From positions 44,266 through 108,265 of the forward strand of contig CAMWXH010000001.1 in the NCBI GenBank assembly GCA_947178165.1: a DNA stretch of 64,000 nucleotides. The letters run 5' to 3'. The translations under genes were made by a program, and so were the position numbers. The notes beneath the pieces are model-generated. The model ran no database searches and was not told the origin of the DNA. It saw only the letters and a program-made list of their open reading frames with translations. Below, piece after piece: positions 1 to 64,000 of this stretch (position 1 is its first letter; each line of letters opens with the position of its first letter). The stretch comes from an uncultured Porphyromonadaceae bacterium (lineage in GTDB: Bacteria; Bacteroidota; Bacteroidia; Bacteroidales; Muribaculaceae).

Positions 1-37
1 ATATTGCTCAATACGCGTTATCCGTGAATAAAAAATT

Positions 38-73
38 TTGCGCGCGTCAGTCTTTTTCGCCTGACGCGCGCAA
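38..73. terminator. Perfect 13-bp stem / 10-nt loop hairpin, probably an intrinsic terminator for a gene ending at the left window edge
   Basis: ttgcgcgcgtcag (38-50) and ctgacgcgcgcaa (61-73) are exact reverse complements. Stop codons occur in two plus-strand frames at 25-31, and T-rich sequence follows the hairpin. Confidence 0.5.
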
Positions 74-226
74 TCTATCCTTTTATGTTTCAGCACACTC
101 CGCCATAATCTCCGGGTGTTTTCGCTTCCGGAAGAATGTGAGAGCGGATATGTGACCTATTTGCTGAATCATTTCAATCCATTTGAATTGCAAAATTACA
201 TATTTTTTTCGCAATACGCAAATTTT

Positions 227-1795
227 TCAATAACTATGCTTTTTTGCTTTCCATCCGTCGATGCGTCTTTTTTCGGATGAATAGTTGATGCCTATCTCTA
301 TCACGTTGCGGCTGTCGATAGCCCAGGGGAGCGCATACTCTTTGCGTTCTATCTGTTCAAGGGCTTCTTCGGGTGTGCCGTCATATTTCAGCTCCATTAT
401 ATATACATAATCCCTTGTCCTCACAAGGATGTCTATACGGCCGTCGGAAGTTCTTACTTCAGCATCCACATTCAGTCCTATAAGGGAGAAGAGGATAAGG
501 AAAGCGTTCTGAACGTTGCGCTCCTCATCAAACTTCATGTCATATCCTATGCCGGCAAACATCGCCTCCAGACGTTTCATAAAGGCTTCCACACGCCCCT
601 CTTCCATCTCTTTGCGAAAATCCACCACAAATACTTTTGATTCGATCTCTTTTACATTGGTATAATATGGTAAAAGATATTCAAAAAATCCTTTCTTTAC
701 CTCTACATTAGGAACACCTAATGTATAGATATCAGTGTCAAGGTCATAATCCTTGATGGTAAGGTAGCCTGTCTGGTAGAAAAGTGAAACCGGTGTGATA
801 TTCTCAATATCAAGTCCTGCCAAAGCATTCTGACTGCATCTTACATTCAGAAGTTGTGTTAAGTCAGTGTCTGTTCGTTTCAGTTGCTCAGCCAGAAGGG
901 TCGGTGTGCCTGACGAAATCCAGTAGTTCCCATATTTTCTTTTGGCAAAGACTTGAAGCAGCGAGAATGGATTGTAAATATCAGGGCATTCTTCCGAGAA
1001 ATGATAGCCGTCATAGTGTCGTTTGAGTTCCAGTTGTTCTTCCTCCGCACTACGGCTGTACCTTTGCGATAGATTCTCTATACCCTCTTTAAAATTGGCG
1101 GTCAATTCCTCTTCTGTAATACCGCATATAGTAGAAAAATCAATGTCGAAGGAGATATCGCTTATATTGTTAAGTCCCGAAAAGACACTGAGTTTTCCGA
1201 AACGGCTCACCCCTGTCAGGAAAACGAGCCTGATATACTCGGCAGAACTCTTGAAATTGGAATAGATGGTTGCCAGTTTATCGCGATACATCTCAAACCG
1301 TTCGCGGTTGTGGATATTATTGACCAGAGGCTTGTCATATTCATCAACCAATATCACGACCCTTTTTCCGGTTGCGTCATACATTCCCTTTATCAGATTG
1401 GAGAACCTGACGGAATGATCCTGCTGAGTAGGCGTGATATCATATTCCTTCTCCTTGATGGAGAGAAAATTTTCTATCAGGATATCTAAGTTATTCTCCT
1501 CCTTGTATTGCTGGTTATTCAAGTCAAGATGCAGCACGGGGTAAGGTTTCCAATCCCAGTCTATTGTATCGATATAGAGGCCCTTGAATAGTTCGCGCTT
1601 CCCCTCGAAGAAGCATTTCAGTGTGGAGAGGAAAAGGCTTTTTCCGAAACGGCGAGGCCGACCCAAGAAATAGTATTGAGACCCATTGACGATTTTTTCA
1701 ATGTAACGGGTCTTATCTACGTAAATAAAGTTGCCTTCCCGAAGGCTTTCAAAAGATTGTTCACCAATCGGATATTTCACCATTCTTTTCTCCAT
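227..1795 (-). CDS. AAA-ATPase-like / PD-(D/E)XK (PDDEXK_9-type) fusion protein, paralog 1
   Basis: ORF 227..1813. The N-terminus has KYPIG..F..LREGNFIYVDKT and GRPRRFGKS, as in the AAA-ATPase_like family. The C-terminus has GRIDILV...YVYIMELK, a nuclease-like motif. I trimmed the start to the ATG at 1795 because the track start is a TTG lying inside the -7 promoter box. Confidence 0.75.
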   Translation of the reverse strand: MEKRMVKYPIGEQSFESLREGNFIYVDKTRYIEKIVNGSQYYFLGRPRRFGKSLFLSTLKCFFEGKRELFKGLYIDTIDWDWKPYPVLHLDLNNQQYKEENNLDILIENFLSIKEKEYDITPTQQDHSVRFSNLIKGMYDATGKRVVILVDEYDKPLVNNIHNRERFEMYRDKLATIYSNFKSSAEYIRLVFLTGVSRFGKLSVFSGLNNISDISFDIDFSTICGITEEELTANFKEGIENLSQRYSRSAEEEQLELKRHYDGYHFSEECPDIYNPFSLLQVFAKRKYGNYWISSGTPTLLAEQLKRTDTDLTQLLNVRCSQNALAGLDIENITPVSLFYQTGYLTIKDYDLDTDIYTLGVPNVEVKKGFFEYLLPYYTNVKEIESKVFVVDFRKEMEEGRVEAFMKRLEAMFAGIGYDMKFDEERNVQNAFLILFSLIGLNVDAEVRTSDGRIDILVRTRDYVYIMELKYDGTPEEALEQIERKEYALPWAIDSRNVIEIGINYSSEKRRIDGWKAKKHSY

Positions 1796-1810
1796 ACTGC
1801 ATCTTTTTTG

Positions 1811-1818
1811 CAAAGATA
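1811..1818 (-). promoter_or_regulatory. Bacteroidota -7 promoter box TAtcTTTG for paralog 1
   Basis: The plus strand reads caaagata, which is TATCTTTG on the minus strand, 16 nt upstream of the ATG at 1795. It lies inside a 43-bp block duplicated at 3447-3489. Confidence 0.6.
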
Positions 1819-1873
1819 ACTGATTTATCTTTAAGATGCAATTCGCGGGAATGAATGAACGGGAACATCACAT

Positions 1874-3445
1874 CTACTTTCTATTCCCTTTTGCTTTCCA
1901 ACCGTCTATGCGTCTTTTTTCGGATGAATAGTTGATACCTATCTCTATCACGTTGCGGCTGTCGATAGCCCAGGGGAGGGCGTATTCCTTGCGTTCTATC
2001 TGTTCAAGAGCCTCTTCGGGTGTGCCGTCATATTTCAGCTCCATTATATAGACATACTCCCTTGTCCTCACAAGGATGTCGATACGGCCATTAGAAGTTC
2101 TTACTTCAGCATCCACATTCAGTCCTATAAGGGAGAAGAGGATAAGGAAAGCGTTCTGAACGTTGCGCTCTTCATCAAACTTCATGTCATACCCTATGCC
2201 GGCAAACATAGACTCCAGACGCTTCATAAAGGCTTCCACACGCCCCTCTTCCATCTCATCAAGGAAATCAAAGACAAATACCCTGACATCGTTGGGGCGC
2301 ATATTGGAATAGTAGGGCAATAGAAATTCAAAGAAGCCTTGTTTCACCTCTATGTTCGGCAAACCTAACCGATAAAGTTGCCTTCGCGGATCATAATCCT
2401 TTATGGTAAGGTAACCGGTCTGGTAGAAAAGGGATTCCGGAGATATGTTGTATATGTCAAGCCCGCGAAGTGCGTTCCTGTCACATCTGATATTAAGCAA
2501 CTTGGTGAGGTCGGTATCGGTGCGTTTAAGTTGTTCTACCAATAATGTAGGCGTACCCGATGAAATCCAATAGTTGTCATAGTATTTATCGGCTAGCACA
2601 TGTAAAATGGAGAATGGATTGTATATATCTGGAGATTTTTCTGAGAAATGGTAACCATCATACCAGCGTTTAAGCATGGCAACCACTTCATCGTAACTAT
2701 TACCCGATTCTTCTCCCAAATCCTCAATTCCTTGTTGAAAATTAGACAGCAGTTCCTCTTCTGTGACTCCACATATAGCGGAATATTGAGGCAGGAAGGA
2801 GATGTCGCTTATGTTGTTCAGACCCGAAAATACACTTAGCTTTCCGAAACGGCTCACCCCTGTCAGGAAAACGAGCCTGATATACTCGGCAGAACTCTTG
2901 AAATTGGAATAGATGGTTGCCAGTTTATCGCGATACATCTCAAACCGTTCGCGGTTGTGGATATTATTGACCAGAGGCTTGTCATATTCATCAACCAATA
3001 TCACGACCCTTTTTCCGGTTGCGTCATACATTCCCTTTATCAGATTGGAGAACCTGACGGAATGATCCTGCTGAGTAGGCGTGATATCATATTCCTTCTC
3101 CTTGATGGAGAGAAAATTTTCTATCAGGATATCTAAGTTATTCTCCTCCTTGTATTGCTGGTTATTCAAGTCAAGATGCAGCACGGGGTAAGGTTTCCAA
3201 TCCCAGTCTATTGTATCGATATAGAGGCCCTTGAATAGTTCGCGCTTCCCCTCGAAGAAGCATTTCAGTGTGGAGAGGAAAAGGCTTTTTCCGAAACGGC
3301 GAGGCCGACCCAAGAAATAGTATTGAGACCCATTGACGATTTTTTCAATGTAACGGGTCTTATCTACGTAAATAAAGTTTCCTTCCCGAAGCATCTCGAA
3401 GGATTGCTGTCCAATCGGATATTTCACTATTCTTTTCTTCTCCAT
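1874..3445 (-). CDS. AAA-ATPase-like / PD-(D/E)XK (PDDEXK_9-type) fusion protein, paralog 2
   Basis: ORF 1874..3463 carries the same motifs as paralog 1. I trimmed the start to the ATG at 3445, for the same reason as in paralog 1. Confidence 0.75.
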   Translation of the reverse strand: MEKKRIVKYPIGQQSFEMLREGNFIYVDKTRYIEKIVNGSQYYFLGRPRRFGKSLFLSTLKCFFEGKRELFKGLYIDTIDWDWKPYPVLHLDLNNQQYKEENNLDILIENFLSIKEKEYDITPTQQDHSVRFSNLIKGMYDATGKRVVILVDEYDKPLVNNIHNRERFEMYRDKLATIYSNFKSSAEYIRLVFLTGVSRFGKLSVFSGLNNISDISFLPQYSAICGVTEEELLSNFQQGIEDLGEESGNSYDEVVAMLKRWYDGYHFSEKSPDIYNPFSILHVLADKYYDNYWISSGTPTLLVEQLKRTDTDLTKLLNIRCDRNALRGLDIYNISPESLFYQTGYLTIKDYDPRRQLYRLGLPNIEVKQGFFEFLLPYYSNMRPNDVRVFVFDFLDEMEEGRVEAFMKRLESMFAGIGYDMKFDEERNVQNAFLILFSLIGLNVDAEVRTSNGRIDILVRTREYVYIMELKYDGTPEEALEQIERKEYALPWAIDSRNVIEIGINYSSEKRRIDGWKAKGNRK

Positions 3446-3460
3446 ACCGCATCTTTTTTG

Positions 3461-3468
3461 CAAAGATA
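3461..3468 (-). promoter_or_regulatory. Bacteroidota -7 promoter box TAtcTTTG for paralog 2
   Basis: caaagata on the plus strand, 16 nt upstream of the ATG at 3445. Confidence 0.6.
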
Positions 3469-3522
3469 ACTGATTTATCTTTAAGATGCAACTAAGGGAG
3501 GTGTGCGGCTATGATAAAGAAA

Positions 3523-3546
3523 GTGTAACCCCCGGAGGGGTTACAC
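3523..3546 (-). terminator. Intrinsic terminator after pyrB, marking the end of the pyr operon
   Basis: gtgtaacccc / ggggttacac form a perfect 10-bp stem with loop cgga. On the minus strand the hairpin sits just after the pyrB stop and is followed by TTTCTTTATC. Confidence 0.75.
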
Positions 3547-3549
3547 TTA

Positions 3550-4638
3550 TTATTTCGCTGGCTTGGATTCGCAATAAACGCAGCGGTAAATGCCACTGCC
3601 GTCGCTGGCGGGTCGGAAGAGACGGTCAACGTTCTCCATATTGGAGATGCAGCGACGGTTGGAACAACGGTGCTGGTTCACGATGGTACCTTCAGGAATC
3701 AGTTTCTGCTTGTCATCCCCTTCGGCTGCCCATTTGAGGAGGGTTAGAATCAGCGCCATCCGCACGAACTTGCCATTCTCCACCTGACGGAAATAGGCGG
3801 CTCTCGGGTCTGAGTCAACCTCTACTGTGATTTCGTTCACGCGGGGGAGCGGATGAAGGATGCGCAGTTCAGGTTTCGCAGTAGCCAGTTTCTCAGGTGT
3901 GAGGATAAAGGCATCCTTCACGCGGTCAAATTCATCTTCATCAAGGAAACGTTCTTTCTGCACGCGGGTCATATAGAGGATGTCGAGTTCCGGCATCACC
4001 TCCTCCATAGTCTTGACTTCGCGGTAAGGCACTCCATATTTCTCGCAGACTTCATATTTCATATAGTCGGGCAAACGGAGTTCATCGGGAGCGATGAGTA
4101 TCACCTCTACCCCGCTGTATCTTGCAAGAGCCTTTATGAGTGAATGCACCGTGCGTCCAAATCGGAGGTCGCCGCAGAATCCAATCTTGATGTTATCGAA
4201 GCGGCCAATCTCACGCTTGATTGTGAGCAGGTCGGTGAGGGTCTGTGTGGGATGGCTGTGAGAGCCGTCGCCGGCGTTTATCACCGGTATTCCGGCATTC
4301 ATTGCCGAAACAAGGGCCGCACCCTCCTCGAAATGACGCATCGCGATTATGTCGGCAAAACAGGAGATAACCTTGGTGGTGTCGGCAACGGTCTCCCCTT
4401 TCGAAGCTGATGTGCTTTGGGCATCGGTGAAACCGAGCACATTGCCTCCAAGCTCCATCATGGCGGCTGTGAAGCTGAGGCGCGTGCGTGTGGAAGGCTC
4501 ATAAAAGAGGGTTGCAAGCTTCTTCCCCTTGCAGGCTTCGCTATATTTCTCCCTGTTGTCGATAATGTCGAGAGCAAGATTGATCACTTCGTCAAGCTCC
4601 TCACGGCTAAGGTCGGTGGGATCTATTATATGTCTCAT
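3550..4638 (-). CDS. pyrB: Aspartate carbamoyltransferase catalytic chain fused to a PyrI-type zinc domain
   Basis: ATCase motifs EPSTRTRLSF, HSHPTQ and LHPLPR are present. The protein is 362 aa, whereas ATCase catalytic chains are typically about 305-310 aa. The extra C-terminus contains CSNRRC...CVYC, a Cx4C...Cx2C pattern like the PyrI zinc domain. Confidence 0.9.
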   Translation of the reverse strand: MRHIIDPTDLSREELDEVINLALDIIDNREKYSEACKGKKLATLFYEPSTRTRLSFTAAMMELGGNVLGFTDAQSTSASKGETVADTTKVISCFADIIAMRHFEEGAALVSAMNAGIPVINAGDGSHSHPTQTLTDLLTIKREIGRFDNIKIGFCGDLRFGRTVHSLIKALARYSGVEVILIAPDELRLPDYMKYEVCEKYGVPYREVKTMEEVMPELDILYMTRVQKERFLDEDEFDRVKDAFILTPEKLATAKPELRILHPLPRVNEITVEVDSDPRAAYFRQVENGKFVRMALILTLLKWAAEGDDKQKLIPEGTIVNQHRCSNRRCISNMENVDRLFRPASDGSGIYRCVYCESKPAK

Positions 4639-4714
4639 TGTTTTTCTGATTTAGAACAGGTCGTTGGAGGATTAGTAAGGGTTCTTAGGCCTTACTCATG
4701 ATTTGTGAAAATTC

Positions 4715-5347
4715 TTACCCGTTTATCCAGGATTCATCTGAAGGATTATTGCGGAATCTCTTAAGCCTTTCGATGTCGCTCTCCTTGATTCTCCCCTCTT
4801 CGGCGGCCACCTCAACGAGAGTGTCGAAGTTGGAGAGAGAGTTATTCTTCACGTTGGCGGCCGCAAGTCGGTCGAGGCCTTTCTGCATGCCGTAAGTGAA
4901 GATGCTCACCACTCCAAGCACATCTGCCCCGGCCTCACGAAGTGCTTCCACCACGTCAATGCAGCTTCCGCCGGTTGAGATCAGGTCTTCAATCACCACA
5001 ACCTTTGTTCCCGGTTCGAGTTTACCTTCGATGCGGTTGTTGCGGCCATGGTCTTTTGCGCTTCCGCGCACATATCCCATCGGCATGTCAAGAATCCATG
5101 CGGCTATGGCTGCGTGCGCAATGCCCGCTGTGCTTGTGCCCATAAGCGCTTCTGCTTCTGGATAAAGCTCTTTCACAGTCTTTGCAATCGCTTCCTCCAC
5201 AATCTTGCGCTGTTTGGGCGCGCTGAGGATTAGGCGGTTGTCACAGTAAATAGGACTTTTGATGCCACTGGCCCAAGTGAAAGGCTCATCGGGACGAAGG
5301 AACACAGCTCCGATTTCAAGCAGAGCTTTTGCTATCTCTTTCTCCAT
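4715..5347 (-). CDS. pyrE: Orotate phosphoribosyltransferase
   Basis: 210 aa with the PRPP-binding motif VVVIEDLISTGGS and overall OPRTase-like sequence. Confidence 0.9.
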   Translation of the reverse strand: MEKEIAKALLEIGAVFLRPDEPFTWASGIKSPIYCDNRLILSAPKQRKIVEEAIAKTVKELYPEAEALMGTSTAGIAHAAIAAWILDMPMGYVRGSAKDHGRNNRIEGKLEPGTKVVVIEDLISTGGSCIDVVEALREAGADVLGVVSIFTYGMQKGLDRLAAANVKNNSLSNFDTLVEVAAEEGRIKESDIERLKRFRNNPSDESWING

Positions 5348-5379
5348 ATATGATTAATTCTTTAAAATCTATTTTACAA

Positions 5380-5490
5380 TTGCAGAGAACTTCTCCAAAA
5401 TTTCATAATCGTAGAAAGCTTCTCCCAAATATCATACTTGCAGAGAACTTCTCCAAAAAGTTATAATCGCGAAGCTGTCTCCGCCACGGC
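5380..5490. repeat. Imperfect tandem repeat of about 58 bp in the pyrF-pyrE spacer
   Basis: ttgcagagaacttctccaaaa occurs exactly at 5380-5400 and again at 5438-5458. The following roughly 25 nt are also similar between the two units. Each unit contains the palindrome GAGAAcTTCTC. Confidence 0.85.
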
Positions 5491-5500
5491 TGTGCCGCGT

Positions 5501-6220
5501 TTACTTAGCTAAAAATCCCTTCACACATTTGCGGTAAGCCTCCACGGGATCTTCAGCCGCAGTGATGGGTCGGCCAACCACGATATAGTCTGAGCCGATT
5601 TCGCGAGCGCGTTCTGGGGTGGTGATCCTCACCTGGTCATCCTTGCCCGAATCGGCGAAACGAATACCGGGAGTTACAGTCATGAAGTCGTTTCCGCACG
5701 CCTCCTTGACGATTCCAGCTTCAAGCGGAGAGCATACCACGCCATCAAGACCGGCTTCCTTTGCATTCTGAGCATATTTGATTATGGTGTCCCCTATTGT
5801 GGCATCAATAAGGAGCTGATTGCGCATCGCTTCCTCAGAAGTGCTCGTGAGCTGTGTCACTGCAATCAACAGAGGGCGTGTGCCATCGGGGCGAGTCAGT
5901 CCTTCGATGGCGGCGCGCATCATCTCTATTGTGCCTGATGCGTGAACGTTGGTCATATCCACGTCGAGTTCCGAGAGCACGCGCATAGCCTTTTTAACGG
6001 TGTTGGGTATGTCGTGAAGCTTCAGGTCGAGAAATATCTTATGTCCACGGCGCTTGATCTCCTTCACGATATCGTTGCCGGCGGCATAATAGAGTTCCAT
6101 GCCGATCTTGACGAAAGGCTTCTCCTCTTTGAATTTATCAAGAAATTCCAGCGTTGCTTCCTTTGATGAGAAGTCGCAGGCTATGATTACATCTTTTGCG
6201 TTCATATTATAGATTTTCAA
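5501..6220 (-). CDS. pyrF: Orotidine 5'-phosphate decarboxylase
   Basis: 239 aa with the motif [12 protein letters not shown] and the C-terminal motif VVGRPI. Confidence 0.9.
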
Positions 6221-7091
6221 TTATTCTTTTGCAGGCGTACGGGTCGCGGAGGTTGGCGGCGCCGACTTGAACAGCAGTGGCTCCGGCAAGCATCATCTCC
6301 TTCACATCATCGGCAGTGGAGACACCGCCGCATCCTATTGTGGGGACATCTACAGCGTGGCTCACCTGCCAAACCATCCTTAAAGCCACTGGGAAGATGG
6401 CAGGCCCGGAGAAACCGCCCATCACGTTGGCTATTATCGGCTTCCCGGTCTTGAGGTCGATTCGCATTCCGAGCATAGTGTTGATCAGGCAGAGGCCATC
6501 GGCACCGGCATCAACCGCCGCCTTGGCTATCGCCACTATATCGGTCACGTTGGGAGTGAGCTTTACGTAGAGGGGCTTGTTGATAACCTTCTTCACGGCT
6601 CTTACCACTTCAGCCACGCTTTCAGGCTGAGTTCCGAAACTCATGCCGCCTCCATGGACGTTAGGGCAGCTAACGTTTAGCTCTATAATCTCCACCTGCT
6701 CCTCTTTGTCGATAAGACGGCAGCATTCCACATATTCGTCAATGGCAAATCCGCTTATGTTGGCTATTATCGGCTTATGGAACACGGCTCTCATCTTAGG
6801 CAGCTCCTCACTGATAACTTTCTCTATACCCGGATTCTGCAGACCCACGGAATTTATCATTCCTGCTTCACATTCCGCCACTCGCGGGAGGGGGTTGCCG
6901 AAGCGCGGATTGAGCGTTGTGCCTTTGAATGATATGGATCCGAGAATATTGATATCGTAATATTCGGCCATGCCGTAGCCGAATCCGAAGCATCCGCTGG
7001 CCGGAATCACCGGATTGTCGAGCTTCACTCCACTGAGCGACACACTCCAGTCGCCGCTCTGTTCGCGTTCCCTTAATTCTTTTATTTCCAT
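6207..7091 (-). CDS. pyrD: Dihydroorotate dehydrogenase, class 1B catalytic subunit
   Basis: Contains the NVSCPN active-site Cys region and an FMN-binding GGVS motif. It overlaps pyrF by 14 nt and pyrK by 10 nt. Confidence 0.9.
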
Positions 7092-7837
7092 ATCAGTTCA
7101 TCTTTTGAGAAAACGGGACCATCCTTGCAGATTCGCTTTGCAGAATCCTTTGTCTCTATGCTGCAGCACATGCAGGCTCCGAAACCACATCCCATCCTTG
7201 ATTCAAGACTGACCTCCCCTGGAAAGTCAAGGCCTGTGCAGACGGCACGTAGCATAGGCATAGGGCCGCAAGCATAAAAATAGTCGGGCCGGAAGGGGAG
7301 AGCATTGATGGCATCAGTCACGAATCCCTTGACTCCATCCGAACCATCTACGGTGCATATTATAGCGTCTAATCCTATCTCCTTGAAATCCTCTTTCATG
7401 GCAACATCTTTGGCAGTGTTGAAACCGAGGATGACGGTCGGGGTTATTCCGCGCGCCAGCAGCTTGCGGGCAAGGTTCAATAGGGGAGCGCAACCTATCC
7501 CTCCGCCCAACAGCACCGGATGCTCGGTATCCATATCCTCAGTGAATCCGTTGCCGAGGCCGGTTAAGGTATTGATTTCTGTGCCGGGTTTCATCTCCGA
7601 CATTGCCTTGGTGCCTGAGCCGACCACATCGTAGAGAAGCATCAGCTCCCCTGAGTTGTAATCGCTCACCGATATGGGACGACGAAGGTATTTTCCGTCA
7701 ATCATCAGATTCACGAACTGTCCGGCACGTGTCAGTTCCGATGTGTCGCCGCTAAGCCTCATGCGCCATGTCTTATGGGTCAGCGGCTCATTGGCCGTGA
7801 CGGTATAAACCGTTTCTATATTGCGATAATTCTTCAT
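7082..7837 (-). CDS. pyrK: Dihydroorotate dehydrogenase electron-transfer subunit
   Basis: Has the RRPISV flavin-binding motif and the C-terminal CGFGACMCC 2Fe-2S cysteine cluster. Confidence 0.85.
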   Translation of the reverse strand: MKNYRNIETVYTVTANEPLTHKTWRMRLSGDTSELTRAGQFVNLMIDGKYLRRPISVSDYNSGELMLLYDVVGSGTKAMSEMKPGTEINTLTGLGNGFTEDMDTEHPVLLGGGIGCAPLLNLARKLLARGITPTVILGFNTAKDVAMKEDFKEIGLDAIICTVDGSDGVKGFVTDAINALPFRPDYFYACGPMPMLRAVCTGLDFPGEVSLESRMGCGFGACMCCSIETKDSAKRICKDGPVFSKDELIWK

Positions 7838-7846
7838 TTCCTATTT

Positions 7847-8938
7847 TCAGATCTCTGTTTTGAGAATTTTACCGAAAAGTTCCACCCCCTCGAACGGAGT
7901 GGCTTTCCCCATGGTCTTGAATGTGGCCGGATCTACAGTGAAGCTTTCAGAGAAATCAACGGTCACCTTTCCGGCATCTCCTTCAATTCCGAATATGCGC
8001 CTGGGATTCATGGTCATTATCTCCACGAGTTTATCGAGCGATATGATCCCGGGCTTTACGAGGGTGGTATAAACTGCCGCAAGAGCTGTCTCCAGACCAA
8101 CCACTCCCATTGCACTTCTTTCAAGTCCACGGCTTTTCTCCTCGACGGAATGGGGGGCGTGGTCAGTAGCTATGCATTCGATTGTGCCATCAACAATCCC
8201 TTCAATCAGTGCATCGCGGTCGCGTGCCGACCGGATAGGGGGATTCATCTTGAAACGGCCATCTTCCTGCAAGTCCTCATCGCAGAAAGCAAGGTAGTGA
8301 GGGCCTGTTTCGCAGGTGACCTCTATCCCGGCTTTGCGGGCATCGCGTATTAGAGCCACGCTTTCGGCAGTGGAAATATGGCAGATATGCAGCCTGCATC
8401 CCGTCTCGGAGGCCAGTCGGATGTTGCGTTCAATCTCGCGCCATTCACTTTCTGAGCATATTCCGCGGTGGCCGTGGCGACGTGCATATTCACCATCGTG
8501 GATGTATCCGCCACGCAAAAGGTCGTTGACTTCGCAATGCGCAGCAAGAATCTTTCCTGTAGGAGCAATGCCTTTCATTGCCCGGCGCATCACATCCTCA
8601 TCCTGCACTCCGCTTCCGTCGTCGGAGAAGCCGGCAACGTATGGAGCAAGGGCTTCGTAATCCACAAGCTCGTTGCCCATCCTTTTCTTGGTGATTGTGG
8701 CATAGGGAATCACCTTTATCGCTGCATCACGCTTTATGATTTCCAGCTGAGGGAGGAGGTTTTCAAGGGAATCCGGAGCGGGATTGAGGTTAGGCATCGT
8801 GCACACGGCGGTGAATCCGCCGGCAAGCGCGGCCTCTGAGCCTGTCCTGATAGTTTCCTTATATGAAAAACCGGGCTCACGGAAGTGCACATGCACATCC
8901 GCCAAGCCCGGAAGCTCTTTTATCTTATTTTCTTCCAT
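7847..8938 (-). CDS. pyrC: Dihydroorotase
   Basis: Carries the HVHFREPG (HxH) and DHAPH metal-ligand motifs. I trimmed the start from 8983 to the ATG at 8938 (MEENK) because a -7 box sits at 8959-8966, inside the longer ORF. Confidence 0.9.
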   Translation of the reverse strand: MEENKIKELPGLADVHVHFREPGFSYKETIRTGSEAALAGGFTAVCTMPNLNPAPDSLENLLPQLEIIKRDAAIKVIPYATITKKRMGNELVDYEALAPYVAGFSDDGSGVQDEDVMRRAMKGIAPTGKILAAHCEVNDLLRGGYIHDGEYARRHGHRGICSESEWREIERNIRLASETGCRLHICHISTAESVALIRDARKAGIEVTCETGPHYLAFCDEDLQEDGRFKMNPPIRSARDRDALIEGIVDGTIECIATDHAPHSVEEKSRGLERSAMGVVGLETALAAVYTTLVKPGIISLDKLVEIMTMNPRRIFGIEGDAGKVTVDFSESFTVDPATFKTMGKATPFEGVELFGKILKTEI

Positions 8939-8958
8939 AATCGAAATGGCGATTTTTG

Positions 8959-8966
8959 CAAAGATA
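8959..8966 (-). promoter_or_regulatory. -7 promoter box TAtcTTTG for the pyrC-K-D-F(-E-B) operon
   Basis: caaagata on the plus strand, 20 nt upstream of the ATG at 8938. Confidence 0.6.
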
Positions 8967-9049
8967 CAAAATTTAACCGACATTCCGTATAATTTTGCCC
9001 TACATTCCGATATTTTAATGATGTTGCCGATAAAAAATGGCCGGATTCT

Positions 9050-9754
9050 TCACTTGAGGAGATAGTCCATGACCTCCTGATGATATGTCGGGCCGATCGA
9101 TATTTCGTATGTGCCGATAAAGATGTCATTATTGTTGAACGAGGTGATTTTATCCCTGTTGGCGATATATGATTTGTTCACCCTTATGAATTTGGCCGGA
9201 GGCAGGAGTTCGTTGATTGTCTTGAGGGTGGCCCTGGCCCTGATCCGCTCATTCTCCAGATGAAATATCACAAGGTCCTTGCATCCCTCGATGAACCGTA
9301 TGTCATCAAGCTTGATCCTGACATATCGTCTGTCGGCTTTCACGGTTATGAAATCACGGTTGGCATTAGCCATATTCTTGAGATGAGCCATGGCTGATTT
9401 CTGGCACGCCATGTTGAGTGCCTTGTCAATCGCCCGGTTAAATTTATCGGGATCGATGGGCTTTACCAGATAATCTATTGCCTCTATGTCATAGCTCTCA
9501 ACGGCATATTCCGAAAAGGCGGTAGTAAAAACCACCATAACCTCAGAGGGTAATGAGTGCGCCAGCTCCATTCCCGACAACCCGTTCATGCGTATGTCGA
9601 GGAATGCAAGATCCACATCTTTTTCCCCTATTGCCTGCAGAGCAGTTTCCGCGCTGTCGAATGAACCGATGAGTTCAAGTTCGGGCCTTTGATTTATCAG
9701 GCGCGCCATCCCTTTGCGGGCAATGGGAATGTCGTCAACTATTATGCACTTCAT
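9050..9754 (-). CDS. LytTR-family response regulator
   Basis: N-terminal receiver domain (DLAFLDIRMNG) and a C-terminal LytTR-like domain. There is a 4-nt overlap with the upstream kinase gene. Confidence 0.85.
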   Translation of the reverse strand: MKCIIVDDIPIARKGMARLINQRPELELIGSFDSAETALQAIGEKDVDLAFLDIRMNGLSGMELAHSLPSEVMVVFTTAFSEYAVESYDIEAIDYLVKPIDPDKFNRAIDKALNMACQKSAMAHLKNMANANRDFITVKADRRYVRIKLDDIRFIEGCKDLVIFHLENERIRARATLKTINELLPPAKFIRVNKSYIANRDKITSFNNNDIFIGTYEISIGPTYHQEVMDYLLK

Positions 9755-11646
9755 TTAGAAAGAGGTATTTTTAAGGTTATTGTGAAAATATGACCACTTG
9801 CGGTGGCTGTCAGCTTGAAATTATCTCCATAAAGAAGTTCGAGTCTGCGGCGTGTATTGGTGATTCCCAGTCCGCTTGATTTAAGATTCCCGAGAGGCGA
9901 AGTCTTGTTTGCCGGCAGATATGGGTTCCGGCATAGAAATGAAAGATCGCCTCCCTCTTTTCCGAATTTTATTTCAATGAACCGATTTTCAACTACAGAG
10001 CCGGAGTGTTTCACGGCATTCTCAACAAATGGAACGAGAAGCAGCGGCGGCATGTGGAGCGAAAGCATAGACGCCGGACAGCTCATTTCAACGGCCAGCA
10101 ACTTGCCGGAGGACTTTTCCATAGTAAGGTAGTTTTCGATGAATGCTATCTCCTCACGGATTGTTGTAGAGCCCCGGGCGCTGTCGGCAAGGATATAATC
10201 TAAAAATCCTTCAAGAGATTTCAATGTGACGACAGCCTCCGCAGGATCTTCATAACTGAGGATGCCGACATTATTGAGCAAGTTGAAAAGGGTGTGAGGG
10301 TTGATCTGTTGCTGCAAGTTCTCAAACTCTAATTCCACTCTTTCCGCTTCAAGGCGCCCCAGACGCCATTTGCCGAGTATATTCCTTTTAAGGAGAACTG
10401 CTGAAGAGGTGCCGGCAAGAAGGAGAAGGAAGGTGAGGAGATTCCCTGCAATTGCGAATGGAACGATGAACCAAGGGATCTCTAACCCATAAGGGTTCAC
10501 GAGGTCGCCGTGAGTGAAGGTGAGTATGTTGAGAAGAATAAACACACCGAATAAAATTCCGGCCAACAGAAATGCGTATAGGCGTTGTCGTTCGTTCTTT
10601 AAGAAAAGAGGAAATATGAGGTATAGATTTGCGTATATCAGGCTACTGATGATTACCACAAATGTCAGGGCGTATCCTATATGGTATGAGTCGAAGATCG
10701 GTTGGTCGGGGAAATCGTAAGTAAGCCCGAAGCAGATAGTGACCACTGCCAGAAGAAGCAGGAGATGTCTTTTTATGCGATATCTCTTCCGGCTTATAAA
10801 ATCTGCCGACCATGGTGAATCGGACACCAATTGTTTTTTGTCGGGCAAGGGAGACTGATGACTCGCCTTGGGTTGCGGAACATCATAGAGGTTATGCCTT
10901 AAAAAGTCGGACAGTCTCCTTATCTGCCGGTTTGCTTTTTCAGGATCATCGTTTATTGTGTTGATAACTTCATTGAGTCGCCTTTTAATTTCAGGCATCT
11001 TTATTCGGTTGCGGAATAGTTTTGCCTTCTCTTCAATCTCTTTCTTATAGGCTCGTTCGTAAGCGTTCTGCTTTCGGTTATTTTCATAGAAGTGCCATAG
11101 AAGAAATCCACCGAATGTCAGAAGAAAAAGCATGCTCGATGAAATTGCATAAATAAATATCCAGAGACTTCCGGGGCGTTGTATGACTTGCGGAAGGCCC
11201 TGGATGTCCCGGAAGAAATATTCAACGTAAAATACGGATAGGTCTGTTAGATACGCCACCAGCCAGGCGCAAATGGCAAACGAAACGTATCTACCTTTTT
11301 TAAGGAAGCGGGAATAGAACACCCTGGTGCAGAGATATAAGCCAGCGTAAAGCATCAGGGCATTGGGGATCATCAGCAATATGATGGAATAGCCAATCTC
11401 TCGCGGAGCAGTTATATAGGCCATGCACACCGGACCCGAAGAGATGACTAATCCATAGATTGTAAGAAAAAGATATTTCAGATATTTTGACTTCAAACCT
11501 GTGGAAACTGTTGCATTTACTAAAACGCGTAACCGGATGAAGTTATTTCCTTCATCCGGCCAATTGCTGTCATTGCTTTTAACTTTGCCTTTGTCCTCTT
11601 TCTGGTGCTCTCGGCAGGGAGAATGAGGGAGACCCTCATTTCCCAA
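9751..11646 (-). CDS. LytS/His_kinase-type sensor histidine kinase with a duplicated membrane module
   Basis: H-box QINPHTLFNLLN, N-box VENAVKH and G-box GLGITN are present. Two multi-TM blocks are visible. The N-terminal roughly 50 aa may not be translated, so the start is uncertain. Confidence 0.8.
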   Translation of the reverse strand: MGNEGLPHSPCREHQKEDKGKVKSNDSNWPDEGNNFIRLRVLVNATVSTGLKSKYLKYLFLTIYGLVISSGPVCMAYITAPREIGYSIILLMIPNALMLYAGLYLCTRVFYSRFLKKGRYVSFAICAWLVAYLTDLSVFYVEYFFRDIQGLPQVIQRPGSLWIFIYAISSSMLFLLTFGGFLLWHFYENNRKQNAYERAYKKEIEEKAKLFRNRIKMPEIKRRLNEVINTINDDPEKANRQIRRLSDFLRHNLYDVPQPKASHQSPLPDKKQLVSDSPWSADFISRKRYRIKRHLLLLLAVVTICFGLTYDFPDQPIFDSYHIGYALTFVVIISSLIYANLYLIFPLFLKNERQRLYAFLLAGILFGVFILLNILTFTHGDLVNPYGLEIPWFIVPFAIAGNLLTFLLLLAGTSSAVLLKRNILGKWRLGRLEAERVELEFENLQQQINPHTLFNLLNNVGILSYEDPAEAVVTLKSLEGFLDYILADSARGSTTIREEIAFIENYLTMEKSSGKLLAVEMSCPASMLSLHMPPLLLVPFVENAVKHSGSVVENRFIEIKFGKEGGDLSFLCRNPYLPANKTSPLGNLKSSGLGITNTRRRLELLYGDNFKLTATASGHIFTITLKIPLSK

Positions 11647-12421
11647 CTATTTCTGCCAGCTCCTTGGCAGTGAATGCCACGACTACATTCTTTCCTGAAG
11701 TCTTGCCGACGTAGTCATATTCAAAGCCCTTGTTGAGAGAGGAAAGAACTTCAGCCTGCTGACGCATCGAACGGTCTTTCATCATCTTGCGCATATTCTC
11801 TTTCAGTTCCTCCTTTGAGTTTCCCATTTCATCTATATCGTAAAGCTCTTCATCGACTTCGCATTTATATACGAGTGAGGCCCCGGTGTCTTCAATGCCA
11901 ACCACATTTAGGCCTCTGTCGATCTTATAAGGGAGACGTCTCTTCTCACTGTTAAGCTGATTCTGTAGCAGAAGCTTGTTGGTTTCCTCTTCCGACATCG
12001 GATTAGCAAGTATCTCCTTGAGTTCCGGGGCAGAGAAATTCATTGTGAATCCATCTTTGCTTCCACGGTTTTTATAGGTTATATTCAGGGAAGCTTCTGC
12101 ATCGACCATCATTTCAAGGAGTTTTTTCATATTCCCCTTCTGGAGTGCAAGGCGCATGGCCTGTCGTGCGGTTTCAGGATCTTGCTGCAAGTCCTTTACA
12201 TCGGAAATCTGCTTATTAAGCGTAATCACGAATTTGACTTCACGATTGCTTTCATCGTATGACATGCTTGTCAGTTTCCCGGCCATCCCCAGACTCATGG
12301 GGCAATGTTTTTTTCCGGATTCAATCTGGGCCTTAAGCAGTTTGTCGTTTCCTCCGCATCCTGCCATAGCCACACACATAACCAACAGCAGAAGCATATT
12401 AAGACATTTTTTCATAATCAA
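11636..12421 (-). CDS. Lipoprotein of unknown function, first gene of the two-component operon
   Basis: Signal peptide with lipobox VAMAGC. 261 aa. Overlaps the kinase ORF by 11 nt. Confidence 0.7.
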   Translation of the reverse strand: MIMKKCLNMLLLLVMCVAMAGCGGNDKLLKAQIESGKKHCPMSLGMAGKLTSMSYDESNREVKFVITLNKQISDVKDLQQDPETARQAMRLALQKGNMKKLLEMMVDAEASLNITYKNRGSKDGFTMNFSAPELKEILANPMSEEETNKLLLQNQLNSEKRRLPYKIDRGLNVVGIEDTGASLVYKCEVDEELYDIDEMGNSKEELKENMRKMMKDRSMRQQAEVLSSLNKGFEYDYVGKTSGKNVVVAFTAKELAEIVGK

Positions 12422-12537
12422 AAGGATTAATTCATTAGTAAATTTTTGATAAAGTTAATCAATCCCTAAATAAACCGGCGAAATTTGCGACAAACCATGG
12501 AAAAATAATGACAAAACCGGTTTTATCGTCAACTTCC

Positions 12538-13482
12538 TTATAAATTCATTATTTCATCAAGAGTCAATCCTGTGACTGAGCTTATTACTTCCGGTTCGAT
12601 TCCCTGCTGTTTCATTGAGATGGCTACATTTATCAAGGTTTCAGCTCGGCCTTCAGCCCGTCCTTCAGCTCGGCCTTCCGCCCGTCCTTCCGCCCGTCCT
12701 TCCGCCCGGCCTTCTGCCAAGCCTTCTGCCAAACCTTCCGCGCGACCTTCGTCTCGGGCGGTATCAAGTACGTCATTTTGAACCATTATGGCATCGATGT
12801 GCTCGTCGTATGCCCTGCGCTCCTTGGGTGTCATGGCAAGCACACGAAGCTTCTCCCTGACTTGTTGCAACCCGGGAGTGCGGGTGTCTTCCTTGATCTT
12901 GCCCGTCTTGAGATAGGTGAGCCATTCATCAAGCGGATTTTCCGGTATCTTGTCGTAGGCGTTGACCCGGATTAGATAATATTCAGGAAACACTTCCCTG
13001 GGCAGGTGAGGAACTATGACCCCCTCCTCTTTAGTATTAACCAGCAGGTCGTTGCCTGTATGAATACCCTTGAAGATTGTCTGGCCGTGATATACGTAAT
13101 CATCTCCCTGACCGTAGTCGCAATAGAGAATGCTGATCGAATAGACTTTCTTCACCTGGTCATATTTCTCTCCAATATTGATGTGTTCGGTGATTGCCTT
13201 GCACGCGCCGAAAAGGATGCGCTCCAGATAATAGAGCTGACGCGTGAGCTGAACCTCCACTATGATTATATGTCCCTTGCTGTTTTTGGCTTTGATATCG
13301 ACACGATTGAATTTGTCGCGGTCGTTTTCCTGATTCGACTCGCTTTCAAGAAGCTCCTCTATCTTCACATCCTCTCCTAACAAAACAGAGATGAGCCCTT
13401 CGAGAATATCAAAATTTGCCTTATCCCGAAGAATATGCTTTATCGCCCAGTCGAACCGTATATACAGATTGTCATCCCCCAT
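12538..13482 (-). CDS. Rpn-family (YhgA-like, PDDEXK_2) recombination-promoting nuclease-like protein
   Basis: PD-(D/E)XK-like core (RVDIKAK...IVEVQ) followed by a C-terminal (AEGR)n tract and a small C-terminal domain. Confidence 0.7.
   Translation of the reverse strand: MGDDNLYIRFDWAIKHILRDKANFDILEGLISVLLGEDVKIEELLESESNQENDRDKFNRVDIKAKNSKGHIIIVEVQLTRQLYYLERILFGACKAITEHINIGEKYDQVKKVYSISILYCDYGQGDDYVYHGQTIFKGIHTGNDLLVNTKEEGVIVPHLPREVFPEYYLIRVNAYDKIPENPLDEWLTYLKTGKIKEDTRTPGLQQVREKLRVLAMTPKERRAYDEHIDAIMVQNDVLDTARDEGRAEGLAEGLAEGRAEGRAEGRAEGRAEGRAEGRAETLINVAISMKQQGIEPEVISSVTGLTLDEIMNL
12645..12755. repeat. In-frame 12-bp coding microsatellite of about 9 units, encoding (AEGR)n
   Basis: Read directly as cggccttcagcc cgtccttcagct cggccttccgcc cgtccttccgcc and so on. 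Confidence 0.9.
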
Positions 13483-13681
13483 AAGAAACTTTTTATTAAT
13501 GTTGTCATTTAGGTTCTTGCAAATTTAATGATATTTCATCAAGCTAACAAATTATTAAATAAACTTTGAAAAAAATTTTGAGTTATTATAGATTCTCGGT
13601 AATCAGCTCAAAGATAGTTACATATTGGAAAAAATAATTTGGGGACATAGAGAAAAATTTGCGTATGAGCGAGAATATGAG

Positions 13682-13689
13682 TAACTTTG
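13682..13689 (+). promoter_or_regulatory. -7 promoter box TAacTTTG for carAB
   Basis: taactttg lies 21 nt upstream of the ATG at 13710. Confidence 0.55.
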
Positions 13690-13709
13690 CATCCCGAAAA
13701 TATTATAAG

Positions 13710-14786
13710 ATGCAGAAATCAAAAAAAGCGTTCCTCACTCTCGAGGATGGCACTGTTTTTGAAGGCCGTTCTTTCGGCTTCGAAAAACCCTGTGCCGGCG
13801 AGGTGGTGTTCAACACCGCCATGACCGGTTACCCGGAAAGCCTTACCGATCCCTCATACGAAGGACAGATTCTTGTGACAACTTATCCTATTCTCGGAAA
13901 TTATGGCGTTCCGTCGGCTGAAACAAAGACCGAGGCCAACGTGAGCGATTATTTCGAGTCGTCGCGTATCCATTGCGAGGCTATAATATGTCAGGATTAT
14001 AGCTGGACGCCATCCCATTGGCAAGCCACCCGTTCACTTTCCGATTGGCTAAAGGCCGAGAAAATCCCCGGAATATATGGCATTGACACGCGTGCCCTCA
14101 CAAAACTTCTCAGAGAGAAGGGCTCAATGTTAGGAAAAATCACTTTCGAGGATGGCGAAGATATAGAATTTCGCGACCCTAATAAAGAGAACCTGATTGA
14201 TCGTGTTTCAACCAAGGAGGTGGTGGAGTTCGGAGAAGGTGAGAAGAGAGTTGTGCTTGTGGATTGCGGCACTAAGTATAACATTATTCGATGCCTCACG
14301 CGCCGTGGCGTTCGTGTCACCCTTGTGCCTTGGGATTATGATTTCACCACAATTCCATATGACGGGCTTTTCATTAGCAACGGTCCCGGCTCACCGGAGT
14401 TTGCTGAAAAGACAGTGGAGAATATACGCAAAGCTTTCGAAATCGGCAAGCCCATCTGCGGAATATGCATGGGAAACCAGCTTCTCAGCAAGGCCGCCGG
14501 CGCAAAGGTGTATAAGCTAAAGTATGGACATCGAAGCCATAACCAACCCGTGAGACTTGCCGGAACAGAACGGTGCTACATCACATCGCAGAACCATGGC
14601 TTCGCCGTTGATAATGAAACCATCCCCTCCGATTGGGAACCACATTTCATCAATATGAACGACGGCACGAATGAGGGGATACGCCATAAGTCTAAGCCCT
14701 TCTTCTCCGCTCAGTTTCATCCCGAGGCGTCAAGCGGCCCGAAGGATACAGAATTCATTTTCGATGAGTTTATAAATTTGCTATGA
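13710..14786 (+). CDS. carA: Carbamoyl-phosphate synthase small (glutaminase) subunit
   Basis: GATase catalytic motif CGICMGNQ and a C-terminal FHPE. I trimmed the start from 13659 to 13710 (MQKSKKAFLTLEDG) because the promoter box lies inside the longer ORF. Confidence 0.9.
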   Translation: MQKSKKAFLTLEDGTVFEGRSFGFEKPCAGEVVFNTAMTGYPESLTDPSYEGQILVTTYPILGNYGVPSAETKTEANVSDYFESSRIHCEAIICQDYSWTPSHWQATRSLSDWLKAEKIPGIYGIDTRALTKLLREKGSMLGKITFEDGEDIEFRDPNKENLIDRVSTKEVVEFGEGEKRVVLVDCGTKYNIIRCLTRRGVRVTLVPWDYDFTTIPYDGLFISNGPGSPEFAEKTVENIRKAFEIGKPICGICMGNQLLSKAAGAKVYKLKYGHRSHNQPVRLAGTERCYITSQNHGFAVDNETIPSDWEPHFINMNDGTNEGIRHKSKPFFSAQFHPEASSGPKDTEFIFDEFINLL

Positions 14787-14886
14787 TTCATAAGGCTCTG
14801 GAGCTTTCCTTGCTCCCGGGCCTGTTTTTTATCCTGAGTCCTCATATAAATACGCTCAGGTAAACCATAGAGAAAACAGGTAAATT

Positions 14887-17800
14887 ATGAAAGATATAAA
14901 GAAAGTTCTTTTTTTAGGCTCCGGGGCGCTTAAGATTGGTGAGGCCGGAGAATTTGACTATTCCGGATCACAAGCCCTGAAGGCAATGAAGGAGGAGAAT
15001 ATCGAGACTGTGCTCATCAATCCCAACATCGCCACGGTGCAGACCTCCGAGGGTTTTGCCGATAAGATATATTTCCTGCCTGTCACTCCCTATTTTGTGG
15101 AGAAGGTGATAGAGAAGGAACGTCCTGATGGCATCTTCCTTGCTTTCGGAGGGCAGACAGCGCTCAACTGCGGCGTAAAGCTCTATGAGAAAGGAATCCT
15201 GGAGAAGCACGGAGTGCGTGTTCTGGGAACTCCCGTGCGCGCCATTATGGATACTGAAGACCGTGAGCTTTTTGTTAAGAAACTCGACGAGATTGATGTG
15301 AAGACTATCAAGAGCGAGGCTGTTAGTTCGGTTGAGGACGCTATTGTTGCCGCCGACCGTCTGGGCTATCCGGTGATTGTCCGTGCCGCTTACGCTCTCG
15401 GAGGCCTCGGATCCGGTTTCTGCGATAATCGCGAGGAGCTGATAAAGCTTGTGGAACAGGCTCTCTCCTTCTCCCCTCAGGTATTGGTTGAGAAATCACT
15501 TAAAGGATGGAAAGAGGTGGAATATGAGGTGGTGCGTGACAGGTTCGACAACTGCATTACTGTCTGCAATATGGAGAATTTTGACCCGCTCGGCATCCAT
15601 ACAGGCGAGAGTATCGTGGTGGCTCCTTCCCAGACTCTTTCAAATGAAGATTACCACATGCTTCGCAAGCTTGCAATCAAGATAATCCGGCATATCGGAA
15701 TAGTAGGGGAATGCAATGTCCAGTATGCCTTCGATCCCAAGTCGATGGATTACCGTGTCATAGAGGTAAATGCGCGTCTGTCGCGCTCTTCGGCCCTCGC
15801 ATCCAAGGCAACGGGCTATCCATTGGCTTTCGTGGCTGCAAAGCTTGGCCTCGGATATGGACTCTTCGACCTCAAGAACAATGTAACCAAATCGACCTCA
15901 GCCTTCTTTGAGCCGGCTCTCGACTATATAGTGTGCAAGATTCCGCGTTGGGATTTGGGCAAATTCCGTGGTGTGCGCCGTGAAATCGGATCATCGATGA
16001 AATCGGTGGGAGAGGTTATGTCGATCGGGCGCACATTTGAGGAGGTGATCCAGAAGGGACTGCGAATGATAGGGCAGGGGATGCACGGCTTCGTGGAGAA
16101 TAAACTGCCTGAGATCACCGACATAGACAAAGCCTTGAAGGAGCCAACCGACAAGCGTATCTTCGTCATAGAGCAGGCATTCCGCAAGGGTTACACCGTG
16201 GAACGCATACATGAACTCACAAAGATTGACAAATGGTTCCTTCAGAAACTTCAGCTCATACACGACACTTCTCGCGAATTGGAAACATATAATGAAGTTG
16301 ATGAACTTCCCGATGAGCTTATGCTTCTCGCCAAGCAACAGGGCTTCAGCGATTTCCAGATTGGACGCGCACTTTATGGCGATGAAATGAAGGAGGATGC
16401 GGAACATCTTGCCGACCGCATACGCACCAACCGCCTTTCACGTGGCATACGCCCGGTGGTGAAGCAGATTGATACACTTGCCGCTGAATATCCTGCACAG
16501 ACCAATTATCTATACCTCACATACAACGGCTCTCAGAACGATGTAGATTATCTCGGCGACCATCGTTCTGTTGTGGTGCTCGGTTCGGGTGCCTATCGCA
16601 TCGGATCTTCCGTGGAGTTCGACTGGTGTGGCGTAAATGCCCTTATGACAGTGGCAGAGCAGGGTTATCGTCCGGTGATGATAAACTATAATCCGGAGAC
16701 TGTCTCCACCGACTACGATATGTGCGAACGCCTCTATTTCGATGAGCTGACGTTTGAGCGCGTGATGGATATCCTTGAATTGGAGTTGCCTCACGGCGTG
16801 ATCCTTTCTACCGGCGGACAGATCCCCAATAACCTTGCCGTGCGTCTCGATTCGAATGGAGTGCGCATTCTTGGCACGCAGGCTGTGGATATCGACAGTG
16901 CTGAAGACCGTAACAAGTTCTCCTCTCTTTGCGATTCCCTCGGTATCGACCAGCCACGCTGGCGGGAGCTGACATCGATGGAGGATATTGATGAGTTTGT
17001 GGCTGAAGTTGGTTTCCCGGTTCTTGTGCGTCCTTCTTACGTCCTTTCAGGCGCGGCCATGAATGTATGCTCCAATGAGGATGAACTGACACGTTTCCTT
17101 AAGCTTGCCGCTAATGTTTCAAAGAAGCATCCAGTGGTGGTGTCTGAATTCATTCAGCAGGCCAAGGAGATAGAGATGGATGCTGTGGCGCAGGATGGGG
17201 AGATAAAGCTTTATGCCATTTCCGAGCATATAGAATTTGCCGGGGTGCATTCCGGCGATGCTACCATACAGTTCCCGCCCCAGAAACTCTACATAGAGAC
17301 CATCCGGCGCATAAAGAAGGTTGCCAGCAAGATTGCCAAGGCGCTTCATATTTCTGGACCATTCAACATTCAGTTCCTTGCCAAAGATAATGATGTGAAG
17401 GTGATTGAGTGTAACCTGCGTGCTTCGCGCTCATTCCCGTTCGTGTCAAAGGTATCGAAACAGAATTTCATCAACGCCGCTACACGTGTGATGCTCGGTC
17501 TGCCAGTTGACAAACCCGCAAAGTCTGCCTTCGAGCTTGACTATGTCGGAATCAAAGCCTCACAATTCTCCTTCTCCAGGCTTCAGGGTGCCGACCCGGT
17601 GCTGGGCGTGGATATGGCCTCTACAGGAGAGGTTGGATGCATCGGTGACGACACGGCCGAGGCAATACTCAAGTCGATGCTCTCCGTCGGATATAAGATT
17701 CCGAGAAAGGGGATATTGCTTTCATCAGGGAATGCTCACCAGAAGGTGGCCCTTTTGGAGGCGGCGCGAATGCTCCATAAGAAGGGTTATATCATATATG

Positions 17801-18108
17801 CCACTGAAGGGACACAACGCTTCTTGGCGGAGAATGCCATTCCGGCCATAACAGTATATTGGCCGAGCGATAATCGACGTCCACAGGCCTTGGAATTGCT
17901 CCATAACAAGGAAATCGATATGGTGGTCAATATACCAAAGAATCTTACCGCCACTGAAATCAGCAACGGTTACAAGATTCGCCGTGCTGCCGTTGACCTC
18001 AACATACCTCTGCTCACCAATTCCCGTCTTGCCTCGGCCTTCATTAAGGCCTTCTGCGAACTCTCGCTGGAGGATATAAAGATAAAGAGCTGGGACGAGT
18101 ATAAGTAA
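14887..18108 (+). CDS. carB: Carbamoyl-phosphate synthase large subunit
   Basis: 1,073 aa with two homologous ATP-grasp halves and a C-terminal MGS-like domain. The N-terminus is typical: KVLFLGSGALKIGEAGEFDYSGSQA. Confidence 0.95.
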   Translation: MKDIKKVLFLGSGALKIGEAGEFDYSGSQALKAMKEENIETVLINPNIATVQTSEGFADKIYFLPVTPYFVEKVIEKERPDGIFLAFGGQTALNCGVKLYEKGILEKHGVRVLGTPVRAIMDTEDRELFVKKLDEIDVKTIKSEAVSSVEDAIVAADRLGYPVIVRAAYALGGLGSGFCDNREELIKLVEQALSFSPQVLVEKSLKGWKEVEYEVVRDRFDNCITVCNMENFDPLGIHTGESIVVAPSQTLSNEDYHMLRKLAIKIIRHIGIVGECNVQYAFDPKSMDYRVIEVNARLSRSSALASKATGYPLAFVAAKLGLGYGLFDLKNNVTKSTSAFFEPALDYIVCKIPRWDLGKFRGVRREIGSSMKSVGEVMSIGRTFEEVIQKGLRMIGQGMHGFVENKLPEITDIDKALKEPTDKRIFVIEQAFRKGYTVERIHELTKIDKWFLQKLQLIHDTSRELETYNEVDELPDELMLLAKQQGFSDFQIGRALYGDEMKEDAEHLADRIRTNRLSRGIRPVVKQIDTLAAEYPAQTNYLYLTYNGSQNDVDYLGDHRSVVVLGSGAYRIGSSVEFDWCGVNALMTVAEQGYRPVMINYNPETVSTDYDMCERLYFDELTFERVMDILELELPHGVILSTGGQIPNNLAVRLDSNGVRILGTQAVDIDSAEDRNKFSSLCDSLGIDQPRWRELTSMEDIDEFVAEVGFPVLVRPSYVLSGAAMNVCSNEDELTRFLKLAANVSKKHPVVVSEFIQQAKEIEMDAVAQDGEIKLYAISEHIEFAGVHSGDATIQFPPQKLYIETIRRIKKVASKIAKALHISGPFNIQFLAKDNDVKVIECNLRASRSFPFVSKVSKQNFINAATRVMLGLPVDKPAKSAFELDYVGIKASQFSFSRLQGADPVLGVDMASTGEVGCIGDDTAEAILKSMLSVGYKIPRKGILLSSGNAHQKVALLEAARMLHKKGYIIYATEGTQRFLAENAIPAITVYWPSDNRRPQALELLHNKEIDMVVNIPKNLTATEISNGYKIRRAAVDLNIPLLTNSRLASAFIKAFCELSLEDIKIKSWDEYK

Positions 18109-18151
18109 GTCATGCGTTGTAAACAGTAAGCTGCAAGTTGCAAGCAGTAAT

Positions 18152-18217
18152 AAATTTTCGTCCACACTCGAAAAAACATAAACTATGTTAATTTTTTTCG
18201 AGTGTGGACGAAAATTT
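18152..18217. terminator. 25-bp perfect inverted repeat with a 16-nt loop after carB, acting as a bidirectional terminator-like hairpin
   Basis: aaattttcgtccacactcgaaaaaa (18152-18176) is the exact reverse complement of 18193-18217. T-runs flank both sides. A third partial copy, ttcgtctttggacgaaaaa, follows. Confidence 0.75.
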
Positions 18218-18259
18218 TTCATGAATAACTGAAAAATTCGTCTTTGGACGAAAAATCGT

Positions 18260-18267
18260 TATATTTG
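18260..18267 (+). promoter_or_regulatory. -7 promoter box TAtaTTTG for the ECF sigma gene
   Basis: Lies 21 nt upstream of the GTG start at 18288. Confidence 0.5.
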
Positions 18268-18287
18268 TAAAAAATATTTGAAGGAAA

Positions 18288-18788
18288 GTGAACCGACGCG
18301 AATTTGAATTGCTGTTTAAGAGGCTGTATCTCCCGTTGGGAATGTATGCTCTCCGTCTGGTGGGGGATATTGACCAGGCGGAGGATTTGGTGCAAGAGGC
18401 TTTCCTTAAATCATGGAGAGAAGTCGATGAAGGAAAAGAGATAAGCGATTTTAAAAGCTGGATTTACCGTTGTGTAAGGAATGAATGCATCTCTTTCTTG
18501 CGTGGAAAGAGAGAGATGGCTGATGTGGAGGAGATTCCTGAAGCAGGGGAGGAGGCCATCGATACTTCCGAACGTGATGCCCGGATCTGGCGCGCTGTTG
18601 ACGGATTGCCGGAGAAATGCCGGGAGATATTTCTTATGAGCAAGCGCGACGGAATGACCGGCGAGGAGATAGCTTCAGAATTAGGCATTTCAATCAAGAC
18701 TGTCAAGAATCAGATGACAAAGGCATTATCGCGTCTCCGCCAAGCTCTTTCAGAGGGTCATAAACCATTTTTCCTCCCTTTTCTGTAG
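18288..18788 (+). CDS. ECF-type RNA polymerase sigma-70 family factor
   Basis: Region 2 (DLVQEAFLKSW) and region 4 HTH (EIASELGISIKTVKNQMTKA) are recognisable. The start codon is GTG. Confidence 0.85.
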   Translation: MNRREFELLFKRLYLPLGMYALRLVGDIDQAEDLVQEAFLKSWREVDEGKEISDFKSWIYRCVRNECISFLRGKREMADVEEIPEAGEEAIDTSERDARIWRAVDGLPEKCREIFLMSKRDGMTGEEIASELGISIKTVKNQMTKALSRLRQALSEGHKPFFLPFL

Positions 18789-18871
18789 AATTTTTAAAAT
18801 TTATCAATTCCGTATAGGACCTTTTCGTAATCCCTGCGTCATAAAGGCAGAATCAAAAATTAACGTTACGA

Positions 18872-19456
18872 ATGAAAAGGATTTTCTTTATTGCCTCTCT
18901 CCTTATAGTTGCTCTGAATTGCTTTGCTCGTCAGCCTAAAAGAGGCTACCGGGGATTCCTGGAATGGAGCAGCAGTGTGCGCTCCGAAGAAATTGCTAAT
19001 TGGACGGGGAATGGCTTCAGCGGCAGCTACCACGAATCATTCTTCTTTACCGGCGCCTCCACTTCTCACGGCTATCAGATAGATCAGATGTTTTTCGTGG
19101 GCGCAGGGTTAGGGATGGAATATAATAAGACATGGGATGTCTGGTTAGTGCCATTATACGCACAAGGACGCTTGGATCTGCAGCTGGGAAAGTTCACCCC
19201 TTATGCAGATTTGCGCCTCGGTTATAACCTGTCGCAGGGTGGCGGAGTCTATTTTTCTCCCACTGTTGGCTATCGTTTCAACTGGGGTAGAAAGATGGGG
19301 GTGAATGTAGGCCTTGGACTCTCCCTCATCGATTACAAGATAGATAAATATGATGGCACTCTTGATTTCGATAATGGAATCTATGAGATCTCTTATATCG
19401 GTACTTATCATAAGGTGAAACCCTATTTCAGTTTTCGGATTGGAATAGATTTCTAA
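18872..19456 (+). CDS. Small outer-membrane beta-barrel (porin-family) protein
   Basis: Signal peptide, alternating aromatic/Gly-rich strands, and a C-terminal F (FSFRIGIDF). Confidence 0.6.
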   Translation: MKRIFFIASLLIVALNCFARQPKRGYRGFLEWSSSVRSEEIANWTGNGFSGSYHESFFFTGASTSHGYQIDQMFFVGAGLGMEYNKTWDVWLVPLYAQGRLDLQLGKFTPYADLRLGYNLSQGGGVYFSPTVGYRFNWGRKMGVNVGLGLSLIDYKIDKYDGTLDFDNGIYEISYIGTYHKVKPYFSFRIGIDF

Positions 19457-19520
19457 TGGTTAAGATGGATGAGACAGATTTCTAAGGAATCAGACAGGTT
19501 ACAATGTCATAATATGTGAT

Positions 19521-19964
19521 ATGGAAGAGCGGAATATAAATTTTGTGGCCAAGCATTACCGCAAAGGTGCATTTTCAGCTGAAAAGGCTTTGCACCGCAT
19601 GGGTTTCATTATGCCTAACCGCCGGCATCCTTTGAGTATTGCGGTTGCTGTGAGCTGCATCGTTGCTATCACGGCGGTGGCCTCTATATTTATTCACAAT
19701 GAATATGCTTCACGTGAGGAGGCTCCTGTGATAATTGAGCGGCCTGCAGTGAAGGGAGACCTGAAGGCCGTGAGAAGTATTGATTTCGATAATGCCCCCC
19801 TCACGGATGTGATAGAGGAGGTCAAGGAGGTATATGGAGTGGAAATAGAGGGTCTTCCCGAAGATGCTTCGTCCTATCATCTCACACTTCATTATGAAGG
19901 GAATGCCGTTGATTTAGTGGAAACAATCAATGAGATTCTCGATACAAATCTGAGGGTCAAGTAA
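19521..19964 (+). CDS. Short single-pass anti-sigma-like protein with a FecR C-terminal (DUF4974-like) domain
   Basis: TM segment SIAVAVSCIVAITAVASIFI, followed by IDFDNAPLTDVIEEVKEVYGVEI, which resembles the FecR_C/DUF4974 pattern. Its stop overlaps the ATG of the receptor gene (TAATG). Confidence 0.5.
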   Translation: MEERNINFVAKHYRKGAFSAEKALHRMGFIMPNRRHPLSIAVAVSCIVAITAVASIFIHNEYASREEAPVIIERPAVKGDLKAVRSIDFDNAPLTDVIEEVKEVYGVEIEGLPEDASSYHLTLHYEGNAVDLVETINEILDTNLRVK

Positions 19965-22429
19965 TGAAACGGACAATATTGCTTTGTATGGCCGTGGCAA
20001 TCTCAATAGCCGCGGAGGCCCGGAATGTGTCGGTATCTGCACGTCAGCGGCCTGCATCAGAAGTATTCCGGTCTTTGATGGAACAGACAGGTAAGAACTT
20101 CGTATATTCTACAGATATCCTTTCCGGAGTTAAAGTAACGGTAGAGGCAAAGAATGAACCGCTCGGCAAGGTGTTGAAACGTATGTTTGCTGGCACCGGT
20201 ATCGAGTTTAAGATAAAAGGGAATAATGTCGTGCTGAAAAAAGGGAAAAAGAGGGAGGCCGGGAAGGCTAACCCATTCCCCGTATCGGAAAAGAGGAAGG
20301 AACCTTTACCTGATTCTTTTCTGAAAGCGGAGCCACAAATGCTGGAGGAGGTGGTGGTAGTGTCGCGCCTTGAGTCTCCGCAGGTTGAGACCGTGGAAAT
20401 TGGCGCCGGTAAATTTACCTCTGCCGACATAGTCAATACTCCGGTACTCCTCGGTGAACCGGATGTGGTAAAGACCCTCCAGATGCAGCCCGGAGTGACC
20501 GAAGGGATGGAAGGGTTTGCCGGAATGTATGTTCACGGAGGGAATGGCGATGAGAACCTTTATATGCTGGATAATGTGCCGATATATCAGGTGAATCATT
20601 TTGCCGGACTTTTCTCAGCTTTCAATGTTGACGCAATAAGGTATATCGATTTCTTCAACTCCTCAATCCCTGCCAAGTATGACGGACGTCTGTCATCGTT
20701 CATGGATGTGCGCACGCGCAACGGGTCGCGCGAGGGTCATCACGGCTCGGCCAAATTAGGGCTCACCTCTGGCGCCTTCAGCATTGGCGGACCGATAGGG
20801 CGTAAGACAACCTATAGCGTGGCTCTGCGCCGTTCCTGGTATGATGTGCTCACGGCTCCCTTCATTGCCATAATGAACACCGCCAATGAGGATAAGATGC
20901 AGTTCAGATATGATTTTATGGATCTGAATGCGAAAGTGAATCATTCTTTCAATGAACGCACTTCCGGTTTCTTGAGCGTGTATTTCGGTAACGATGAGCT
21001 TCATACGGGTACCAAATATAATGCCGATTATGATAATACCTACTTTGACAACGATAAGTATGACATTAGTTGGGGTAACATCTTGGCGCAGGCGGGCGTG
21101 GTCTATAGGCTAAACGATGCAGTGACAGGGGAGTTTACCGGAGCTTACACCCGCTATTTTTCCGGCCTGAAGGCTGAGGAGGAAAGCGTGGAAAAGCAGG
21201 GTGGCGTAATCTTGAGCAGCATCAAATCGCGCCAGAAGACCAACAACTATATTGACGACGGCATATTGCGAGCCGATTTCAGATGGGTCCCTGCTGACAA
21301 CAGCATAGTGCGGTTTGGAGGAGGCTACACGCTTCATTCTTTTCTGCCCTTGAAGACTTGGCGTGAATATGATATGGATGGCATGAAAGTAACCTCACGT
21401 GATTCAGTGACTCGCTATCTTGCCAGCGAATTTAATGCTTACATTGAGGACGACTGGCGTATCTCCCCAAAGTTGCGTGCCAATGCCGGATTGCACCTTT
21501 CAATGTTCCATATCGAGGGGAAGAGTAAGTTCGGGGTGTCGCCACGTATTTCTCTAAGCTATCGGCCCATGGATAATTTGGCTGTAAAGGGGGCATACAG
21601 TCGCACCGTACAGTATGTGCATCAGCTTACACAGGGGACGTTGTCATTGCCGACCGATCAGTGGATACCTGTAACCGGGCGCTTCAAACCGGAGACCGCC
21701 GATAAGGTAGCAGTTGGCGGATATTGGGAATCTTCCGATGGACACTGGGCTATATCTGCAGAGGCTTATTGGAAATGGATGCACAATTTGGTTGAATATC
21801 GCGATGAATATTATTTGCGTCCGCCGTTGGAGATGTGGGATGCGCGTCTCACCGCCGGAAAAGGAACGGCAAAAGGTGTCGATTTCAAGCTTGAGAAAAA
21901 GTTTGGCAAGCTTACAGGCCATATAAGTTATTCGCTGGCGTGGAGCGACCGTAGGTTTGATGAAAAGAATGGAGGGAAGAGATATCCGGCAAGATACGAC
22001 AACCGCCATACGATAAATGTCCTGCTCAATTGGAAAATCAGCTCCAAAGCGGAGCTGAACGTAGGCTGGACCGGCCATTCAGGCAATCGCTTCACCTTTA
22101 TGCCTCAGCTTTGGGAAAGTCCCGGGTTTGATAAAGATCATGACTTTGTTGAAAACTCGCTCGGCGTGCCTCTGAACAACTATCAGCTGCCCTTCTATCA
22201 TCGTCTCGATCTTGGGCTAACAGTGCGTAACCGGCATGGATATTGGAATTTCGGGCTTTACAATGCCTATTGCAACCGAAATGCAATCGCCATTACCAGA
22301 GGAATACATAATGGGATAGGTCATTGGGATAAAGAAACCAATTCATTGGTATCCAATGATTATCCCGTGTTTCAGAAGATTTCTATTTTACCAATCATTC
22401 CTTCAGTTTCTTATACATGGGAGTTCTAA
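19964..22429 (+). CDS. TonB-dependent receptor/transducer with an N-terminal STN signalling domain
   Basis: STN-like N-terminus (ASEVFRSLMEQTGKNFVYS...VVL), plug motif GEPDVVKTLQMQPGV...YVHGG, and a C-terminal aromatic residue. Confidence 0.85.
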   Translation: MKRTILLCMAVAISIAAEARNVSVSARQRPASEVFRSLMEQTGKNFVYSTDILSGVKVTVEAKNEPLGKVLKRMFAGTGIEFKIKGNNVVLKKGKKREAGKANPFPVSEKRKEPLPDSFLKAEPQMLEEVVVVSRLESPQVETVEIGAGKFTSADIVNTPVLLGEPDVVKTLQMQPGVTEGMEGFAGMYVHGGNGDENLYMLDNVPIYQVNHFAGLFSAFNVDAIRYIDFFNSSIPAKYDGRLSSFMDVRTRNGSREGHHGSAKLGLTSGAFSIGGPIGRKTTYSVALRRSWYDVLTAPFIAIMNTANEDKMQFRYDFMDLNAKVNHSFNERTSGFLSVYFGNDELHTGTKYNADYDNTYFDNDKYDISWGNILAQAGVVYRLNDAVTGEFTGAYTRYFSGLKAEEESVEKQGGVILSSIKSRQKTNNYIDDGILRADFRWVPADNSIVRFGGGYTLHSFLPLKTWREYDMDGMKVTSRDSVTRYLASEFNAYIEDDWRISPKLRANAGLHLSMFHIEGKSKFGVSPRISLSYRPMDNLAVKGAYSRTVQYVHQLTQGTLSLPTDQWIPVTGRFKPETADKVAVGGYWESSDGHWAISAEAYWKWMHNLVEYRDEYYLRPPLEMWDARLTAGKGTAKGVDFKLEKKFGKLTGHISYSLAWSDRRFDEKNGGKRYPARYDNRHTINVLLNWKISSKAELNVGWTGHSGNRFTFMPQLWESPGFDKDHDFVENSLGVPLNNYQLPFYHRLDLGLTVRNRHGYWNFGLYNAYCNRNAIAITRGIHNGIGHWDKETNSLVSNDYPVFQKISILPIIPSVSYTWEF

Positions 22430-23484
22430 AAAATATAAGAAAATATTCCTTAAGCATTGCAATAGGCTTTGCATTATGTGTGGTTTTTTCAGGCTGCTAC
22501 ACTGATTTCGCCCCCGATATTGAAGCCCGGCCTGTGCTCTGCCTCAATTCGCTTATCACGGCCGGTGAAACGATTTCTGTGGATGTCACGCGGAGTTGGG
22601 TCTATACCGACGTGAATGGTGAGAAGAATCACGAGGTAAATGATGCTGTGGTGAATATTTTTGCCAACGGTGTAATAGTGGAGGATGATTATCTGCCTGA
22701 AGAGGGGGATGAGATCAGGATACACGCCTTCAGTCCCACTTATGGAGAGGCTGAGGCAACTGTAAAGGTGCCTGTGGCTCCTATGCTGAAGGATATTGAA
22801 TGTGTTCCAACTGTTAAAGAGGGGAGGGTGCATGAATATGAACATACTTTCTGCACCACAATCGATTTTGATTTAGGCATTCGTGTCACTTTGGAGGATT
22901 CGCCGGAATGGCAAAACTATTATCATTACGGGCTGGAGCATTATGCGGAATTTGTAGCAGGCAGTGATTCCACGGAAGGGGAGCTGAATAGGGAGGAGTC
23001 ATCATGTATCATCAGGGACGGTATTTTGCAATATGAGGCTGAGCCTATTTTCAGCGAGCATATAAGTGAATTTGACGCTATGATGGGAGGTGATGCGTAC
23101 GGTTTCGCTTTCTTCACCGACCGGCAGTTCTCCGGGACTGATTATCGACTGAACCTTCAATACCGCAATGTGCAGGCCCTCATCACTTGCACTCCCGACA
23201 ATATTGAGGAGGTATGCGATTCCGGATTTATTGTATGCCTTAGCTCGGTATCAGAAAGCTATTACAATTGGTTTAATTACTGTTGGCAGATTTATTCCGG
23301 AGCAATATGGGATTTGTCTGAGGTGGGATTGGCCGAGCCGGTGAAAGGTTACAGCAATGTTTCCACCGGAGCAGGGGTGGTTGCGGCCCGTTCCACAGCG
23401 AAAGTGAGGATTCCGATGGATGATTTCTTTGTACCCTTAGTGAAGAAAGCATTGGATAAAATAAGTGGCAATGAAGAAAAATAG
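22417..23484 (+). CDS. DUF4249-like lipoprotein, the usual partner of this receptor type
   Basis: Lipobox VFSGC and an N-terminal pattern (PVLCLNSLITAGETISVDVTRS) typical of DUF4249 as I recall it. It sits immediately after the receptor gene. Confidence 0.55.
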   Translation: MGVLKNIRKYSLSIAIGFALCVVFSGCYTDFAPDIEARPVLCLNSLITAGETISVDVTRSWVYTDVNGEKNHEVNDAVVNIFANGVIVEDDYLPEEGDEIRIHAFSPTYGEAEATVKVPVAPMLKDIECVPTVKEGRVHEYEHTFCTTIDFDLGIRVTLEDSPEWQNYYHYGLEHYAEFVAGSDSTEGELNREESSCIIRDGILQYEAEPIFSEHISEFDAMMGGDAYGFAFFTDRQFSGTDYRLNLQYRNVQALITCTPDNIEEVCDSGFIVCLSSVSESYYNWFNYCWQIYSGAIWDLSEVGLAEPVKGYSNVSTGAGVVAARSTAKVRIPMDDFFVPLVKKALDKISGNEEK

Positions 23485-23490
23485 ATTGCA

Positions 23491-23868
23491 ATGAAAAGAA
23501 TTATAAGAAACGTAGTTTTCCTCATCCTTATATTGATTTGTCAATCCTGTTTTACGGAGGATAGCAACGGATTCATCAACCGTATGGCTGTAAACAACAA
23601 TGGAGGCATTTTTATTGTAAAGGGCGAAACGGGAGTTTATTCTCTGGAGATAGGGGAGGGGGAAAAGATGGATGCCTATCACGAAGAGTATATTGAGCCT
23701 GACACTGTGGCGGTCAGAAGCCCTTGGCTGGAAGCAAAAACAAGGATAGGAAGCAATAGGATCACCGTGAGTGTGGCTCCCCTTGTTGAGGGCAAGAAAA
23801 GGCTTGCCCCAATCACAGCGTATTCCGGGAATGAATACGCTGTGATATGGATTGTGCAATATCCTTGA
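23491..23868 (+). CDS. Small lipoprotein, function unknown
   Basis: Signal peptide with LICQSC. 125 aa. Confidence 0.5.
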   Translation: MKRIIRNVVFLILILICQSCFTEDSNGFINRMAVNNNGGIFIVKGETGVYSLEIGEGEKMDAYHEEYIEPDTVAVRSPWLEAKTRIGSNRITVSVAPLVEGKKRLAPITAYSGNEYAVIWIVQYP

Positions 23869-24029
23869 ACTATTCCGATGTCAGAAAGTATATTTTATTC
23901 CGGCATAAACGTTCCACCAATTCTCTGCCGCCATGTTCACTGACAGCACAAATGACATCACAATCATCGTTAGACATACAATTCTTCTCAATTTAAGTTA
24001 TTTTGATTATTATTTCTAAAACTCACTTC

Positions 24030-26141
24030 TTATCGTAATATTGCACTTTGTCCTAATTCCGTCTGTTCAATCTCACTATTTTCGCCCACCTTCTTTCCAT
24101 ACCCGAAAGTGTAGGATAACTGAATATCGAGGCTTCTGTGGTATCCGTAGCCAAAACGTTGGATATCCTGTCGGTAATATGCAGTCGATAATGAAGTTTG
24201 AGTTGTCTTCCAATCCGAATTGAAAACGTTGCTGGCCACAATCCTTGCCCTCCAGGGTCCGTGTCCCCAGCCGAATTGCAACTGATATTGGGAGGGGTAC
24301 TTGATACGTGTGTTGCTTCCCTCTTCAATTATCTTGGTTGGAGAGGAATACCAACCCATAAGGTAGAATTCACCGAAATACCATGTCAGCTGTGCCGACC
24401 CACTGAAATCTGATAATGAAGAGGCATATTCCCCCGTGAGTCGATAGAAACTGATTTCCGGCGATACATTGGCAACAAGACGGCCGTCACAAAGCTTCGC
24501 AGTAACGCTGCCGGAAATCCTACCCATGCTGTAAGAGCCGTTGTTTTCATATTTTCTTAATAGATAGCCCTCCTGTGTTTCAGGGATATACAAAATCGCA
24601 ATCCGATTGTTCGCCCTGTAATAGTTTCCTGAAAGCGACATCTGCCATCTGTTGTTGGGAATCCAAGCATAGGCAAGATTTACAAGCTGCTTGAAATAGC
24701 TCTTGAGTTCCGGATTTCCGGCATACCATATTATCTCGTCTTGTCTAAGAAGAACAGGGCTTTTCTGATAAGTCTCAGGTATCTCCTTTGCTATGCCCCA
24801 CGATGCTTCTATCCTATGCCGGTCTGTAGGGGAATAGCTGCCGAATATGGAACCCTGTGGACAGCTCTCAGTGGTTCTGACCCCTGTCATATCTGTTTTT
24901 GCCAGTCCTGAGGTGCACATAGCCCCGGCATTCCAGTTATCCCTTACGTGCATATACCTTACTCCGGCTCCGTAGCCCTGGATGCTGTATGTCTGTTTTG
25001 AAGGGGAGTCTCCGGCATAATCAATGCCGATGTGCCGTATGTCCACGTGTATGAAGGGAGCCAGGCTGTTATGCTGGTCGGGAGCCCATAAAAGAAAATC
25101 GGTCAGAGAGACGTGATGCGAACGTTCGGTGGCATTGTTCGTGATGTCGAGTCCGTCGGAGAGGCGGAGGTTTCTGGCAATGTTCCGGCCGAACTGGTAT
25201 TCTCCCGTGATGCTCATGGATAGTTTCTTATTTATTATCAGATCGCATAACAGATCATACCTGAAACCATCGTTATCAGCTGACGATTTTACTGCCGTGT
25301 TCGAATATGGGAATACTCCTGTGGGATATGTAACTTCTGACTCCGAATCATTAGTCGGCGTTCTGCTCCCGACATAAGCCACTGTATTTGAGAGAGTGAG
25401 GTTGTCTGAAGAATATAGGGAACGGAAAGATACATTCCCCGCGTTTGATTTTTTATCGGATGATAGGGTGTTGGTCTGGCGGAGTATATCTTGATCTGAC
25501 CCATATTGCGGATTATTCAGGCTGAACACTTCCGTCATATCGGTTCCAATTCTGGAATTTGATGTGAAACTGTCGGCGGCGGATAGGTCAAAGGTCATTC
25601 TCTTGTATTTCATTTTTGAATATATCCTTCCACCAACCTGAGGCTCCTCGATGCATCCTGTAGCCGTAAGCTTCGTATATCCTCCCCACTCATATTTCTT
25701 CATTATGAAGTTTATGACAAACTCAGCCCCGTGAAATCTCGGGTCTTGGGGATAAACGAGATATTCCACCCTCTTGACATCTGTTGGCAGCAATCCCTGG
25801 ATATCCTCAGCAGAAGCACTCACAAAGTCAATAAATATAGCCACGTTTTTACCTGTGGAGGTCGTCACGGCGTCAGAGGCTGGATTGACGTTTATTTGAG
25901 GGATTGCCATGTGTAGCAGGAGTGAATACCCGTCGGATGCCACATTCTTTTGCCTTGCCGACGGTATGTATGAGGCTCCGCGAGCACTCAGGGAAGCGTT
26001 CCTGGACTCAACCACAATCTCGTTCAGGTCTGTGGTAGTGGTTGAATCCTGCATAGTGTTCTGGGCCGCTATAGGATGGGTAGTTGCCATGGATGCCAAC
26101 ACCAATACGATAGACATGTATTCGGTAAATATTGGGCTCAT
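24030..26141 (-). CDS. Outer-membrane beta-barrel family protein (OMP_b-brl_3 / TonB-receptor-like), paralog A
   Basis: 703 aa with a plug-like N-terminus (NEIVVESRN...VKRVEY...DPRFHG) and a barrel-like C-terminus (LSYTFGYGKK). Roughly 45 percent identical by eye to the 28310..30397 product. The start may instead be the internal Met at 26117. Confidence 0.7.
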   Translation of the reverse strand: MSPIFTEYMSIVLVLASMATTHPIAAQNTMQDSTTTTDLNEIVVESRNASLSARGASYIPSARQKNVASDGYSLLLHMAIPQINVNPASDAVTTSTGKNVAIFIDFVSASAEDIQGLLPTDVKRVEYLVYPQDPRFHGAEFVINFIMKKYEWGGYTKLTATGCIEEPQVGGRIYSKMKYKRMTFDLSAADSFTSNSRIGTDMTEVFSLNNPQYGSDQDILRQTNTLSSDKKSNAGNVSFRSLYSSDNLTLSNTVAYVGSRTPTNDSESEVTYPTGVFPYSNTAVKSSADNDGFRYDLLCDLIINKKLSMSITGEYQFGRNIARNLRLSDGLDITNNATERSHHVSLTDFLLWAPDQHNSLAPFIHVDIRHIGIDYAGDSPSKQTYSIQGYGAGVRYMHVRDNWNAGAMCTSGLAKTDMTGVRTTESCPQGSIFGSYSPTDRHRIEASWGIAKEIPETYQKSPVLLRQDEIIWYAGNPELKSYFKQLVNLAYAWIPNNRWQMSLSGNYYRANNRIAILYIPETQEGYLLRKYENNGSYSMGRISGSVTAKLCDGRLVANVSPEISFYRLTGEYASSLSDFSGSAQLTWYFGEFYLMGWYSSPTKIIEEGSNTRIKYPSQYQLQFGWGHGPWRARIVASNVFNSDWKTTQTSLSTAYYRQDIQRFGYGYHRSLDIQLSYTFGYGKKVGENSEIEQTELGQSAILR

Positions 26142-26325
26142 TGATTTATTTTTTAATCACTATCGACTTGTTTTTATTGAATCTAATAAGGATTCTTCTA
26201 ATACATTCTTATCCTTAAATTGACTGCACAAATTGAAATGTCCGTTTTTGTATTTATTGCGATAACGATAATATCCACAACCCCCTTTACATATTGGAGA
26301 TACATGATTTGCGTAATATTACTAT

Positions 26326-26351
26326 CAGATGCAACATTTTGCGCAAAGTTA
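26326..26351 (-). promoter_or_regulatory. -7 box TAacTTTG plus a conserved 23-bp leader block shared with 33315-33340
   Basis: cagatgcaacattttgcgcaaag is identical at 26326-26348 and 33315-33337. It contains the palindrome TTTGCGCAAA. Confidence 0.55.
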
Positions 26352-26416
26352 ATGATTTTATTTGAATCTATAATAATCTTTCAGATTGAAAATATGAAGT
26401 CGCTACTTTCAGCAAG

Positions 26417-27271
26417 TTATTTATCCACCTCCATACATTCTATAAAGAATGGGGCGGCAAAGGGGTTTTTATCCCAGATTCCATCCACTAATGTTCTGTT
26501 CCATGTATTCTTTCCAAACATATTGCTTCTGAACCAGAAATATTCATCCTTTAGATTTTCTAAAAATTCAATCTCCACCAAGGCATCTTTGGGAAGGGCA
26601 ATATGGAAAGGAATTTCATATTCAAATTTCCCACTTAAATTTTCAGTCAGCACGTAATCAAAATAGATTGGTTTCGGCAGGATATTTACGAAGTTTGAGG
26701 AGGGAGCCTTCTTAACCCCGCTCATATCGTAAACATTTATCCTGAATTTCATTTTTGTCATTTGAGAGGGTCCCTCACAATAATAGAAACCCACTTTATG
26801 TAGCAAGTATTTTTTATCAGGCTTTGCGTGGAATTCATATCCAAAACATTCTCCTGCCACGTCTCCGTCAATCACCGACTTCATCATTGCCCAGCTGTGC
26901 TTCTTGCCGGCTTTCCTTGTTTTTATTTTATTCTTTTTAGGAAGCACGACCAGTTCCTCCAATAGGGCAGCGACTGGAGCCATCTCTAAGACCAAACTTC
27001 TTTGCCCGGCGATTTCACCGATCGCTTTATTCAGAGAATGATAACCTAAATAGGAAATATTAAGGGTATCCGTTTTATCATATTTCCCTATTGTAAGGTT
27101 AAATCTGCCGGTGCTGTCGGCTAAAGCGGCGATGTTCCTGGCTTTTATCCTTAGGGTTGAATAGGGAAGTGGATTATAATTCTCATCTACTATGATTCCA
27201 CTTAATTGCTCGCTGTAACTGTAAGAAGTTAAGAGGAGAATTAAAACGTAAAACAGGTATTTTTTCATCAC
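26417..27271 (-). CDS. Carboxypeptidase-regulatory-like domain protein
   Basis: Signal peptide, followed by LSGIIVDENYNPLPYSTLRIKARNIAALADSTGRFNL, which has the CarboxypepD_reg pattern. Confidence 0.65.
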   Translation of the reverse strand: MMKKYLFYVLILLLTSYSYSEQLSGIIVDENYNPLPYSTLRIKARNIAALADSTGRFNLTIGKYDKTDTLNISYLGYHSLNKAIGEIAGQRSLVLEMAPVAALLEELVVLPKKNKIKTRKAGKKHSWAMMKSVIDGDVAGECFGYEFHAKPDKKYLLHKVGFYYCEGPSQMTKMKFRINVYDMSGVKKAPSSNFVNILPKPIYFDYVLTENLSGKFEYEIPFHIALPKDALVEIEFLENLKDEYFWFRSNMFGKNTWNRTLVDGIWDKNPFAAPFFIECMEVDK

Positions 27272-27368
27272 GGGATAGATACGTAATGAAGAGAATGCAG
27301 GCCACTACCCACATTCTCTTTTAGTTTGAAAAACATTCATTTGAAGAAATCAGCGTGTGGTAAGTCCA

Positions 27369-27767
27369 TTAGTATTTCAATTTTACCACCATCTCCCCTA
27401 AGGAGATGTCGCCGGTGATTTCAACAGGGGTCTTATTCTCGTTGTCTTCAATTTTAAATGACACTCCGTTTCCTGTTGAACTCAACGGGATATTATTAAA
27501 TTCTTTACTGCTGTATCCCGGAATGACGTGGACAAAGATAAAGTCACCCTTTTTCAAGTCCGTTGAAGAGAATCTCACAGATCCGTGCTCATTGATTTCT
27601 TGGCCATTTTCATACACTTTTAATTTCCATGGGCCATCTTTTGCATACTCTCTCGAAAGTACAGACGTGGTGTACTCTTCAGGATTCGGTTCATCTTTCG
27701 AACATCCACTAATAGCCATGGATATTAAACATGAGAGGAGAAGGAGTGTTAGACATTTAAATTTCAT
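27369..27767 (-). CDS. Small lipoprotein, function unknown
   Basis: Lipobox AISGC. 132 aa. Confidence 0.55.
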   Translation of the reverse strand: MKFKCLTLLLLSCLISMAISGCSKDEPNPEEYTTSVLSREYAKDGPWKLKVYENGQEINEHGSVRFSSTDLKKGDFIFVHVIPGYSSKEFNNIPLSSTGNGVSFKIEDNENKTPVEITGDISLGEMVVKLKY

Positions 27768-28038
27768 TTTTTTAATTTATTATTACTTTGAGCTTTATTC
27801 GTTAGAAAGTACATATAGTAAACTTCGGGATGATAAAATTTGTGACAATCTGTTATTAATTATTTTCTATAAATCTTATCTGCCTCATAGATGGCATACC
27901 CATCTAATGGAGTGTATTGCAAGGATCATAAGTAAGTTACTCAATTTTTGCAAGAATATAATCTATCTAAAGATAGTATGCTATGCTTCTGAATTTATAA
28001 TTTCCGAATGCAGATTCTTTAAGACCGCAAAGTTCATT

Positions 28039-28230
28039 TCACATCAATAGATGATGCAAAATACTCTCTCCGTTTGAATAAGGATAGGGAACAAAACACG
28101 CCACTAAGATCAGTGCAAGACAAATGGCTATGATAATGACCATTCCCCACCGTATAAGCGCGTGGGGTATTTCACCAAGAAGATTTCTTACTTTTTCTGA
28201 ACGTTGTTCAAGCAGAGGATCGTTGCTCAT
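28039..28230 (-). pseudogene. N-terminal remnant of a HlyD-family adaptor from a peptide-exporter system
   Basis: The 63-aa ORF RSEKVRNLLGEIPHALIRWGMVIIIAICLALILVACFVPYP matches the characteristic N-terminus and TM of Bacteroidota HlyD adaptors. It then terminates, whereas the normal length is about 400 aa. Confidence 0.6.
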
Positions 28231-28309
28231 TAAAAATTGAATTAATGTTTTGAATACTAATTATTTTTCAATCAATGCTTATTTATTTTTACTCATATTT
28301 TTGAATGAA

Positions 28310-30397
28310 TTATTTCAAGATACCTGAATCAATTCTATTCTGTTGTGACGCTTCATCAACGCGTTCAATCTTTTTGCCGAATCCGAATGTATAAGTTAAA
28401 GACAACCGTGCAAAAGCATGGTCATTAATAGAAAAGGATTTCTCGGTTTTATCATAATACTTGCTGTGCATAACCCTTTCCTCGCTGTTCCAATTCCATC
28501 GCGCAAAGTTTGAAAGCTGAAGCTGGACGTTCAACATTGAGTTAGACCATCCAACTTGAAGCATATAAAATGATTTTGTTTTTATCCAGGTTCCGACCAT
28601 ACACCCTTCCGGAGACCCCTGAGGACTATAATATAATCCGGAGAAAGTCCAATCGTTCAGATAGTAATCAGCTTGAAGGCTATATCCTACATGGGTTTTG
28701 TCAAGATTGTAAGGCTCACCATTATGCACAGATGTTGCGTTTAGTTGTGCCGCCAACTGCAACTGCCGATTAAAAAGCAGCAGCGAGCCATATAGGCCGT
28801 AATCCCATTGAGAGTATGCCCCAGATGGTTGGCTGATTGTCCGTATTATTCCTGTTGCACTTGGTTTGTAGTCGTAAACATAGCGATTGTCAACAATCCA
28901 TGCGGTAGCAAAAGCGGAGAAACTTAATATACTGTTAGGTATAAATGAATAATTGAGTCCTGCATCGTAGCTGCCATAAGACCTAAGATCGGGATTTCCG
29001 GTATAGCTCATCAACGGGTTGCTCTGGATTACAACCGCAGAACGAAAATTTGACGAAGGTATTGATTTCATGTGGTGAAATTCTCCACTCAAAATATGAT
29101 GATCGTTTGGAGAATATTGGATTGAGAAGTCAACCCAAGGTGCAGATGAGTTTTCCTTATGATCCATATACTCCTGCCTATCCCAATGATACCCCAAACC
29201 GACCAGCCCATACACTTTTCCTAACGTTATGCTGTACTGCATTCCCGGGCCTACCCGATATGTATGTGCATCATCATGGCTATTAGCTGTGCCTGAATAA
29301 GCGGTATTGTTAGTGGTGATGATTGTTTGGAACATTGCATTCAAGTTGCCGAATTTTCCGAATGAATGCGCGTAGGTCAGATCAGCCTTGAATTGATGTG
29401 AATCATCCTTGGCCGCGTTATGATATTCATTGGTGTTTCCCTCAGAATAGAGGCTGCTTGTATTCGTATGGGAATATGCATATATCGGAGAAAAAATAAT
29501 GCTATTGTTTTCATTTATCACAAAATTCCAATACCCGTTGTATGTAAGTGAATTGACCCGATCTGAAACCTGGTTTGAATAGTCCATGCGACTCGATATT
29601 TCAGGTATAAAGGACACATGGCCAGATTCATTATTGGAAGGCGAGTGATAAAAATCAGCTCCTATGACATTCTGAATAGAGATGTCATCAGAAGCATAGA
29701 CGGCCTTGACGGTAGGCCAGAACGTGCGATTATGCAACTTCCCTTCCTCTTGGATTGAATTTCTCTCAAACGATTTCATAGAGCCATCAGACTGAGGCAA
29801 GCGGAAGGTTTCATAAATGTTACCGCCTGTATGCTTGGTATTAACATAGGATGTGCCCCCGGCAATATCGAAAGTCATCCTCTTGTATTGAAGTTTTCCG
29901 TAAAGGCTTAATTGGCCGGCGTTTGTAGTGGTCTCCCAGCCGTATGCCTTCAAGTAACCGCCATATTCATATTTCTGCATAACAAAATTAATCACATGGG
30001 TTTTACCTTGAAACCGAGGATCAGAAGGAAAGTCGTAATACTCCACCTTTTTCACATCCTGCATACGCATCCCATCCAAATCTTCGTTAGAAGCCGGCAG
30101 GAAATCTATAAAAAGATCAACATTTTTCCCGGCCAAGGTTTTAACATCCTCGTTTGAAGAGATTCTAAGTTGTGGAATTGCCATCCTCTTAAGCAAATCA
30201 ACGGCAGTCTGAGAAGAATTCTTTTGCTTATGAGTAGGGAGATAGGTTGAGACCTCATTACCCAGTTGTTTGTTCCGGGATTCAACTATAATTTCATCAA
30301 GAGAATGCATCTGTATGCTATCCGCGGCCTCTTGAGCATCTGCTCCCAAAATTTGAATTTGACAGATTAATGCAAGGATTATTTTATTGATCTTCAT
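28310..30397 (-). CDS. Outer-membrane beta-barrel family protein (OMP_b-brl_3 / TonB-receptor-like), paralog B
   Basis: 695 aa with a signal peptide and the same plug-like and C-terminal motifs as paralog A (LDEIIVESRN...VKKVEY...DPRFQG...TYTFGFGKK). Confidence 0.7.
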   Translation of the reverse strand: MKINKIILALICQIQILGADAQEAADSIQMHSLDEIIVESRNKQLGNEVSTYLPTHKQKNSSQTAVDLLKRMAIPQLRISSNEDVKTLAGKNVDLFIDFLPASNEDLDGMRMQDVKKVEYYDFPSDPRFQGKTHVINFVMQKYEYGGYLKAYGWETTTNAGQLSLYGKLQYKRMTFDIAGGTSYVNTKHTGGNIYETFRLPQSDGSMKSFERNSIQEEGKLHNRTFWPTVKAVYASDDISIQNVIGADFYHSPSNNESGHVSFIPEISSRMDYSNQVSDRVNSLTYNGYWNFVINENNSIIFSPIYAYSHTNTSSLYSEGNTNEYHNAAKDDSHQFKADLTYAHSFGKFGNLNAMFQTIITTNNTAYSGTANSHDDAHTYRVGPGMQYSITLGKVYGLVGLGYHWDRQEYMDHKENSSAPWVDFSIQYSPNDHHILSGEFHHMKSIPSSNFRSAVVIQSNPLMSYTGNPDLRSYGSYDAGLNYSFIPNSILSFSAFATAWIVDNRYVYDYKPSATGIIRTISQPSGAYSQWDYGLYGSLLLFNRQLQLAAQLNATSVHNGEPYNLDKTHVGYSLQADYYLNDWTFSGLYYSPQGSPEGCMVGTWIKTKSFYMLQVGWSNSMLNVQLQLSNFARWNWNSEERVMHSKYYDKTEKSFSINDHAFARLSLTYTFGFGKKIERVDEASQQNRIDSGILK

Positions 30398-30406
30398 AAC
30401 GCTTGA

Positions 30407-30949
30407 TTAATTCCCGAGTTCTAATTGATTTTTTATTAAATTATAATAATATTCTCTTTTCTTAATAAGTTCTGTATGATTTCCAATTTCTACTACTGTG
30501 CCGTTGTCTAATACTATTATTTGATCAGCGTTTTTAACGGTAGAGAGACGGTGTGCTACTACTACAACGGTACGACCCTCATAGAAATTATCAAGATTCT
30601 CTACGATAACTCTCTCATTTTTTGCATCCAGAGCATTTGTTGCTTCGTCAAGAAAAATATAATTCGGTTCCTTATAGACGGCTCTGGCGATTAAAATACG
30701 TTGTTTCTGACCCTGACTTAATCCAACTCCCTCACTTCCAATTTTAGTCTCATATTTAAGTGGAAGTGTCATAATATAATCATAGATATTTGCAATTTTC
30801 GCAGCTTGCTCAAGTCGCCCCCAATCAATCCTATCGTCAGTTACTGCAATATTACGCGCAATGGATTCAGAAAAGATCACACCATCTTGCATTACTACTC
30901 CACACTGTTGACGCCACCATTTAAGATTATACTCATATTTAAATTTCAA
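30407..30949 (-). pseudogene. 3' fragment of an ABC exporter ATPase, probably of the C39-peptidase bacteriocin-exporter type
   Basis: The 180 aa retain the Q-loop region, the ABC signature LSQGQKQR, Walker B IFLDEATNALD and the H-loop VVAHRLS. Walker A, the TMD and the peptidase domain are all missing. Confidence 0.7.
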
Positions 30950-31319
30950 TTATTCCGGCAAACACCGCATAGTCTGTTAGGATGCGGATCTCATATTCTC
31001 CGGATAGTGAGAATAGAGTTTCGATAAATTCCATCTCATCACTAAAAATCCCCATACAGATTCCATTGGCAGTGTAGATTTCAAAAGAAATAATGTCGTT
31101 GTTATCCACACCTGGTATTTCGATACCATAAGTACTGATTATTGCTCTCAATGTCTTTTGTGGTAATCTGTTGTGTTTTGGGTGTGTGGAAATCTTATTT
31201 TCGGGAGATGAATCGACCTTGAAAATTGGGATAGTTTTATAAGTGTCTATAATTGCATATACACTTGATGTATATAAAAGTAGTGTTGTAGCTGCTAAAA
31301 TTCGAATTGGATATTTCAT
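30939..31319 (-). CDS. Small secreted protein, possibly DUF3244-like
   Basis: Signal peptide, 126 aa, and a C-terminal GEYEIRILTDYAVFAGIIEI beta-sandwich-like pattern. The family call is from memory only. Confidence 0.4.
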   Translation of the reverse strand: MKYPIRILAATTLLLYTSSVYAIIDTYKTIPIFKVDSSPENKISTHPKHNRLPQKTLRAIISTYGIEIPGVDNNDIISFEIYTANGICMGIFSDEMEFIETLFSLSGEYEIRILTDYAVFAGIIEI

Positions 31320-31419
31320 TTTAGTTAATTATAGGTTATTGTTTTTTGACGTTAATGGTTGTCAAGCCAGTTAACAAATTTGTTGCAAAGTTAAGTATGA
31401 TTAGTGGATGGAGTGCAAA

Positions 31420-31474
31420 ATAAGAGTTCAGTTTTTGTTCGAAACTTGTTTTCGAACAAAAACTGAACTCTTAT
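31420..31474 (-). terminator. 25-bp perfect stem / 5-nt loop hairpin after the TPR-HTH regulator gene
   Basis: ataagagttcagtttttgttcgaaa (31420-31444) is the exact reverse complement of 31450-31474. On the minus strand it is followed by TTTTG. Confidence 0.7.
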
Positions 31475-31491
31475 AAACATCTATAACTATA

Positions 31492-33306
31492 TCATAGTAA
31501 GTGAATTATAAAGTCTATTGTTTTTGTCTCCATTTTCTCACCAAACATTGCCAAGCAGAGTTTCTCACGCCTGTAACTTATCGTGCTTTTTCCTCTCCCA
31601 ATTAGAATTGACAGCTGGGTTGGATTCATTCCACATTTGATCAAGAGTGCCATCTGATAATCTGCGGTCTTGAGGTGCCCTCTTGTCATAAGCAATAGAT
31701 GTTGTTTAAATTGAGGGGAACTAACTAAAACATCATTCTCGATCCTTTTCCATAATGTACTATCTTGTCCAATTACCTTGTTACATTGCAATTTCTCTTG
31801 TATTTCATTGTAGGAATCTGAATTCAATATGGATAATGGGATATGGTATGGATCTGAATTACTTTTTCTTAACTCGTTTAATTCCTTTTGTAAGTTTTTT
31901 CTTAATTCTTCTGTCTCATCGCAGATTTTAGATAAATCGTTTATCTCATTACAATTTGTTTTCTTTTGTTGCTCGACTTTAAGATTTGTATTGTCTCCGT
32001 CGTTTAAATTGATTTTTCCAGGATTATTTTCCTTAATAATCTTCTTTAGATTCTCTATATTTTCAAGAGCTTTGTGCAATTGAAGTAAATTTTTCTTATT
32101 TCTGTTTTTTTGATAGAATATTAAAATTATGACAACAAGAAGAATAATTAGAACCTGTGCAATTGTTCTTTGGAGCTTGATGCTTTTCTCCTCTGCTTCT
32201 TTACGCTTTCTTTCATGTAATGTATAATTGTATGATGCGTTTTGAGTTAAGGCGGCTTGATTTTGATTTCGATCAAAATATTTATCTAATAAATTCTTGT
32301 AATCCGAAAAATATACAGACAACGAATCAGGGTCAATGTAGGATATTAGATATGGGGAAAGCATCATCTCGTATCCATATTCACGATTATAAAAATCTTT
32401 TCTTGTTGCTATCTCTTTTGCATAATAAAATGCAGTATCTTTTATACCAGCTTTTAAATAGATATTTATGGCATAGCTTTTTGCGGTGGGCCAGTTTATG
32501 GAATCTCCTTTTGAAATAGCCAACCTAATCTGTTCCATAGCCTTATTATTTAATCCTTTTAAATAATAAATGAAGGCTATATAGTCAGTATTGTCATATA
32601 AATTCTCAGGCGATATTTTTTGAGCTATCGATTGACTTTTTTTAAAATATTTAAATGCTATATTGTAGGCTTTGATATGCATATAGGTCGTTCCGAGATC
32701 AGAGTAATTATACATAAGGCTGAGTGAATCTTTCAAACCCTCTTGGATTTTAATTGCTTCTAAAAATGATTGGAGAGCCTCATTGTATAACCTAATGTTA
32801 ATATTGGAAAGTATTTGTCCTCTTTGACTTAGAATTCTTGCCCTTACTTGGAGATTATTATTAGGTAGTTTCTCCAACGCTTCATGGAAATATTGTAATG
32901 CTGTAGGGTAATCCCCAATATCGCTGTAAACGCGACCGCCATAATAGAGCACTTCAGGATACAGGCCGGTATTATGATCCTTGAAATAGTCCTTTATTTT
33001 CAGGTATGCTGTGTCGTTGGTGTGAGTGATGTACGCCTTGTCTGCCGCCTTGATCGTCAGGAAAGCGAGCAGATTGCGTTCTCCATCATTTAGGCTGTCA
33101 GCATTTATATCCGAAAGTTTATTGTATATCTCAGATGCCTTAGCTTCTGTCAATGACAGATCGTCAAGGTTCGCCTGTATCTCTTTAAGAGTGTTGTTCC
33201 GTATGCTGTGGTTACACCCACATAGCCATGATAACATCAGTAGCATAATTAATGCCAGCGGTTTCCCCATTAAATTTATCCTTAATCCTCTTATAATTTG
33301 CGCCAT
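31492..33306 (-). CDS. Membrane-anchored TPR-repeat protein with a C-terminal LuxR/GerE-like HTH
   Basis: N-terminal signal/lipobox-like LCGC, TPR-like repeats, a central TM (IAQVLIILLVVIILIFY), a coiled-coil region, and the C-terminal HTH PTQLSILIGRGKSTISYRREKL. Confidence 0.65.
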   Translation of the reverse strand: MAQIIRGLRINLMGKPLALIMLLMLSWLCGCNHSIRNNTLKEIQANLDDLSLTEAKASEIYNKLSDINADSLNDGERNLLAFLTIKAADKAYITHTNDTAYLKIKDYFKDHNTGLYPEVLYYGGRVYSDIGDYPTALQYFHEALEKLPNNNLQVRARILSQRGQILSNINIRLYNEALQSFLEAIKIQEGLKDSLSLMYNYSDLGTTYMHIKAYNIAFKYFKKSQSIAQKISPENLYDNTDYIAFIYYLKGLNNKAMEQIRLAISKGDSINWPTAKSYAINIYLKAGIKDTAFYYAKEIATRKDFYNREYGYEMMLSPYLISYIDPDSLSVYFSDYKNLLDKYFDRNQNQAALTQNASYNYTLHERKRKEAEEKSIKLQRTIAQVLIILLVVIILIFYQKNRNKKNLLQLHKALENIENLKKIIKENNPGKINLNDGDNTNLKVEQQKKTNCNEINDLSKICDETEELRKNLQKELNELRKSNSDPYHIPLSILNSDSYNEIQEKLQCNKVIGQDSTLWKRIENDVLVSSPQFKQHLLLMTRGHLKTADYQMALLIKCGMNPTQLSILIGRGKSTISYRREKLCLAMFGEKMETKTIDFIIHLL

Positions 33307-33314
33307 TTCAATAC

Positions 33315-33340
33315 CAGATGCAACATTTTGCGCAAAGATA
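33315..33340 (-). promoter_or_regulatory. -7 box TAtcTTTG plus the conserved 23-bp block, serving as promoter of the TPR-HTH regulator gene
   Basis: caaagata at 33333-33340 lies 27 nt upstream of the ATG at 33306. The block is identical to 26326-26348. Confidence 0.6.
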
Positions 33341-33506
33341 ATAAATTTAATTGAAACAGAGATTTTATTTTCATATTATTCAGAGGCTATGATGTATGGT
33401 CATAAGAAGATAAGCCCCATTTTCTAAATTTCTGATATTTCAATTTTGAAGATATATTTGGAACTTATCCATTTATTGTGTATTTTAGCGCATAAAATAT
33501 GTCCTG

Positions 33507-34523
33507 ATGAAAATCACCTCTGAATTTCTTAATTTACAGACCGACTTCGGTTTCAAACATCTTTTTGGAGACGAAAGGAACAAGAATATCCTTATGCGTT
33601 TCCTAACTGCCCTGTTGGGCGATAAGATTCATATTAAGGATGTCTCGTTTAAGAATAAGGAAATCCTTCCCCCGAACTCTGATGGAAAAAGAATCATATA
33701 TGATGTCTATTGCACATCCGGGGTCTCAGGCGAAGACTCCGGATTTTTGGAAAGGCCTTTATTGTATGGGGATAAAAGCCGAGCAAGGGATCACCATTTT
33801 ATACTTGAGATGCAGAATCTATACACCCCACCCTTTGAGGAGAGGATGTTTTATTATGCGGCCAAAATGGTGAGCGATCAAGGCAAGGCAGGATGGAACT
33901 ATGACCTGGAACCGGTTATCACCATAGCTGTGACTGATTTCAATTTCCGAAACATGAGTGATAAAATGGTAAGGGATATAATGCTCCTTGACCGTGACAC
34001 TTCGGAAGTGTTGACGGAGAAGTTTCATCTGTTTTTTGTATCGCTTAAGGAAGTCCCTAAATTATGGGAGGAATGTAAAACAGATTTGGAGGAGATATTG
34101 TTTCTATTAAAGAACATGGACAAGATGGATAATAACTCAATTGCCTACAAGGAGGGTAGATATAAGGATATGTTTGAAGCGTCACGTATAAATTCATTAA
34201 AGGAAGAGGATTATATCCGTTACAGTGATTCATTGGAAAAACTCCGAGAGACTCAGGCAGGGATAAAGTATGAGGCCATGATGGCCAGTCGAGAGGCCCG
34301 CGCAAAAGCCTTGGAAGAAGGTCTCGCAGAAGGCCGAGCTAAGGGTTTGGCAGAAGGACGCGCAGAAGGACGTGCAGAAGGCCGTGCCGAAGGTAAGGCT
34401 CAGGGGGAAAGAGAAGAAAAGATAAAGACAGCAAAAATAATGTGGAGCATGGGGCTTCCTAAAGATACCATCCGGGCGGTTACGCGCCTTTCTGACGACG
34501 AGTTAGACGAAATGCTGAAATAG
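33507..34523 (+). CDS. Rpn-family (PDDEXK_2) recombination-promoting nuclease-like protein, second copy
   Basis: N-terminus DFGFKHLFG, a PD-(D/E)XK-like core (IYDVYC...ILEMQ), and a C-terminal LAEGRAKGLAEGRAEGRAEGRAEGKAQGE tract. Confidence 0.7.
   Translation: MKITSEFLNLQTDFGFKHLFGDERNKNILMRFLTALLGDKIHIKDVSFKNKEILPPNSDGKRIIYDVYCTSGVSGEDSGFLERPLLYGDKSRARDHHFILEMQNLYTPPFEERMFYYAAKMVSDQGKAGWNYDLEPVITIAVTDFNFRNMSDKMVRDIMLLDRDTSEVLTEKFHLFFVSLKEVPKLWEECKTDLEEILFLLKNMDKMDNNSIAYKEGRYKDMFEASRINSLKEEDYIRYSDSLEKLRETQAGIKYEAMMASREARAKALEEGLAEGRAKGLAEGRAEGRAEGRAEGKAQGEREEKIKTAKIMWSMGLPKDTIRAVTRLSDDELDEMLK
34318..34400. repeat. 12-bp in-frame coding repeat encoding (AEGR)n, second locus
   Basis: Read directly as gcagaaggccga gctaagggtttg gcagaaggacgc gcagaaggacgt gcagaaggccgt gccgaaggtaag. 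Confidence 0.85.
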
Positions 34524-34598
34524 GCTTTTCTTAGAAAATATTATTGCGTTTAGAAAATTAAGATTTTGAATAAATCTTATAATGTTTGGGAAATATTT

Positions 34599-34634
34599 AT
34601 AAAGGATGTCAGGTTCATGCCTGTCATCCTTTAT
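34599..34634 (+). terminator. Hairpin terminator after the Rpn-like gene
   Basis: ataaaggatgtcagg / cctgtcatcctttat form a 15-bp stem with one mismatch and loop ttcatg, followed by a T-rich stretch. Confidence 0.55.
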
Positions 34635-34898
34635 TTCAACTATTATGAAAGTAGTTTTTGATTGCCTATTCTGTTAAATTCGTGTATAACGGAGTTATTA
34701 TTTTTAAATATTCGATTCTTACCCCCTTAAATTAATGTTAGATTTAATACATTGATTTGTAAACCAGCATTTTATATACTTTATTTACAACTCCTCCTTT
34801 TTAGATTAAATAGAATGATGAAGTATGACATTTTTTTATTATTTTTGTGTTCGCTTCATTTAAGTACACAATAATGCAAGATATTGCAGAATTTGATT

Positions 34899-35411
34899 AT
34901 GATAGAATTTTTTGCTGAAAATGTGGCTATGCCGCAGCTCGATTTCAAGAAAATTGAAAAATGGATTGAAGAGGTGAGTGCCCGTCATAATTATATTGTC
35001 GGTAATCTCACATATTGCTTTTGTGATGATCCATACATTCTGGATACGAACAGGAAATTTCTTAATCACGACTACTACACCGATATCATCACTTTTGATT
35101 ACACAAGAAAATTTGATGATGAAGAAATAATTTCAGATGATAAAATTTTATTAATTGAAGAAGGTCATAAAGAGGCTCTCCATGCTAAGGATGCAAGCCT
35201 CTGTAAAGTAAAAGGGAGGATAAGCGGTGACATGGTCATTTCGCTTGATACCGTCCGTACTAATGCAGAGGCCTTAGGCGTTGGCTATACAAAGGAATTA
35301 TTGCGAGTAATCATACATGGGGTGCTTCACCTTTGTGGCATTAACGATAAAGGTCCGGGAGAGCGTGAGATAATGGAAGCGGAGGAGAATAAGGCTCTTC
35401 TGTTATTATGA
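34899..35411 (+). CDS. ybeY: rRNA maturation endoribonuclease YbeY with an internal insertion
   Basis: Zinc motif HGVLHLCGINDKGPGE. The track start at 34884 is a TTG, so I used the ATG at 34899. A TAttTTTG box lies at 34840-34847. Confidence 0.85.
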   Translation: MIEFFAENVAMPQLDFKKIEKWIEEVSARHNYIVGNLTYCFCDDPYILDTNRKFLNHDYYTDIITFDYTRKFDDEEIISDDKILLIEEGHKEALHAKDASLCKVKGRISGDMVISLDTVRTNAEALGVGYTKELLRVIIHGVLHLCGINDKGPGEREIMEAEENKALLLL

Positions 35412-35479
35412 GTTATTGCATAATGGAAAAGAACGAACTGCAGTATTAAGCTATTGCAGAAAGAACAGAATAATAATCG

Positions 35480-37378
35480 ATGAAATTTGAATTTGATGTA
35501 ATAGTGATAGGAGGGGGGCATGCCGGATGTGAGGCTGCTGTGGCGGCAGCGCGACTTGACTGTTCCACACTTCTTATCACGAAAGATATGAACCGTGTTG
35601 CCCAGATGTCATGCAATCCTGCTGTGGGAGGCATTGCAAAAGGACAGATTGTGCGTGAAATAGATGCTCTTGGTGGCCAGATGGGTATCGTGGCTGATAC
35701 TACGGCCATACAATTCAGGATGCTTAACCGCTCTAAAGGGCCTGCCGTGTGGTCTCCTCGCGTACAATCCGACCGTGCAAAATATATAGATAAATGGCGT
35801 GAGATACTTGATGCCACTCCCAATCTTTCCATATTTCAGGATACGGTTGTCAGGCTCGAATTTGCGGTGGGCGAGGATAAGAAATATGAAATTGCAGGAG
35901 TGGAGACCGCGCTGGGATTTCATTTCAAAGCCAAGCAAGTGGTATTGACGGCAGGCACGTTCCTTAATGGTTTGATGCATTTTGGACGCACCCAAATTGA
36001 AGGGGGGAGAATCTCGGAAGATTCCTCAAAAGGTCTTTCCGACCAATTAAAGGAAATGGGTTTTGAGGTTGGAAGAATGAAGACCGGCACACCCGCCAGA
36101 ATTGACGGACGAACCATAGACTTCTCCCAAGCTCAGATTCAAGAGGGCGACGACACTCCCGAGTATAAGTTTTCCTTCCTTCCCAATATTCATAGAACAT
36201 TGCGTCAGCGTCCTTGCTGGATAGTGCATACTAATCCCGAGGTTCATAAAGTCCTTAATGACAACCTTGCTGATTCACCACTCTATAATGGGCAGATTCA
36301 AAGCATCGGCCCGAGGTACTGTCCAAGCATTGAAACAAAGATTGTGACCTTTGCAGATAAGGATAGTCATCAGCTTTTCCTCGAGCCTGAGGGGGAGACA
36401 ACAGAGGAATATTACATCAATGGCTTCTCGAGTTCCTTGCCATGGAAAGTACAGGTAGATGCCTTGTCGAAGGTTCCGGCGTTGCGTGATGTCCAATTCT
36501 ATCGTCCGGGATATGCTATAGAGTACGACTATTTTATTCCCACGCAGTTGACTCACGATCTTCAGACCAAGCTTGTTAAAGGACTCTATTTTGCCGGCCA
36601 GGTCAATGGAACTACCGGATATGAAGAGGCGGCCGCACAAGGGCTTATGGCCGGTGTCAATGCCGCACGCAGAAGCAAAGGTCTGTCGCCGGTGGTGCTT
36701 AAAAGGAATGAGGCATATATTGGTGTCCTGATAGATGATCTTGTGACAAAAGGTGTAGATGAACCTTATCGCATGTTCACTTCCCGGGCTGAATATCGTA
36801 TTCTCCTGCGTCAGGATGATGCTGATATGCGATTGACACCAATCGGCTATGCTATTGGACTGGCTACTATTCAGCGTCTGGAAGCAATGCGAAGCAAGAA
36901 ACGCCAGCGAGATGAACTGATCGATTTTTGTAAAGAATTTCTTGTAAAATCGACTGAAAAAATCAATAGGAAATTTGAAGAATTGAATACTGCGCCTTTG
37001 ACGGCTTCGGTCAGATTGATTGAATTGCTTAAGCGTCCTCAGTTGAATTTTGAGATTCTGAAAGATCTTATTCCCCGATTATCTTCACGAATTGATGACA
37101 TAGAGGAGACCAGGCGAAAAGAGATTGTTGAGGCTGCGGAGATATTGATAAAATATCAGGGCTATATTGATAGGGAACGTGATTTGGCAGAAAAGCAGAT
37201 GAGGTTGGAGTATGTGAAGATTCCTCATGAATTTGATTATTCAGCCATCCAGGCCTTGTCAACTGAAGCTCGTCAGAAGCTTGATAGGATACGTCCGGCA
37301 ACGATTGGCCAAGCATCAAGAATACCCGGTGTTTCTCCTTCTGATATAAATGTTCTGCTTCTCCTTCTTAATAGATAA
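35480..37378 (+). CDS. mnmG: tRNA uridine 5-carboxymethylaminomethyl modification enzyme
   Basis: FAD motif DVIVIGGGHAGCEAA. 632 aa with typical GidA sequence throughout. Confidence 0.95.
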   Translation: MKFEFDVIVIGGGHAGCEAAVAAARLDCSTLLITKDMNRVAQMSCNPAVGGIAKGQIVREIDALGGQMGIVADTTAIQFRMLNRSKGPAVWSPRVQSDRAKYIDKWREILDATPNLSIFQDTVVRLEFAVGEDKKYEIAGVETALGFHFKAKQVVLTAGTFLNGLMHFGRTQIEGGRISEDSSKGLSDQLKEMGFEVGRMKTGTPARIDGRTIDFSQAQIQEGDDTPEYKFSFLPNIHRTLRQRPCWIVHTNPEVHKVLNDNLADSPLYNGQIQSIGPRYCPSIETKIVTFADKDSHQLFLEPEGETTEEYYINGFSSSLPWKVQVDALSKVPALRDVQFYRPGYAIEYDYFIPTQLTHDLQTKLVKGLYFAGQVNGTTGYEEAAAQGLMAGVNAARRSKGLSPVVLKRNEAYIGVLIDDLVTKGVDEPYRMFTSRAEYRILLRQDDADMRLTPIGYAIGLATIQRLEAMRSKKRQRDELIDFCKEFLVKSTEKINRKFEELNTAPLTASVRLIELLKRPQLNFEILKDLIPRLSSRIDDIEETRRKEIVEAAEILIKYQGYIDRERDLAEKQMRLEYVKIPHEFDYSAIQALSTEARQKLDRIRPATIGQASRIPGVSPSDINVLLLLLNR

Positions 37379-37515
37379 GGATTCATAGAATGTTATATTG
37401 AGGAATGAAAAGTTAAAGTGGTTTTTATGTTCCACGTGGAACAATTGAAGCCTAACTTATTGCTTATAGAACAATTAAGCCCTAAATATGAAAGTAAAGT
37501 TTAAATATAATAATT

Positions 37516-38040
37516 ATGACAATTGAAGAATTGAAAGAATCAATCAGGTGCGTGCCTGATTTCCCGTCAAAGGGAATTATGTTCAGAGACCTCACCACAT
37601 TGATCAAGAACGGTGAGGCTCTAAAAGATATGGGCGTTCTCCTTGCTGACCTTTACAAGGGGAAGGACGTCACTAAGGTTGTTGGAATAGAATCGCGCGG
37701 TTTTATCGGAGGCTCGATAATGGCATACGAGCTTGGATGCGGATTCGTGCCGGCTCGTAAGCCGGGCAAACTTCCTGCCGTGACAATAAAGAAAGCATAC
37801 GCCAAAGAGTATGGGGTTGACACAATAGAGCTTCATAGCGATGCGATTTCATCGGATGATGTCGTGGTTCTCCATGATGACCTTCTTGCTACAGGCGGAA
37901 CAATGCGTGCATGCTACGACTTGGTAAAATCGATGAATCCGAAGAAAATTTATATTAATTTCATAGTAGAGCTCGAAGGATTGAATGGCCGGGCGGCGCT
38001 CCCCGAGGATTGTGAAGTTACCTCCCTTTTGAAGTTTTAA
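37516..38040 (+). CDS. apt: Adenine phosphoribosyltransferase
   Basis: 174 aa with DFPSKGIMFRD and the PRPP motif VVLHDDLLATGGT. Confidence 0.9.
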   Translation: MTIEELKESIRCVPDFPSKGIMFRDLTTLIKNGEALKDMGVLLADLYKGKDVTKVVGIESRGFIGGSIMAYELGCGFVPARKPGKLPAVTIKKAYAKEYGVDTIELHSDAISSDDVVVLHDDLLATGGTMRACYDLVKSMNPKKIYINFIVELEGLNGRAALPEDCEVTSLLKF

Positions 38041-38050
38041 GAATTGGAAG

Positions 38051-40036
38051 ATGGGTGAGATGCAGGATGAGATAATTGAGGAATACAGCGAAGCCGACGA
38101 TAAAGAGCTCCGTGAAGAAGGCTGGCGGGAAGTTCAGAATCTTCTCGCCGGCTGGGGTAGGAATATCGATGAAATGGGGGGATTCGGAATTGAAATCACT
38201 CCCGACCGCACGCAGGAGGATATATTCAACAACCGTCCCGGGAAACAGCTTCGGGAGAAAATACTGAACTTGCCGGATTCCCCCGGGGTGTATATGTATA
38301 TCGACCGGCATGGCAACGTGATATATGTAGGTAAGGCGAAAAGGCTTAAAAGGAGAGTCTCCTCATATTTCAATCGCCATCATGATGTGACGCGGACAAA
38401 TCTTCTTGTGCGCAACATTGTCGATATGCGCTTCATTGTGGTTGCAACAGAGGAGGACGCCCTTCATCTGGAGAATGCGATGATAAAGGAGTATCAGCCC
38501 CGTTACAACGTATTGCTTAAAGATGACAAGTCATATCCCTGGATTGTGGTGACAAAGGAGCTGTATCCGCGTGTGTTTATGACGCGCGAAAAAGGGTTGC
38601 CGGCTAAATATTACGGACCCTACAGCAACCAGCATTCCGCCAAGGTTGTGCTCGACCTTATCCGCGAGACATATCCTCTCCGGAGTTGCCGTCATGCCCT
38701 CGACGAGCGAAGCATAGCCCGCAACAAATATTCCCTTTGCCTCGACTTCCACATAAAGAAATGTGCCGGACCTTGTCGCGGGCTTATTAATCCCGACGAT
38801 TACGGAAAATATATCTCGAGGGTGAGGCAGATTCTAAATGGCGAAACCGTGGAGCTTGAACGCATCCTCTTGGCCGAAATGAACGAATTAGCCGAGAATT
38901 GGAAATTTGAGGAAGCGCAGGCAGTGAAGGAGAAATATGAAGCTGTGAAGGGTTACAACGCCAAAAGCGTGATAGGGGAATCGGGTGGAGACGATGCTGA
39001 CATGTTTGCATACGTAGAGAATGAAGACCGTGCATTCGTTAACTTCATGCATCTCCACAAAGGGGCAGTGACACAAAGCCTGAATCTTGAATATCGCCGC
39101 CATAAGAACGAGGTGACCCGTGAAGAGATATTGTCGATGGCAATGTCGGAGGTGAAGTCGCGCTTTGACCGCGACTTCAGGGAAGTGATTGTCCCGTTCC
39201 TTCCGGATGTGGAATTTGAGGGAGTCACTTTCACCGTTCCCAAGAAAGGGGCCAAGAAAAAGGTTCTTGATGTCGGAATGAAGAATGCCCAGCAATACAT
39301 GAAAGATGTTGAGAAAGCGGCCGAGAAGCTGAATCCGGAGAGAAGCGTGGAGAAACTTATGGCGCAGATGAAATCTGATTTCCGCTTGAATGTTGAGCCA
39401 CGCCATATCGAGTGTTTCGACAACTCGAACATTCAGGGCACGAATCCTGTGGCGAGCTGTGTTGTGTTCCGTAACGGAAAGCCCAGCAAACGCGACTACC
39501 GTCATTTCAACATCAAGACCGTTGTCGGAGCCAACGACTTTGCCTCGATGAAAGAGATCCTGCATCGTCGCTACACTCGGATGATGGCAGAGGGGGAGCC
39601 GCTTCCGCAGCTTGTTGTAGTGGATGGCGGCAAAGGGCAGTTGAGTGCCGCAGTCGAGGCCTTCGATGAAATGGGGATTAGGGGAGAGGTGGCTCTTGTC
39701 GGCATTGCCAAACGCCTTGAAGAGATCTATTTTCCTGGCGACTCTCTTCCGCTCTACATCGACAAGAAATCGCCAAGCCTGCGCGTGATCCAGGCCTTGC
39801 GCGACGAAGCTCACCGTTTCGGCATAACCCATCACCGCAACCGCCGTTCGAAGGGACAGGTGGTGAGCGAGCTCGACGGCATACCCGGAGTCGGGCCCGC
39901 CACGGCCGCCGCGCTGATGAAGCATTTCAAGAGCGTAAGGAAAATAAAAGAGGCTTCCCTCGAAGAGATCGGGGAAGCCGTCGGGAAAGCAAAAGGAGCG
40001 ATTATCTATGGTCATTTCCATCCGGAAACAAAGTGA
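38051..40036 (+). CDS. uvrC: Excinuclease ABC subunit C, with a possible N-terminal extension
   Basis: GIY-YIG motif (PGVYMY...IYVGKAKRLKRRVSSYF), a UVR domain and a C-terminal HhH. The start is ambiguous: 38051, or the internal ATG at 38174. Confidence 0.9.
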   Translation: MGEMQDEIIEEYSEADDKELREEGWREVQNLLAGWGRNIDEMGGFGIEITPDRTQEDIFNNRPGKQLREKILNLPDSPGVYMYIDRHGNVIYVGKAKRLKRRVSSYFNRHHDVTRTNLLVRNIVDMRFIVVATEEDALHLENAMIKEYQPRYNVLLKDDKSYPWIVVTKELYPRVFMTREKGLPAKYYGPYSNQHSAKVVLDLIRETYPLRSCRHALDERSIARNKYSLCLDFHIKKCAGPCRGLINPDDYGKYISRVRQILNGETVELERILLAEMNELAENWKFEEAQAVKEKYEAVKGYNAKSVIGESGGDDADMFAYVENEDRAFVNFMHLHKGAVTQSLNLEYRRHKNEVTREEILSMAMSEVKSRFDRDFREVIVPFLPDVEFEGVTFTVPKKGAKKKVLDVGMKNAQQYMKDVEKAAEKLNPERSVEKLMAQMKSDFRLNVEPRHIECFDNSNIQGTNPVASCVVFRNGKPSKRDYRHFNIKTVVGANDFASMKEILHRRYTRMMAEGEPLPQLVVVDGGKGQLSAAVEAFDEMGIRGEVALVGIAKRLEEIYFPGDSLPLYIDKKSPSLRVIQALRDEAHRFGITHHRNRRSKGQVVSELDGIPGVGPATAAALMKHFKSVRKIKEASLEEIGEAVGKAKGAIIYGHFHPETK

Positions 40037-40087
40037 TAGGATGGGTTAAGAGAAGGAGGCGCGGATTCAAGAATTGTAAATTTCATC

Positions 40088-42901
40088 TCATCTCACCGAA
40101 GCCCTGAGCTCGGAAGGGCTCATTCCGAAAGCATCCCGGAAACAGCGGGCGAAATATTGCGGAGAGGAGAATCCCGTCGCAAATGCAATTTCAGCTACGG
40201 TGTCATCTGAGACAAGCAATCTTTTGCGGGCTTCGCGCAAGCGGAACCCGCGAATTATTTCAACCGGAGTGCTGCCCGTCAAGGCCTTTATCTTGCGCGT
40301 CAGTTGCGTGGCACCAATCCCAAGCCTTCCGGCCACGTCTCCCACCGTCAGATCCTCGTCGGAATAGTGGAGCCTTACCTGCGACAGAAAATCGCGGTAG
40401 AAGGAATTGTCGAGCTCCAGGCGCGTATTTGAAGGATCCGGGTCATCCCTTCGTAAAAGTTCTGCCGGATCGGAACCCTGTTCGAGGAAGAGGTCGAAGA
40501 TCCGTTTTCTGTTCTTGATAAGGGAATCGAGGCGCGCCTTGATCATAACCTCCGTAAACGGTTTGGCAAGGAAGGCATCTGCCCCCGAATCATAGCTGCG
40601 CACACGCTGCTCATCAAGACGGCAGGCAGTGAGAATCAGGATCGGTATATGCGAAGTGATCCGTTCCTCCTTGAGCCGGCGCGTAACTTCAAGCCCATCG
40701 ACATCTGGCATCATGATGTCGCAGACGATTGCATCAGGAATATATTTCAGTGCGAGCCTCATTCCCTCCTTGCCATCTGAGGCTGAAATCACGTTATAGG
40801 CATCTGAGACCATAAGGCGCACCAGAGTGCGAATATCATCGTTGTCATCAATCACGAGGAGGAGCGGTTTCTCCGTGGAGAGGCTTTCAGATTCTATATC
40901 TCCGTCGTCGGCAGGCATCACCACATCCTCATCCACTGTATCGATTATGTCAAGGTCAAACCTTGTTGGCTCGGGATTACAGGCACCCTTATCCGACATG
41001 TCGGCCTCAGTGTGAGTCACAGGAATTGTGACAGTGAAACAGGAGCCCACTCCCGGCTCGCTCTCCACAGAGATGCTACCGTCCATAAGCTCCACAAAGG
41101 CCTTCGAAAGAGACAGCCCAATGCCCGATCCCTTCGGCCGTGGGGTATCGACCTGATAGAAGCGTTCAAATATCTTAGGCAGTTCCTCCTTGCTCATCCC
41201 TGTTCCTGTGTCGGTCACCTTCAGGATGAAGTTGGAATCCTCAACGCCGGCTTCAACGCTTACCATGCCTTTGGCGCCGGTATATTTGAAAGCATTCGAC
41301 AATAGATTGAAAAACACACGCTCCATCTTTTCCACATCCAAGGCCATGAAGAAAGGTTTGGCGCAACCATCCGTGGCGGGGAGGATAACTTCGAAAGCGA
41401 TATTATGGCGCAGGGCATAATCCGTGAAATTTGACGACCATTCAGAAATGAGCGAAATGATGTCAACCTCCTGAAGCGACATTGTCGTGACTCCATTTTC
41501 ATATCTGCGGAAATCGAGAATCTGATCGATCATTCTGCGTAGAATCTTCACATTCTTCACCACCATCTTCATCAATGTCCTGTCCGAATCGGGGAGGTAT
41601 CTCTCTTTTGCAATTTTCTCAACCGGGTCGGCAATCAGGGCGAGAGGGGTGCGGAGGTCGTGAGAAACATTCGTATAGAACGCCAGTTTTGACCTCGTGG
41701 CCTCCTCAAGGCGCGCATACAGCTCCCTTTGTTTCTCCTCGCGGTCGAGAAGCTGTGAATTTTTTTCAGCCAGCTCCCTGCTGTATTTTGTCCTCTGCCG
41801 GCTAAAATAGAGAAGCGCCGCCACCACTGCAAGCAGCAGCAAGAAAGCGATAAGCGTGACATAAAGGATTGTCTTCTGAGTGGCGTGGCGCGAGCTGACA
41901 AGCGCATATCTTGAATTGAGATCCTCAATCTGGGTTGTTTTATGGCGCAACACCTCGTTAAGGTTAAGGTGCATCAATGCATTGTCGCGGTTTATGAAAC
42001 TCACCGCTTCCATCTTGTTGTCGCGATTGTAAGCGTTTCCACGCAAGATATCCATGGCCAGACGAATCACCTCCTCTCCCACGGTAGGATAAGTGAAGGT
42101 TATGTCGATGAGGGAGTCGGACACAGCTTTTATGCCCAATTCGGGAGCGCCGTCTGTTCCGATCACCACAACATCATTGCGGTTCCTCTCACGAGCCACT
42201 TTGGAGGCCGATATGGCCATAACGTCATTGTGGGCATAGATTATCTTTATCTCGGGATTTGAAGCCAGCAGAGAGTCTGTGACGCGGTAGGCAGGGGTTG
42301 CATTCCAGTCCGCCGCATAGCTTCCAGCAAATGAATCAGCCGCGCTGTCAGAAATCGCACTCATGAAACCTGCATGACGTTCCTCGGCCGGAGTGGAACC
42401 CGGAAGCCCTGTTAGCTCGACAATCTTCCCTCCGTTCTTATCAAGGGCGTGGAGGGCATACTTCCCGGCTTCCCGGCCGATGCTCACATTGTCAAGGTCT
42501 ATGCGCGCCGTGTAGGTAGTGTCGTTTATGTTGCGGTCGAATATGATCACCGGCACCCCCTTCCTGTAGGCATTGCGCACGGCAGGGGTCAGGGCTTCGG
42601 CTTCATTCGGGGCTATTATGATTATGTCAAATCCCTCGCGAACGAAATAGTCGATATCTTCAATCTGCTTGCGGCTGTCGTCGCTTGCAGTGCGTATCTC
42701 CACTGTGGCGTCGTCATAAAAGAGCATCTCTCGGTTTATCTCATCGTTCATCTGACGGCGCCATTCATCGTCGCTCGGTTGCGAAACACCGATGCGATAT
42801 TTCTCGTGATTCTCACGACACCCCTGCAGCGCAGGGATAGAGAATAATATTAAAAGGCAATATATGGCCTTGCAATATAGATTTTCCTGAATTTTATTCA
42901 T
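40088..42901 (-). CDS. Hybrid two-component system sensor/regulator with a periplasmic sugar-binding (PBP type I) domain (BT1754-like architecture)
   Basis: PBP-like region YRIGVSQPSDDEW...VPVIIFDR, a TM, H-box VSHDLRTPL, HATPase GSGIGLSL, a REC domain, and a C-terminal AraC HTH. I trimmed the start to the ATG at 42901 because a TAaaTTTG box at 42969-42976 abuts the longer ORF. Confidence 0.85.
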   Translation of the reverse strand: MNKIQENLYCKAIYCLLILFSIPALQGCRENHEKYRIGVSQPSDDEWRRQMNDEINREMLFYDDATVEIRTASDDSRKQIEDIDYFVREGFDIIIIAPNEAEALTPAVRNAYRKGVPVIIFDRNINDTTYTARIDLDNVSIGREAGKYALHALDKNGGKIVELTGLPGSTPAEERHAGFMSAISDSAADSFAGSYAADWNATPAYRVTDSLLASNPEIKIIYAHNDVMAISASKVARERNRNDVVVIGTDGAPELGIKAVSDSLIDITFTYPTVGEEVIRLAMDILRGNAYNRDNKMEAVSFINRDNALMHLNLNEVLRHKTTQIEDLNSRYALVSSRHATQKTILYVTLIAFLLLLAVVAALLYFSRQRTKYSRELAEKNSQLLDREEKQRELYARLEEATRSKLAFYTNVSHDLRTPLALIADPVEKIAKERYLPDSDRTLMKMVVKNVKILRRMIDQILDFRRYENGVTTMSLQEVDIISLISEWSSNFTDYALRHNIAFEVILPATDGCAKPFFMALDVEKMERVFFNLLSNAFKYTGAKGMVSVEAGVEDSNFILKVTDTGTGMSKEELPKIFERFYQVDTPRPKGSGIGLSLSKAFVELMDGSISVESEPGVGSCFTVTIPVTHTEADMSDKGACNPEPTRFDLDIIDTVDEDVVMPADDGDIESESLSTEKPLLLVIDDNDDIRTLVRLMVSDAYNVISASDGKEGMRLALKYIPDAIVCDIMMPDVDGLEVTRRLKEERITSHIPILILTACRLDEQRVRSYDSGADAFLAKPFTEVMIKARLDSLIKNRKRIFDLFLEQGSDPAELLRRDDPDPSNTRLELDNSFYRDFLSQVRLHYSDEDLTVGDVAGRLGIGATQLTRKIKALTGSTPVEIIRGFRLREARKRLLVSDDTVAEIAFATGFSSPQYFARCFRDAFGMSPSELRASVR

Positions 42902-43046
42902 AGTCGGATAAATGGAGAAGAGCGCGGGAGAAACTGACCCCCACACTCTTCGAAAGGAAAAATACACTCAAATTTAAAGATAAAAATTAACAATATCCGA
43001 AAAGAGTCTGAAGATGCAACAATATTAGAAAAGAAAGCGAGATTTT

Positions 43047-43457
43047 TTATATCGTGCCTTTGACCGTCAGCATCACCCTTGGATTGTCGGCATTGCTTCT
43101 TATTCGGAGAGTTTTTCTGAATGGCCCCGGCCTGCGGTTCTTGCTGTCAAAGCTGATCTTTATCTCTCCGCTCTCTCCGGGCCCCACGGCATCCGCGGTG
43201 TAGGAGGAGGTGGTGCATCCGCATTCGGAGAAGATTGCCAGTATCTGCAGGGGCGCTGTGCCGGTGTTTCGGAATCGCATGCTCCCTTCCACAATCGTAT
43301 CGGCATTGATCACGCCGAAATCGAAGTGGCAGGAATCGAGACTCAGGTGGCCGACAGCAACGTTAGTGTCGTCATCGCCAACCGTCGGCCCGGCCAGCGA
43401 GGCCGAGGCTGACGAAAGAGCGATAAAAACAATAATATAAACTAATAGATTTCTCAT
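43047..43457 (-). CDS. DUF1573 domain protein (small secreted Ig-like protein)
   Basis: Signal peptide and the DUF1573-like pattern FDFGVI...FRNTGTAPLQI...ECGCT...PGESGEIKISF. Its ATG overlaps the stop of the giant gene (ATGA). Confidence 0.7.
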   Translation of the reverse strand: MRNLLVYIIVFIALSSASASLAGPTVGDDDTNVAVGHLSLDSCHFDFGVINADTIVEGSMRFRNTGTAPLQILAIFSECGCTTSSYTADAVGPGESGEIKISFDSKNRRPGPFRKTLRIRSNADNPRVMLTVKGTI

Positions 43458-46400
43458 ATACTCAGTTTGACTGTTCTTTCTTCATTAGCATTTCTCATCT
43501 TCACAATTGACACACCCTCATCGAGCGAAAGAGAGAGGGAGTCGCTTCCGCCGGCGTTATGCGTGATGCGTCCTAACGTGTCGCAAACCGTAACACGAAG
43601 TTCCCCTGTGCAGGCGCAGTCAGTCACGTTAAGGATATTTCCGGCCAACGACCATTTGAGAGTTTCGGTGACTATGCTGTCGCTTTTCCCTGCGGTGAGG
43701 TAGAAACGCCCGCCGACAGCTCCTGTCACCTCAATCTCTGTCACCTCCTCAAGCGGTGTCATCGAATCGTCAGATGCATCGTAGAGATAAAGGTCTCCGA
43801 AAGCTTCGGTTCCTTCAAAGCGGAGAATGGAGGCTGTTCCCTCATCGGCTATCAAGCCAATCTCCACTCCCTCGGAATCCGTGCAGAAGTTTATGCTCCT
43901 TGCGTGTCCCCCCTTTGCCGTGAACACAGTGGAGAGAATGTCGAGATCCCGATTGTCAATTGCATCCACGCATTCTTCAGGAACATTGTCCGAGCCCGGA
44001 ACGAGAATTGCCGTTGAGCAAGCCCGCCCTTCGCTGATAGAAGTGATTCTGAGATAAGCCGGCTCGTCTCCGGAGCGTGTGCCCTGAGTGAGAATAGAGC
44101 CATCCTTGTGGTCCCGGCGCATCATAGTCTCATCATATTCCAAATCCAGAGATGTCGCGGCTTTCTTAGATTCCACAAAGAAACCCTGCATCGGTGCAAT
44201 AGCTGTGGCATCTTCTGGAGAATCGCTTTCAGGATAGGGGGAGGCAATGAAATTATTTTCCCCGGAGAGGCTGCCTGCAATTTGGCCATCCTTTGTTACG
44301 ACCCAATATTTCTGTTCCAGCTTGTCCTGGTTCCTGGAGAGAAATCCCTTAATATCCATATAAGTCATGAAAGGATTGCCCACAAGGAAATATTTCCCTT
44401 CATTGGCAGTGGTTACGGTCATTGTTCCATTGCTGACATTGAGGCGGTGACTGTTTTCTCTGTTCAGTGCGGCGGTTTCTTTATTATCCGTTGTGCCATC
44501 CTGTTTGTAATAGAAATAGGTTTCATCTCCTTTGGGCAGGCGGAAGATCACCTTATCTCCGGCATTATTGGCATTGGAGACATCTGTCTTGATAGAGAAA
44601 GCCTTCCCGTTGCCGTAATCCTCTGTGGCATCGTTATAGACGCGGCTCCAGAATGTCTTGACGGCAACATTGCGGGCATCGTTCGTTCCGAACTCATAAA
44701 CGTTCGCGGTGCTCTTGTCCCATCCTCGCTGATACACTGCCGGCGCGAAACGGTCATTCTTTGCCGTATCAAAGGTAATTTCGCGGAACATTTCAGTCTC
44801 CTGGCGAGCTTTTTCAGTTGGAAGATAGAAATCACCGGCGTAGGCATCCTGAAGCGGTGTCGAAAGGATATACCAACGGGAATGGTCAAGCTCTACATCC
44901 ACCCAGGCTTTCTCATAATTGAGCACCTGCTGATTCATGATGGTTGCACCAGGGAGGAAATGGATCTCCTTGCAGCGGTTGGCTTGCCAGGGACGGCAAA
45001 GGAGCCTCTCCTCATCCCACTGTGATTCGCGGGCTGTCATATCATATTGTATGAGCGATGTAGGCCCCCCGATTTTCTCGGCCGGTTTCTCTGCCCCGTC
45101 GGGGTTGGAAGTCCATTTGTTCTTAACAGCGGCATTGTATTCGTCGGTCATCTCCACATTGTCGGTTGCCGGAGCGTAGAGCCAGGGGTTCTCGCCGTCA
45201 GCCCCGATGAAATTTCCCTCCGCATCTCTTGTCACGTCCGGGCGGTCAATCACAACTCTTGTGAAATCGAGCGGCGCGAAACCTCTGCCGTTAGCATTCC
45301 CTCCATCAGTGAACCGGTAATCATCGGCTGATGCGTCAGGTTTCAAGATTTCGGAAGATGTCACGCGCATCCAGTTGTCATCGTTGTCCCACGATAGGTT
45401 CTTGTCGCCATTCCATTTAAGGTATTGCGGTACGACTTTAGTAGTGAATATGTCGTGACCGTTACAGATTGTTTCATCATCTGCATCGATCTCCTCATCG
45501 TTGTTTTCTTCAAATTGATAGCGGAAACGGTAGAAATAACCTTCCTTGAATTTGAAATTCCTGTCGAAATCGGCAGTGAAATGTTTCCTTTCACCTGATG
45601 TTGCCGCACCATTCCCTGAGGAATAGGCATTGAACTCTACAATCTCGCCTACCCAAAGAAGATGTTCTGTCTCCTCTTTTGAGTCATCCAGTGTTCCCAA
45701 ATTGCGGTATTCCGGGTCATTGGTTTGGGCAAGAAGAATGCATCCGGTTCTTTTCACCTTCTCGTTATTGATAATTGTTTCCTCGTTTACGAGAGAGAAC
45801 TCTTTAGGCTTGCCGTCGGAAGAGGATACCGCTCGCAAGGGGATATCGATTTTCCGCAATTCAGACGCAGCGGATGTCACTTCAGAATTTTTGTAAATCT
45901 GATTCAGGCCCAGGCGCAATGGCACGTCATAAAGCTCTGCGGGATAATTCAGGGCCGGGTCGGAAAGGCCGTGGAGAATAACCGGTGTATGATCACCGAC
46001 AGATATTCCGATTTCGGTAGGTGACTTGCAAACCTGCACGCTCTTCCCGCCGGCAGTTTCCCCCGGTGCATTCTCCCAAAGGAGGTCAATTATGGGTATG
46101 GCCACAAAACGGGCTTTTGTTGCGGCCTCGCCTTCATTGCGGCTAACAGGGGGAACAACGAATGAAGCCTGATGCAACACCAGCTTAGGCAGCCCGTTTG
46201 CGGCAGGGGAGGAAGCAACATCAATTATGTCGAGCATCCATTGCTCGAGCATCATATCATCGTCTCCCTTCTCAGTCTCGGCCTTGATTCCGGCCACGCT
46301 CTCCGCTTCAGGATAACGGGCGCGGAACAGATTCAAGGCAGTCTGGAGATAATGAGCATCGTCATCTTCAGTATAGTCATCAGCAACCTCCAGCGATTCG

Positions 46401-49400
46401 GGATAATCTTTGAAACGATAATTCTCAAAATCGTTGATTGAGCCATCAAACCAGTCGAAATAGGCATTCTTCATCACTTCTACCGGTTCCTTGTCAGTGC
46501 TCCAAACATTGAGCTGTATCACCGGCATCTGATTTTCACATGCTTCAAGCTCATTGAACTCGGGTTGGATCACGCCGTCAATCTTAACCTCCAAAGCCGG
46601 AGTCACAGTAAGGACGCAATTATAGGAGCACTCCTCGCCGAGGTCGAAGAATGTGGTCGCATCGTAGCTGTCGGGGAGAATCCCGACGGAATTGTCACCG
46701 TCGTCGAGACGTGACTTGAACACTACATAATATTCCTTGCCGATTTTGAGTTTGCCGGCATCAGCTACAGTCTCGAACACAATCATCCTGTCGCCAGATT
46801 CATTGGTCATGCGATAAGCCGTCTCTTTTGCTATATTGCCCAGACGGTTGCCTCCGTTGTCGGTATATGAATCGTTTTTAGTGAAATTATTGCTGAACTT
46901 CACCTTGCCTATAGTGGCATCGTTCATCGAGCCTGTCTCCTCAAATTTCTCCTTATCCACGAAAGCATAGTAGAGGTCAATTTTTTTATCGGCAGTGCCA
47001 TATCCTTCCGCCTGACCCAACTTTTCGAGCAATGTTTCGAAAGAGGCCTGGATAGTGAGGTCGAGAGGCACATCATCGCATGCAAAGCCATCGTGCGAAG
47101 CATCGGCGGCAGGGGGGAGGACGTAGGCCCGGATGTCATCAATGGCATAATCTGCACCCACAGAGCTTTCTCCGTTATGGGCAAGTTCGAGCTCGAAGTG
47201 ATCCACATCCTTGAAAGTCTTGGTGTCGTTAAAATACTCCGACATGCGAGGAATGAATGAGTAATATACGTTGCACCATTTTCCTAATTTGTCACCAGGG
47301 ATATTTCCTGTAATGAAATTGTGCAGCACCACTCTTTCATTTGTCTCATTCATCACGGCCACAAAATTGAAGGAGATGTTTGCGGCTTCATAATCGTCAT
47401 TGGCGTCTCCTTTAGTCATTTCAGCCACCCAGGCCGATACAATCACGCGACTTCCGGCACATGGGAGGTCCACATTGATGCGTGCCGACACCCCCGGGTC
47501 GGATGCTGCGTTCACATAGTAGAAATAACCCTGCTCCTGCCTTATCTTCTTGTCGGGATTAGCTTCTCTCATTCGCTTGGTCTTGTAGTAGAGGCGGTCG
47601 TATAGCCCGATGCCGTCACCCTCATTGTTAGCATTCCAATTATCTGCACTTGCATGATAGGGGACGTTGGTGGAATGAGTGGCGAGCATATACATGTTGT
47701 AGTTGTATCTGTAGTTGTAGCCGAAACCGTAGGTGGATCGTTCCCATGCGATAGGCCACTTGTAGAAGGCGTGCTGCATTTTAGAGGCGCTCGTGAGATG
47801 ATTTGTGGAATTATGATCCCAAACCACCAGATTCAGCTTATTTTCATCCTTATACCATTGGTCGGCGATGTCAAACGCAGGCACAGAATACGATATGAAC
47901 TTATTTTTCAGTGTTTCATCAGTGAGTTTATTGATTTCAAAATAGTTGTCGAAGTCAATCTTGAATTGAGTATCGCCATACTTCTCCTTGAGATATTCGT
48001 CGCGGGCGTGACGATACCTGTTATTATTCTTATTAGAGGGGTCTGTGTCGTAAAGCTCAGCGTCAGTCAGCAGCGATGCGCTGCTTGAGCCAACAAAACG
48101 GATGTCATATTGCATCAGGATCATCGGGCCGGTGGAAGTGGTTATTATGTTGCCGTTATTATCTTTAGCGAGCACCTGCACAATGTAGCGACCCTCGCCA
48201 GGATTATCTTTACGCAACATCGAATGGTAACGGAACTGATTTTCCGGCTCTGCATACTCCCCGGCTGCCGAGGGTTTGGAGCGGCGCATCCTTATGTCAG
48301 ATCCGAAAACGAAGCCCTGTTCTCCGGGCAATTCCTCGCGCGTGTCGCCGTTCAGCACGCGGATTCCGAATTGACGGATGCGGTCATATTTGCCTGTGGC
48401 ATTGTTCTTGAAATAATAGTTTGTCACGCCGCCCGACGTTCCCCAGCCCGTGGGAAGAGGGGAGTCGAGACGGATCTGGAAATTTGTTCCGGCCATCGCC
48501 GTCACGCGATGCTGGTTCTTTCTTGCATAGTCGCTGTTGGCATCCTGAAGTTCCTCTGTCTGCTGACGCGCATCGCGGATGCGGAAGATATGTCGGAAAG
48601 CAATCAAGGGTTCCATCACCTTTCTTTCATCCACTTTGATATGATTTTCATCGGGATAGAAGGTCTGGCTGAAATCAGCGGCTATCACATATTCGTGAGT
48701 CTCATCCCATTCTCCTTTCAGGTTTTCCGGGAAATAGAACACCGCAGAGGTCCCTGCCTTGCGTCGGCGTTGCTCCTCGCAGTCTTCCCCCTCTCCATGC
48801 CAGGGGCGATGGAACCCGGTTAATAAAAGTTCTCCTCCGAGATTCGGATTTTCGGTGTCGATCAATTCAAACCATCCTGCCATATCGGGAAGGGTGGCGA
48901 ATGGTTTCCAGATGGGATCCGTATAATCTCCTATCTGATTAAAATTGCCGTAGCAGTTTTTGAAGTTGAGGGTCCATGTCACATCAGAGTTATCAAATTT
49001 ACCCTGCTCAATCCATCCCCCTGTCGCATCCTCGTAAGGTTCGTTTCCCAGACTGTGGCGCACGTAGGTTTCTCTCTTCAAAGGTTCATGTCCGGTAAGC
49101 GAGCAATCCACAACTATGTTTTTGAAATAGGAGGGAGTTGCCGACATTCGGGTGTGCAGCCATCCGCAAAGGGCAGTGTTAAATCGCATGCCGAGATCGG
49201 GATTGCCGACAGTTCCACCCACATACACATTCTCCACTGTGAGATGATTGTCGCTGCTCTCATTGTCGCATCTTCCGAGTATGGCACCCACAAAATGCTC
49301 CCCCTCGCTCCCTGTTCCTTTTATAGTGCAATTGCTGTTGATTTTTATGTTCTTGGCGGTCAGACCCCCACCAGTGAGGTATGCCACCAATCCTACATGT

Positions 49401-50335
49401 GTCCAGCCGCTCAGTGTGCAATTGTCAAGAACAAGATTATAAATAGCCACTCCGTTTCCGCCGTTTCTGATTAATCCAACTTTATGTTGGTTGCGCGACA
49501 TATCCAGGTTCTTGATGGCATAGCCCCTTCCGTCAATAATGCCGGTAAAGGGGGTATTGTCATCATTTCCTAACATTGGAACATCATTGATGCCGGAAAA
49601 ATCCAGATCGCAGGTCAGTTCAATGTGTCCCTTTCCTCCGTCGGCATTGATAGCGTTAACGGCATCAACATATTCATTGGTGGATGAGACGATATATTTC
49701 GGTGCGGGTTGAGGCACATCTTTAGTTCCGGGACTCATATAGATTCCGCCATAAAACCCGTAGTCGGAAATCTGAATATATCCGCGATCGTAGGGGAAGT
49801 CGAGGAGGTCGTAGGCTTTCCCGTTTGAATTGGATTCATGGATCACGCGGCCCCCCGTGTTGTAATCATACCAGTGAGAGAATGTCTCGAGATAATCACG
49901 CGTGGAAAGGAAATTATCTCCCGTGGGCTCTTTATATTCCTCCAGACCGTAATATGGGTAGAGCGACACGGCATCGCCGGGCAGTGCATATATGATATGC
50001 TCCACCACGTGGGTCTGCTGACGTTTCTGACCCGGATTGAGTTTCCCTCCCTCGATGAACTCAAAATCAGGGAAGCTGATACCCATGTCGCGAAGTGTCT
50101 GTATTTCATTAGCCGTAGGAAATTCCCAGTTGTCAGGATCCTGCCTATCTTTATCAATCCAGGGGATTCGATTCGGGTTCAGATCCTTCATGCCTCGCGT
50201 ATTCACGAACTCATAGTCCTTGAGATTCTTCAGATATTCATCGGGCAGATTATCCGGTTCCTCCCCGGCAGCTCTTGCTGAGAAGAGGCTTAAAGCGGAG
50301 GTGAAGAGGATGCCATATAGGATTTCGGTTTTCAT
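43454..50335 (-). CDS. Giant (2,293 aa) secreted surface protein in the Mfa5 position of a pilus operon, with a GLUG/beta-helix-like N-terminal region and a T9SS-like C-terminal tail
   Basis: Sec signal peptide, then FTGIIDGRGYAIKNLDM...KVGLI...HVGLVAY...FVGAILG, a GLUG-type repeat pattern. The C-terminal roughly 70 aa (VCDTLGRITH...GVSIVKM...RTVKLSI) resemble a T9SS CTD. The ORF is one uninterrupted 6.9 kb. Confidence 0.8.
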   Translation of the reverse strand: MKTEILYGILFTSALSLFSARAAGEEPDNLPDEYLKNLKDYEFVNTRGMKDLNPNRIPWIDKDRQDPDNWEFPTANEIQTLRDMGISFPDFEFIEGGKLNPGQKRQQTHVVEHIIYALPGDAVSLYPYYGLEEYKEPTGDNFLSTRDYLETFSHWYDYNTGGRVIHESNSNGKAYDLLDFPYDRGYIQISDYGFYGGIYMSPGTKDVPQPAPKYIVSSTNEYVDAVNAINADGGKGHIELTCDLDFSGINDVPMLGNDDNTPFTGIIDGRGYAIKNLDMSRNQHKVGLIRNGGNGVAIYNLVLDNCTLSGWTHVGLVAYLTGGGLTAKNIKINSNCTIKGTGSEGEHFVGAILGRCDNESSDNHLTVENVYVGGTVGNPDLGMRFNTALCGWLHTRMSATPSYFKNIVVDCSLTGHEPLKRETYVRHSLGNEPYEDATGGWIEQGKFDNSDVTWTLNFKNCYGNFNQIGDYTDPIWKPFATLPDMAGWFELIDTENPNLGGELLLTGFHRPWHGEGEDCEEQRRRKAGTSAVFYFPENLKGEWDETHEYVIAADFSQTFYPDENHIKVDERKVMEPLIAFRHIFRIRDARQQTEELQDANSDYARKNQHRVTAMAGTNFQIRLDSPLPTGWGTSGGVTNYYFKNNATGKYDRIRQFGIRVLNGDTREELPGEQGFVFGSDIRMRRSKPSAAGEYAEPENQFRYHSMLRKDNPGEGRYIVQVLAKDNNGNIITTSTGPMILMQYDIRFVGSSSASLLTDAELYDTDPSNKNNNRYRHARDEYLKEKYGDTQFKIDFDNYFEINKLTDETLKNKFISYSVPAFDIADQWYKDENKLNLVVWDHNSTNHLTSASKMQHAFYKWPIAWERSTYGFGYNYRYNYNMYMLATHSTNVPYHASADNWNANNEGDGIGLYDRLYYKTKRMREANPDKKIRQEQGYFYYVNAASDPGVSARINVDLPCAGSRVIVSAWVAEMTKGDANDDYEAANISFNFVAVMNETNERVVLHNFITGNIPGDKLGKWCNVYYSFIPRMSEYFNDTKTFKDVDHFELELAHNGESSVGADYAIDDIRAYVLPPAADASHDGFACDDVPLDLTIQASFETLLEKLGQAEGYGTADKKIDLYYAFVDKEKFEETGSMNDATIGKVKFSNNFTKNDSYTDNGGNRLGNIAKETAYRMTNESGDRMIVFETVADAGKLKIGKEYYVVFKSRLDDGDNSVGILPDSYDATTFFDLGEECSYNCVLTVTPALEVKIDGVIQPEFNELEACENQMPVIQLNVWSTDKEPVEVMKNAYFDWFDGSINDFENYRFKDYPESLEVADDYTEDDDAHYLQTALNLFRARYPEAESVAGIKAETEKGDDDMMLEQWMLDIIDVASSPAANGLPKLVLHQASFVVPPVSRNEGEAATKARFVAIPIIDLLWENAPGETAGGKSVQVCKSPTEIGISVGDHTPVILHGLSDPALNYPAELYDVPLRLGLNQIYKNSEVTSAASELRKIDIPLRAVSSSDGKPKEFSLVNEETIINNEKVKRTGCILLAQTNDPEYRNLGTLDDSKEETEHLLWVGEIVEFNAYSSGNGAATSGERKHFTADFDRNFKFKEGYFYRFRYQFEENNDEEIDADDETICNGHDIFTTKVVPQYLKWNGDKNLSWDNDDNWMRVTSSEILKPDASADDYRFTDGGNANGRGFAPLDFTRVVIDRPDVTRDAEGNFIGADGENPWLYAPATDNVEMTDEYNAAVKNKWTSNPDGAEKPAEKIGGPTSLIQYDMTARESQWDEERLLCRPWQANRCKEIHFLPGATIMNQQVLNYEKAWVDVELDHSRWYILSTPLQDAYAGDFYLPTEKARQETEMFREITFDTAKNDRFAPAVYQRGWDKSTANVYEFGTNDARNVAVKTFWSRVYNDATEDYGNGKAFSIKTDVSNANNAGDKVIFRLPKGDETYFYYKQDGTTDNKETAALNRENSHRLNVSNGTMTVTTANEGKYFLVGNPFMTYMDIKGFLSRNQDKLEQKYWVVTKDGQIAGSLSGENNFIASPYPESDSPEDATAIAPMQGFFVESKKAATSLDLEYDETMMRRDHKDGSILTQGTRSGDEPAYLRITSISEGRACSTAILVPGSDNVPEECVDAIDNRDLDILSTVFTAKGGHARSINFCTDSEGVEIGLIADEGTASILRFEGTEAFGDLYLYDASDDSMTPLEEVTEIEVTGAVGGRFYLTAGKSDSIVTETLKWSLAGNILNVTDCACTGELRVTVCDTLGRITHNAGGSDSLSLSLDEGVSIVKMRNANEERTVKLSI

Positions 50336-50351
50336 ATATCTTGTGGTATGA

Positions 50352-51785
50352 TTAGTTTCTGATGATATAAATTTTTCGGGTGTAACTGTCGGTGTTCATT
50401 GCGCCGGTTTCGTAGTGAGGGCGGTCATAAACCTTCACCGTGAATTCCAAAGAAGCTTTTCCCTCCTTTTCATTCAGTGTGCCAGTCACTTCGTTGGGCA
50501 GAGAGGCCGAAGTGGAGGTGAGAGTGGGCTGTTTTGAGAAAATGTCAGTCCCGGTCACATTGGATATTGCAATAGTGTAATATATGGGTGCGAGATGCAT
50601 TCCTGTCTGTTTGTCGGTAACAGTAGCGGCGATCTCGAAATCGCCCGGCGTGCCGAAAGTGAATATCTGGGCGCCCTCCGGATCTGTTGAGGAGGTCATT
50701 GCCGGGTAACCGCCGATAGGGGGATAGAAAAGAGCTTCCACATTCACATCGTAGCGTGAGATCCTGACGGGAATGACTATCCAGTCGTTTCGGTTGATAT
50801 AGGAGAGTATATCGCGCGTGATATTATGTTGTTCATAATCGCTCACCTCATTTTGGCCGTTTACTTCATTTTTGTGTGCATGGCTCACTTTCAATCCGAT
50901 TGTGAAAGCGCCGTCATTGGCACGATCGGAAAGCGATTCCTGCATAAAAAAGCTTTTGTTCAGTTTCTTGCCTGCACCTACAGTGTTGCCAGATGAGAGA
51001 GTGAAGGTTTGGTTTGCGTAAGTCGCATTTGTAAGGGGAGAGAAAGCAGAAAGTCCCAGGTGGGAGTAGGCTATGCCTGATTCTCCTCGTGGAAAAAGGG
51101 AGACTCCATTGGAGGTGACAGGATCAATGCTTACGCTTTGCACCGTCACATCTTCATCCCCTGCATTTTCAAATTGAAATTCCATTTTGGCCACCATTCT
51201 GACAACTTCAATTGTGAAAGACTCCTCAATGCTGTTCTTAACCTTGACACCTTTCAGGAAGCCAGACATCGGTATAGGCTGGGTGGCATCCCAATTGTTT
51301 AGGGAGTTTTTCCATTGGGCCGCTTCCACGCTATTGACAGATACCTTGGCACCCTTTTTGAATTCAATGCCGGTTTCAGATTTCAAAGTCGCTTCATTGA
51401 TATTGGCGAAGGCATATATGTTGTAGGTTCCCGAAGGGATGATGCATTTGAAACTTTCCAATTCCACAGCCGCGGTTAGTTCCGAACTGCGGTTCACCAC
51501 CCCTGCCACCGTTCCGTTTTTATCCACGAAAGCGATCCACCAGGAATTTATCTTCTCATTATTGCCGGCAGGGTCGGCGGTGTGGCCGTCGCCTGTGCTT
51601 TCGCCGGCCGTCATCGGGTCGCTGCGGAGGGTTTCGATAGAGATTCCGATCTCTGTGGGAATGCCATCCGTGAAGTTGGAATCATCCGTGAGAGGATTCT
51701 CATTAGAACAACCGCAGAACACCAGGGTGCCTGCGGATAATAGACAGGTCGTCAAGACCGGTGATATATAATTTTTGAAAATCAT
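50352..51785 (-). CDS. Fimbrial accessory lipoprotein (Mfa3/Mfa4-position)
   Basis: Lipobox LVFCGC. 477 aa. The call rests on operon position between the pilin genes and the giant gene; no strong motif was recognised. Confidence 0.5.
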   Translation of the reverse strand: MIFKNYISPVLTTCLLSAGTLVFCGCSNENPLTDDSNFTDGIPTEIGISIETLRSDPMTAGESTGDGHTADPAGNNEKINSWWIAFVDKNGTVAGVVNRSSELTAAVELESFKCIIPSGTYNIYAFANINEATLKSETGIEFKKGAKVSVNSVEAAQWKNSLNNWDATQPIPMSGFLKGVKVKNSIEESFTIEVVRMVAKMEFQFENAGDEDVTVQSVSIDPVTSNGVSLFPRGESGIAYSHLGLSAFSPLTNATYANQTFTLSSGNTVGAGKKLNKSFFMQESLSDRANDGAFTIGLKVSHAHKNEVNGQNEVSDYEQHNITRDILSYINRNDWIVIPVRISRYDVNVEALFYPPIGGYPAMTSSTDPEGAQIFTFGTPGDFEIAATVTDKQTGMHLAPIYYTIAISNVTGTDIFSKQPTLTSTSASLPNEVTGTLNEKEGKASLEFTVKVYDRPHYETGAMNTDSYTRKIYIIRN

Positions 51786-51819
51786 ATCAAGAGTGTTAAG
51801 ATTGAGCAGGATTTATAGT

Positions 51820-53565
51820 TTAAAATGTGAGAGGATTTTTCTCTTCGCGCTTATTCCATTTCCTCACGAATATGCGGCTTGTCATCGTGTCGGGTTCACG
51901 CATTGTCGGAGTGGGGTGGCCCGGGCCTGAGAAACTTATCGCTACACGATATATGTTGTTTCTCACTATTGCATATTCCATGGGATAGTCTTGCTGCGGG
52001 TCGGCATTGTCAAGGTTGAAATGGCGGAGCCAGAGATTGTAATAGCATGCGCCGCCATCAAATTTGGTGATGCTGGCATTATCCTGCGGATGAGCGGAAG
52101 AATATTGCGAAGCCTCCGACTCCGACGCGAAATAGAGGGCTTCGGAATCCCTGTTGGAGTCATTTTCACCTGTCGAAGGGATATATCGCCAGAAAGTCTT
52201 GTCGGCCATGGCTTTCCAGTCGGCATCAGATTTTGTGGACTTTGTCAGTTCCTTTGTGGCATTATTCCAGTTGCTCCAGACTGTGGGCTGATACACGCCG
52301 CGCAGAGCTATGCCGGTGATGAATTTAGAGTTGTAGCAATCCGGGCTCTGGATATTCTCATTGGCGTATGAAATGATGGTCATGCGGTCGCAATTGTCGA
52401 AATCCGTTTCCGGAGCCGGGAGCGCAGTGGAGAAATAACCGGCGAAAACACCCTTTGCCGCATTGCTTATGTCATTATTAACCGTTGCAACAGCTGTGGA
52501 GCCATACCATTCAGCCGGCACTGAAGTTGTTCCCGGCTTCGAGAGGGTGCGGGGTTCAATCACATAATTTGAGGGGATTAAAGTGGTGGCATCTACCTGC
52601 TCTGCGCCTCCCCAGGTTATTTTTCCCAACCCCGATTCATTCCAGCTTGCGGGAATTGCGCCGGTCACTTTGGTGAGGAGGTAGGAAGTTTTCTGCATCA
52701 CGTTCACCGGAAGGATATTGGTGATATGCACCTTGTTGCCTGATGAGGGAACGTTATAAAGCAACTCATCTTTGGCGAAGTTTTCCGCTTTATACATCAA
52801 GTCTATACGTGCGCACATACGCTGCACGGTGGTTTCTCCTATCCATTTCTTGCCGGCCCATGGATTTCCGGGGAGGGCATCAGGCTTAGTGTTAATCACG
52901 AGACGGTTGCTTCCTACAGAGCGTGCAACCCCGTCAATGAGTATTTTCCCATTGCTGTTGGCATCGTAGGCGGTGGTCATAATGAATTTCTCGCAATTTG
53001 ATGCATCTGCGTTTCCGGCTGAAACCCAGGCAGCGCTGAGATTGAAATAACTGCGTAGGTCGTCAAGATTATTTATCCCTGCTGAGATGTCTCTGCCGGC
53101 ATTCAGCACCGTTATGAAACTCACATCCGTTGCGCTAAGAATCCCCTGATTCCCTAAATCCGTATCGGCTGTCTTGATTTTTATGGTCAGTTTCTTCTCA
53201 AAAGGAAGACCCTCTTCCAATGTTGCGAGCCGGTCAAGATTGCTTACATACACATTCGTCACTTCAGGGTTTTCCACGGGATTAAGACCTGATCCTTTGA
53301 AGAAAAAAACGTTGGCGTCAAACACCCTGTTCTCATTCTGCAATCCCTTTTCGCGGCCATTTCCATCCTCGCCGCCTATGGGGTTGGCTCGGGTGATTGT
53401 TTCGGAATCAGCCATAGGCACGCGGAGCACTATGGTTATCTCTCCCTCCCGGGTGGCATCGTTCTCCTCCGGAACAGGAAGCGAGTCAGAACATGCCCCC
53501 ATTGCCATCATCATCGAGGGTAGGATAAGGAGACGGAATGTATGTAAGAGGTTAGTTGTTTTCAT
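51820..53565 (-). CDS. Mfa1-family pilin-like lipoprotein (second pilin)
   Basis: Lipobox AMGAC and the C-terminal motif AIVRNNIYRVAISF, similar to P. gingivalis Mfa1 VVRNNIYHIHIKSI. Confidence 0.65.
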   Translation of the reverse strand: MKTTNLLHTFRLLILPSMMMAMGACSDSLPVPEENDATREGEITIVLRVPMADSETITRANPIGGEDGNGREKGLQNENRVFDANVFFFKGSGLNPVENPEVTNVYVSNLDRLATLEEGLPFEKKLTIKIKTADTDLGNQGILSATDVSFITVLNAGRDISAGINNLDDLRSYFNLSAAWVSAGNADASNCEKFIMTTAYDANSNGKILIDGVARSVGSNRLVINTKPDALPGNPWAGKKWIGETTVQRMCARIDLMYKAENFAKDELLYNVPSSGNKVHITNILPVNVMQKTSYLLTKVTGAIPASWNESGLGKITWGGAEQVDATTLIPSNYVIEPRTLSKPGTTSVPAEWYGSTAVATVNNDISNAAKGVFAGYFSTALPAPETDFDNCDRMTIISYANENIQSPDCYNSKFITGIALRGVYQPTVWSNWNNATKELTKSTKSDADWKAMADKTFWRYIPSTGENDSNRDSEALYFASESEASQYSSAHPQDNASITKFDGGACYYNLWLRHFNLDNADPQQDYPMEYAIVRNNIYRVAISFSGPGHPTPTMREPDTMTSRIFVRKWNKREEKNPLTF

Positions 53566-53570
53566 GAAGG

Positions 53571-54734
53571 TTAAATATTAATGTTCTGAATTCTTTTGCT
53601 CCATGAAAGGACATGGAGTTCAACCATTATCCAGTCGTCGTCTTTCAGGTATATATCGAGATTATAATCATGCTCCCGGTCGAGATATTCTTGCAATCCG
53701 TAGTTCTTCAATGGATATGCCTGTCGTCCTTGCGAGAGGATTGCGGGGAGGTTGATACGGCTCACCATCTTCCCGTTCTGCCGGTTATAAATCTCCAGCA
53801 TCGCGTTGTCTTGGCTATCATCGGGATTTATGATCAGACGGTTGAACATTATGTCATATTCAGCTTTAGGATCCACGCTATTGTCGGTTTCAGCCCTGGA
53901 AGGGCGGAAGGTGTATGGGATGTATCGCAAAGAATCATGGGTGAGCACACTGTTGTCGTGTGAAAAATGCGCATTGTTGTCGATTATCATCACATCGTAG
54001 GCATCCGACAAGACATATTCGGGAGTGCCGACATGACGCAATGTGAGGTTAAGGTGTTTGGTGTTTCTTATGAGTGAGATTGTTGCGTAGGTGGCATGTT
54101 CATCTTTCACTTCTGCCATCTGTTCTTCAAGCGGATAGATGGAATAGGGTGCGGAGGTTGGTTCCGGTGCGGGGACAATCACGCCGTCGCGTGGTGTTCC
54201 GGGATTCACCTTAAGAGTATGCCAGAGGGTATCGAGTGGTGCTGAGGCATCCACGGCGAATTGGTTGGTGCCGGGTATGGGTTCGCTATCATGGTCGAGA
54301 GATATCATCATATTCTCGGAATTGTCAGTGGGGGAGGCTGTATGGCGATATTTGGCACCTCCGAAAGAGAGGGCTTCATCCCAGTCGCGCTGCATGCCTA
54401 CGGCCTGAAGTCGGTAGCGATGGCCGGCGGGTAGTTCAGACTGGCTGAAATGTATGTTGTAGCCATACTGCTTGAGAGGGGAGTCGTCCGGGGTGTTGCT
54501 TACGCTTCGTTGCGCCGCGAGATTACCCTTTTCATCGAACACATAGAGCTGGATATGCCCGACGTGATCCTGAAATAGATCCTGACCGGCAGTATTGTAA
54601 TCATATACAAAGCGTACATAAAGCCCTTCCGGACATCCTTCACGGTCTTCGTAAATCAACGAGCATGAACCGAGGGTGATTGCCGTCAGAGAGCAGATAA
54701 GAGAGGTTGCAATATTTGAGAGAGTAAGTCTCAT
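53571..54734 (-). CDS. FimB/Mfa2-family fimbrial anchor/terminator-like lipoprotein
   Basis: Lipobox TLGSC. 387 aa. The C-terminus MVELHVLSWSKRIQNINI parallels the pilin C-terminal strand motif, and the gene sits second in the operon as mfa2 does. Confidence 0.6.
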   Translation of the reverse strand: MRLTLSNIATSLICSLTAITLGSCSLIYEDREGCPEGLYVRFVYDYNTAGQDLFQDHVGHIQLYVFDEKGNLAAQRSVSNTPDDSPLKQYGYNIHFSQSELPAGHRYRLQAVGMQRDWDEALSFGGAKYRHTASPTDNSENMMISLDHDSEPIPGTNQFAVDASAPLDTLWHTLKVNPGTPRDGVIVPAPEPTSAPYSIYPLEEQMAEVKDEHATYATISLIRNTKHLNLTLRHVGTPEYVLSDAYDVMIIDNNAHFSHDNSVLTHDSLRYIPYTFRPSRAETDNSVDPKAEYDIMFNRLIINPDDSQDNAMLEIYNRQNGKMVSRINLPAILSQGRQAYPLKNYGLQEYLDREHDYNLDIYLKDDDWIMVELHVLSWSKRIQNINI

Positions 54735-54820
54735 CGTGTCAAATTTTTTGAGTCAAGGAGCCCGTGTTAATTGAAAAGGGGGAAGAGGCGTGCCGGAAGA
54801 GCAAACCTCTTCCCATGCCA

Positions 54821-56851
54821 TTAGAAATCAATACCCTGCAAACGTTTAGCCCACGACATGATGTGGATTTCGACAGCGAGGAATTTGGTATCCTCTATGT
54901 TGTCGTCAGAAAGTTCTACATTCACATCAGGGATTGTGGTGCTTCCAAGTCCGGAGATGGTGTTGATTGCGAGTTCATACCAGTTGTTGCGAACCACGCC
55001 GTGACGTCCGAGATAATTTTTATAGGTTGTTTCAGATCTCGGGTTGGGATATACTTCCCCTGTGGTGGTTCCCTTGATATCCCTCTCTTTCCAGGGGGTG
55101 TAAAATTCTCCGAAGTGCTCGATTGGAATTGCATAGTAGGAGACACAATCGGAGTAGCGTCTCACGTCGCTGAGGGCATTTATATTGCCGATAAGATTAT
55201 AGAGTTGTGATGCCGTGTTATCGGCTGTTCCGAGTTCCGCTTCAAATTTGTTTTGGTCAAATGTGGCAGTATCCTTTATTTTGATGTTGCTGATAAGCAC
55301 CTCGTCATCATCAAGTTGCCATTCAATATCAAGACTGTTCTTCATATTGATTGTAGCCGGTTTCGGCACCCCGTTCTTCACGCTGTTTTCGAGAGCCTGC
55401 TTGATGAGTTCACTGTTATATACACGAGCGATTGCGTCGGCACATGCCTCATCTCTCTTCAAGTATATTTTTTGTTTGTTTCCATCCTTGATATATAGAT
55501 GAGTCACCTTGTTGTTATCGGCATCTGTGATGTTGTAGGTCACTTTGAACACCGCCATGGTGGAGTTCTTGTAATTCATGTTGGGCACGGTCAATGTGTT
55601 CTCCTTACAATAGAAAGTCTTGCTTGCTAAAGCGAAGAAAGCATTGTCGAAAGGAGCAGAGTCGTCATAGTCGAAACCTGTTGCTCCGGGATTTAGGATA
55701 TACTTATCCGGATTCAATGCGGAATTTACCACACCGTTCATTTCAGTGTAATAATTTGGATCCACACACCAGTAAGTTCTCACGAGGTTCTGATCCTGGT
55801 CGTGGAAAGGGGAGTTGAGTTTGTTTATGGGTTTGGTGCCGACCATACGGACCTCTTTCTCATTTCCATCCTTATCGGTGGCCTTGTAATCCCATCCGAA
55901 GAAACCGTTGGTTGCGGAATTAGGTTTAAATTCCACGTTGCGTATCAGATAGCTTGACTTGTTGGTGTTAGTGAGCGCATATTCCACCTGGGCGGTTACT
56001 TTAACGGCACTCTTTCCATTGTCGTCAACTATCTCTTCGCCATCTCCATTAACGAAAGTGAGTTTAAGGTTTTTATTGTCGAAGGGCTGACTTGTGACTT
56101 TTGCCACACCGCGTTCCACGTAAACACATCCTGCCACGTTCTGCTTTGCCTCGTCGGCTGTAGGCTTTACGTTATTTGACAGCTTGGTCATGTACTGGAC
56201 AGTTTTCGTTGTTGGGTTGTAAAGCGGTGCATTGGTCATGAAAATGTGAGTCTCTTCACCAGTCTTATCTTTTGCAAAGAAGGCTTTGTCGGTTGTTAGA
56301 TTAAGGAAATCGCTGAACTTCCCGACATTGTCTTCCTGATCGAATGTTTTGTCGCCAATCGTGATCTCGGTTGCCATTGCATTGGATGTTGAGGGCACCT
56401 TGACAAAATCTTTGTTCCTGTTGAGCATCACCAATGCATAGAATACATCAGTTGATTCCTCACCCGGATCAACTTCCACCGGAATTGCGGCAAAATAGGA
56501 AGCAGAGATCTGGGAGCCATGGAGGTTTGAGAAGAAAGGCTTCGTGAGTTCCTTGGCTTTATAGAAAGTTGCGTCCTCCTCTTTTCCTCCTGTGGTTCCT
56601 TTGAAAAGAAGGATGAGGGCGTTGTCATCTTCCACTCGGTATTCGTTTGGAGTGCCATCGTCAAACTGGTCATTCTCTGCACGTGTTCCTCCTTCCTGTG
56701 GAAGTTCAATCTGTACGCCGAGATATCCCACTGCCGGTACGCCTTGTCCGGCTTCGGCTTGCTGATTCTCTTGGGGAATCAGATCATTGTCTGAGCATGC
56801 GCCAAGCATTGTTAGCGCCATTGCTCCATAGAGCCATTTGTAAAGCTTCAT
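54821..56851 (-). CDS. Mfa1-family major fimbrial subunit-like lipoprotein
   Basis: I trimmed the start to MKLYKWLYGAMALTMLGAC (lipobox). VVRNNWYELAINTISGLG and the C-terminal AVEIHIMSWAKRLQGIDF parallel Mfa1 VVRNNIYHIHIKSIKKLG and VEVTVLPWKVHSYEVDL. Confidence 0.7.
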   Translation of the reverse strand: MKLYKWLYGAMALTMLGACSDNDLIPQENQQAEAGQGVPAVGYLGVQIELPQEGGTRAENDQFDDGTPNEYRVEDDNALILLFKGTTGGKEEDATFYKAKELTKPFFSNLHGSQISASYFAAIPVEVDPGEESTDVFYALVMLNRNKDFVKVPSTSNAMATEITIGDKTFDQEDNVGKFSDFLNLTTDKAFFAKDKTGEETHIFMTNAPLYNPTTKTVQYMTKLSNNVKPTADEAKQNVAGCVYVERGVAKVTSQPFDNKNLKLTFVNGDGEEIVDDNGKSAVKVTAQVEYALTNTNKSSYLIRNVEFKPNSATNGFFGWDYKATDKDGNEKEVRMVGTKPINKLNSPFHDQDQNLVRTYWCVDPNYYTEMNGVVNSALNPDKYILNPGATGFDYDDSAPFDNAFFALASKTFYCKENTLTVPNMNYKNSTMAVFKVTYNITDADNNKVTHLYIKDGNKQKIYLKRDEACADAIARVYNSELIKQALENSVKNGVPKPATINMKNSLDIEWQLDDDEVLISNIKIKDTATFDQNKFEAELGTADNTASQLYNLIGNINALSDVRRYSDCVSYYAIPIEHFGEFYTPWKERDIKGTTTGEVYPNPRSETTYKNYLGRHGVVRNNWYELAINTISGLGSTTIPDVNVELSDDNIEDTKFLAVEIHIMSWAKRLQGIDF

Positions 56852-56976
56852 GCTAAATGTTTTTGATTTATAGATTATAGATAAATTATTAGTCGGATTT
56901 ACTTGTAGTGAAAAAATAGATTCGCACCTCTGATAAAAGAAGATTCGCACTCCGGCGGAGTTTTAATTCTTGGTCG

Positions 56977-56984
56977 CAAAAATA
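56977..56984 (-). promoter_or_regulatory. -7 box TAttTTTG facing the pilus operon
   Basis: caaaaata on the plus strand, about 126 nt upstream of the ATG at 56851 and directly abutting the left inverted repeat at 56985. Confidence 0.45.
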
Positions 56985-57173
56985 GTGTCGGAAAAATGAA
57001 AGCAGTATAATATCGGGGGGATGTATTATAAAAAATTGAGCAGTGTAGCAAAACTCCACGACAATGTTTGAAAATTATACAAATCGGGAATTTCAGTCTT
57101 AAAAAGCCATTGATTATGTGAAAAATAGGGGAATTGTAGAGAAAAACGACATAGTTGTTCAGTTTTCCGACAC
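56985..57173. repeat. 16-bp inverted repeats (15/16 match) bracketing a 157-bp segment between divergent promoters
   Basis: gtgtcggaaaaatgaa (56985-57000) compared with the reverse complement of ttcagttttccgacac (57158-57173). Confidence 0.8.
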
Positions 57174-57221
57174 AGTAAGGAGAACGCAACAAAATTTATA
57201 TCTCCCAATCAAAGGCTCCCT

Positions 57222-57229
57222 TAATTTTG
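57222..57229 (+). promoter_or_regulatory. -7 box TAatTTTG for the GH32 gene
   Basis: taattttg lies 74 nt upstream of the ATG at 57303. Confidence 0.45.
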
Positions 57230-57302
57230 CCGTCAAATGTTAACGCAGTTTCGGATGCTTTTAGCAATGCAGAGGTGTCACGATTCAAAAAACTAATATC
57301 AA

Positions 57303-60300
57303 ATGCGAATCTTAACCACAGACAAAATCGTTGCCGGCGCGATAGCCCTTCTTTCAGCAGGGTTCACTGCAGGAGCAACTCAAGTTGGCAGTTTCCGTTA
57401 TGATGCTGGAGCGAATGCCTTTACCTCCGGCCAAGGGGGAACCGCCATGCCGATCACAGGAAACTTCGGCACAATGACAGTCAAGGGATCAACATCAGAG
57501 TCACAGGCTTGGCGCACGGATGGTTTCACTTCACGTGCCGCCGCGCGCCTTGGAAATTTGGTTGACGGTAACCAGATGAGCGCTTCGTTGCGTTTTGCCA
57601 TAGATACATATCCTATCATCGGTCACGAAAGGGCTGAAATCAGTAATGAAAATATTCAGGTTGACATTGCCGGATGCCTTGATGAAGGAGCTCGCAGCGG
57701 CTTCGCCTTCACGATAGGGCGCACCGGACGTTATGCCGCCCGGGTTTATGTGGGGAATCAGTTGGTCACAGTGGAAGGCAGCGGCATAATCCCTCTTTGG
57801 GAATGGACAGAGCTCACCCTTACTGTTGACGGAACCAAAGTTACCCTCTATCGCAATGGTGTTGAGGCGGGTTCCGCGAATGCTTCCTCAATAGGCGTAA
57901 AGGTAGGCGATTCAGAGCTTCATTTCGCTCTCGGCGATAGAAGAGACCAGCTCGGAGGTGCCGAGATCTGCGGCATCAATGGCGCTTACGAATCTCTTGT
58001 GATCGATAACACTGCAACCGTTCCCGCTTTCACGCCGGTATATGCCGAATTGTCAATCCCGGCAAGCCGTTATGCCAACGACCGCCTGAGGGCGCGTTTC
58101 CACGGCATGCCAGGCCAGAACTGGACAAATGAAACTCACGGACTCTTTTATAACACGAAAGATGGGAAATATCACGCATTCTTCCAGCGCACCGGTTCTG
58201 CCCCTATTATGAGTCATCAGCACTGGGGACACATCGTTTCCGACGATATGATCACCTGGCAGGATGATAAGCCGGTTCTCGCTCCGAGCGAGCCTTACGA
58301 TATCAAGGGATGCTGGTCAGGTTGTGTCTTTGCCGACCCCGAATTTAACGGAGGCAATCCCACTATCCTATATACGGGAGTTGATTTTGCCAAACCTTAC
58401 GTGGCAACCGCCTATTGTGATGATCCGGTGAATATGCGTCAATGGCATAAGGATCCCTCAAATCCCCTTGATATTTTCGGAGACATAGGCGACGGCCGCG
58501 ACACATATTTCTATCGTGACGGCGACAATGCATATTTCCTTATCGGTTCGAAAGATGCCGTTCACTATTATAAATGGGGTGATGGAAAATGGAACTATAA
58601 GGGAGAATTTTACCACACGCAGGATGGCGTGGATAACGGTCACAACACCGAGATGCCCAATGTCACTAATATGGGCTACGATCAGTGGCTGATGACCACT
58701 TCTCCTCTCGCGGGGAAGTATGGCACCACTTGCCTCTATCGTGTCGGAACGCTTGATGATGGCAAATTTGTGGATTATGGCGAGGCCAAGAAGGTGGATC
58801 TCTTCGGGATTCAGGGCTATGGCCTTCTCTCTCCCTCTGTTGGCAGAACTCCCGACGGACGCATTGTTGCAATGGGTATCGTTCCCGACAAGATGCCTAC
58901 ACAAGTGAACATCGATCTCGGCTATGCTCACCTTTATTCCTTGCCTCGCGAATGGCGACTCGTTGACGGCGACCTTTATCAGGCTCCGGCGAGGGAGATT
59001 TTTGAATATCGTGACAAGGAGAGCAAGTTTGAGCTTAAGGATGTTGAACTTGAAGGGACTCGTTCGCTTGAAACTGTCCGCGGACGTTCTGCTGAGGTAA
59101 GCGCAACTTTCGTTGTCGGAAACTCACCCTTCGGCATAAACTTCCTGAAAAATTCAAAAGGGAAGGGAGGAAAATTAATCTATAATCCTGCCAATGGTGA
59201 ATTGAAGGTTGATTTCGGTTCCTTGCCTCGCCTTCAGGATGACATGAACATCAATTCATTCTCGGCAGTGTTGCCGGAACGTCCGGAGGAGGGAGAGGAG
59301 ATGAACATTCATTTCTTCATTGACCGTTCAATAATCGACATATTCGTCAATAGTCATTATGCCGCCTCAGTCCGCGTTTATCCCACAGACAATGCTTCCG
59401 ACCTTATAGAAGTCTTCGCTGACGGCAAGACCACCCTCCGGAGCCTCGAAGCTTACTTGCTCGGCAAAGGCGGCGACACCTACGGCAACCCTGTCGTGGC
59501 TGCTAAGCCGGAGGTGCTTGAAACAACCGGAAAAGTGGCGCTCTATGTGGGCTATGAAAGCGTTGCCGAGATGACAAAAGATGACAAGAATATCGATGTT
59601 CATGAGGAGAAGGCCGTATATGATTATTTCGTGAGCAAATTCCCTACAGGTAAAGTCCTCTTCTCAGGCGATGTTGATAAGATAAATGCTTCTGACTTTG
59701 ATTGCCTTTGGGTGGCATGCGACCGTCCCGGGCTTGAAAAGGGATGGCAGAATCTGCCGGAAGCTTTCTCGAATAAGAAGTTTGTGACCAAACTCAAAGA
59801 GTATTCAGCACAGGGCGGTAACCTTTACCTCACTAAGTTTGCCGGCCAGCTCGTGAATGCCATCGGCCGCACAAATGATGAGCCTGACGTGTTCTCCTCG
59901 GGCGACGGCGATATGAAGGATGATGAATGGAGCATGCAGGTGATGCCATACGGCGACAAGAACGAGTCGGCCATCTTCAACGGTCTCTCCGCTATCCGCG
60001 ACGACGGTTATGCTTACGTGCTTCCACTCATGAGCGGCACCCATCACCGCGATGACCACAATTGCCTTTGGGATCTGAACAACTTTGGCGGCGCCGATGG
60101 TTTCATGGCCCGCAACAATGCAGAGATTCTCGGAACCTGGGGTCATAATGGGGGCGAGAATGGAGCCGGATTCATTGAATTCCGTCCAGTGCAGACCCGT
60201 TCAGCCGACCCCGAAATTATCAAGCAGCGCAAAGGAACTGTAATCGTCAATGGCCTTGCGGCCTACGAATGGGCGCAGACCGACGGATATAACGATTCTC

Positions 60301-61418
60301 ATCAGAATATCCTCGATCTCACCACCAATGTGATAATGTATCTTTCACCAGTGGCTGAGGGCGGCTCCGGTGTTGAGCCGGGAGAGGATCCCGAGACTCC
60401 CGAGCCCGTAGTCACTCCCGAGCCTACTCCCGAGGTGCTTGAATCGACCAACCGCGTTGCTCTCTATTTAGGATATGACAATTATGCTGAAATGGTGGCT
60501 GACGATAAGAATCCGGATATGCACGAGGCCAAGGCCGCATACGATTATTTCTCAGAAACCTTCCCCGAAGGCTCAATCCTCTTTGCCGGCGATGCTGAAA
60601 GAATAACTGCCGAGAATTTCGATTGCGTTTGGATCACTTGCGACCGTCCCGGAATTGAACAAGGATGGAGAAACCTTCCTGTGGCTTATTCCAATGACCG
60701 TTTGATCGACCTTCTCAGAACTTACAATGCACAGGGAGGTAATCTCTATCTCTCCAAGTTCGCCACTCAGCTTGTCAATGCCATCGGGCGAACGGATGAA
60801 GAGCCCAACGTGTTCTCCTCAGGCGAGGGGGAGATAAAGGATGATGTCTGGAGCATGAACATAGTTCATTATGGCAACGACTGGAGCCGGCACGCCATCT
60901 TCACCGACCTTCCGTATGAGGAGGCAGATTATGGCAAGCTTGTCTATCTGATGAGCGGACGGCATCACCGCGACGACCACAACTGCCTGTGGGATGTGAA
61001 CAATGCCGGAGAAGACTTCATGATGCGCAACAACGCTCGCATCCTCGGAACGTGGGGACATAACGGCGGCCAGACGGGTGCCGGACTCATCGAATTCCTC
61101 CCACGCGCCACACGCGCCACAACTCCCGATGAGATTGCACGTCGCAAAGGGACAATCATTGTCAATGGCCTTGCCGCTTACGAATGGGCGCAGACCGACG
61201 GAAAGAATGAGTCGCACCGAAACATTGTTAGTCTCACCTCCAACATTATCAAGTATCTTTCGCCTGTGGAGGATCTCGGAACAGGTGTTGGCCTTGATGC
61301 GGCTCCCGTAAATGAGGAAGTGATCTATTTCAATCTTCAGGGTGTACGCGTGATCAATCCTTCAAACGGAATCTTCATCCGCGTCAAGAACGGCAAGACT
61401 GAAAAGATAATAATGTAA
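57303..61418 (+). CDS. Multidomain glycoside hydrolase family 32 (fructanase-like): LamG-like N-domain, GH32 catalytic plus beta-sandwich, two tandem approximately 300-aa modules, and a T9SS-like tail
   Basis: The GH32 blocks align with canonical ones: NWTNETHGLFY..YHAFFQ, WGHIVSDDMITW, WSGCVF, GRDTYF, TEMPNV, SLPREW. The C-terminus YFNLQGVRVINPSNGIFIRVKNGKTEKIIM resembles a T9SS CTD. Confidence 0.85.
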   Translation: MRILTTDKIVAGAIALLSAGFTAGATQVGSFRYDAGANAFTSGQGGTAMPITGNFGTMTVKGSTSESQAWRTDGFTSRAAARLGNLVDGNQMSASLRFAIDTYPIIGHERAEISNENIQVDIAGCLDEGARSGFAFTIGRTGRYAARVYVGNQLVTVEGSGIIPLWEWTELTLTVDGTKVTLYRNGVEAGSANASSIGVKVGDSELHFALGDRRDQLGGAEICGINGAYESLVIDNTATVPAFTPVYAELSIPASRYANDRLRARFHGMPGQNWTNETHGLFYNTKDGKYHAFFQRTGSAPIMSHQHWGHIVSDDMITWQDDKPVLAPSEPYDIKGCWSGCVFADPEFNGGNPTILYTGVDFAKPYVATAYCDDPVNMRQWHKDPSNPLDIFGDIGDGRDTYFYRDGDNAYFLIGSKDAVHYYKWGDGKWNYKGEFYHTQDGVDNGHNTEMPNVTNMGYDQWLMTTSPLAGKYGTTCLYRVGTLDDGKFVDYGEAKKVDLFGIQGYGLLSPSVGRTPDGRIVAMGIVPDKMPTQVNIDLGYAHLYSLPREWRLVDGDLYQAPAREIFEYRDKESKFELKDVELEGTRSLETVRGRSAEVSATFVVGNSPFGINFLKNSKGKGGKLIYNPANGELKVDFGSLPRLQDDMNINSFSAVLPERPEEGEEMNIHFFIDRSIIDIFVNSHYAASVRVYPTDNASDLIEVFADGKTTLRSLEAYLLGKGGDTYGNPVVAAKPEVLETTGKVALYVGYESVAEMTKDDKNIDVHEEKAVYDYFVSKFPTGKVLFSGDVDKINASDFDCLWVACDRPGLEKGWQNLPEAFSNKKFVTKLKEYSAQGGNLYLTKFAGQLVNAIGRTNDEPDVFSSGDGDMKDDEWSMQVMPYGDKNESAIFNGLSAIRDDGYAYVLPLMSGTHHRDDHNCLWDLNNFGGADGFMARNNAEILGTWGHNGGENGAGFIEFRPVQTRSADPEIIKQRKGTVIVNGLAAYEWAQTDGYNDSHQNILDLTTNVIMYLSPVAEGGSGVEPGEDPETPEPVVTPEPTPEVLESTNRVALYLGYDNYAEMVADDKNPDMHEAKAAYDYFSETFPEGSILFAGDAERITAENFDCVWITCDRPGIEQGWRNLPVAYSNDRLIDLLRTYNAQGGNLYLSKFATQLVNAIGRTDEEPNVFSSGEGEIKDDVWSMNIVHYGNDWSRHAIFTDLPYEEADYGKLVYLMSGRHHRDDHNCLWDVNNAGEDFMMRNNARILGTWGHNGGQTGAGLIEFLPRATRATTPDEIARRKGTIIVNGLAAYEWAQTDGKNESHRNIVSLTSNIIKYLSPVEDLGTGVGLDAAPVNEEVIYFNLQGVRVINPSNGIFIRVKNGKTEKIIM
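59515..61275 (+). repeat. Internal tandem duplication of an approximately 300-aa module (DUF4960-like as recalled) within the GH32 protein
   Basis: The modules start at VALYVGYESVAEMTKDDKN and VALYLGYDNYAEMVADDKN. Both contain HHRDDHNCLWD and ILGTWGHNGG. The period is about 918 bp, and a PE/PT-rich linker separates them. Confidence 0.85.
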
Positions 61419-61512
61419 ATTAGGATAATGATATTAGTGCCATAGGCACATAAAATATTCATAAAGGTAAAAAATCTGAATGTTAAGGTAAATGAGTTAA
61501 GTTAAAAGGTAG

Positions 61513-61550
61513 AGAAGGAGAGGCCGTGAGGTTTCTCCTTTCTTATTTTT
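61513..61550 (+). terminator. Intrinsic terminator after the GH32 gene
   Basis: The hairpin agaaGGAGAggccgtgaggttTCTCCtttct is followed by ttattttt. Confidence 0.6.
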
Positions 61551-61626
61551 AATAACGTATTCTCAGATAAGGAATCTTATGTTTTATAACATATTCTCAG
61601 ATAAGAAAATATTGGAAATTTAATTG

Positions 61627-61634
61627 TAATTTTG
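61627..61634 (+). promoter_or_regulatory. -7 box TAatTTTG for the amylase gene
   Basis: taattttg lies about 110 nt upstream of the ATG at 61745. Confidence 0.4.
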
Positions 61635-61744
61635 CACCGAGTAGCATCATACGGCATATAAAGTGATGTGAATTGCACCAAATTCTTTATCTACTCTGTT
61701 TTCCAACTGAAAAACATAATAAATGCTTAACTAAATATTTACTC

Positions 61745-64000
61745 ATGAAGAAAAAACTTCTTTACAGTCTGCTGTTTGGAATGTTTGCAATTCCGAGTGT
61801 GTTCGGTGCTGACTACGGTCTGCCCTCCGGAATCCAGGAAGGAAACATTCTCCACTGCTTCGACTGGAAATTTAGCGACATTACAGCGGCTCTCCCCTCA
61901 ATTGCCGAGGCCGGCTTTGGCGCTATTCAGGTGAGTCCCGTGCAGGGAAACTGTCAGGTGAATGCCGAATGGTTCTATGCCTATATGCCTTACGATTTTG
62001 TGTTCAAGGCCAACGGCAATGGTACTCGCCAGCAACTTCAGACATTGTGTGAGAAGGCCGCTGAGTACGGGATCAAGATCATCGTTGACGTTGTAGCAAA
62101 TCATGTTAATCAGGCATCGGGCTATCACGACCCCTGGTGGGATAGCAATGGTAGGGTACGTTGGAATGGAGGATGCGATTACAACAACCGCTATTCAATT
62201 ACTCACAACCAGCTCGGTGAATATGGGGACGTCAATTCGGAGGCGGCCGAAGTGCAAGCTCGCGCAAAGGCTTTCATCACCGACTTGAAGAGCCTCGGAG
62301 TGAAAGGAATCCGCTGGGATGCAGCCAAGCATATCGGTCTTCCTTCGGAGGGGTGTAATTTCTGGTCGGAGATGGCTTCTGTGGCCGGATTGTGGCATTA
62401 TGGTGAAATCCTTGACGGCCCAGGTGGAGACAAGTATAAGTTATTGAAGGAATACACCAAATATATCGGAGTGACCGACTCAGAATATTCGAAATGGACT
62501 TTGAATGAGATTGAGTCAGGACGTGTGCCCTCTGGATCCGGTTCGTGGACGGCGAACGGTGTAGATGGTGCAGCTGTCGTGCTGTGGGCAGAGAGCCACG
62601 ATGACTATTCTAACGATGGACAGTACGGAAAGAACACGGCACTCGTTTCTCAGGATAAGATAGATCGTGCTTGGGCAATTACAGCATGTCGTAAGAATGA
62701 AACCTCCCTATATTTCTCTCGTCCGTCGAAAACAAGGCGCGTGGAAATTAAGATGGGAGAGAAAGGTTCGACCCATTTCACGTCAAAGCAGATTGCGGAA
62801 GTGAATAAGTTCCGCAACGCCATGGTGGGCAAGGACGAATATTATTCGCATTCCGGCAGCGTTGCCTGCGTGACCCGCAAGGATGGAGGTGCGGTAATCG
62901 TGAATGCCAACGGCTCGGGAAATATCTCGATTTCTAACGGCGGCGGCTACTGTCCTGCCGGTACATATACTGACCGTGTGTCAGGTGGCACATTCACTGT
63001 TACGGCCTCTACTATCAGCGGTAACGTTGGTTCGAGCGGTATCGCTGTCATCTATAACGACGGCATCACTCCGAATCCTAACCCCAACCCGAATCCTAAC
63101 CCCAACCCGGATCCGACTCCCGATCCTGTTCCCGATGGTGATATGTGGATTCTCGGAAATCTTGAAGGTGCTGCCGGTTGGGGATCCGCTGGTCCCGGCA
63201 CAGGAGCGGCAATGACGCTTACAGATGGCAACTACGTTGCAAAGAGCGTTACGCTTGCATTGCCTGATGCAAAGGCAACCACTTGTTATTTAAATCTGAC
63301 CGACTATGTGGGAGCTACATGGGATGACCTCAATATGATGGCCAATCGCTATGGCGCAACAACAGAGGGTGTGACAATAACTCCCGGTACTCCGGTTGCC
63401 GTGACAAAGTATGCAAACAATGTGGATGCTTCAGCTTGTAAATCGTGGACAATCGCTCCGGGCACATACGATTTCACATTCAACCCGACTGCAATGACCC
63501 TGACTGTAGTCAATGCAGGTGACGCTCCTAATCCTAACCCCAATCCCAATCCGAACCCTGATCCAGATCCGACTCCTGATTCAGGGCATTATATCTATTT
63601 CGATGGAACAAGCTTTACGCAGCCTATGGTGTATGCATGGATTGATGATAATAATATCATCTCTGCTGCATGGGGTGGTGATAAAATGATCAGAAAGGAC
63701 AATAAATGGTATTGGGAAGTTCCAAGCGGAAAGGCTGTGCCTAATATGGTTATTATTCACGAAGGTAACAATAAGATTGGTAACGGTGATTTAACATACG
63801 TGGATAAGGCAACATATCATCAGGATGGAACTTATTCAACCGGCAGTGATCCTAATCCCAACCCCAACCCGACTCCGGATCCTGTTCCCGATGGTGAAAT
63901 GTATGTGATCGGTGACCTTGACAATGGTCACTGGGATACAACCAAGGGTGTTGCCATGACGACAACCGGTGGTAAGTTGGTTGCGAAAAATGTTAAGCTT
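61745..64000 (+). CDS. GH13 alpha-amylase with Pro/Asn-rich linkers and C-terminal beta-sandwich/starch-binding-like modules (3' partial, runs off the window)
   Basis: My own translation from the ATG at 61745 is open for 752 codons to the window end. It has a signal peptide and GH13 regions DVVANH, GIRWDAAKH, GEILD and WAESHD. It is absent from the ORF track because there is no stop codon within the window. Confidence 0.9.
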   Translation, partial: MKKKLLYSLLFGMFAIPSVFGADYGLPSGIQEGNILHCFDWKFSDITAALPSIAEAGFGAIQVSPVQGNCQVNAEWFYAYMPYDFVFKANGNGTRQQLQTLCEKAAEYGIKIIVDVVANHVNQASGYHDPWWDSNGRVRWNGGCDYNNRYSITHNQLGEYGDVNSEAAEVQARAKAFITDLKSLGVKGIRWDAAKHIGLPSEGCNFWSEMASVAGLWHYGEILDGPGGDKYKLLKEYTKYIGVTDSEYSKWTLNEIESGRVPSGSGSWTANGVDGAAVVLWAESHDDYSNDGQYGKNTALVSQDKIDRAWAITACRKNETSLYFSRPSKTRRVEIKMGEKGSTHFTSKQIAEVNKFRNAMVGKDEYYSHSGSVACVTRKDGGAVIVNANGSGNISISNGGGYCPAGTYTDRVSGGTFTVTASTISGNVGSSGIAVIYNDGITPNPNPNPNPNPNPDPTPDPVPDGDMWILGNLEGAAGWGSAGPGTGAAMTLTDGNYVAKSVTLALPDAKATTCYLNLTDYVGATWDDLNMMANRYGATTEGVTITPGTPVAVTKYANNVDASACKSWTIAPGTYDFTFNPTAMTLTVVNAGDAPNPNPNPNPNPDPDPTPDSGHYIYFDGTSFTQPMVYAWIDDNNIISAAWGGDKMIRKDNKWYWEVPSGKAVPNMVIIHEGNNKIGNGDLTYVDKATYHQDGTYSTGSDPNPNPNPTPDPVPDGEMYVIGDLDNGHWDTTKGVAMTTTGGKLVAKNVKL
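63071..63133 (+). repeat. PNPNPNP-type linker with an 18-bp tandem duplication; similar linkers occur at 63527-63580 and 63848-63889
   Basis: ccgaatcctaaccccaac occurs twice in tandem. The linkers separate the modules of the amylase. Confidence 0.85.

Follow-up and report, generated by a model that had tools for sequence, protein, structure and literature searches.

Organization of the operon

The stretch of DNA that was analysed, a window of 64 kb, contains six open reading frames of one direction on the minus strand, g1 to g6. An ORF check confirmed the layout given in the initial annotation, with its coordinates, its four gaps of 86 nt (g1/g2), 5 nt (g2/g3), 34 nt (g3/g4) and 16 nt (g4/g5), and the ATGA shared by the stop codon of g5 and the start codon of g6 (...AGTATATGAGAAAT...). 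The length of g1 had to be corrected from 677 to 676 aa, as the stop codon had been counted. An alternative GTG start for this gene is located at 56950; the ATG at 56851 is favoured, because the nearest homologue of g1, encoded at the related locus L001, begins at the same MKLYKWLYGAMALTMLGAC. Lipobox cysteines are found in g1 (GAC|S), g2 (GSC|S), g3 (GAC|S) and g4 (CGC|S); g5 and g6 carry ordinary cleavable signal peptides without a lipobox cysteine.

The identical gene order was found again in dozens of independent genomes, and the arrangement is therefore far from a chance one. The six genes previously described as an "expanded" layout are real, but they do not represent a local expansion, as the operon type is conserved in many Muribaculaceae. 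It is a common, previously unstudied variant, found in gut Bacteroidales, of the Porphyromonas Mfa pilus and no one-off. Many related operons begin with DUF3575 and DUF3868 genes, both of which are missing here. Glycoside hydrolase genes are situated near several of the operons: GH32 in the present one and in L001, GH43 in L008 and a member of the alpha-amylase family in L004.

Pilin genes

The first gene, g1 (54821..56851, minus strand, 676 aa), encodes a stalk (Mfa1-family) pilin precursor. It passed the cutoff of Pfam Fimbrillin_C (1e-19, 71.2 bits, cutoff 27) and matched NCBIfam fim_Mfa1_fam (NF038041, 'Mfa1 family fimbria major subunit') over its whole length (4.7e-32), with 111.9 bits under the cutoff of 130. 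A profile search of the PDB retrieved the type V pilin 4jrf (1e-26) and the P. gingivalis Mfa1 structures 5nf2/5nf3 (4e-3). Three features of the precursor were kept in an alignment of six homologues, namely its lipoprotein signal (..MLGAC|SDN), the G-T-R|A processing site around residue 57 and the C-terminal donor-strand motif ..MSWAKRLQGIDF. The product of g2 (53571..54734, minus strand, 387 aa) is an Mfa2/FimB-type anchor lipoprotein, which passed the cutoff of Pfam Mfa2 PF08842 (5.4e-38, 131.6 bits, cutoff 21.2), matched the Mfa2-like PDB structures 3gf8 (4e-20) and 4qdg (1.7e-17) by profile and has the C-terminal motif ..LSWSKRIQNINI.

A second Mfa1-family pilin, g3 (51820..53565, minus strand, 581 aa), stands at the position of Mfa3. 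Matches were obtained to Fimbrillin_C (9e-14), to fim_Mfa1_fam over the whole length (5e-32, 111.7 bits, under the 130 cutoff) and, by PDB profile search, to 4jrf (2e-10), the Mfa1 C-terminal domain protein 9y6o (1.7e-6) and 4q98 (1e-3). Besides a lipobox (MGAC|S) and a T-R|A site, it has the strand ..VRKWNKREE.. at its C-terminus, and is the probable adaptor joining stalk and tip. Judged by their profile scores, g1 and g3 appear to be divergent members of the superfamily, outside the curated NF038041 subfamily. The pilin-family matches that had been named as a test for genes 1-3 were obtained for all three by HMM and PDB profile searches. The initial annotation had also considered both pilins much larger than Mfa1 (563 aa), which is correct for g1, longer than the P. 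gingivalis protein by about 110 residues, but not for g3, which is about equal.

The fourth gene, g4 (50352..51785, minus strand, 477 aa), encodes a tip-pilin-like lipoprotein, as indicated by a partial fim_Mfa1_fam match and by the gene-neighbour census given below. The match (1.6e-10) covers residues 15-224 only, a pilin-like N-terminal domain. Fimbrillin_C was not found by Pfam search, nor the C-terminal W-x-K-R strand by alignment, and a PDB sequence search gave no match. Authentic P. gingivalis Mfa4 produced an equally weak pattern (Mfa1_fam, 1e-12), and the g4 homologue of L008 also matches FimD_tip_adhes (2.9e-7).

Alignment of homologues showed that the lipobox cysteine is kept together with T-R-A (g1, g3) or L-R-S (g4), which are candidate cleavage sites. 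Putative donor-strand motifs (..SWAKR.Q.., ..SWSKRIQ.. and ..KWN.R..) end g1, g2 and g3, respectively, and none is present in g4. Across six operons the lipobox, the T-R-A cleavage motif and the C-terminal W-x-K-R strand are conserved, the strand again missing in g4. This agrees with the published rule that donor strands occur on stalk, anchor and Mfa3 and on none of the tip proteins (PMC13655056).

Domain structure of the giant protein g5

The largest gene, g5 (43454..50335, minus strand), encodes a secreted multidomain protein of 2,293 aa with a Sec signal and no lipobox, at the position of Mfa5. Searches of g5 against Pfam and NCBIfam gave no match, even at E=10, and a PDB sequence search gave none. 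Its description is based on relatives and on AF2 models of the protein in two halves (pLDDT 78.8 and 76.7). The models predict a beta-helix of GLUG type, a jelly roll resembling those of lectins and a long core of beta structure only, followed by a T9SS type A C-terminal domain (CTD). No vWA fold was present among the Foldseek matches of the models, which together with the Pfam and NCBIfam searches at E=10 bears out the earlier remark that a vWA MIDAS motif could not be seen.

The predicted right-handed beta-helix (residues ~213-492; 48860..49699, minus strand), whose approximate limits were set from the secondary-structure and pLDDT profile, is of the GLUG / 'putative IgA1 protease' BACOVA_03286 type. 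Foldseek aligned it to the structure of that protein, 3n6z, over 322 columns (E 1e-5, probability 1.0). The two share a fold but only 15% identity, and the likeness covers one of at least eight g5 domains. An internal-repeat BLAST against P0007 showed up to four copies of the beta-helix unit in larger g5 homologues. The second modelled domain (residues ~938-1096, approximate limits; 47048..47524, minus strand; ending ..GADYAIDDIRAY) is a beta-sandwich with the jelly-roll fold seen in CBM, MAM and ephrin-receptor-LBD domains, with Foldseek probabilities of 0.9-1.0 to 1umi, 1pmj (CBM27), 8yt7 (MAM), 6yf6, 3hei and others. The invariant Cys959 and Cys1086 lie on either side of it, and the model suggests a putative ligand (glycan) binding head.

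These folds also bear on the possibility that g5 is chiefly a secreted enzyme, either a protease akin to the GLUG proteins annotated as 'IgA1 protease' or a glycan-degrading one, which the pilus or the surface would simply present. The structure that best matches the N-terminal half, 3n6z, was deposited as a 'putative immunoglobulin A1 protease', the jelly roll resembles CBMs accompanying glycoside hydrolases, and glycoside hydrolase genes are found near several operons, as mentioned above. However, 3n6z matches the beta-helix alone and no protease domain, and neither the Pfam, NCBIfam and PDB sequence searches nor the Foldseek matches revealed a catalytic domain. The fructan-locus context is common only to the closest relatives, so the CAZyme neighbourhood is not conserved. 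A mainly enzymatic g5 is considered very improbable.

The C-terminal end of g5 consists of a 'pre-CTD' module (residues ~1974-2211; 43703..44416, minus strand; ..YFLVGNPFM.., ..APMQGFFV..), recognized by hhalign and HMMER, and a divergent T9SS type A sorting domain (residues ~2212-2293; 43457..43702, minus strand). Against TIGR04183 the latter scored 13.2 bits (E 0.064), under the cutoff of 23, which the g5 homologue P0021 passes with 25 bits. The modelled domain matched the RgpB CTD (5ag8, 7pq4) and DUF3244 (3sd2) with a Foldseek probability of 1.0, the CTD profile of the g5 family matches PF18962-bearing cargo with up to 42 bits, and several g5 homologues are named 'T9SS type A sorting domain-containing protein' by NCBI. 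By model and family profile, the C-terminal domain of g5 is a T9SS type A CTD, though a divergent one. No T9SS core genes lie within the 64-kb window; on the contig of L005, gldK/L/M/N and porP are located 4-9 kb from the giant gene. Eight cysteines are invariant in the g5 family.

The DUF1573 partner g6

The last gene, g6 (43047..43457, minus strand), encodes a DUF1573 Ig-like protein of 136 aa, which has a Sec signal peptide but neither lipobox nor CTD. It passed the cutoff of Pfam DUF1573 (PF07610; 3.3e-26, 91.6 bits, cutoff 26.1) and matched the HYDIN/VesB-like Ig family in Pfam (1e-13) and, under the cutoff, the NCBIfam OS_HP2 (seleno)protein (5.7e-16). With the C-G-C motif of the DUF1573/OS_HP2 family, g6 is a clear member; the motif (C79-G80-C81) is invariant in an alignment of six partners. 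DUF1573 selenoproteins have UGC at the site of this motif (PMC9312934), which by established Sec/Cys logic marks it as redox-active. In Tannerella, outer-membrane vesicles were found to contain a DUF1573 protein of 133 aa. The papers retrieved that mention the domain say nothing of a genomic coupling to giant T9SS cargo.

A DUF1573 gene is adjacent to about 59 of 75 giant genes, directly after 54-56 of them and before three more. The two genes overlap by 4 nt in 23 cases and by 1 nt in seven. Close g6 homologues (>=43% identity) were found only beside giants, and one at 32% identity stands alone. This conserved pairing is the newest element of the locus. The beta-helix region is mostly kept in the DUF1573-linked giants (68-79% over residues 201-400, 32% over 401-500) and is missing (0-2%) in seven giants without the link. 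The eight invariant cysteines are also retained in giants without a DUF1573 neighbour, which weakens a strict redox-client model for g6.

The same data can be read as indicating that g6 is neither chaperone nor redox partner, and that it is either a structural piece exported piggy-back and displayed with g5 or an adaptor passing g5 to the T9SS. The translational coupling suggests near-stoichiometric co-production, Ig-like proteins of the HYDIN/VesB/PapD-like class often make protein-protein contacts, the DUF1573 gene can stand either before or after the giant, and the beta-helix follows the link as described. Lacking a CTD and a lipobox, however, g6 alone should remain periplasmic. The invariant CGC and the Sec variants elsewhere in the family point to chemistry rather than scaffolding, and the beta-helix correlation relies on seven unlinked genes, which are also phylogenetically the most distant. 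A structural or adaptor role is considered rather unlikely.

Distribution of the g5 family and linkage to pilin genes

A word search returned 30 relatives of g5. With its C-terminal half as query, matches were obtained to 1,227 protein clusters (50% identity) and, in species-representative genomes, to 271 loci. The hosts are mostly uncultured Muribaculaceae and Prevotellaceae, almost all from the gut of mouse, human and livestock. Within the family the N-terminus varies, the C-terminus is constant, and copies occur in tandem. A g4-like gene, separated by a short gap or overlapping, lies directly upstream of the giant in 44 of the 50 related loci with sufficient upstream sequence, the exceptions being mostly second giants in tandem arrays. 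This linkage is kept at unrelated genomic sites, in Muribaculaceae and in Prevotella. In L002/L003, L005 and L090 at the least, giant and DUF1573 genes are paired but no pilin genes could be recognized, and L009 has giants alone. The existence of such pairs means that a giant can work without a cognate pilus operon.

From this it could be argued that the pilus ends at g4, and that g5 together with g6 is a T9SS surface-adhesin module in its own right, outside the filament. Such a module would often stand behind pilus operons and be co-transcribed with them, and, as with other type A cargo, it would be anchored to the cell surface once the CTD is cleaved. Besides the pairs that lack pilin genes, this would fit with the neighbours in L005, which are other CTD cargo and gldK/L/M/N, with a giant-DUF1573 link that within Muribaculaceae is at least as tight as the giant-pilin link, and with the C-terminal module of g5, which is generic T9SS cargo equipment. 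Against it, a g4-like tip pilin gene immediately precedes the giant in 44 of 50 loci, often with a stop/start overlap, in two families and at many sites, and conserved gene adjacency usually reflects physical interaction. Moreover, Mfa5, the analogue for which experiments exist, belongs to the tip (PMC7835359). A module independent of the filament is judged unlikely.

Proposed function of the locus

Taken together, the six genes probably make up a single operon, which in this Muribaculaceae gut bacterium would encode a type V (Mfa/Fim-class) pilus, with g5 at the tip as a T9SS-exported adhesin and g6 as its periplasmic partner. The products of g1-g4 would be made as lipoprotein precursors, and the N-terminal segment of g1, g3 and g4 would be removed at the conserved Arg site. 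The stalk may then be formed by polymerization of g1 through donor-strand exchange, with g2 as outer-membrane anchor and stalk terminator, g3 bridging stalk and tip by means of its donor strand, and g4, which has no such strand, capping the filament. The giant g5 is expected to cross the inner membrane by Sec and to fold in the periplasm, where its eight invariant cysteines could form four disulfides. By analogy with P. gingivalis Mfa5, we infer that it depends on the T9SS and is displayed at the pilus tip via g3/g4. Its variable N-terminal head (beta-helix and lectin-like jelly roll) would act as the adhesin, and the invariant C-terminal core of about 1,400 residues as spacer and docking part. 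As a small periplasmic Ig-fold protein with Cys-Gly-Cys, g6 would be produced together with g5 by translational coupling and presumably acts on it before export, most likely as a dedicated holdase or thiol-redox partner.

Type V pili are a major adhesive organelle of gut Bacteroidales, and what is known of their acquisition of specific adhesins comes, to our knowledge, from essentially a single organism, P. gingivalis. In the g5 family, the tip position would be occupied by giant T9SS cargo without any domain annotation. If the mechanism is true, two Bacteroidota-specific machines, type V pili and the T9SS, are joined as a general design, the swappable heads become candidates for the attachment of abundant commensals to host glycans or particles, and the orphan DUF1573 gains a testable role. 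A wider reading can be advanced only tentatively, as possible but on balance doubtful: giant and DUF1573 protein would form an unrecognised two-component unit, in which DUF1573 serves T9SS cargo of very large size in the periplasm, either as its dedicated Cys-X-Cys redox chaperone or as an export adaptor, and the pili of Muribaculaceae and Prevotellaceae would be hybrid organelles whose lectin/beta-helix tip of about 250 kDa is delivered by the T9SS, unlike the shaft. In that case DUF1573 would obtain its first function, and the principle of Mfa5, so far known in P. gingivalis alone, would amount to a general modular arming of gut Bacteroidales pili. The g5 family, at present annotated as 'hypothetical' or by its CTD alone, merits a Pfam/NCBIfam model.

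Comparison with known systems

Other giant T9SS adhesins, SprB/RemA of Flavobacterium johnsoniae and GhpA of Aureispira, are likewise very large, mostly beta and modular, with export by Sec and a T9SS CTD and display on the surface, as is proposed for g5. Unlike g5, they are encoded outside pilin operons, and SprB/RemA have type B CTDs and dedicated PorP/SprF-like partners. A Foldseek likeness of g5 to GhpA (probability 0.14) was not meaningful.

The mfa1-mfa5 genes of P. gingivalis have the same order of stalk pilin, Mfa2-family anchor, two accessory pilins and a large non-pilin with Sec signal and T9SS CTD. They too encode lipoprotein precursors with an Arg processing site, as predicted by motif for g1, g3 and g4, and the donor-strand motifs are found on stalk and anchor and not on the tip pilin, as here. 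However, Mfa3 matches the Pfam Mfa2 family while g3 is an Mfa1-type paralogue (Fimbrillin_C), so that the one-to-one mapping is positional, not orthologous. The MfA4_C domain is missing in g4, and mfa5 is followed by ragA/ragB (PMC8512630), where here a translationally coupled DUF1573 gene follows g5. The first five genes thus mirror mfa1-mfa5 in position, as initially proposed, but g3 is no Mfa3 orthologue and g5 resembles Mfa5 only in a generic C-terminal module.

The vWA/MIDAS and GBS104-like isopeptide Ig domains of the type-strain Mfa5 are missing in g5: the tool that recognized VWA_2 in authentic Mfa5 (3.6e-16) gave neither a VWA nor a GBS104-like_Ig match for g5. Both domains are also lacking in P. 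gingivalis mfa5 genotypes D and E (PMC8313007) and are therefore not strictly defining for Mfa5. Genotype E (Mfa5-2), with 2,204-2,210 aa and no vWF domain (PMC8313007), has the same operon position as g5 and a similar size, and neither protein has a vWF domain or a Pfam or NCBIfam match. That g5 is about twice the size of Mfa5 and shows no vWA motif, as first noted, is correct but not without precedent. Further parallels to the Mfa5 genotypes are variable N-terminal heads, a constant C-terminal part and tandem duplication (PMC8313007).

At sequence level, residues ~1983-2293 of g5 (pre-CTD and CTD) aligned with the vWA form of Mfa5 over 303 columns (hhalign 97.2%, E 3e-11), and the last ~310 residues with genotype E (94.7%); outside these residues no similarity to Mfa5 was found. 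In HMMER, the pre-CTD without the CTD scored 26-33 bits with Mfa5 but 42-68 bits with unrelated cargo of Flavobacteriia. Since pre-CTD and CTD are common to many unrelated T9SS cargo proteins, the likeness is not specific to Mfa5, and the invariant core of ~1,400 residues (about 900-2293) is the g5 family's own and was not seen in Mfa5. The export of Mfa5 requires its CTD and PorU, and the protein is located at the fimbrial tip, bound by Mfa3; its genotypes retain the C-terminal half and exchange N-terminal heads, and tandem mfa5 copies exist (PMC8512630, PMC8313007, PMC7835359). Placed directly after the tip-pilin-like g4 at a distance of 16 nt, g5 occupies the Mfa5-type last position of the pilin set. 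It probably fulfils the same role as Mfa5, the kinship being one of position and not of Mfa5-specific sequence.

Genome organization of the pilus locus

The locus exemplifies a form of the Mfa-type pilus operon that is widespread and unannotated. Re-reading of the open reading frames bore out the six minus-strand genes of the initial annotation with their positions, spacing and overlap: the stalk pilin g1 (54821-56851; 676 aa, corrected from 677 aa), the Mfa2-family anchor g2 (53571-54734), a second Mfa1-family pilin g3 (51820-53565, 581 aa), the tip-like pilin g4 (50352-51785), the giant protein g5 (43454-50335, 2,293 aa) and the DUF1573 protein g6 (43047-43457). The gaps from g1 to g5 measure 86, 5, 34 and 16 nt, and the g5 stop and g6 start share an ATGA overlap. 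Lipobox cysteines are found in g1-g4 and plain Sec signal peptides in g5 and g6. The claim that both pilins are larger than Mfa1 had to be dropped for g3, which is not appreciably larger. By its homologues the source organism belongs to the Muribaculaceae, and proteins P0031 and P0050 document a Muribaculaceae MAG with 97-98% identity.

Genes for MnmG, UvrC and CarB lie upstream of the operon, and the flanking genes are chromosomal. On one side stands a hybrid two-component sensor (HTCS) with a periplasmic sugar-binding domain (40088-42967, minus strand) and on the other a GH32 and DUF4960 protein of 1,371 aa, similar to levan-binding SGBPs (57303-61418, plus strand); the pilus operon is therefore wedged inside a fructan-utilisation locus. 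Both fructan flanks recur in locus L001, a 62%-identical relative in full synteny with the window, while in the near-duplicate L015 the sensor flank alone was detected, and neither was found around more distant operons. A functional tie of the operon to the fructan genes was rejected because this context is common to the nearest relatives only.

Upstream of g1, a 16-nt inverted repeat with 94% complementary arms (GTGTCGGAAAAATGAA at 56985-57000 and TTCAGTTTTCCGACAC at 57158-57173) encloses a segment of 157 nt, about 130 nt from the g1 start, and a -7-like motif (TAttTTTG) closely follows the proximal arm on its downstream side. Judged from its sequence, the enclosed segment could be an invertible promoter element for phase variation. 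It contains no full Bacteroides -33/-7 promoter consensus, and no comparable repeat was found ahead of the homologous operons in L001, L004 and L006.

Elsewhere in the window, a low-GC island (about 26000-34600; 35-41% GC versus about 48-51% elsewhere) was probably acquired horizontally. It carries a 695-aa ORF (28310-30397) and a 214-aa ORF, neither with a Pfam match, a TPR protein (31492-33306) and a PD-(D/E)XK transposase-family gene (33507-34523).

Pilin genes

The initial annotation had made its type V pilus reading depend on pilin-family matches for the first three genes, and these were obtained with both HMM searches and PDB profiles. The stalk pilin g1 matched Fimbrillin_C of Pfam (1e-19) and, over its full length, the NCBIfam Mfa1-family model (4.7e-32; 111.9 bits, below the curated cutoff of 130), and a profile of g1 with five homologues retrieved 4jrf, a type V pilin of solved structure (1e-26), and, at about 4e-3, structures of P. 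gingivalis Mfa1. The anchor g2 is a clear Mfa2-family member (PF08842, 5.4e-38; PDB matches 3gf8 and 4qdg), and g3 is a further Mfa1-type pilin (Fimbrillin_C 9e-14, Mfa1_fam 5e-32, plus PDB matches). For g4, the Mfa1 model matched the N-terminal half only (1.6e-10), the same weak pattern that authentic P. gingivalis Mfa4 gave when scanned identically. No MfA4_C domain was found in g4, nor any match to PDB sequences by single-sequence or profile search.

Alignments over six operons showed a conserved lipobox, followed some 30-40 residues on by a T-R-A motif, where proteolytic maturation would be expected. C-terminal strands of the type ..SWAKR.Q.. (stalk), ..SWSKRIQ.. (anchor) and ..KWN.R.. (g3) were conserved in the same alignments, and a W-x-K-R-type strand was absent from g4. 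Donor strands occur on the stalk, anchor and Mfa3, and not on tip proteins (PMC13655056); the pattern of g1-g3 versus g4 agrees with this rule. The check named in the initial annotation came out in favour of the pilus reading. By position g3 is the Mfa3 equivalent; it is not an orthologue, since true Mfa3 falls in the Pfam Mfa2 family.

The giant protein

For g5, neither Pfam nor NCBIfam gave a match even at E=10, and no PDB sequence matched either. The absence of a vWA domain with its MIDAS motif, noted from the sequence before, was confirmed by this HMM result and by the Foldseek matches, none of which had a vWA fold; such a domain was rejected, and the same tools do detect VWA in authentic Mfa5. 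Two halves of g5 were modelled by AlphaFold2 using family alignments (residues 23-1140: pLDDT 78.8, pTM 0.67; residues 1141-2293: pLDDT 76.7, pTM 0.73), and both models were of reasonable confidence and nearly all beta. Foldseek against the PDB revealed a beta-helix like BACOVA_03286 at about residues 213-492 (3n6z, E 1e-5, probability 1.0), a jelly roll like those of CBM, MAM and ephrin-receptor ligand-binding domains at about 938-1096 (probability 0.9-1.0), ending with an invariant GADYAIDDIR motif, and the fold of the RgpB C-terminal domain in the last ~80 residues (probability 1.0). As whole halves were used as queries, multi-domain noise prevailed, and matches to flavivirus E, S-layer and GhpA proteins (probability below 0.3) were set aside. 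A primarily enzymatic g5 is very improbable because neither the profile searches nor the Foldseek matches disclosed a catalytic domain.

The T9SS type A C-terminal sorting domain (CTD) of g5 scored 13.2 bits against TIGR04183 (cutoff 23), with homologues rising progressively to 25 bits, and a profile of the family CTD matched many cargo proteins bearing PF18962. No T9SS core genes are located within the 64-kb window; on the contig of one relative (L005), gldK/L/M/N and porP lie a few kb from the giant gene. Across the family the N-terminus is variable, with the beta-helix unit in one to four copies, and the architecture is essentially invariant from about residue 900 to the C-terminal end; eight cysteines in this conserved part are invariant and fall in plausible pairs.

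Distribution and gene neighbourhoods

Exhaustive HMMER searching with g5 residues 1141-2293 returned 1,227 clusters at E<=1e-3 (counted as 50% identity representatives), of which 567 reached E<=1e-30, so that the mere 30 relatives from a word-indexed search are an undercount caused by that method. A third homologue search gave no protein longer than about 1,020 aa, many being evident fragments, and no vWA-bearing relative. Scanning one genome per species yielded 271 loci with g5-like giants, nearly all from uncultured Muribaculaceae (Sangeribacter, Duncaniella, Muribaculum, Limisoma), with some in Prevotellaceae, Alloprevotella, Parabacteroides and Bacteroides MAGs. The best 78 of these loci were annotated with local HMMs for each operon component. 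The same gene order recurred across many loci, for which reason a layout peculiar to the source genome was rejected: the six-gene set is also present at other genomic sites in L004, L008 and L011, and L006 and L007 have a Prevotella-type five-gene version without DUF1573. Where 6 kb of upstream sequence existed, it usually contained stalk and Mfa2 genes as well.

Other loci (L002/L003 and L005) combine a giant with DUF1573 and have no pilins, as expected if these two genes formed an autonomous surface-adhesin module merely riding behind pilus operons. We regard such a module, the main alternative reading, as unlikely, however, because a g4-like tip-pilin gene lies immediately 5' of the giant in 44 of the 50 cases where the giant's 5' end was complete and the sequence reached far enough upstream. 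In these cases the two genes are commonly less than 20 nt apart or overlapping, and the exceptions to this adjacency are mostly second copies in tandem arrays.

Several genomes (L009, L051, L063 and L074) hold two giants in tandem, which parallels mfa5-1/mfa5-2 of P. gingivalis. Genes for DUF3575 (outer-membrane beta-barrel-like) and DUF3868 precede the stalk pilin in many related operons (L004, L006, L007, L008 and L089), and are lacking in the window and L001. Immediately upstream, L008 additionally carries a gene for a tyrosine recombinase. In L007, a defence-like cluster (about 16500-25154) with PIN, LmuB_C (Lamassu), SIR2_2 and a DUF87/FtsK-like ATPase is situated 3' of the Prevotella-type operon. 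The typical Bacteroidales pilus operons L042 and L070 come from MAGs titled 'Clostridium sp.' and 'Opitutae bacterium', most likely through binning contamination or mislabelling in public records.

The DUF1573 partner

The g6 product is a bona fide DUF1573/HYDIN-VesB-like Ig domain protein (Pfam, 3.3e-26), and is periplasmic by default because it has a Sec signal and neither lipobox nor CTD. A DUF1573 gene directly follows the giant in 54 of 75 census giants (56 once two over-extended ORF starts were corrected), overlapping it by 4 nt in 23 cases and by 1 nt in 7. At three further loci it follows the g4-like gene and precedes the giant, an arrangement seen in some loci with giants of 3,300-3,800 aa (L054, L061, L063). 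Homologues at least 43% identical to g6 were seen only adjoining giants, and a 32%-identical DUF1573 protein is encoded by a stand-alone gene.

Our best inference is that g6 serves the giant in the periplasm as a dedicated holdase or thiol-redox helper, acting before the T9SS exports it. C79-G80-C81 is invariant among the aligned partners, and selenocysteine/cysteine exchange at such a motif usually marks a redox-active residue. Selenoprotein members of DUF1573 have UGC at the position of this C-G-C motif (PMC9312934). The details of this role are weakened by two observations. The invariant cysteines of the giants do not track DUF1573 presence and persist in lineages without it, and thus lend no support to the redox model. 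DUF1573 presence does track the N-terminal beta-helix region: residues 201-400 are kept in 68-79% and residues 401-500 in 32% of linked giants, against 0-2% in unlinked giants, a set of seven genes that is also the most distant phylogenetically. On DUF1573 function the searched literature holds essentially nothing beyond passing mentions, one being the detection of a 133-aa member in Tannerella outer-membrane vesicles.

Taken as a whole, the locus probably encodes a type V pilus in which the shaft and tip pilins would take the lipoprotein and donor-strand route, while the giant adhesin g5 would be delivered separately through the T9SS, assisted in the periplasm by g6, and dock on g3/g4. A pilus operon with a CTD protein will not surprise a specialist. 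Against the searched literature, three features appear to be new: the conserved core of ~1,400 residues in the giants, their modular heads of beta-helix and lectin-like type, and a DUF1573 partner that is conserved and translationally coupled. Together with the family's breadth, the coupling to DUF1573 raises the testable question of how T9SS cargo and type V pili join.

Comparison with Mfa5 of P. gingivalis

Mfa5 is the sole Mfa protein with a CTD, builds up inside the cells once the CTD or porU is removed, and is located at the fimbrial tip, where it is bound by Mfa3 (PMC7835359, PMC8512630, PMC8313007). Its five genotypes have the C-terminal half and CTD in common and diverge over the N-terminal half; the vWF domain is missing from genotypes D and E, genotype E measures 6,615 bp, and tandem mfa5 copies are frequent (PMC7835359, PMC8512630, PMC8313007). 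A giant vWA-less protein in fifth position is therefore already on record.

The CTD peptide given in PMC8313007 was back-translated and used to recover P. gingivalis mfa loci from a metagenome. One of them (L095) encodes Mfa3 (446 aa), Mfa4 (333 aa, with MfA4_C) and Mfa5 (1,249 aa, with VWA_2 and GBS104-like Ig domains), and another (L093, 5286-11918, minus strand) a genotype E Mfa5-2 of 2,210 aa without a Pfam or NCBIfam match at E<=0.01. A profile built from g5 residues 1750-2293 and 15 diverse homologues scored 52-55 bits on all three Mfa5 sequences (best of 600 shuffled controls, 7.8 bits), and hhalign aligned g5 residues ~1983-2293 with Mfa5 917-1248 over 303 columns (97.2% probability, E 3e-11). 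Outside these C-terminal ~310 aa, g5 could not be aligned with Mfa5, the 2,210-aa form included.

The module immediately preceding the CTD (pre-CTD, g5 residues ~1974-2211, 43703-44416) carries the motifs ..LVGNPF.. and ..P.QgFFV.. and occurs not only in the g5 family and P. gingivalis Mfa5 but also in many T9SS cargo proteins of Flavobacteriia whose other domains are unrelated (proteins P0286-P0308). A CTD-free profile of its ~235 residues gave 26-33 bits on Mfa5 but 42-68 bits on unrelated cargo of Polaribacter, Tenacibaculum, Winogradskyella and others, carrying Laminin_G_3, LTD, FN3 or C1A protease domains. The region common to g5 and Mfa5 is thus a generic cargo module, and orthology of the two proteins was rejected as unproven despite the significant C-terminal alignment. 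In none of the proteins scanned or listed was the pre-CTD reported to match a Pfam or NCBIfam model, and on sequence grounds it may be a general, undescribed element of T9SS cargo.

The mirroring of mfa1-mfa5 proposed by the initial annotation holds for g5 in operon position, export signal and family behaviour. The N-terminal ~1,850 residues of genotype E Mfa5-2 have no similarity to g5, although both proteins are alike in having no Pfam or NCBIfam match; the heads of giant proteins in the Mfa5 position therefore appear to have been recruited independently.

Follow-up and report, generated by a model that had tools for sequence, protein, structure and literature searches.

A giant protein with a T9SS sorting domain, encoded by the fifth gene of a type V pilus operon, is a candidate counterpart of the Mfa5 adhesin

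What is the function of a protein of more than two thousand amino acids that is encoded directly behind four pilin genes? Bacteroidota, the dominant phylum of the gut, adhere mainly by means of type V pili. To our knowledge, a T9SS-secreted tip protein that joins a differently exported pilus has been studied only in Porphyromonas gingivalis, where this protein is Mfa5. The locus analysed here lies in a 64-kb stretch of DNA from an uncultured Porphyromonadaceae bacterium (the window), and its first-pass annotation had put forward a novel adhesin, or else an enzyme, that would be delivered via T9SS. The adhesin part of this proposal agrees with the adhesin-type modules and the sorting domain described below; the enzyme part is unsupported, because no catalytic domain was found. 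Taking sequence, fold types and gene order together, we consider it probable that the giant protein is a T9SS cargo that forms the distal adhesive part of an Mfa-type (type V) pilus, where it would be a functional analogue of Mfa5.

The operon has the order stalk, Mfa2 anchor, pilin, pilin, giant, and all of its genes are located on the minus strand. The stalk pilin belongs to the Mfa1 family, contains Fimbrillin_C (54821..56851, likely start ATG at 56851) and has a lipoprotein signal (MKLYKWLYGAMALTMLGAC followed by S). Next are a 387-aa Mfa2-type anchor pilin with a lipobox (53571..54734; PF08842 at 5.4e-38), a 581-aa Mfa1-family pilin with Fimbrillin_C (51820..53565) and a 477-aa pilin-family lipoprotein (50352..51785; fim_Mfa1_fam at 1.6e-10). 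The last of these has the lipobox LVFCGC followed by S and aligns with the stalk, Mfa2 and third pilin alignments at hhalign probabilities of 96-97. After the stalk gene the gaps are 5 to 34 nt long, but the one between stalk and mfa2 measures 86 nt. Ahead of the operon there is a 16-nt inverted repeat; if it inverts, expression might be phase-variable. With the Mfa1-family stalk, Mfa2 and two further pilins upstream, the giant gene does occupy the tip or accessory slot that had been claimed for it. The giant gene itself occupies 43454..50335, starts with ATG and codes for 2,293 amino acids. All four upstream pilins have a lipobox Cys, whereas the giant protein has none: by inspection, its N-terminus (MKTEILYGILFTSALSLFSARA followed by AGEE) shows the n/h/c layout of a signal-peptidase-I signal without the lipobox Cys, in line with the Sec signal peptide that had been noted (aa 1-22, 50270..50335). 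The same split between the lipoproteins Mfa1-4 and the non-lipidated T9SS protein Mfa5 has been described in P. gingivalis (PMC7835359).

This arrangement is found well beyond the window. A pilin-like gene is located directly upstream of the giant gene in 51 of the 59 loci that could be evaluated, and 33 of the 40 loci with enough upstream sequence have both Mfa2 and the fourth pilin in the 8 kb before the giant gene. The same gene order was seen in loci of Muribaculaceae, Prevotella (Prevotellaceae) and Parabacteroides. On the other side of the giant gene lies a gene for a 136-aa secreted protein of the DUF1573 / HYDIN-type Ig-like kind (43047..43457, minus strand; PF07610 at 3e-26), which also matches OS_HP2 (seleno)protein at 6e-16. 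Its start overlaps the stop codon of the giant gene by 4 nt (ATGA), and it directly follows the giant gene in 41 of 68 loci. Both cysteines of its CxC motif, C79 and C81, are conserved in 58/58 sequences. From the sequence, the DUF1573 gene is predicted to be translationally coupled to the giant gene in Muribaculaceae.

The giant protein had been called largely domain-orphan, and for curated domain libraries this is correct. Neither Pfam nor NCBIfam contained a family matching the whole protein at E≤1, and a search with ten tiles at E≤10 gave only sub-threshold hints, namely Pectate_lyase_5 in the beta-helix (E=0.2) and Por_Secre_tail in the tail (0.12). It is, however, not an orphan with respect to homologues. 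Exhaustive HMMER searches with aa 1100-2095 recovered 2,579 representatives of clusters at 50 % identity, 798 of them at E≤1e-30, and the genomes of at least 189 species (Muribaculaceae, Prevotella, Parabacteroides) encode relatives. The tiny family of 30 proteins returned by a word-indexed search was dismissed as a limitation of that method in the light of the exhaustive search. Family members are 2,000-3,800 aa long; the beta-helix and an N-terminal discoidin domain (F5/8 type C) vary between them, whereas the body is constant. In RefSeq, homologues carry the name 'T9SS type A sorting domain-containing protein'. The literature on Mfa5-like giants, on DUF3868/DUF3575 operons and on T9SS with gut type V pili does not describe the family.

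Two outcomes had been named in advance as speaking against a novel protein, a vWA domain and known families covering the whole length, and neither appeared in the tiled or the structure searches. Pfam and NCBIfam contained no match to a vWA domain or VWA family, tiles at E≤10 included, and PDB sequence, profile and fold searches returned neither a vWA nor an Mfa5 chain. The protein is therefore not an ordinary Mfa5. No catalytic family and no solved enzyme was matched in any library, PDB or fold search. Whether PDB sequences were searched with the protein's own sequence, with the family profile or with a profile of domain D5 alone, only the beta-helix and the C-terminal sorting domain (CTD) gave matches. 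Matches to gp41 near aa 1250 were coiled-coil or helical noise (E>0.03). Structure models, which were computed for the two halves of the protein, show almost only beta structure (pLDDT 82 and 78, pTM 0.71 and 0.75). Foldseek matches of the C-terminal half to PDB entries outside the CTD (alpha-2-macroglobulin, ROS1, GhpA, flavivirus E) were rejected at probabilities ≤0.33 and TM ≤0.1. The top Foldseek match in BFVD is a 'putative hemin binding protein [uncultured marine phage]' (E 1.4e-15), which we suspect to be a T9SS protein of Bacteroidota whose contig was mis-binned; about the function of the giant protein it says nothing.

Comparison of the giant protein with itself by BLAST returned the identity match only; it therefore contains no internal repeats, as had been stated. 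The reported richness in W, Y, D and N amounts to a moderate enrichment (D 8.4, N 7.1, Y 5.0 and W 1.6 %). The several Cys pairs mentioned earlier are present: close pairs among the 25 cysteines include 1236/1240, 1780/1788 and 2240/2242/2251. In an alignment of 31 sequences eight cysteines are near-invariant, six of them in 31/31 sequences and C1780 and C1788 in 30/31. Candidate disulfides among the eight are C959/C1086, C1236/C1266, C1436/C1624 and C1780/C1788.

For description, the protein was divided into the domains D1 to D10 and the CTD, and the presence of each domain was counted among 70 near-complete family members. D1 (aa 24-213, 49697..50266, minus strand, as are all domains) is a beta-rich domain without fold assignment that is found in 59/70 members; its model has mixed pLDDT values, and Pfam gave no match. 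An HxxEH inverzincin motif in D1 (HVVEH, aa 109-113) was discarded, since H109 lacks conservation and the prediction for this stretch is a beta-strand. D2 (aa 214-470, 48926..49696) is a right-handed beta-helix of the GLUG / Peptidase_M26_N kind with regular short strands and a pLDDT of about 90. It matches the beta-helix of 3n6z, a 'putative IgA1 protease', with the family profile (6e-5) and by fold (1.6e-6). The family profile additionally recovers dozens of proteins with PF07581 GLUG and PF05342 Peptidase_M26_N, and residues 235-377 align in BLASTP to the M26_N and GLUG stretches of protein P0038 (E=5e-11). The proposed GLUG-like N-terminal region thus holds at the level of profile and fold, but the Pfam models do not detect it: neither PF07581 nor PF05342 matched the tile over aa 213-470 at E≤10. 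Only 40 of the 70 members contain this beta-helix and 30 are without it; it is an accessory head module. D3-D4 (aa 471-934, 47534..48925), a mixed helix and beta-sandwich region without assignment, is found in 50 to 54 of the 70 members and had no Pfam or PDB match. The hhalign matches between D1 and D2 and between D3 and D4 were not accepted as duplications, because the domain envelopes overlap.

From D5 onwards the protein is constant, and D5-D10 form an all-beta body of about 1,300 aa without a convincing PDB match. D5 (aa 935-1085, 47081..47533; 70/70 members) ends in the invariant motif GADYAIDDIRxY and is flanked by the invariant C959 and C1086. Foldseek returned jelly-roll matches to MAM, CBM22, EclA and Eph ligand-binding domains with a probability of about 1 over 140-180 columns. 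Its output holds no query coordinates, so we infer the position from the eight-strand pattern in the models, which places the putative jelly-roll (MAM / CBM / Eph-LBD-like) at D5; the profile of D5 alone gave no sequence match in PDB. D6-D8 (aa 1086-1645, 45401..47080) continue the all-beta body with one helical insert and have no assignment. D8 is present in 70/70, D7 in 65/70 and D6 in 58/70 members, and the invariant cysteines of this region are C1236, C1266, C1436 and C1624. The most conserved core is D9 (aa 1646-2094, 44054..45400; 70/70 members) with the motifs WxNDxNWxR, YQRGW, FRLPKxD, GNPF and PMQGFFV; it contributes to the profile by which the 2,579 representatives were found, and it has no match in Pfam, NCBIfam or PDB. 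D10 (aa 2095-2222, 43670..44053; 69/70 members) is a beta-sandwich directly before the CTD.

The last domain is a type A T9SS C-terminal sorting domain (aa 2223-2293, 43457..43669), for which profile and fold matches agree. The family profile matches RgpB CTD chains at 6e-4 to 7e-3 and 8glk_D, a T9SS-substrate CTD, at 5e-4, and Foldseek finds 7pq4, the NMR structure of the RgpB CTD, and 3sd2 with probability 1.0. The T9SS-like tail of the first-pass annotation is thereby confirmed. Por_Secre_tail reaches only 0.12 on the giant protein, which is below the Pfam threshold, and is significant in 5/15 homologues. G2255, G2274 and K2290 are invariant. Altogether, assignments within the giant protein are limited to three parts: the beta-helix, a single jelly-roll-type domain and the CTD.

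Mfa5 (PGN_0291; WP_010955943), the tip protein of the P. gingivalis Mfa1 fimbria, is likewise encoded by the fifth gene after stalk, Mfa2 and two accessory pilins. Like the giant protein it is far larger than the pilins and has a non-lipidated Sec signal, a T9SS CTD and a presumed adhesive role. However, Mfa5 has 1,228 aa with a vWF-A domain with MIDAS and IgG-like domains with an isopeptide bond, whereas the giant protein is about twice as long and consists of beta-helix, jelly-roll and the body of about 1,300 aa without assignment; in Muribaculaceae it also has the coupled DUF1573 partner gene. The solved half of Mfa5 showed no sequence or fold match in the giant protein; beta-sandwich domains are present in the models of the giant protein. 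Other relationships concern single parts of the protein. BACOVA_03286 (3n6z) and the GLUG/M26_N modules of IgA1-protease- and haemagglutinin-type proteins share the F-x-G-x-x-D-G-x-G-x-x-I-x-N-L start and the VG/GG turns with aa ~214-470, but this match covers only about 11 % of the giant protein, and family members can do without the module. The alignment with the CTD of the RgpB gingipain (5ag8, 5hfs, 7pq4) extends over the last ~70 residues, conserved Gly and Lys positions included, and in both proteins a beta-sandwich precedes the CTD; the passenger, however, is unrelated to gingipains, and the giant protein has no protease domain. The grappling-hook protein GhpA (9flp/9fly) and other giant T9SS surface adhesins and filaments of Bacteroidota are also very large, all-beta and T9SS-dependent, and they are among the multi-domain matches to which Foldseek gave low probabilities. 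Fold equivalence to these is not supported (Foldseek probability ≤0.21, TM-score <0.1) and, unlike the giant protein, they are not encoded in pilus operons.

These observations suggest a route by which the protein might reach the pilus. Its signal peptide indicates that the precursor would cross the inner membrane via Sec, and from the CTD homology we expect that T9SS would recognise the CTD and move the protein across the outer membrane. The pilins would be exported separately, as lipoproteins, and would form the polymer through strand exchange. On the surface the giant protein might then join the lipoprotein pilins encoded upstream, as conserved gene order and the analogy to Mfa5 suggest. 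The body of D5-D10 could serve as scaffold and docking part, while ligands would be bound by the lineage-variable N-terminal modules, the GLUG beta-helix here and the F5/8 type C discoidin elsewhere, and by the universal jelly-roll D5. To judge from the fold types, the ligands would probably be glycans on host mucus, food particles or other bacteria, which is a guess. In Muribaculaceae, the secreted CxC protein of the DUF1573 type probably acts on or with the giant protein in the periplasm or at the surface, although this step is speculative.

Signal peptide and CTD fit equally well with a T9SS adhesin that stands free on the cell surface, anchored in the outer membrane after removal of the CTD (e.g., by anionic LPS, as is the case for other type A cargo), and that is co-transcribed with the pilus genes but remains outside the pilus. 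Hhalign comparison of 11 domain alignments with those of stalk, Mfa2, third and fourth pilin revealed no pilin-like domain in the giant protein; a 38-column match between CTD and Mfa2 is regarded as noise. No type V pilin is among the fold matches, and a donor strand could not be identified. The high pTM values moreover suggest a self-contained rigid body. Some homologues have no pilus genes nearby (loci L002/L003 and L007) and others are in tandem with a second giant (loci L009, L047 and L061), showing that the association with pili is not obligatory. However, the slot after the fourth pilin is kept in three Bacteroidales families (51/59 loci), which is hard to explain by co-regulation alone, and Mfa5, the one studied case of this layout, was found at the tip in purified fimbriae (PMC7835359). 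A free-standing adhesin is, in our estimate, rather unlikely.

Could the protein instead be a secreted or surface enzyme, a polysaccharide lyase, hydrolase or protease with a catalytic domain too divergent to be recognised, for which the pilus only brings the cell near its substrate? About 1,700 aa are without assignment, beta-helices are common in polysaccharide lyases, to which the weak Pectate_lyase_5 hint would fit, and both in the window and in locus L001 the pilus operon is flanked by a GH32 gene on one side and by a gene for a sugar-sensing hybrid two-component regulator on the other. Other loci, however, do not share these flanking carbohydrate genes; Pfam itself describes Pectate_lyase_5 as a putative adhesive domain, and the beta-helix belongs with the non-catalytic GLUG/M26_N adhesins and is absent from 30/70 members. 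Since catalytic families and solved enzymes also gave no match, we regard an enzyme as improbable. Even less probable is a protein that acts mainly in pilus assembly or export, for example as a surface platform for pilin maturation or polymerisation. Its genetic coupling to the pilins is tight, and the passage of type V pilins across the outer membrane has been described as unknown (PMC7835359), which would leave room for such a factor. But proteins of 2,000-3,800 aa with lineage-variable lectin-type heads resemble a ligand-binding part and not a part of a machine, and homologues exist without pilus genes. In Bacteroides species that lack a T9SS, pili are built from most type V operons with no comparable protein, which likewise counts against this role.

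With the distal adhesive part of the pilus as the preferred reading, a different, much larger and widespread family would fill the slot of Mfa5 in the abundant gut commensals Muribaculaceae, Prevotella and Parabacteroides, among them cultured, tractable species. Cultured carriers are Parabacteroides gordonii DSM 23371 (WP_028727639), Xylanibacter rarus and isolates of Muribaculum or Duncaniella. The family would be a second independent system in which T9SS cargo docks onto type V pili and is a candidate mediator of the adhesion of gut commensals to the host, to glycans or to other bacteria. Its roughly 1,300 conserved residues without a curated domain model are a target for structural work and for new Pfam/NCBIfam families. 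More tentatively, D5-D10 might be a new architecture that couples a T9SS adhesin to type V pili without donor-strand exchange, with the DUF1573 protein serving the eight near-invariant cysteines as a dedicated thiol-redox partner or chaperone in the periplasm; we think this possible but doubtful. If it were true, crosstalk between T9SS and type V pili would be general in gut Muribaculaceae, Prevotella and Parabacteroides and not a peculiarity of Mfa5 in P. gingivalis. No T9SS genes are located within the 64-kb window; in locus L007, gldL, gldM, gldN and porP are found about 4 kb from the giant homologue.

The giant gene (43454-50335, minus strand) is a genuine ORF with an ATG start and codes for a protein of 2,293 aa. 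By inspection, its N-terminus (MKTEILYGILFTSALSLFSARA followed by AGEE) has the layout of a signal for signal peptidase I and does not contain a lipobox. D, N and Y are moderately enriched, and of the 25 cysteines eight are near-invariant in a 31-sequence family alignment (six at 31/31, C1780 and C1788 at 30/31). The whole protein matched zero families of Pfam and NCBIfam at E ≤ 1, and ten tiles searched at E ≤ 10 gave only sub-threshold hints, Pectate_lyase_5 in the beta-helix (0.2) and Por_Secre_tail in the final 60 residues (0.12). Comparison of the single sequence with PDB sequences yielded no meaningful match. Self-BLAST returned the identity match alone, so the protein has no internal repeats. 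The first-pass annotation, which described the protein as largely domain-orphan, was thus correct as far as curated libraries are concerned.

A T9SS-like tail had also been proposed. With E values near 5e-4, the family profile A1 matched 8glk_D, the CTD of a T9SS substrate, as well as C-terminal-domain chains of RgpB, and a model of aa 1100-2293 (pLDDT 78.0, pTM 0.75) matched the RgpB CTD NMR structure and DUF3244 with a probability of 1.0. In addition, Por_Secre_tail reaches significance in 5 of 15 homologues, and does so in Parabacteroides and other relatives as well. Together, these profile, fold and homologue matches identify the tail as a type A T9SS sorting domain; within it, G2255, G2274 and K2290 are invariant in the family. 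An hhalign match between the CTD alignment and that of the Mfa2 anchor (38 columns, probability 93.7) is probably a generic beta-sandwich similarity.

The N-terminal region equivalent to aa ~214-400 is matched by the A1 profile to PDB 3n6z at 6e-5, a beta-helix (BACOVA_03286) annotated as putative IgA1 protease, which is also the best PDB fold match (1.6e-6) of an AlphaFold2 model of aa 24-1110 (pLDDT 81.7, pTM 0.71). The same profile recovers dozens of large surface proteins with precomputed PF07581 (GLUG) and PF05342 (Peptidase_M26_N) annotations, and residues 235-377 align with one of these proteins, P0038, at 5e-11, precisely across its M26_N and GLUG stretches. The earlier label "GLUG-like" therefore stands as a statement of homology, but the Pfam GLUG model itself is silent.

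Besides the beta-helix, the only credible fold matches of the N-terminal half are jelly-rolls (MAM, CBM22, EclA and Eph ligand-binding; probability about 1, 140-180 columns). We infer the position of the jelly-roll (D5, aa ~935-1085) from an eight-strand pattern, since the fold search gave no query coordinates and a profile of this region alone did not match any PDB sequence. D5 ends with the invariant motif GADYAIDDIRxY. Except for the CTD, the C-terminal half showed only low-probability fold matches (TM <0.1) to multi-beta-sandwich proteins. The relatively high pTM of these models of ~1,100-1,200 residues suggests that the giant would have a defined overall architecture and would not be organized as beads on a string. 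In hhalign comparisons, the 11 domains resembled neither type V pilins nor one another. The top BFVD match of the aa 1100-2293 model (E 1.4e-15, probability 1.0) is a 587 aa "putative hemin binding protein" recorded for an uncultured marine phage; the contig is probably mis-assigned and the protein a T9SS protein of Bacteroidota. This match suggests that marine Bacteroidota hold shorter relatives of the D9-CTD part, in agreement with P0342-P0352, Por_Secre_tail proteins of ~815 aa.

A word-indexed search found only 30 relatives. An exhaustive HMMER search with profile A5 (aa 1100-2095, CTD excluded, 962 positions) retrieved, among clusters at 50 % identity, 2,579 representatives with E ≤ 1e-3, of which 798 reach E ≤ 1e-30. 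The top 150 matches all have E values below 1e-176, nearly all cover most of the 962 positions, and the proteins are 700-3,800 aa long. The count of 30 is thus a limitation of the word-indexed method, and a family size taken from it alone would be badly misleading. Scanning one genome per GTDB species confirmed 189 relatives, with carriers in Muribaculaceae (Sangeribacter, Duncaniella, Muribaculum), Prevotella, Paraprevotella, Xylanibacter rarus, Parabacteroides gordonii (two copies), P. massiliensis and Bacteroides MAGs. RefSeq names the homologues "T9SS type A sorting domain-containing protein", "discoidin domain-containing protein" or "hypothetical protein"; we found neither a curated domain model over the family core nor, in a literature search, a description of the family. 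This is a large, conserved and unnamed family of abundant gut Bacteroidales with ~1,300 residues lacking an assigned architecture, and it offers a clear testable target in cultured species.

Domain HMMs were run against 70 near-complete members. D5, D8 and D9 were present in all 70, D10 in 69, D7 in 65, D1 in 59 and the beta-helix D2 in 40. In many members, D1 is preceded by an additional N-terminal domain of F5/8 type C (discoidin, galactose-binding-like), for instance at aa ~40-170 in P0017, P0018, P0020 and P0364 (Xylanibacter rarus); in the window giant this domain is missing and D1 directly follows the signal peptide. The family combines a conserved body with interchangeable lectin or adhesin-type heads.

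Upstream of the giant, on the same strand, lie in order the genes for an Mfa1-family stalk pilin, the Mfa2 anchor, a second Mfa1-family pilin and a fourth lipoprotein, which belongs to the pilin family according to hhalign. Stalk gene and mfa2 are 86 nt apart, and the gaps after the stalk gene are otherwise 5-34 nt. All four upstream pilin genes encode a lipobox, whereas the giant does not, which is the same split as in P. gingivalis, where Mfa1-4 are lipoproteins and Mfa5 is T9SS-dependent and not lipidated (PMC7835359). HMMs built from the window neighbours were searched against all ORFs of 80 GTDB loci. Where 1.5 kb or more of sequence is available upstream, 51 of 59 giant genes have a pilin gene as their immediate upstream neighbour. 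Where 6 kb or more is available, 33 of 40 have Mfa2 plus the fourth pilin, and DUF3575 and DUF3868 genes often come before these. This is the co-occurrence with mfa-like operons that the first-pass annotation had proposed to look for. Four of the eight giants without an adjacent pilin are frameshift-split genes with pilins farther upstream. Tandem arrangements with a second giant occur in L009, L047 and L061; in L009 (460-21106; 3,118 aa and 3,701 aa), L047 (1-13411), L061 and L063 two members lie in tandem or close by with no pilus genes between them.

Downstream, the giant is followed by a gene for a secreted DUF1573/HYDIN-type Ig-like protein of 136 aa (43047-43457, minus strand), whose start overlaps the stop codon of the giant gene by 4 nt; the two genes are translationally coupled through this ATGA overlap. 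In 41 of 68 loci the DUF1573 gene comes next after the giant, including Muribaculaceae loci without pilus genes; L001, L002, L006, L007 and many of L010-L073 have it, whereas giants of the Prevotella and Parabacteroides type lack it. Its product matches the OS_HP2 (seleno)protein model and has a CxC motif that is invariant in 58/58 sequences. Taken with the giant's own eight near-invariant cysteines, this points to a possible redox or chaperone partner dedicated to the giant.

The best-supported reading is that the giant would be a T9SS-exported adhesin working with the type V pilus encoded upstream, most likely at its tip. It would be an analogue of Mfa5 built of unrelated domains: position and secretion signals correspond, but no search made with the giant returned a vWA domain, which the earlier annotation had named as the mark of an ordinary Mfa5, or an Mfa5 chain. 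For this reason the giant is not classed as Mfa5; it probably works in the same way without belonging to that family. The earlier proposal of a novel adhesin or enzyme delivered by the T9SS, in the tip or accessory position, is supported and extended, with the giant as a predicted T9SS cargo in the tip slot of a type V pilus operon. The CTD homology, the missing lipobox next to lipidated neighbours, the conserved gene order, the adhesin-type modules and the lack of vWA and catalytic domains are direct results of the analysis, while T9SS export, physical association with the pilus and glycan binding are inferred.

The strongest competing explanation is a free-standing surface adhesin whose only tie to the pilus genes would be co-expression. 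In its favour are the homologues without pilus genes in their vicinity (L002/L003 and L007, the latter with gldL, gldM, gldN and porP ~4 kb from the giant homologue) and the lack of a detectable docking feature. A cryptic enzyme has little support, as catalytic families were likewise absent from every search, and an assembly factor ranks behind it.

The operon is bracketed by genes at 40088-42967 (minus strand) and 57303-61418 (plus strand), a pair consisting of a hybrid two-component regulator with a periplasmic sugar-binding domain and a 1,371 aa GH32 and DUF4960 (levan-binding) protein, so that it sits inside a fructan-utilisation-like region. L001 and L010 share this bracketing, whereas more distant loci lack it. 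In the intergenic region upstream of the operon, a 16 nt inverted repeat (15/16 bases; 56985-57000 and 57158-57173) flanks 157 bp, with a Bacteroides-type -7 motif (TAttTTTG) just operon-side of its proximal arm. The element could be invertible or have a regulatory role; the syntenic locus L001 has no conserved copy of its sequence. Elsewhere in the window, two tandem AAA-ATPase_like and PDDEXK_9 genes and two PD-(D/E)XK transposase-family genes are found (227-3463, minus; 12538-13482, minus; 33507-34523, plus). The stretch from 26 to 34 kb, with TPR, outer-membrane beta-barrel and ABC-fragment ORFs, has a low GC content (0.35-0.41 compared to about 0.48 elsewhere) and may be acquired DNA. Two short overlapping ORFs at 30407-31319 (minus strand) resemble an ABC ATPase gene that has been split or truncated; one encodes 180 aa with a partial match to ABC_tran, the other 126 aa.
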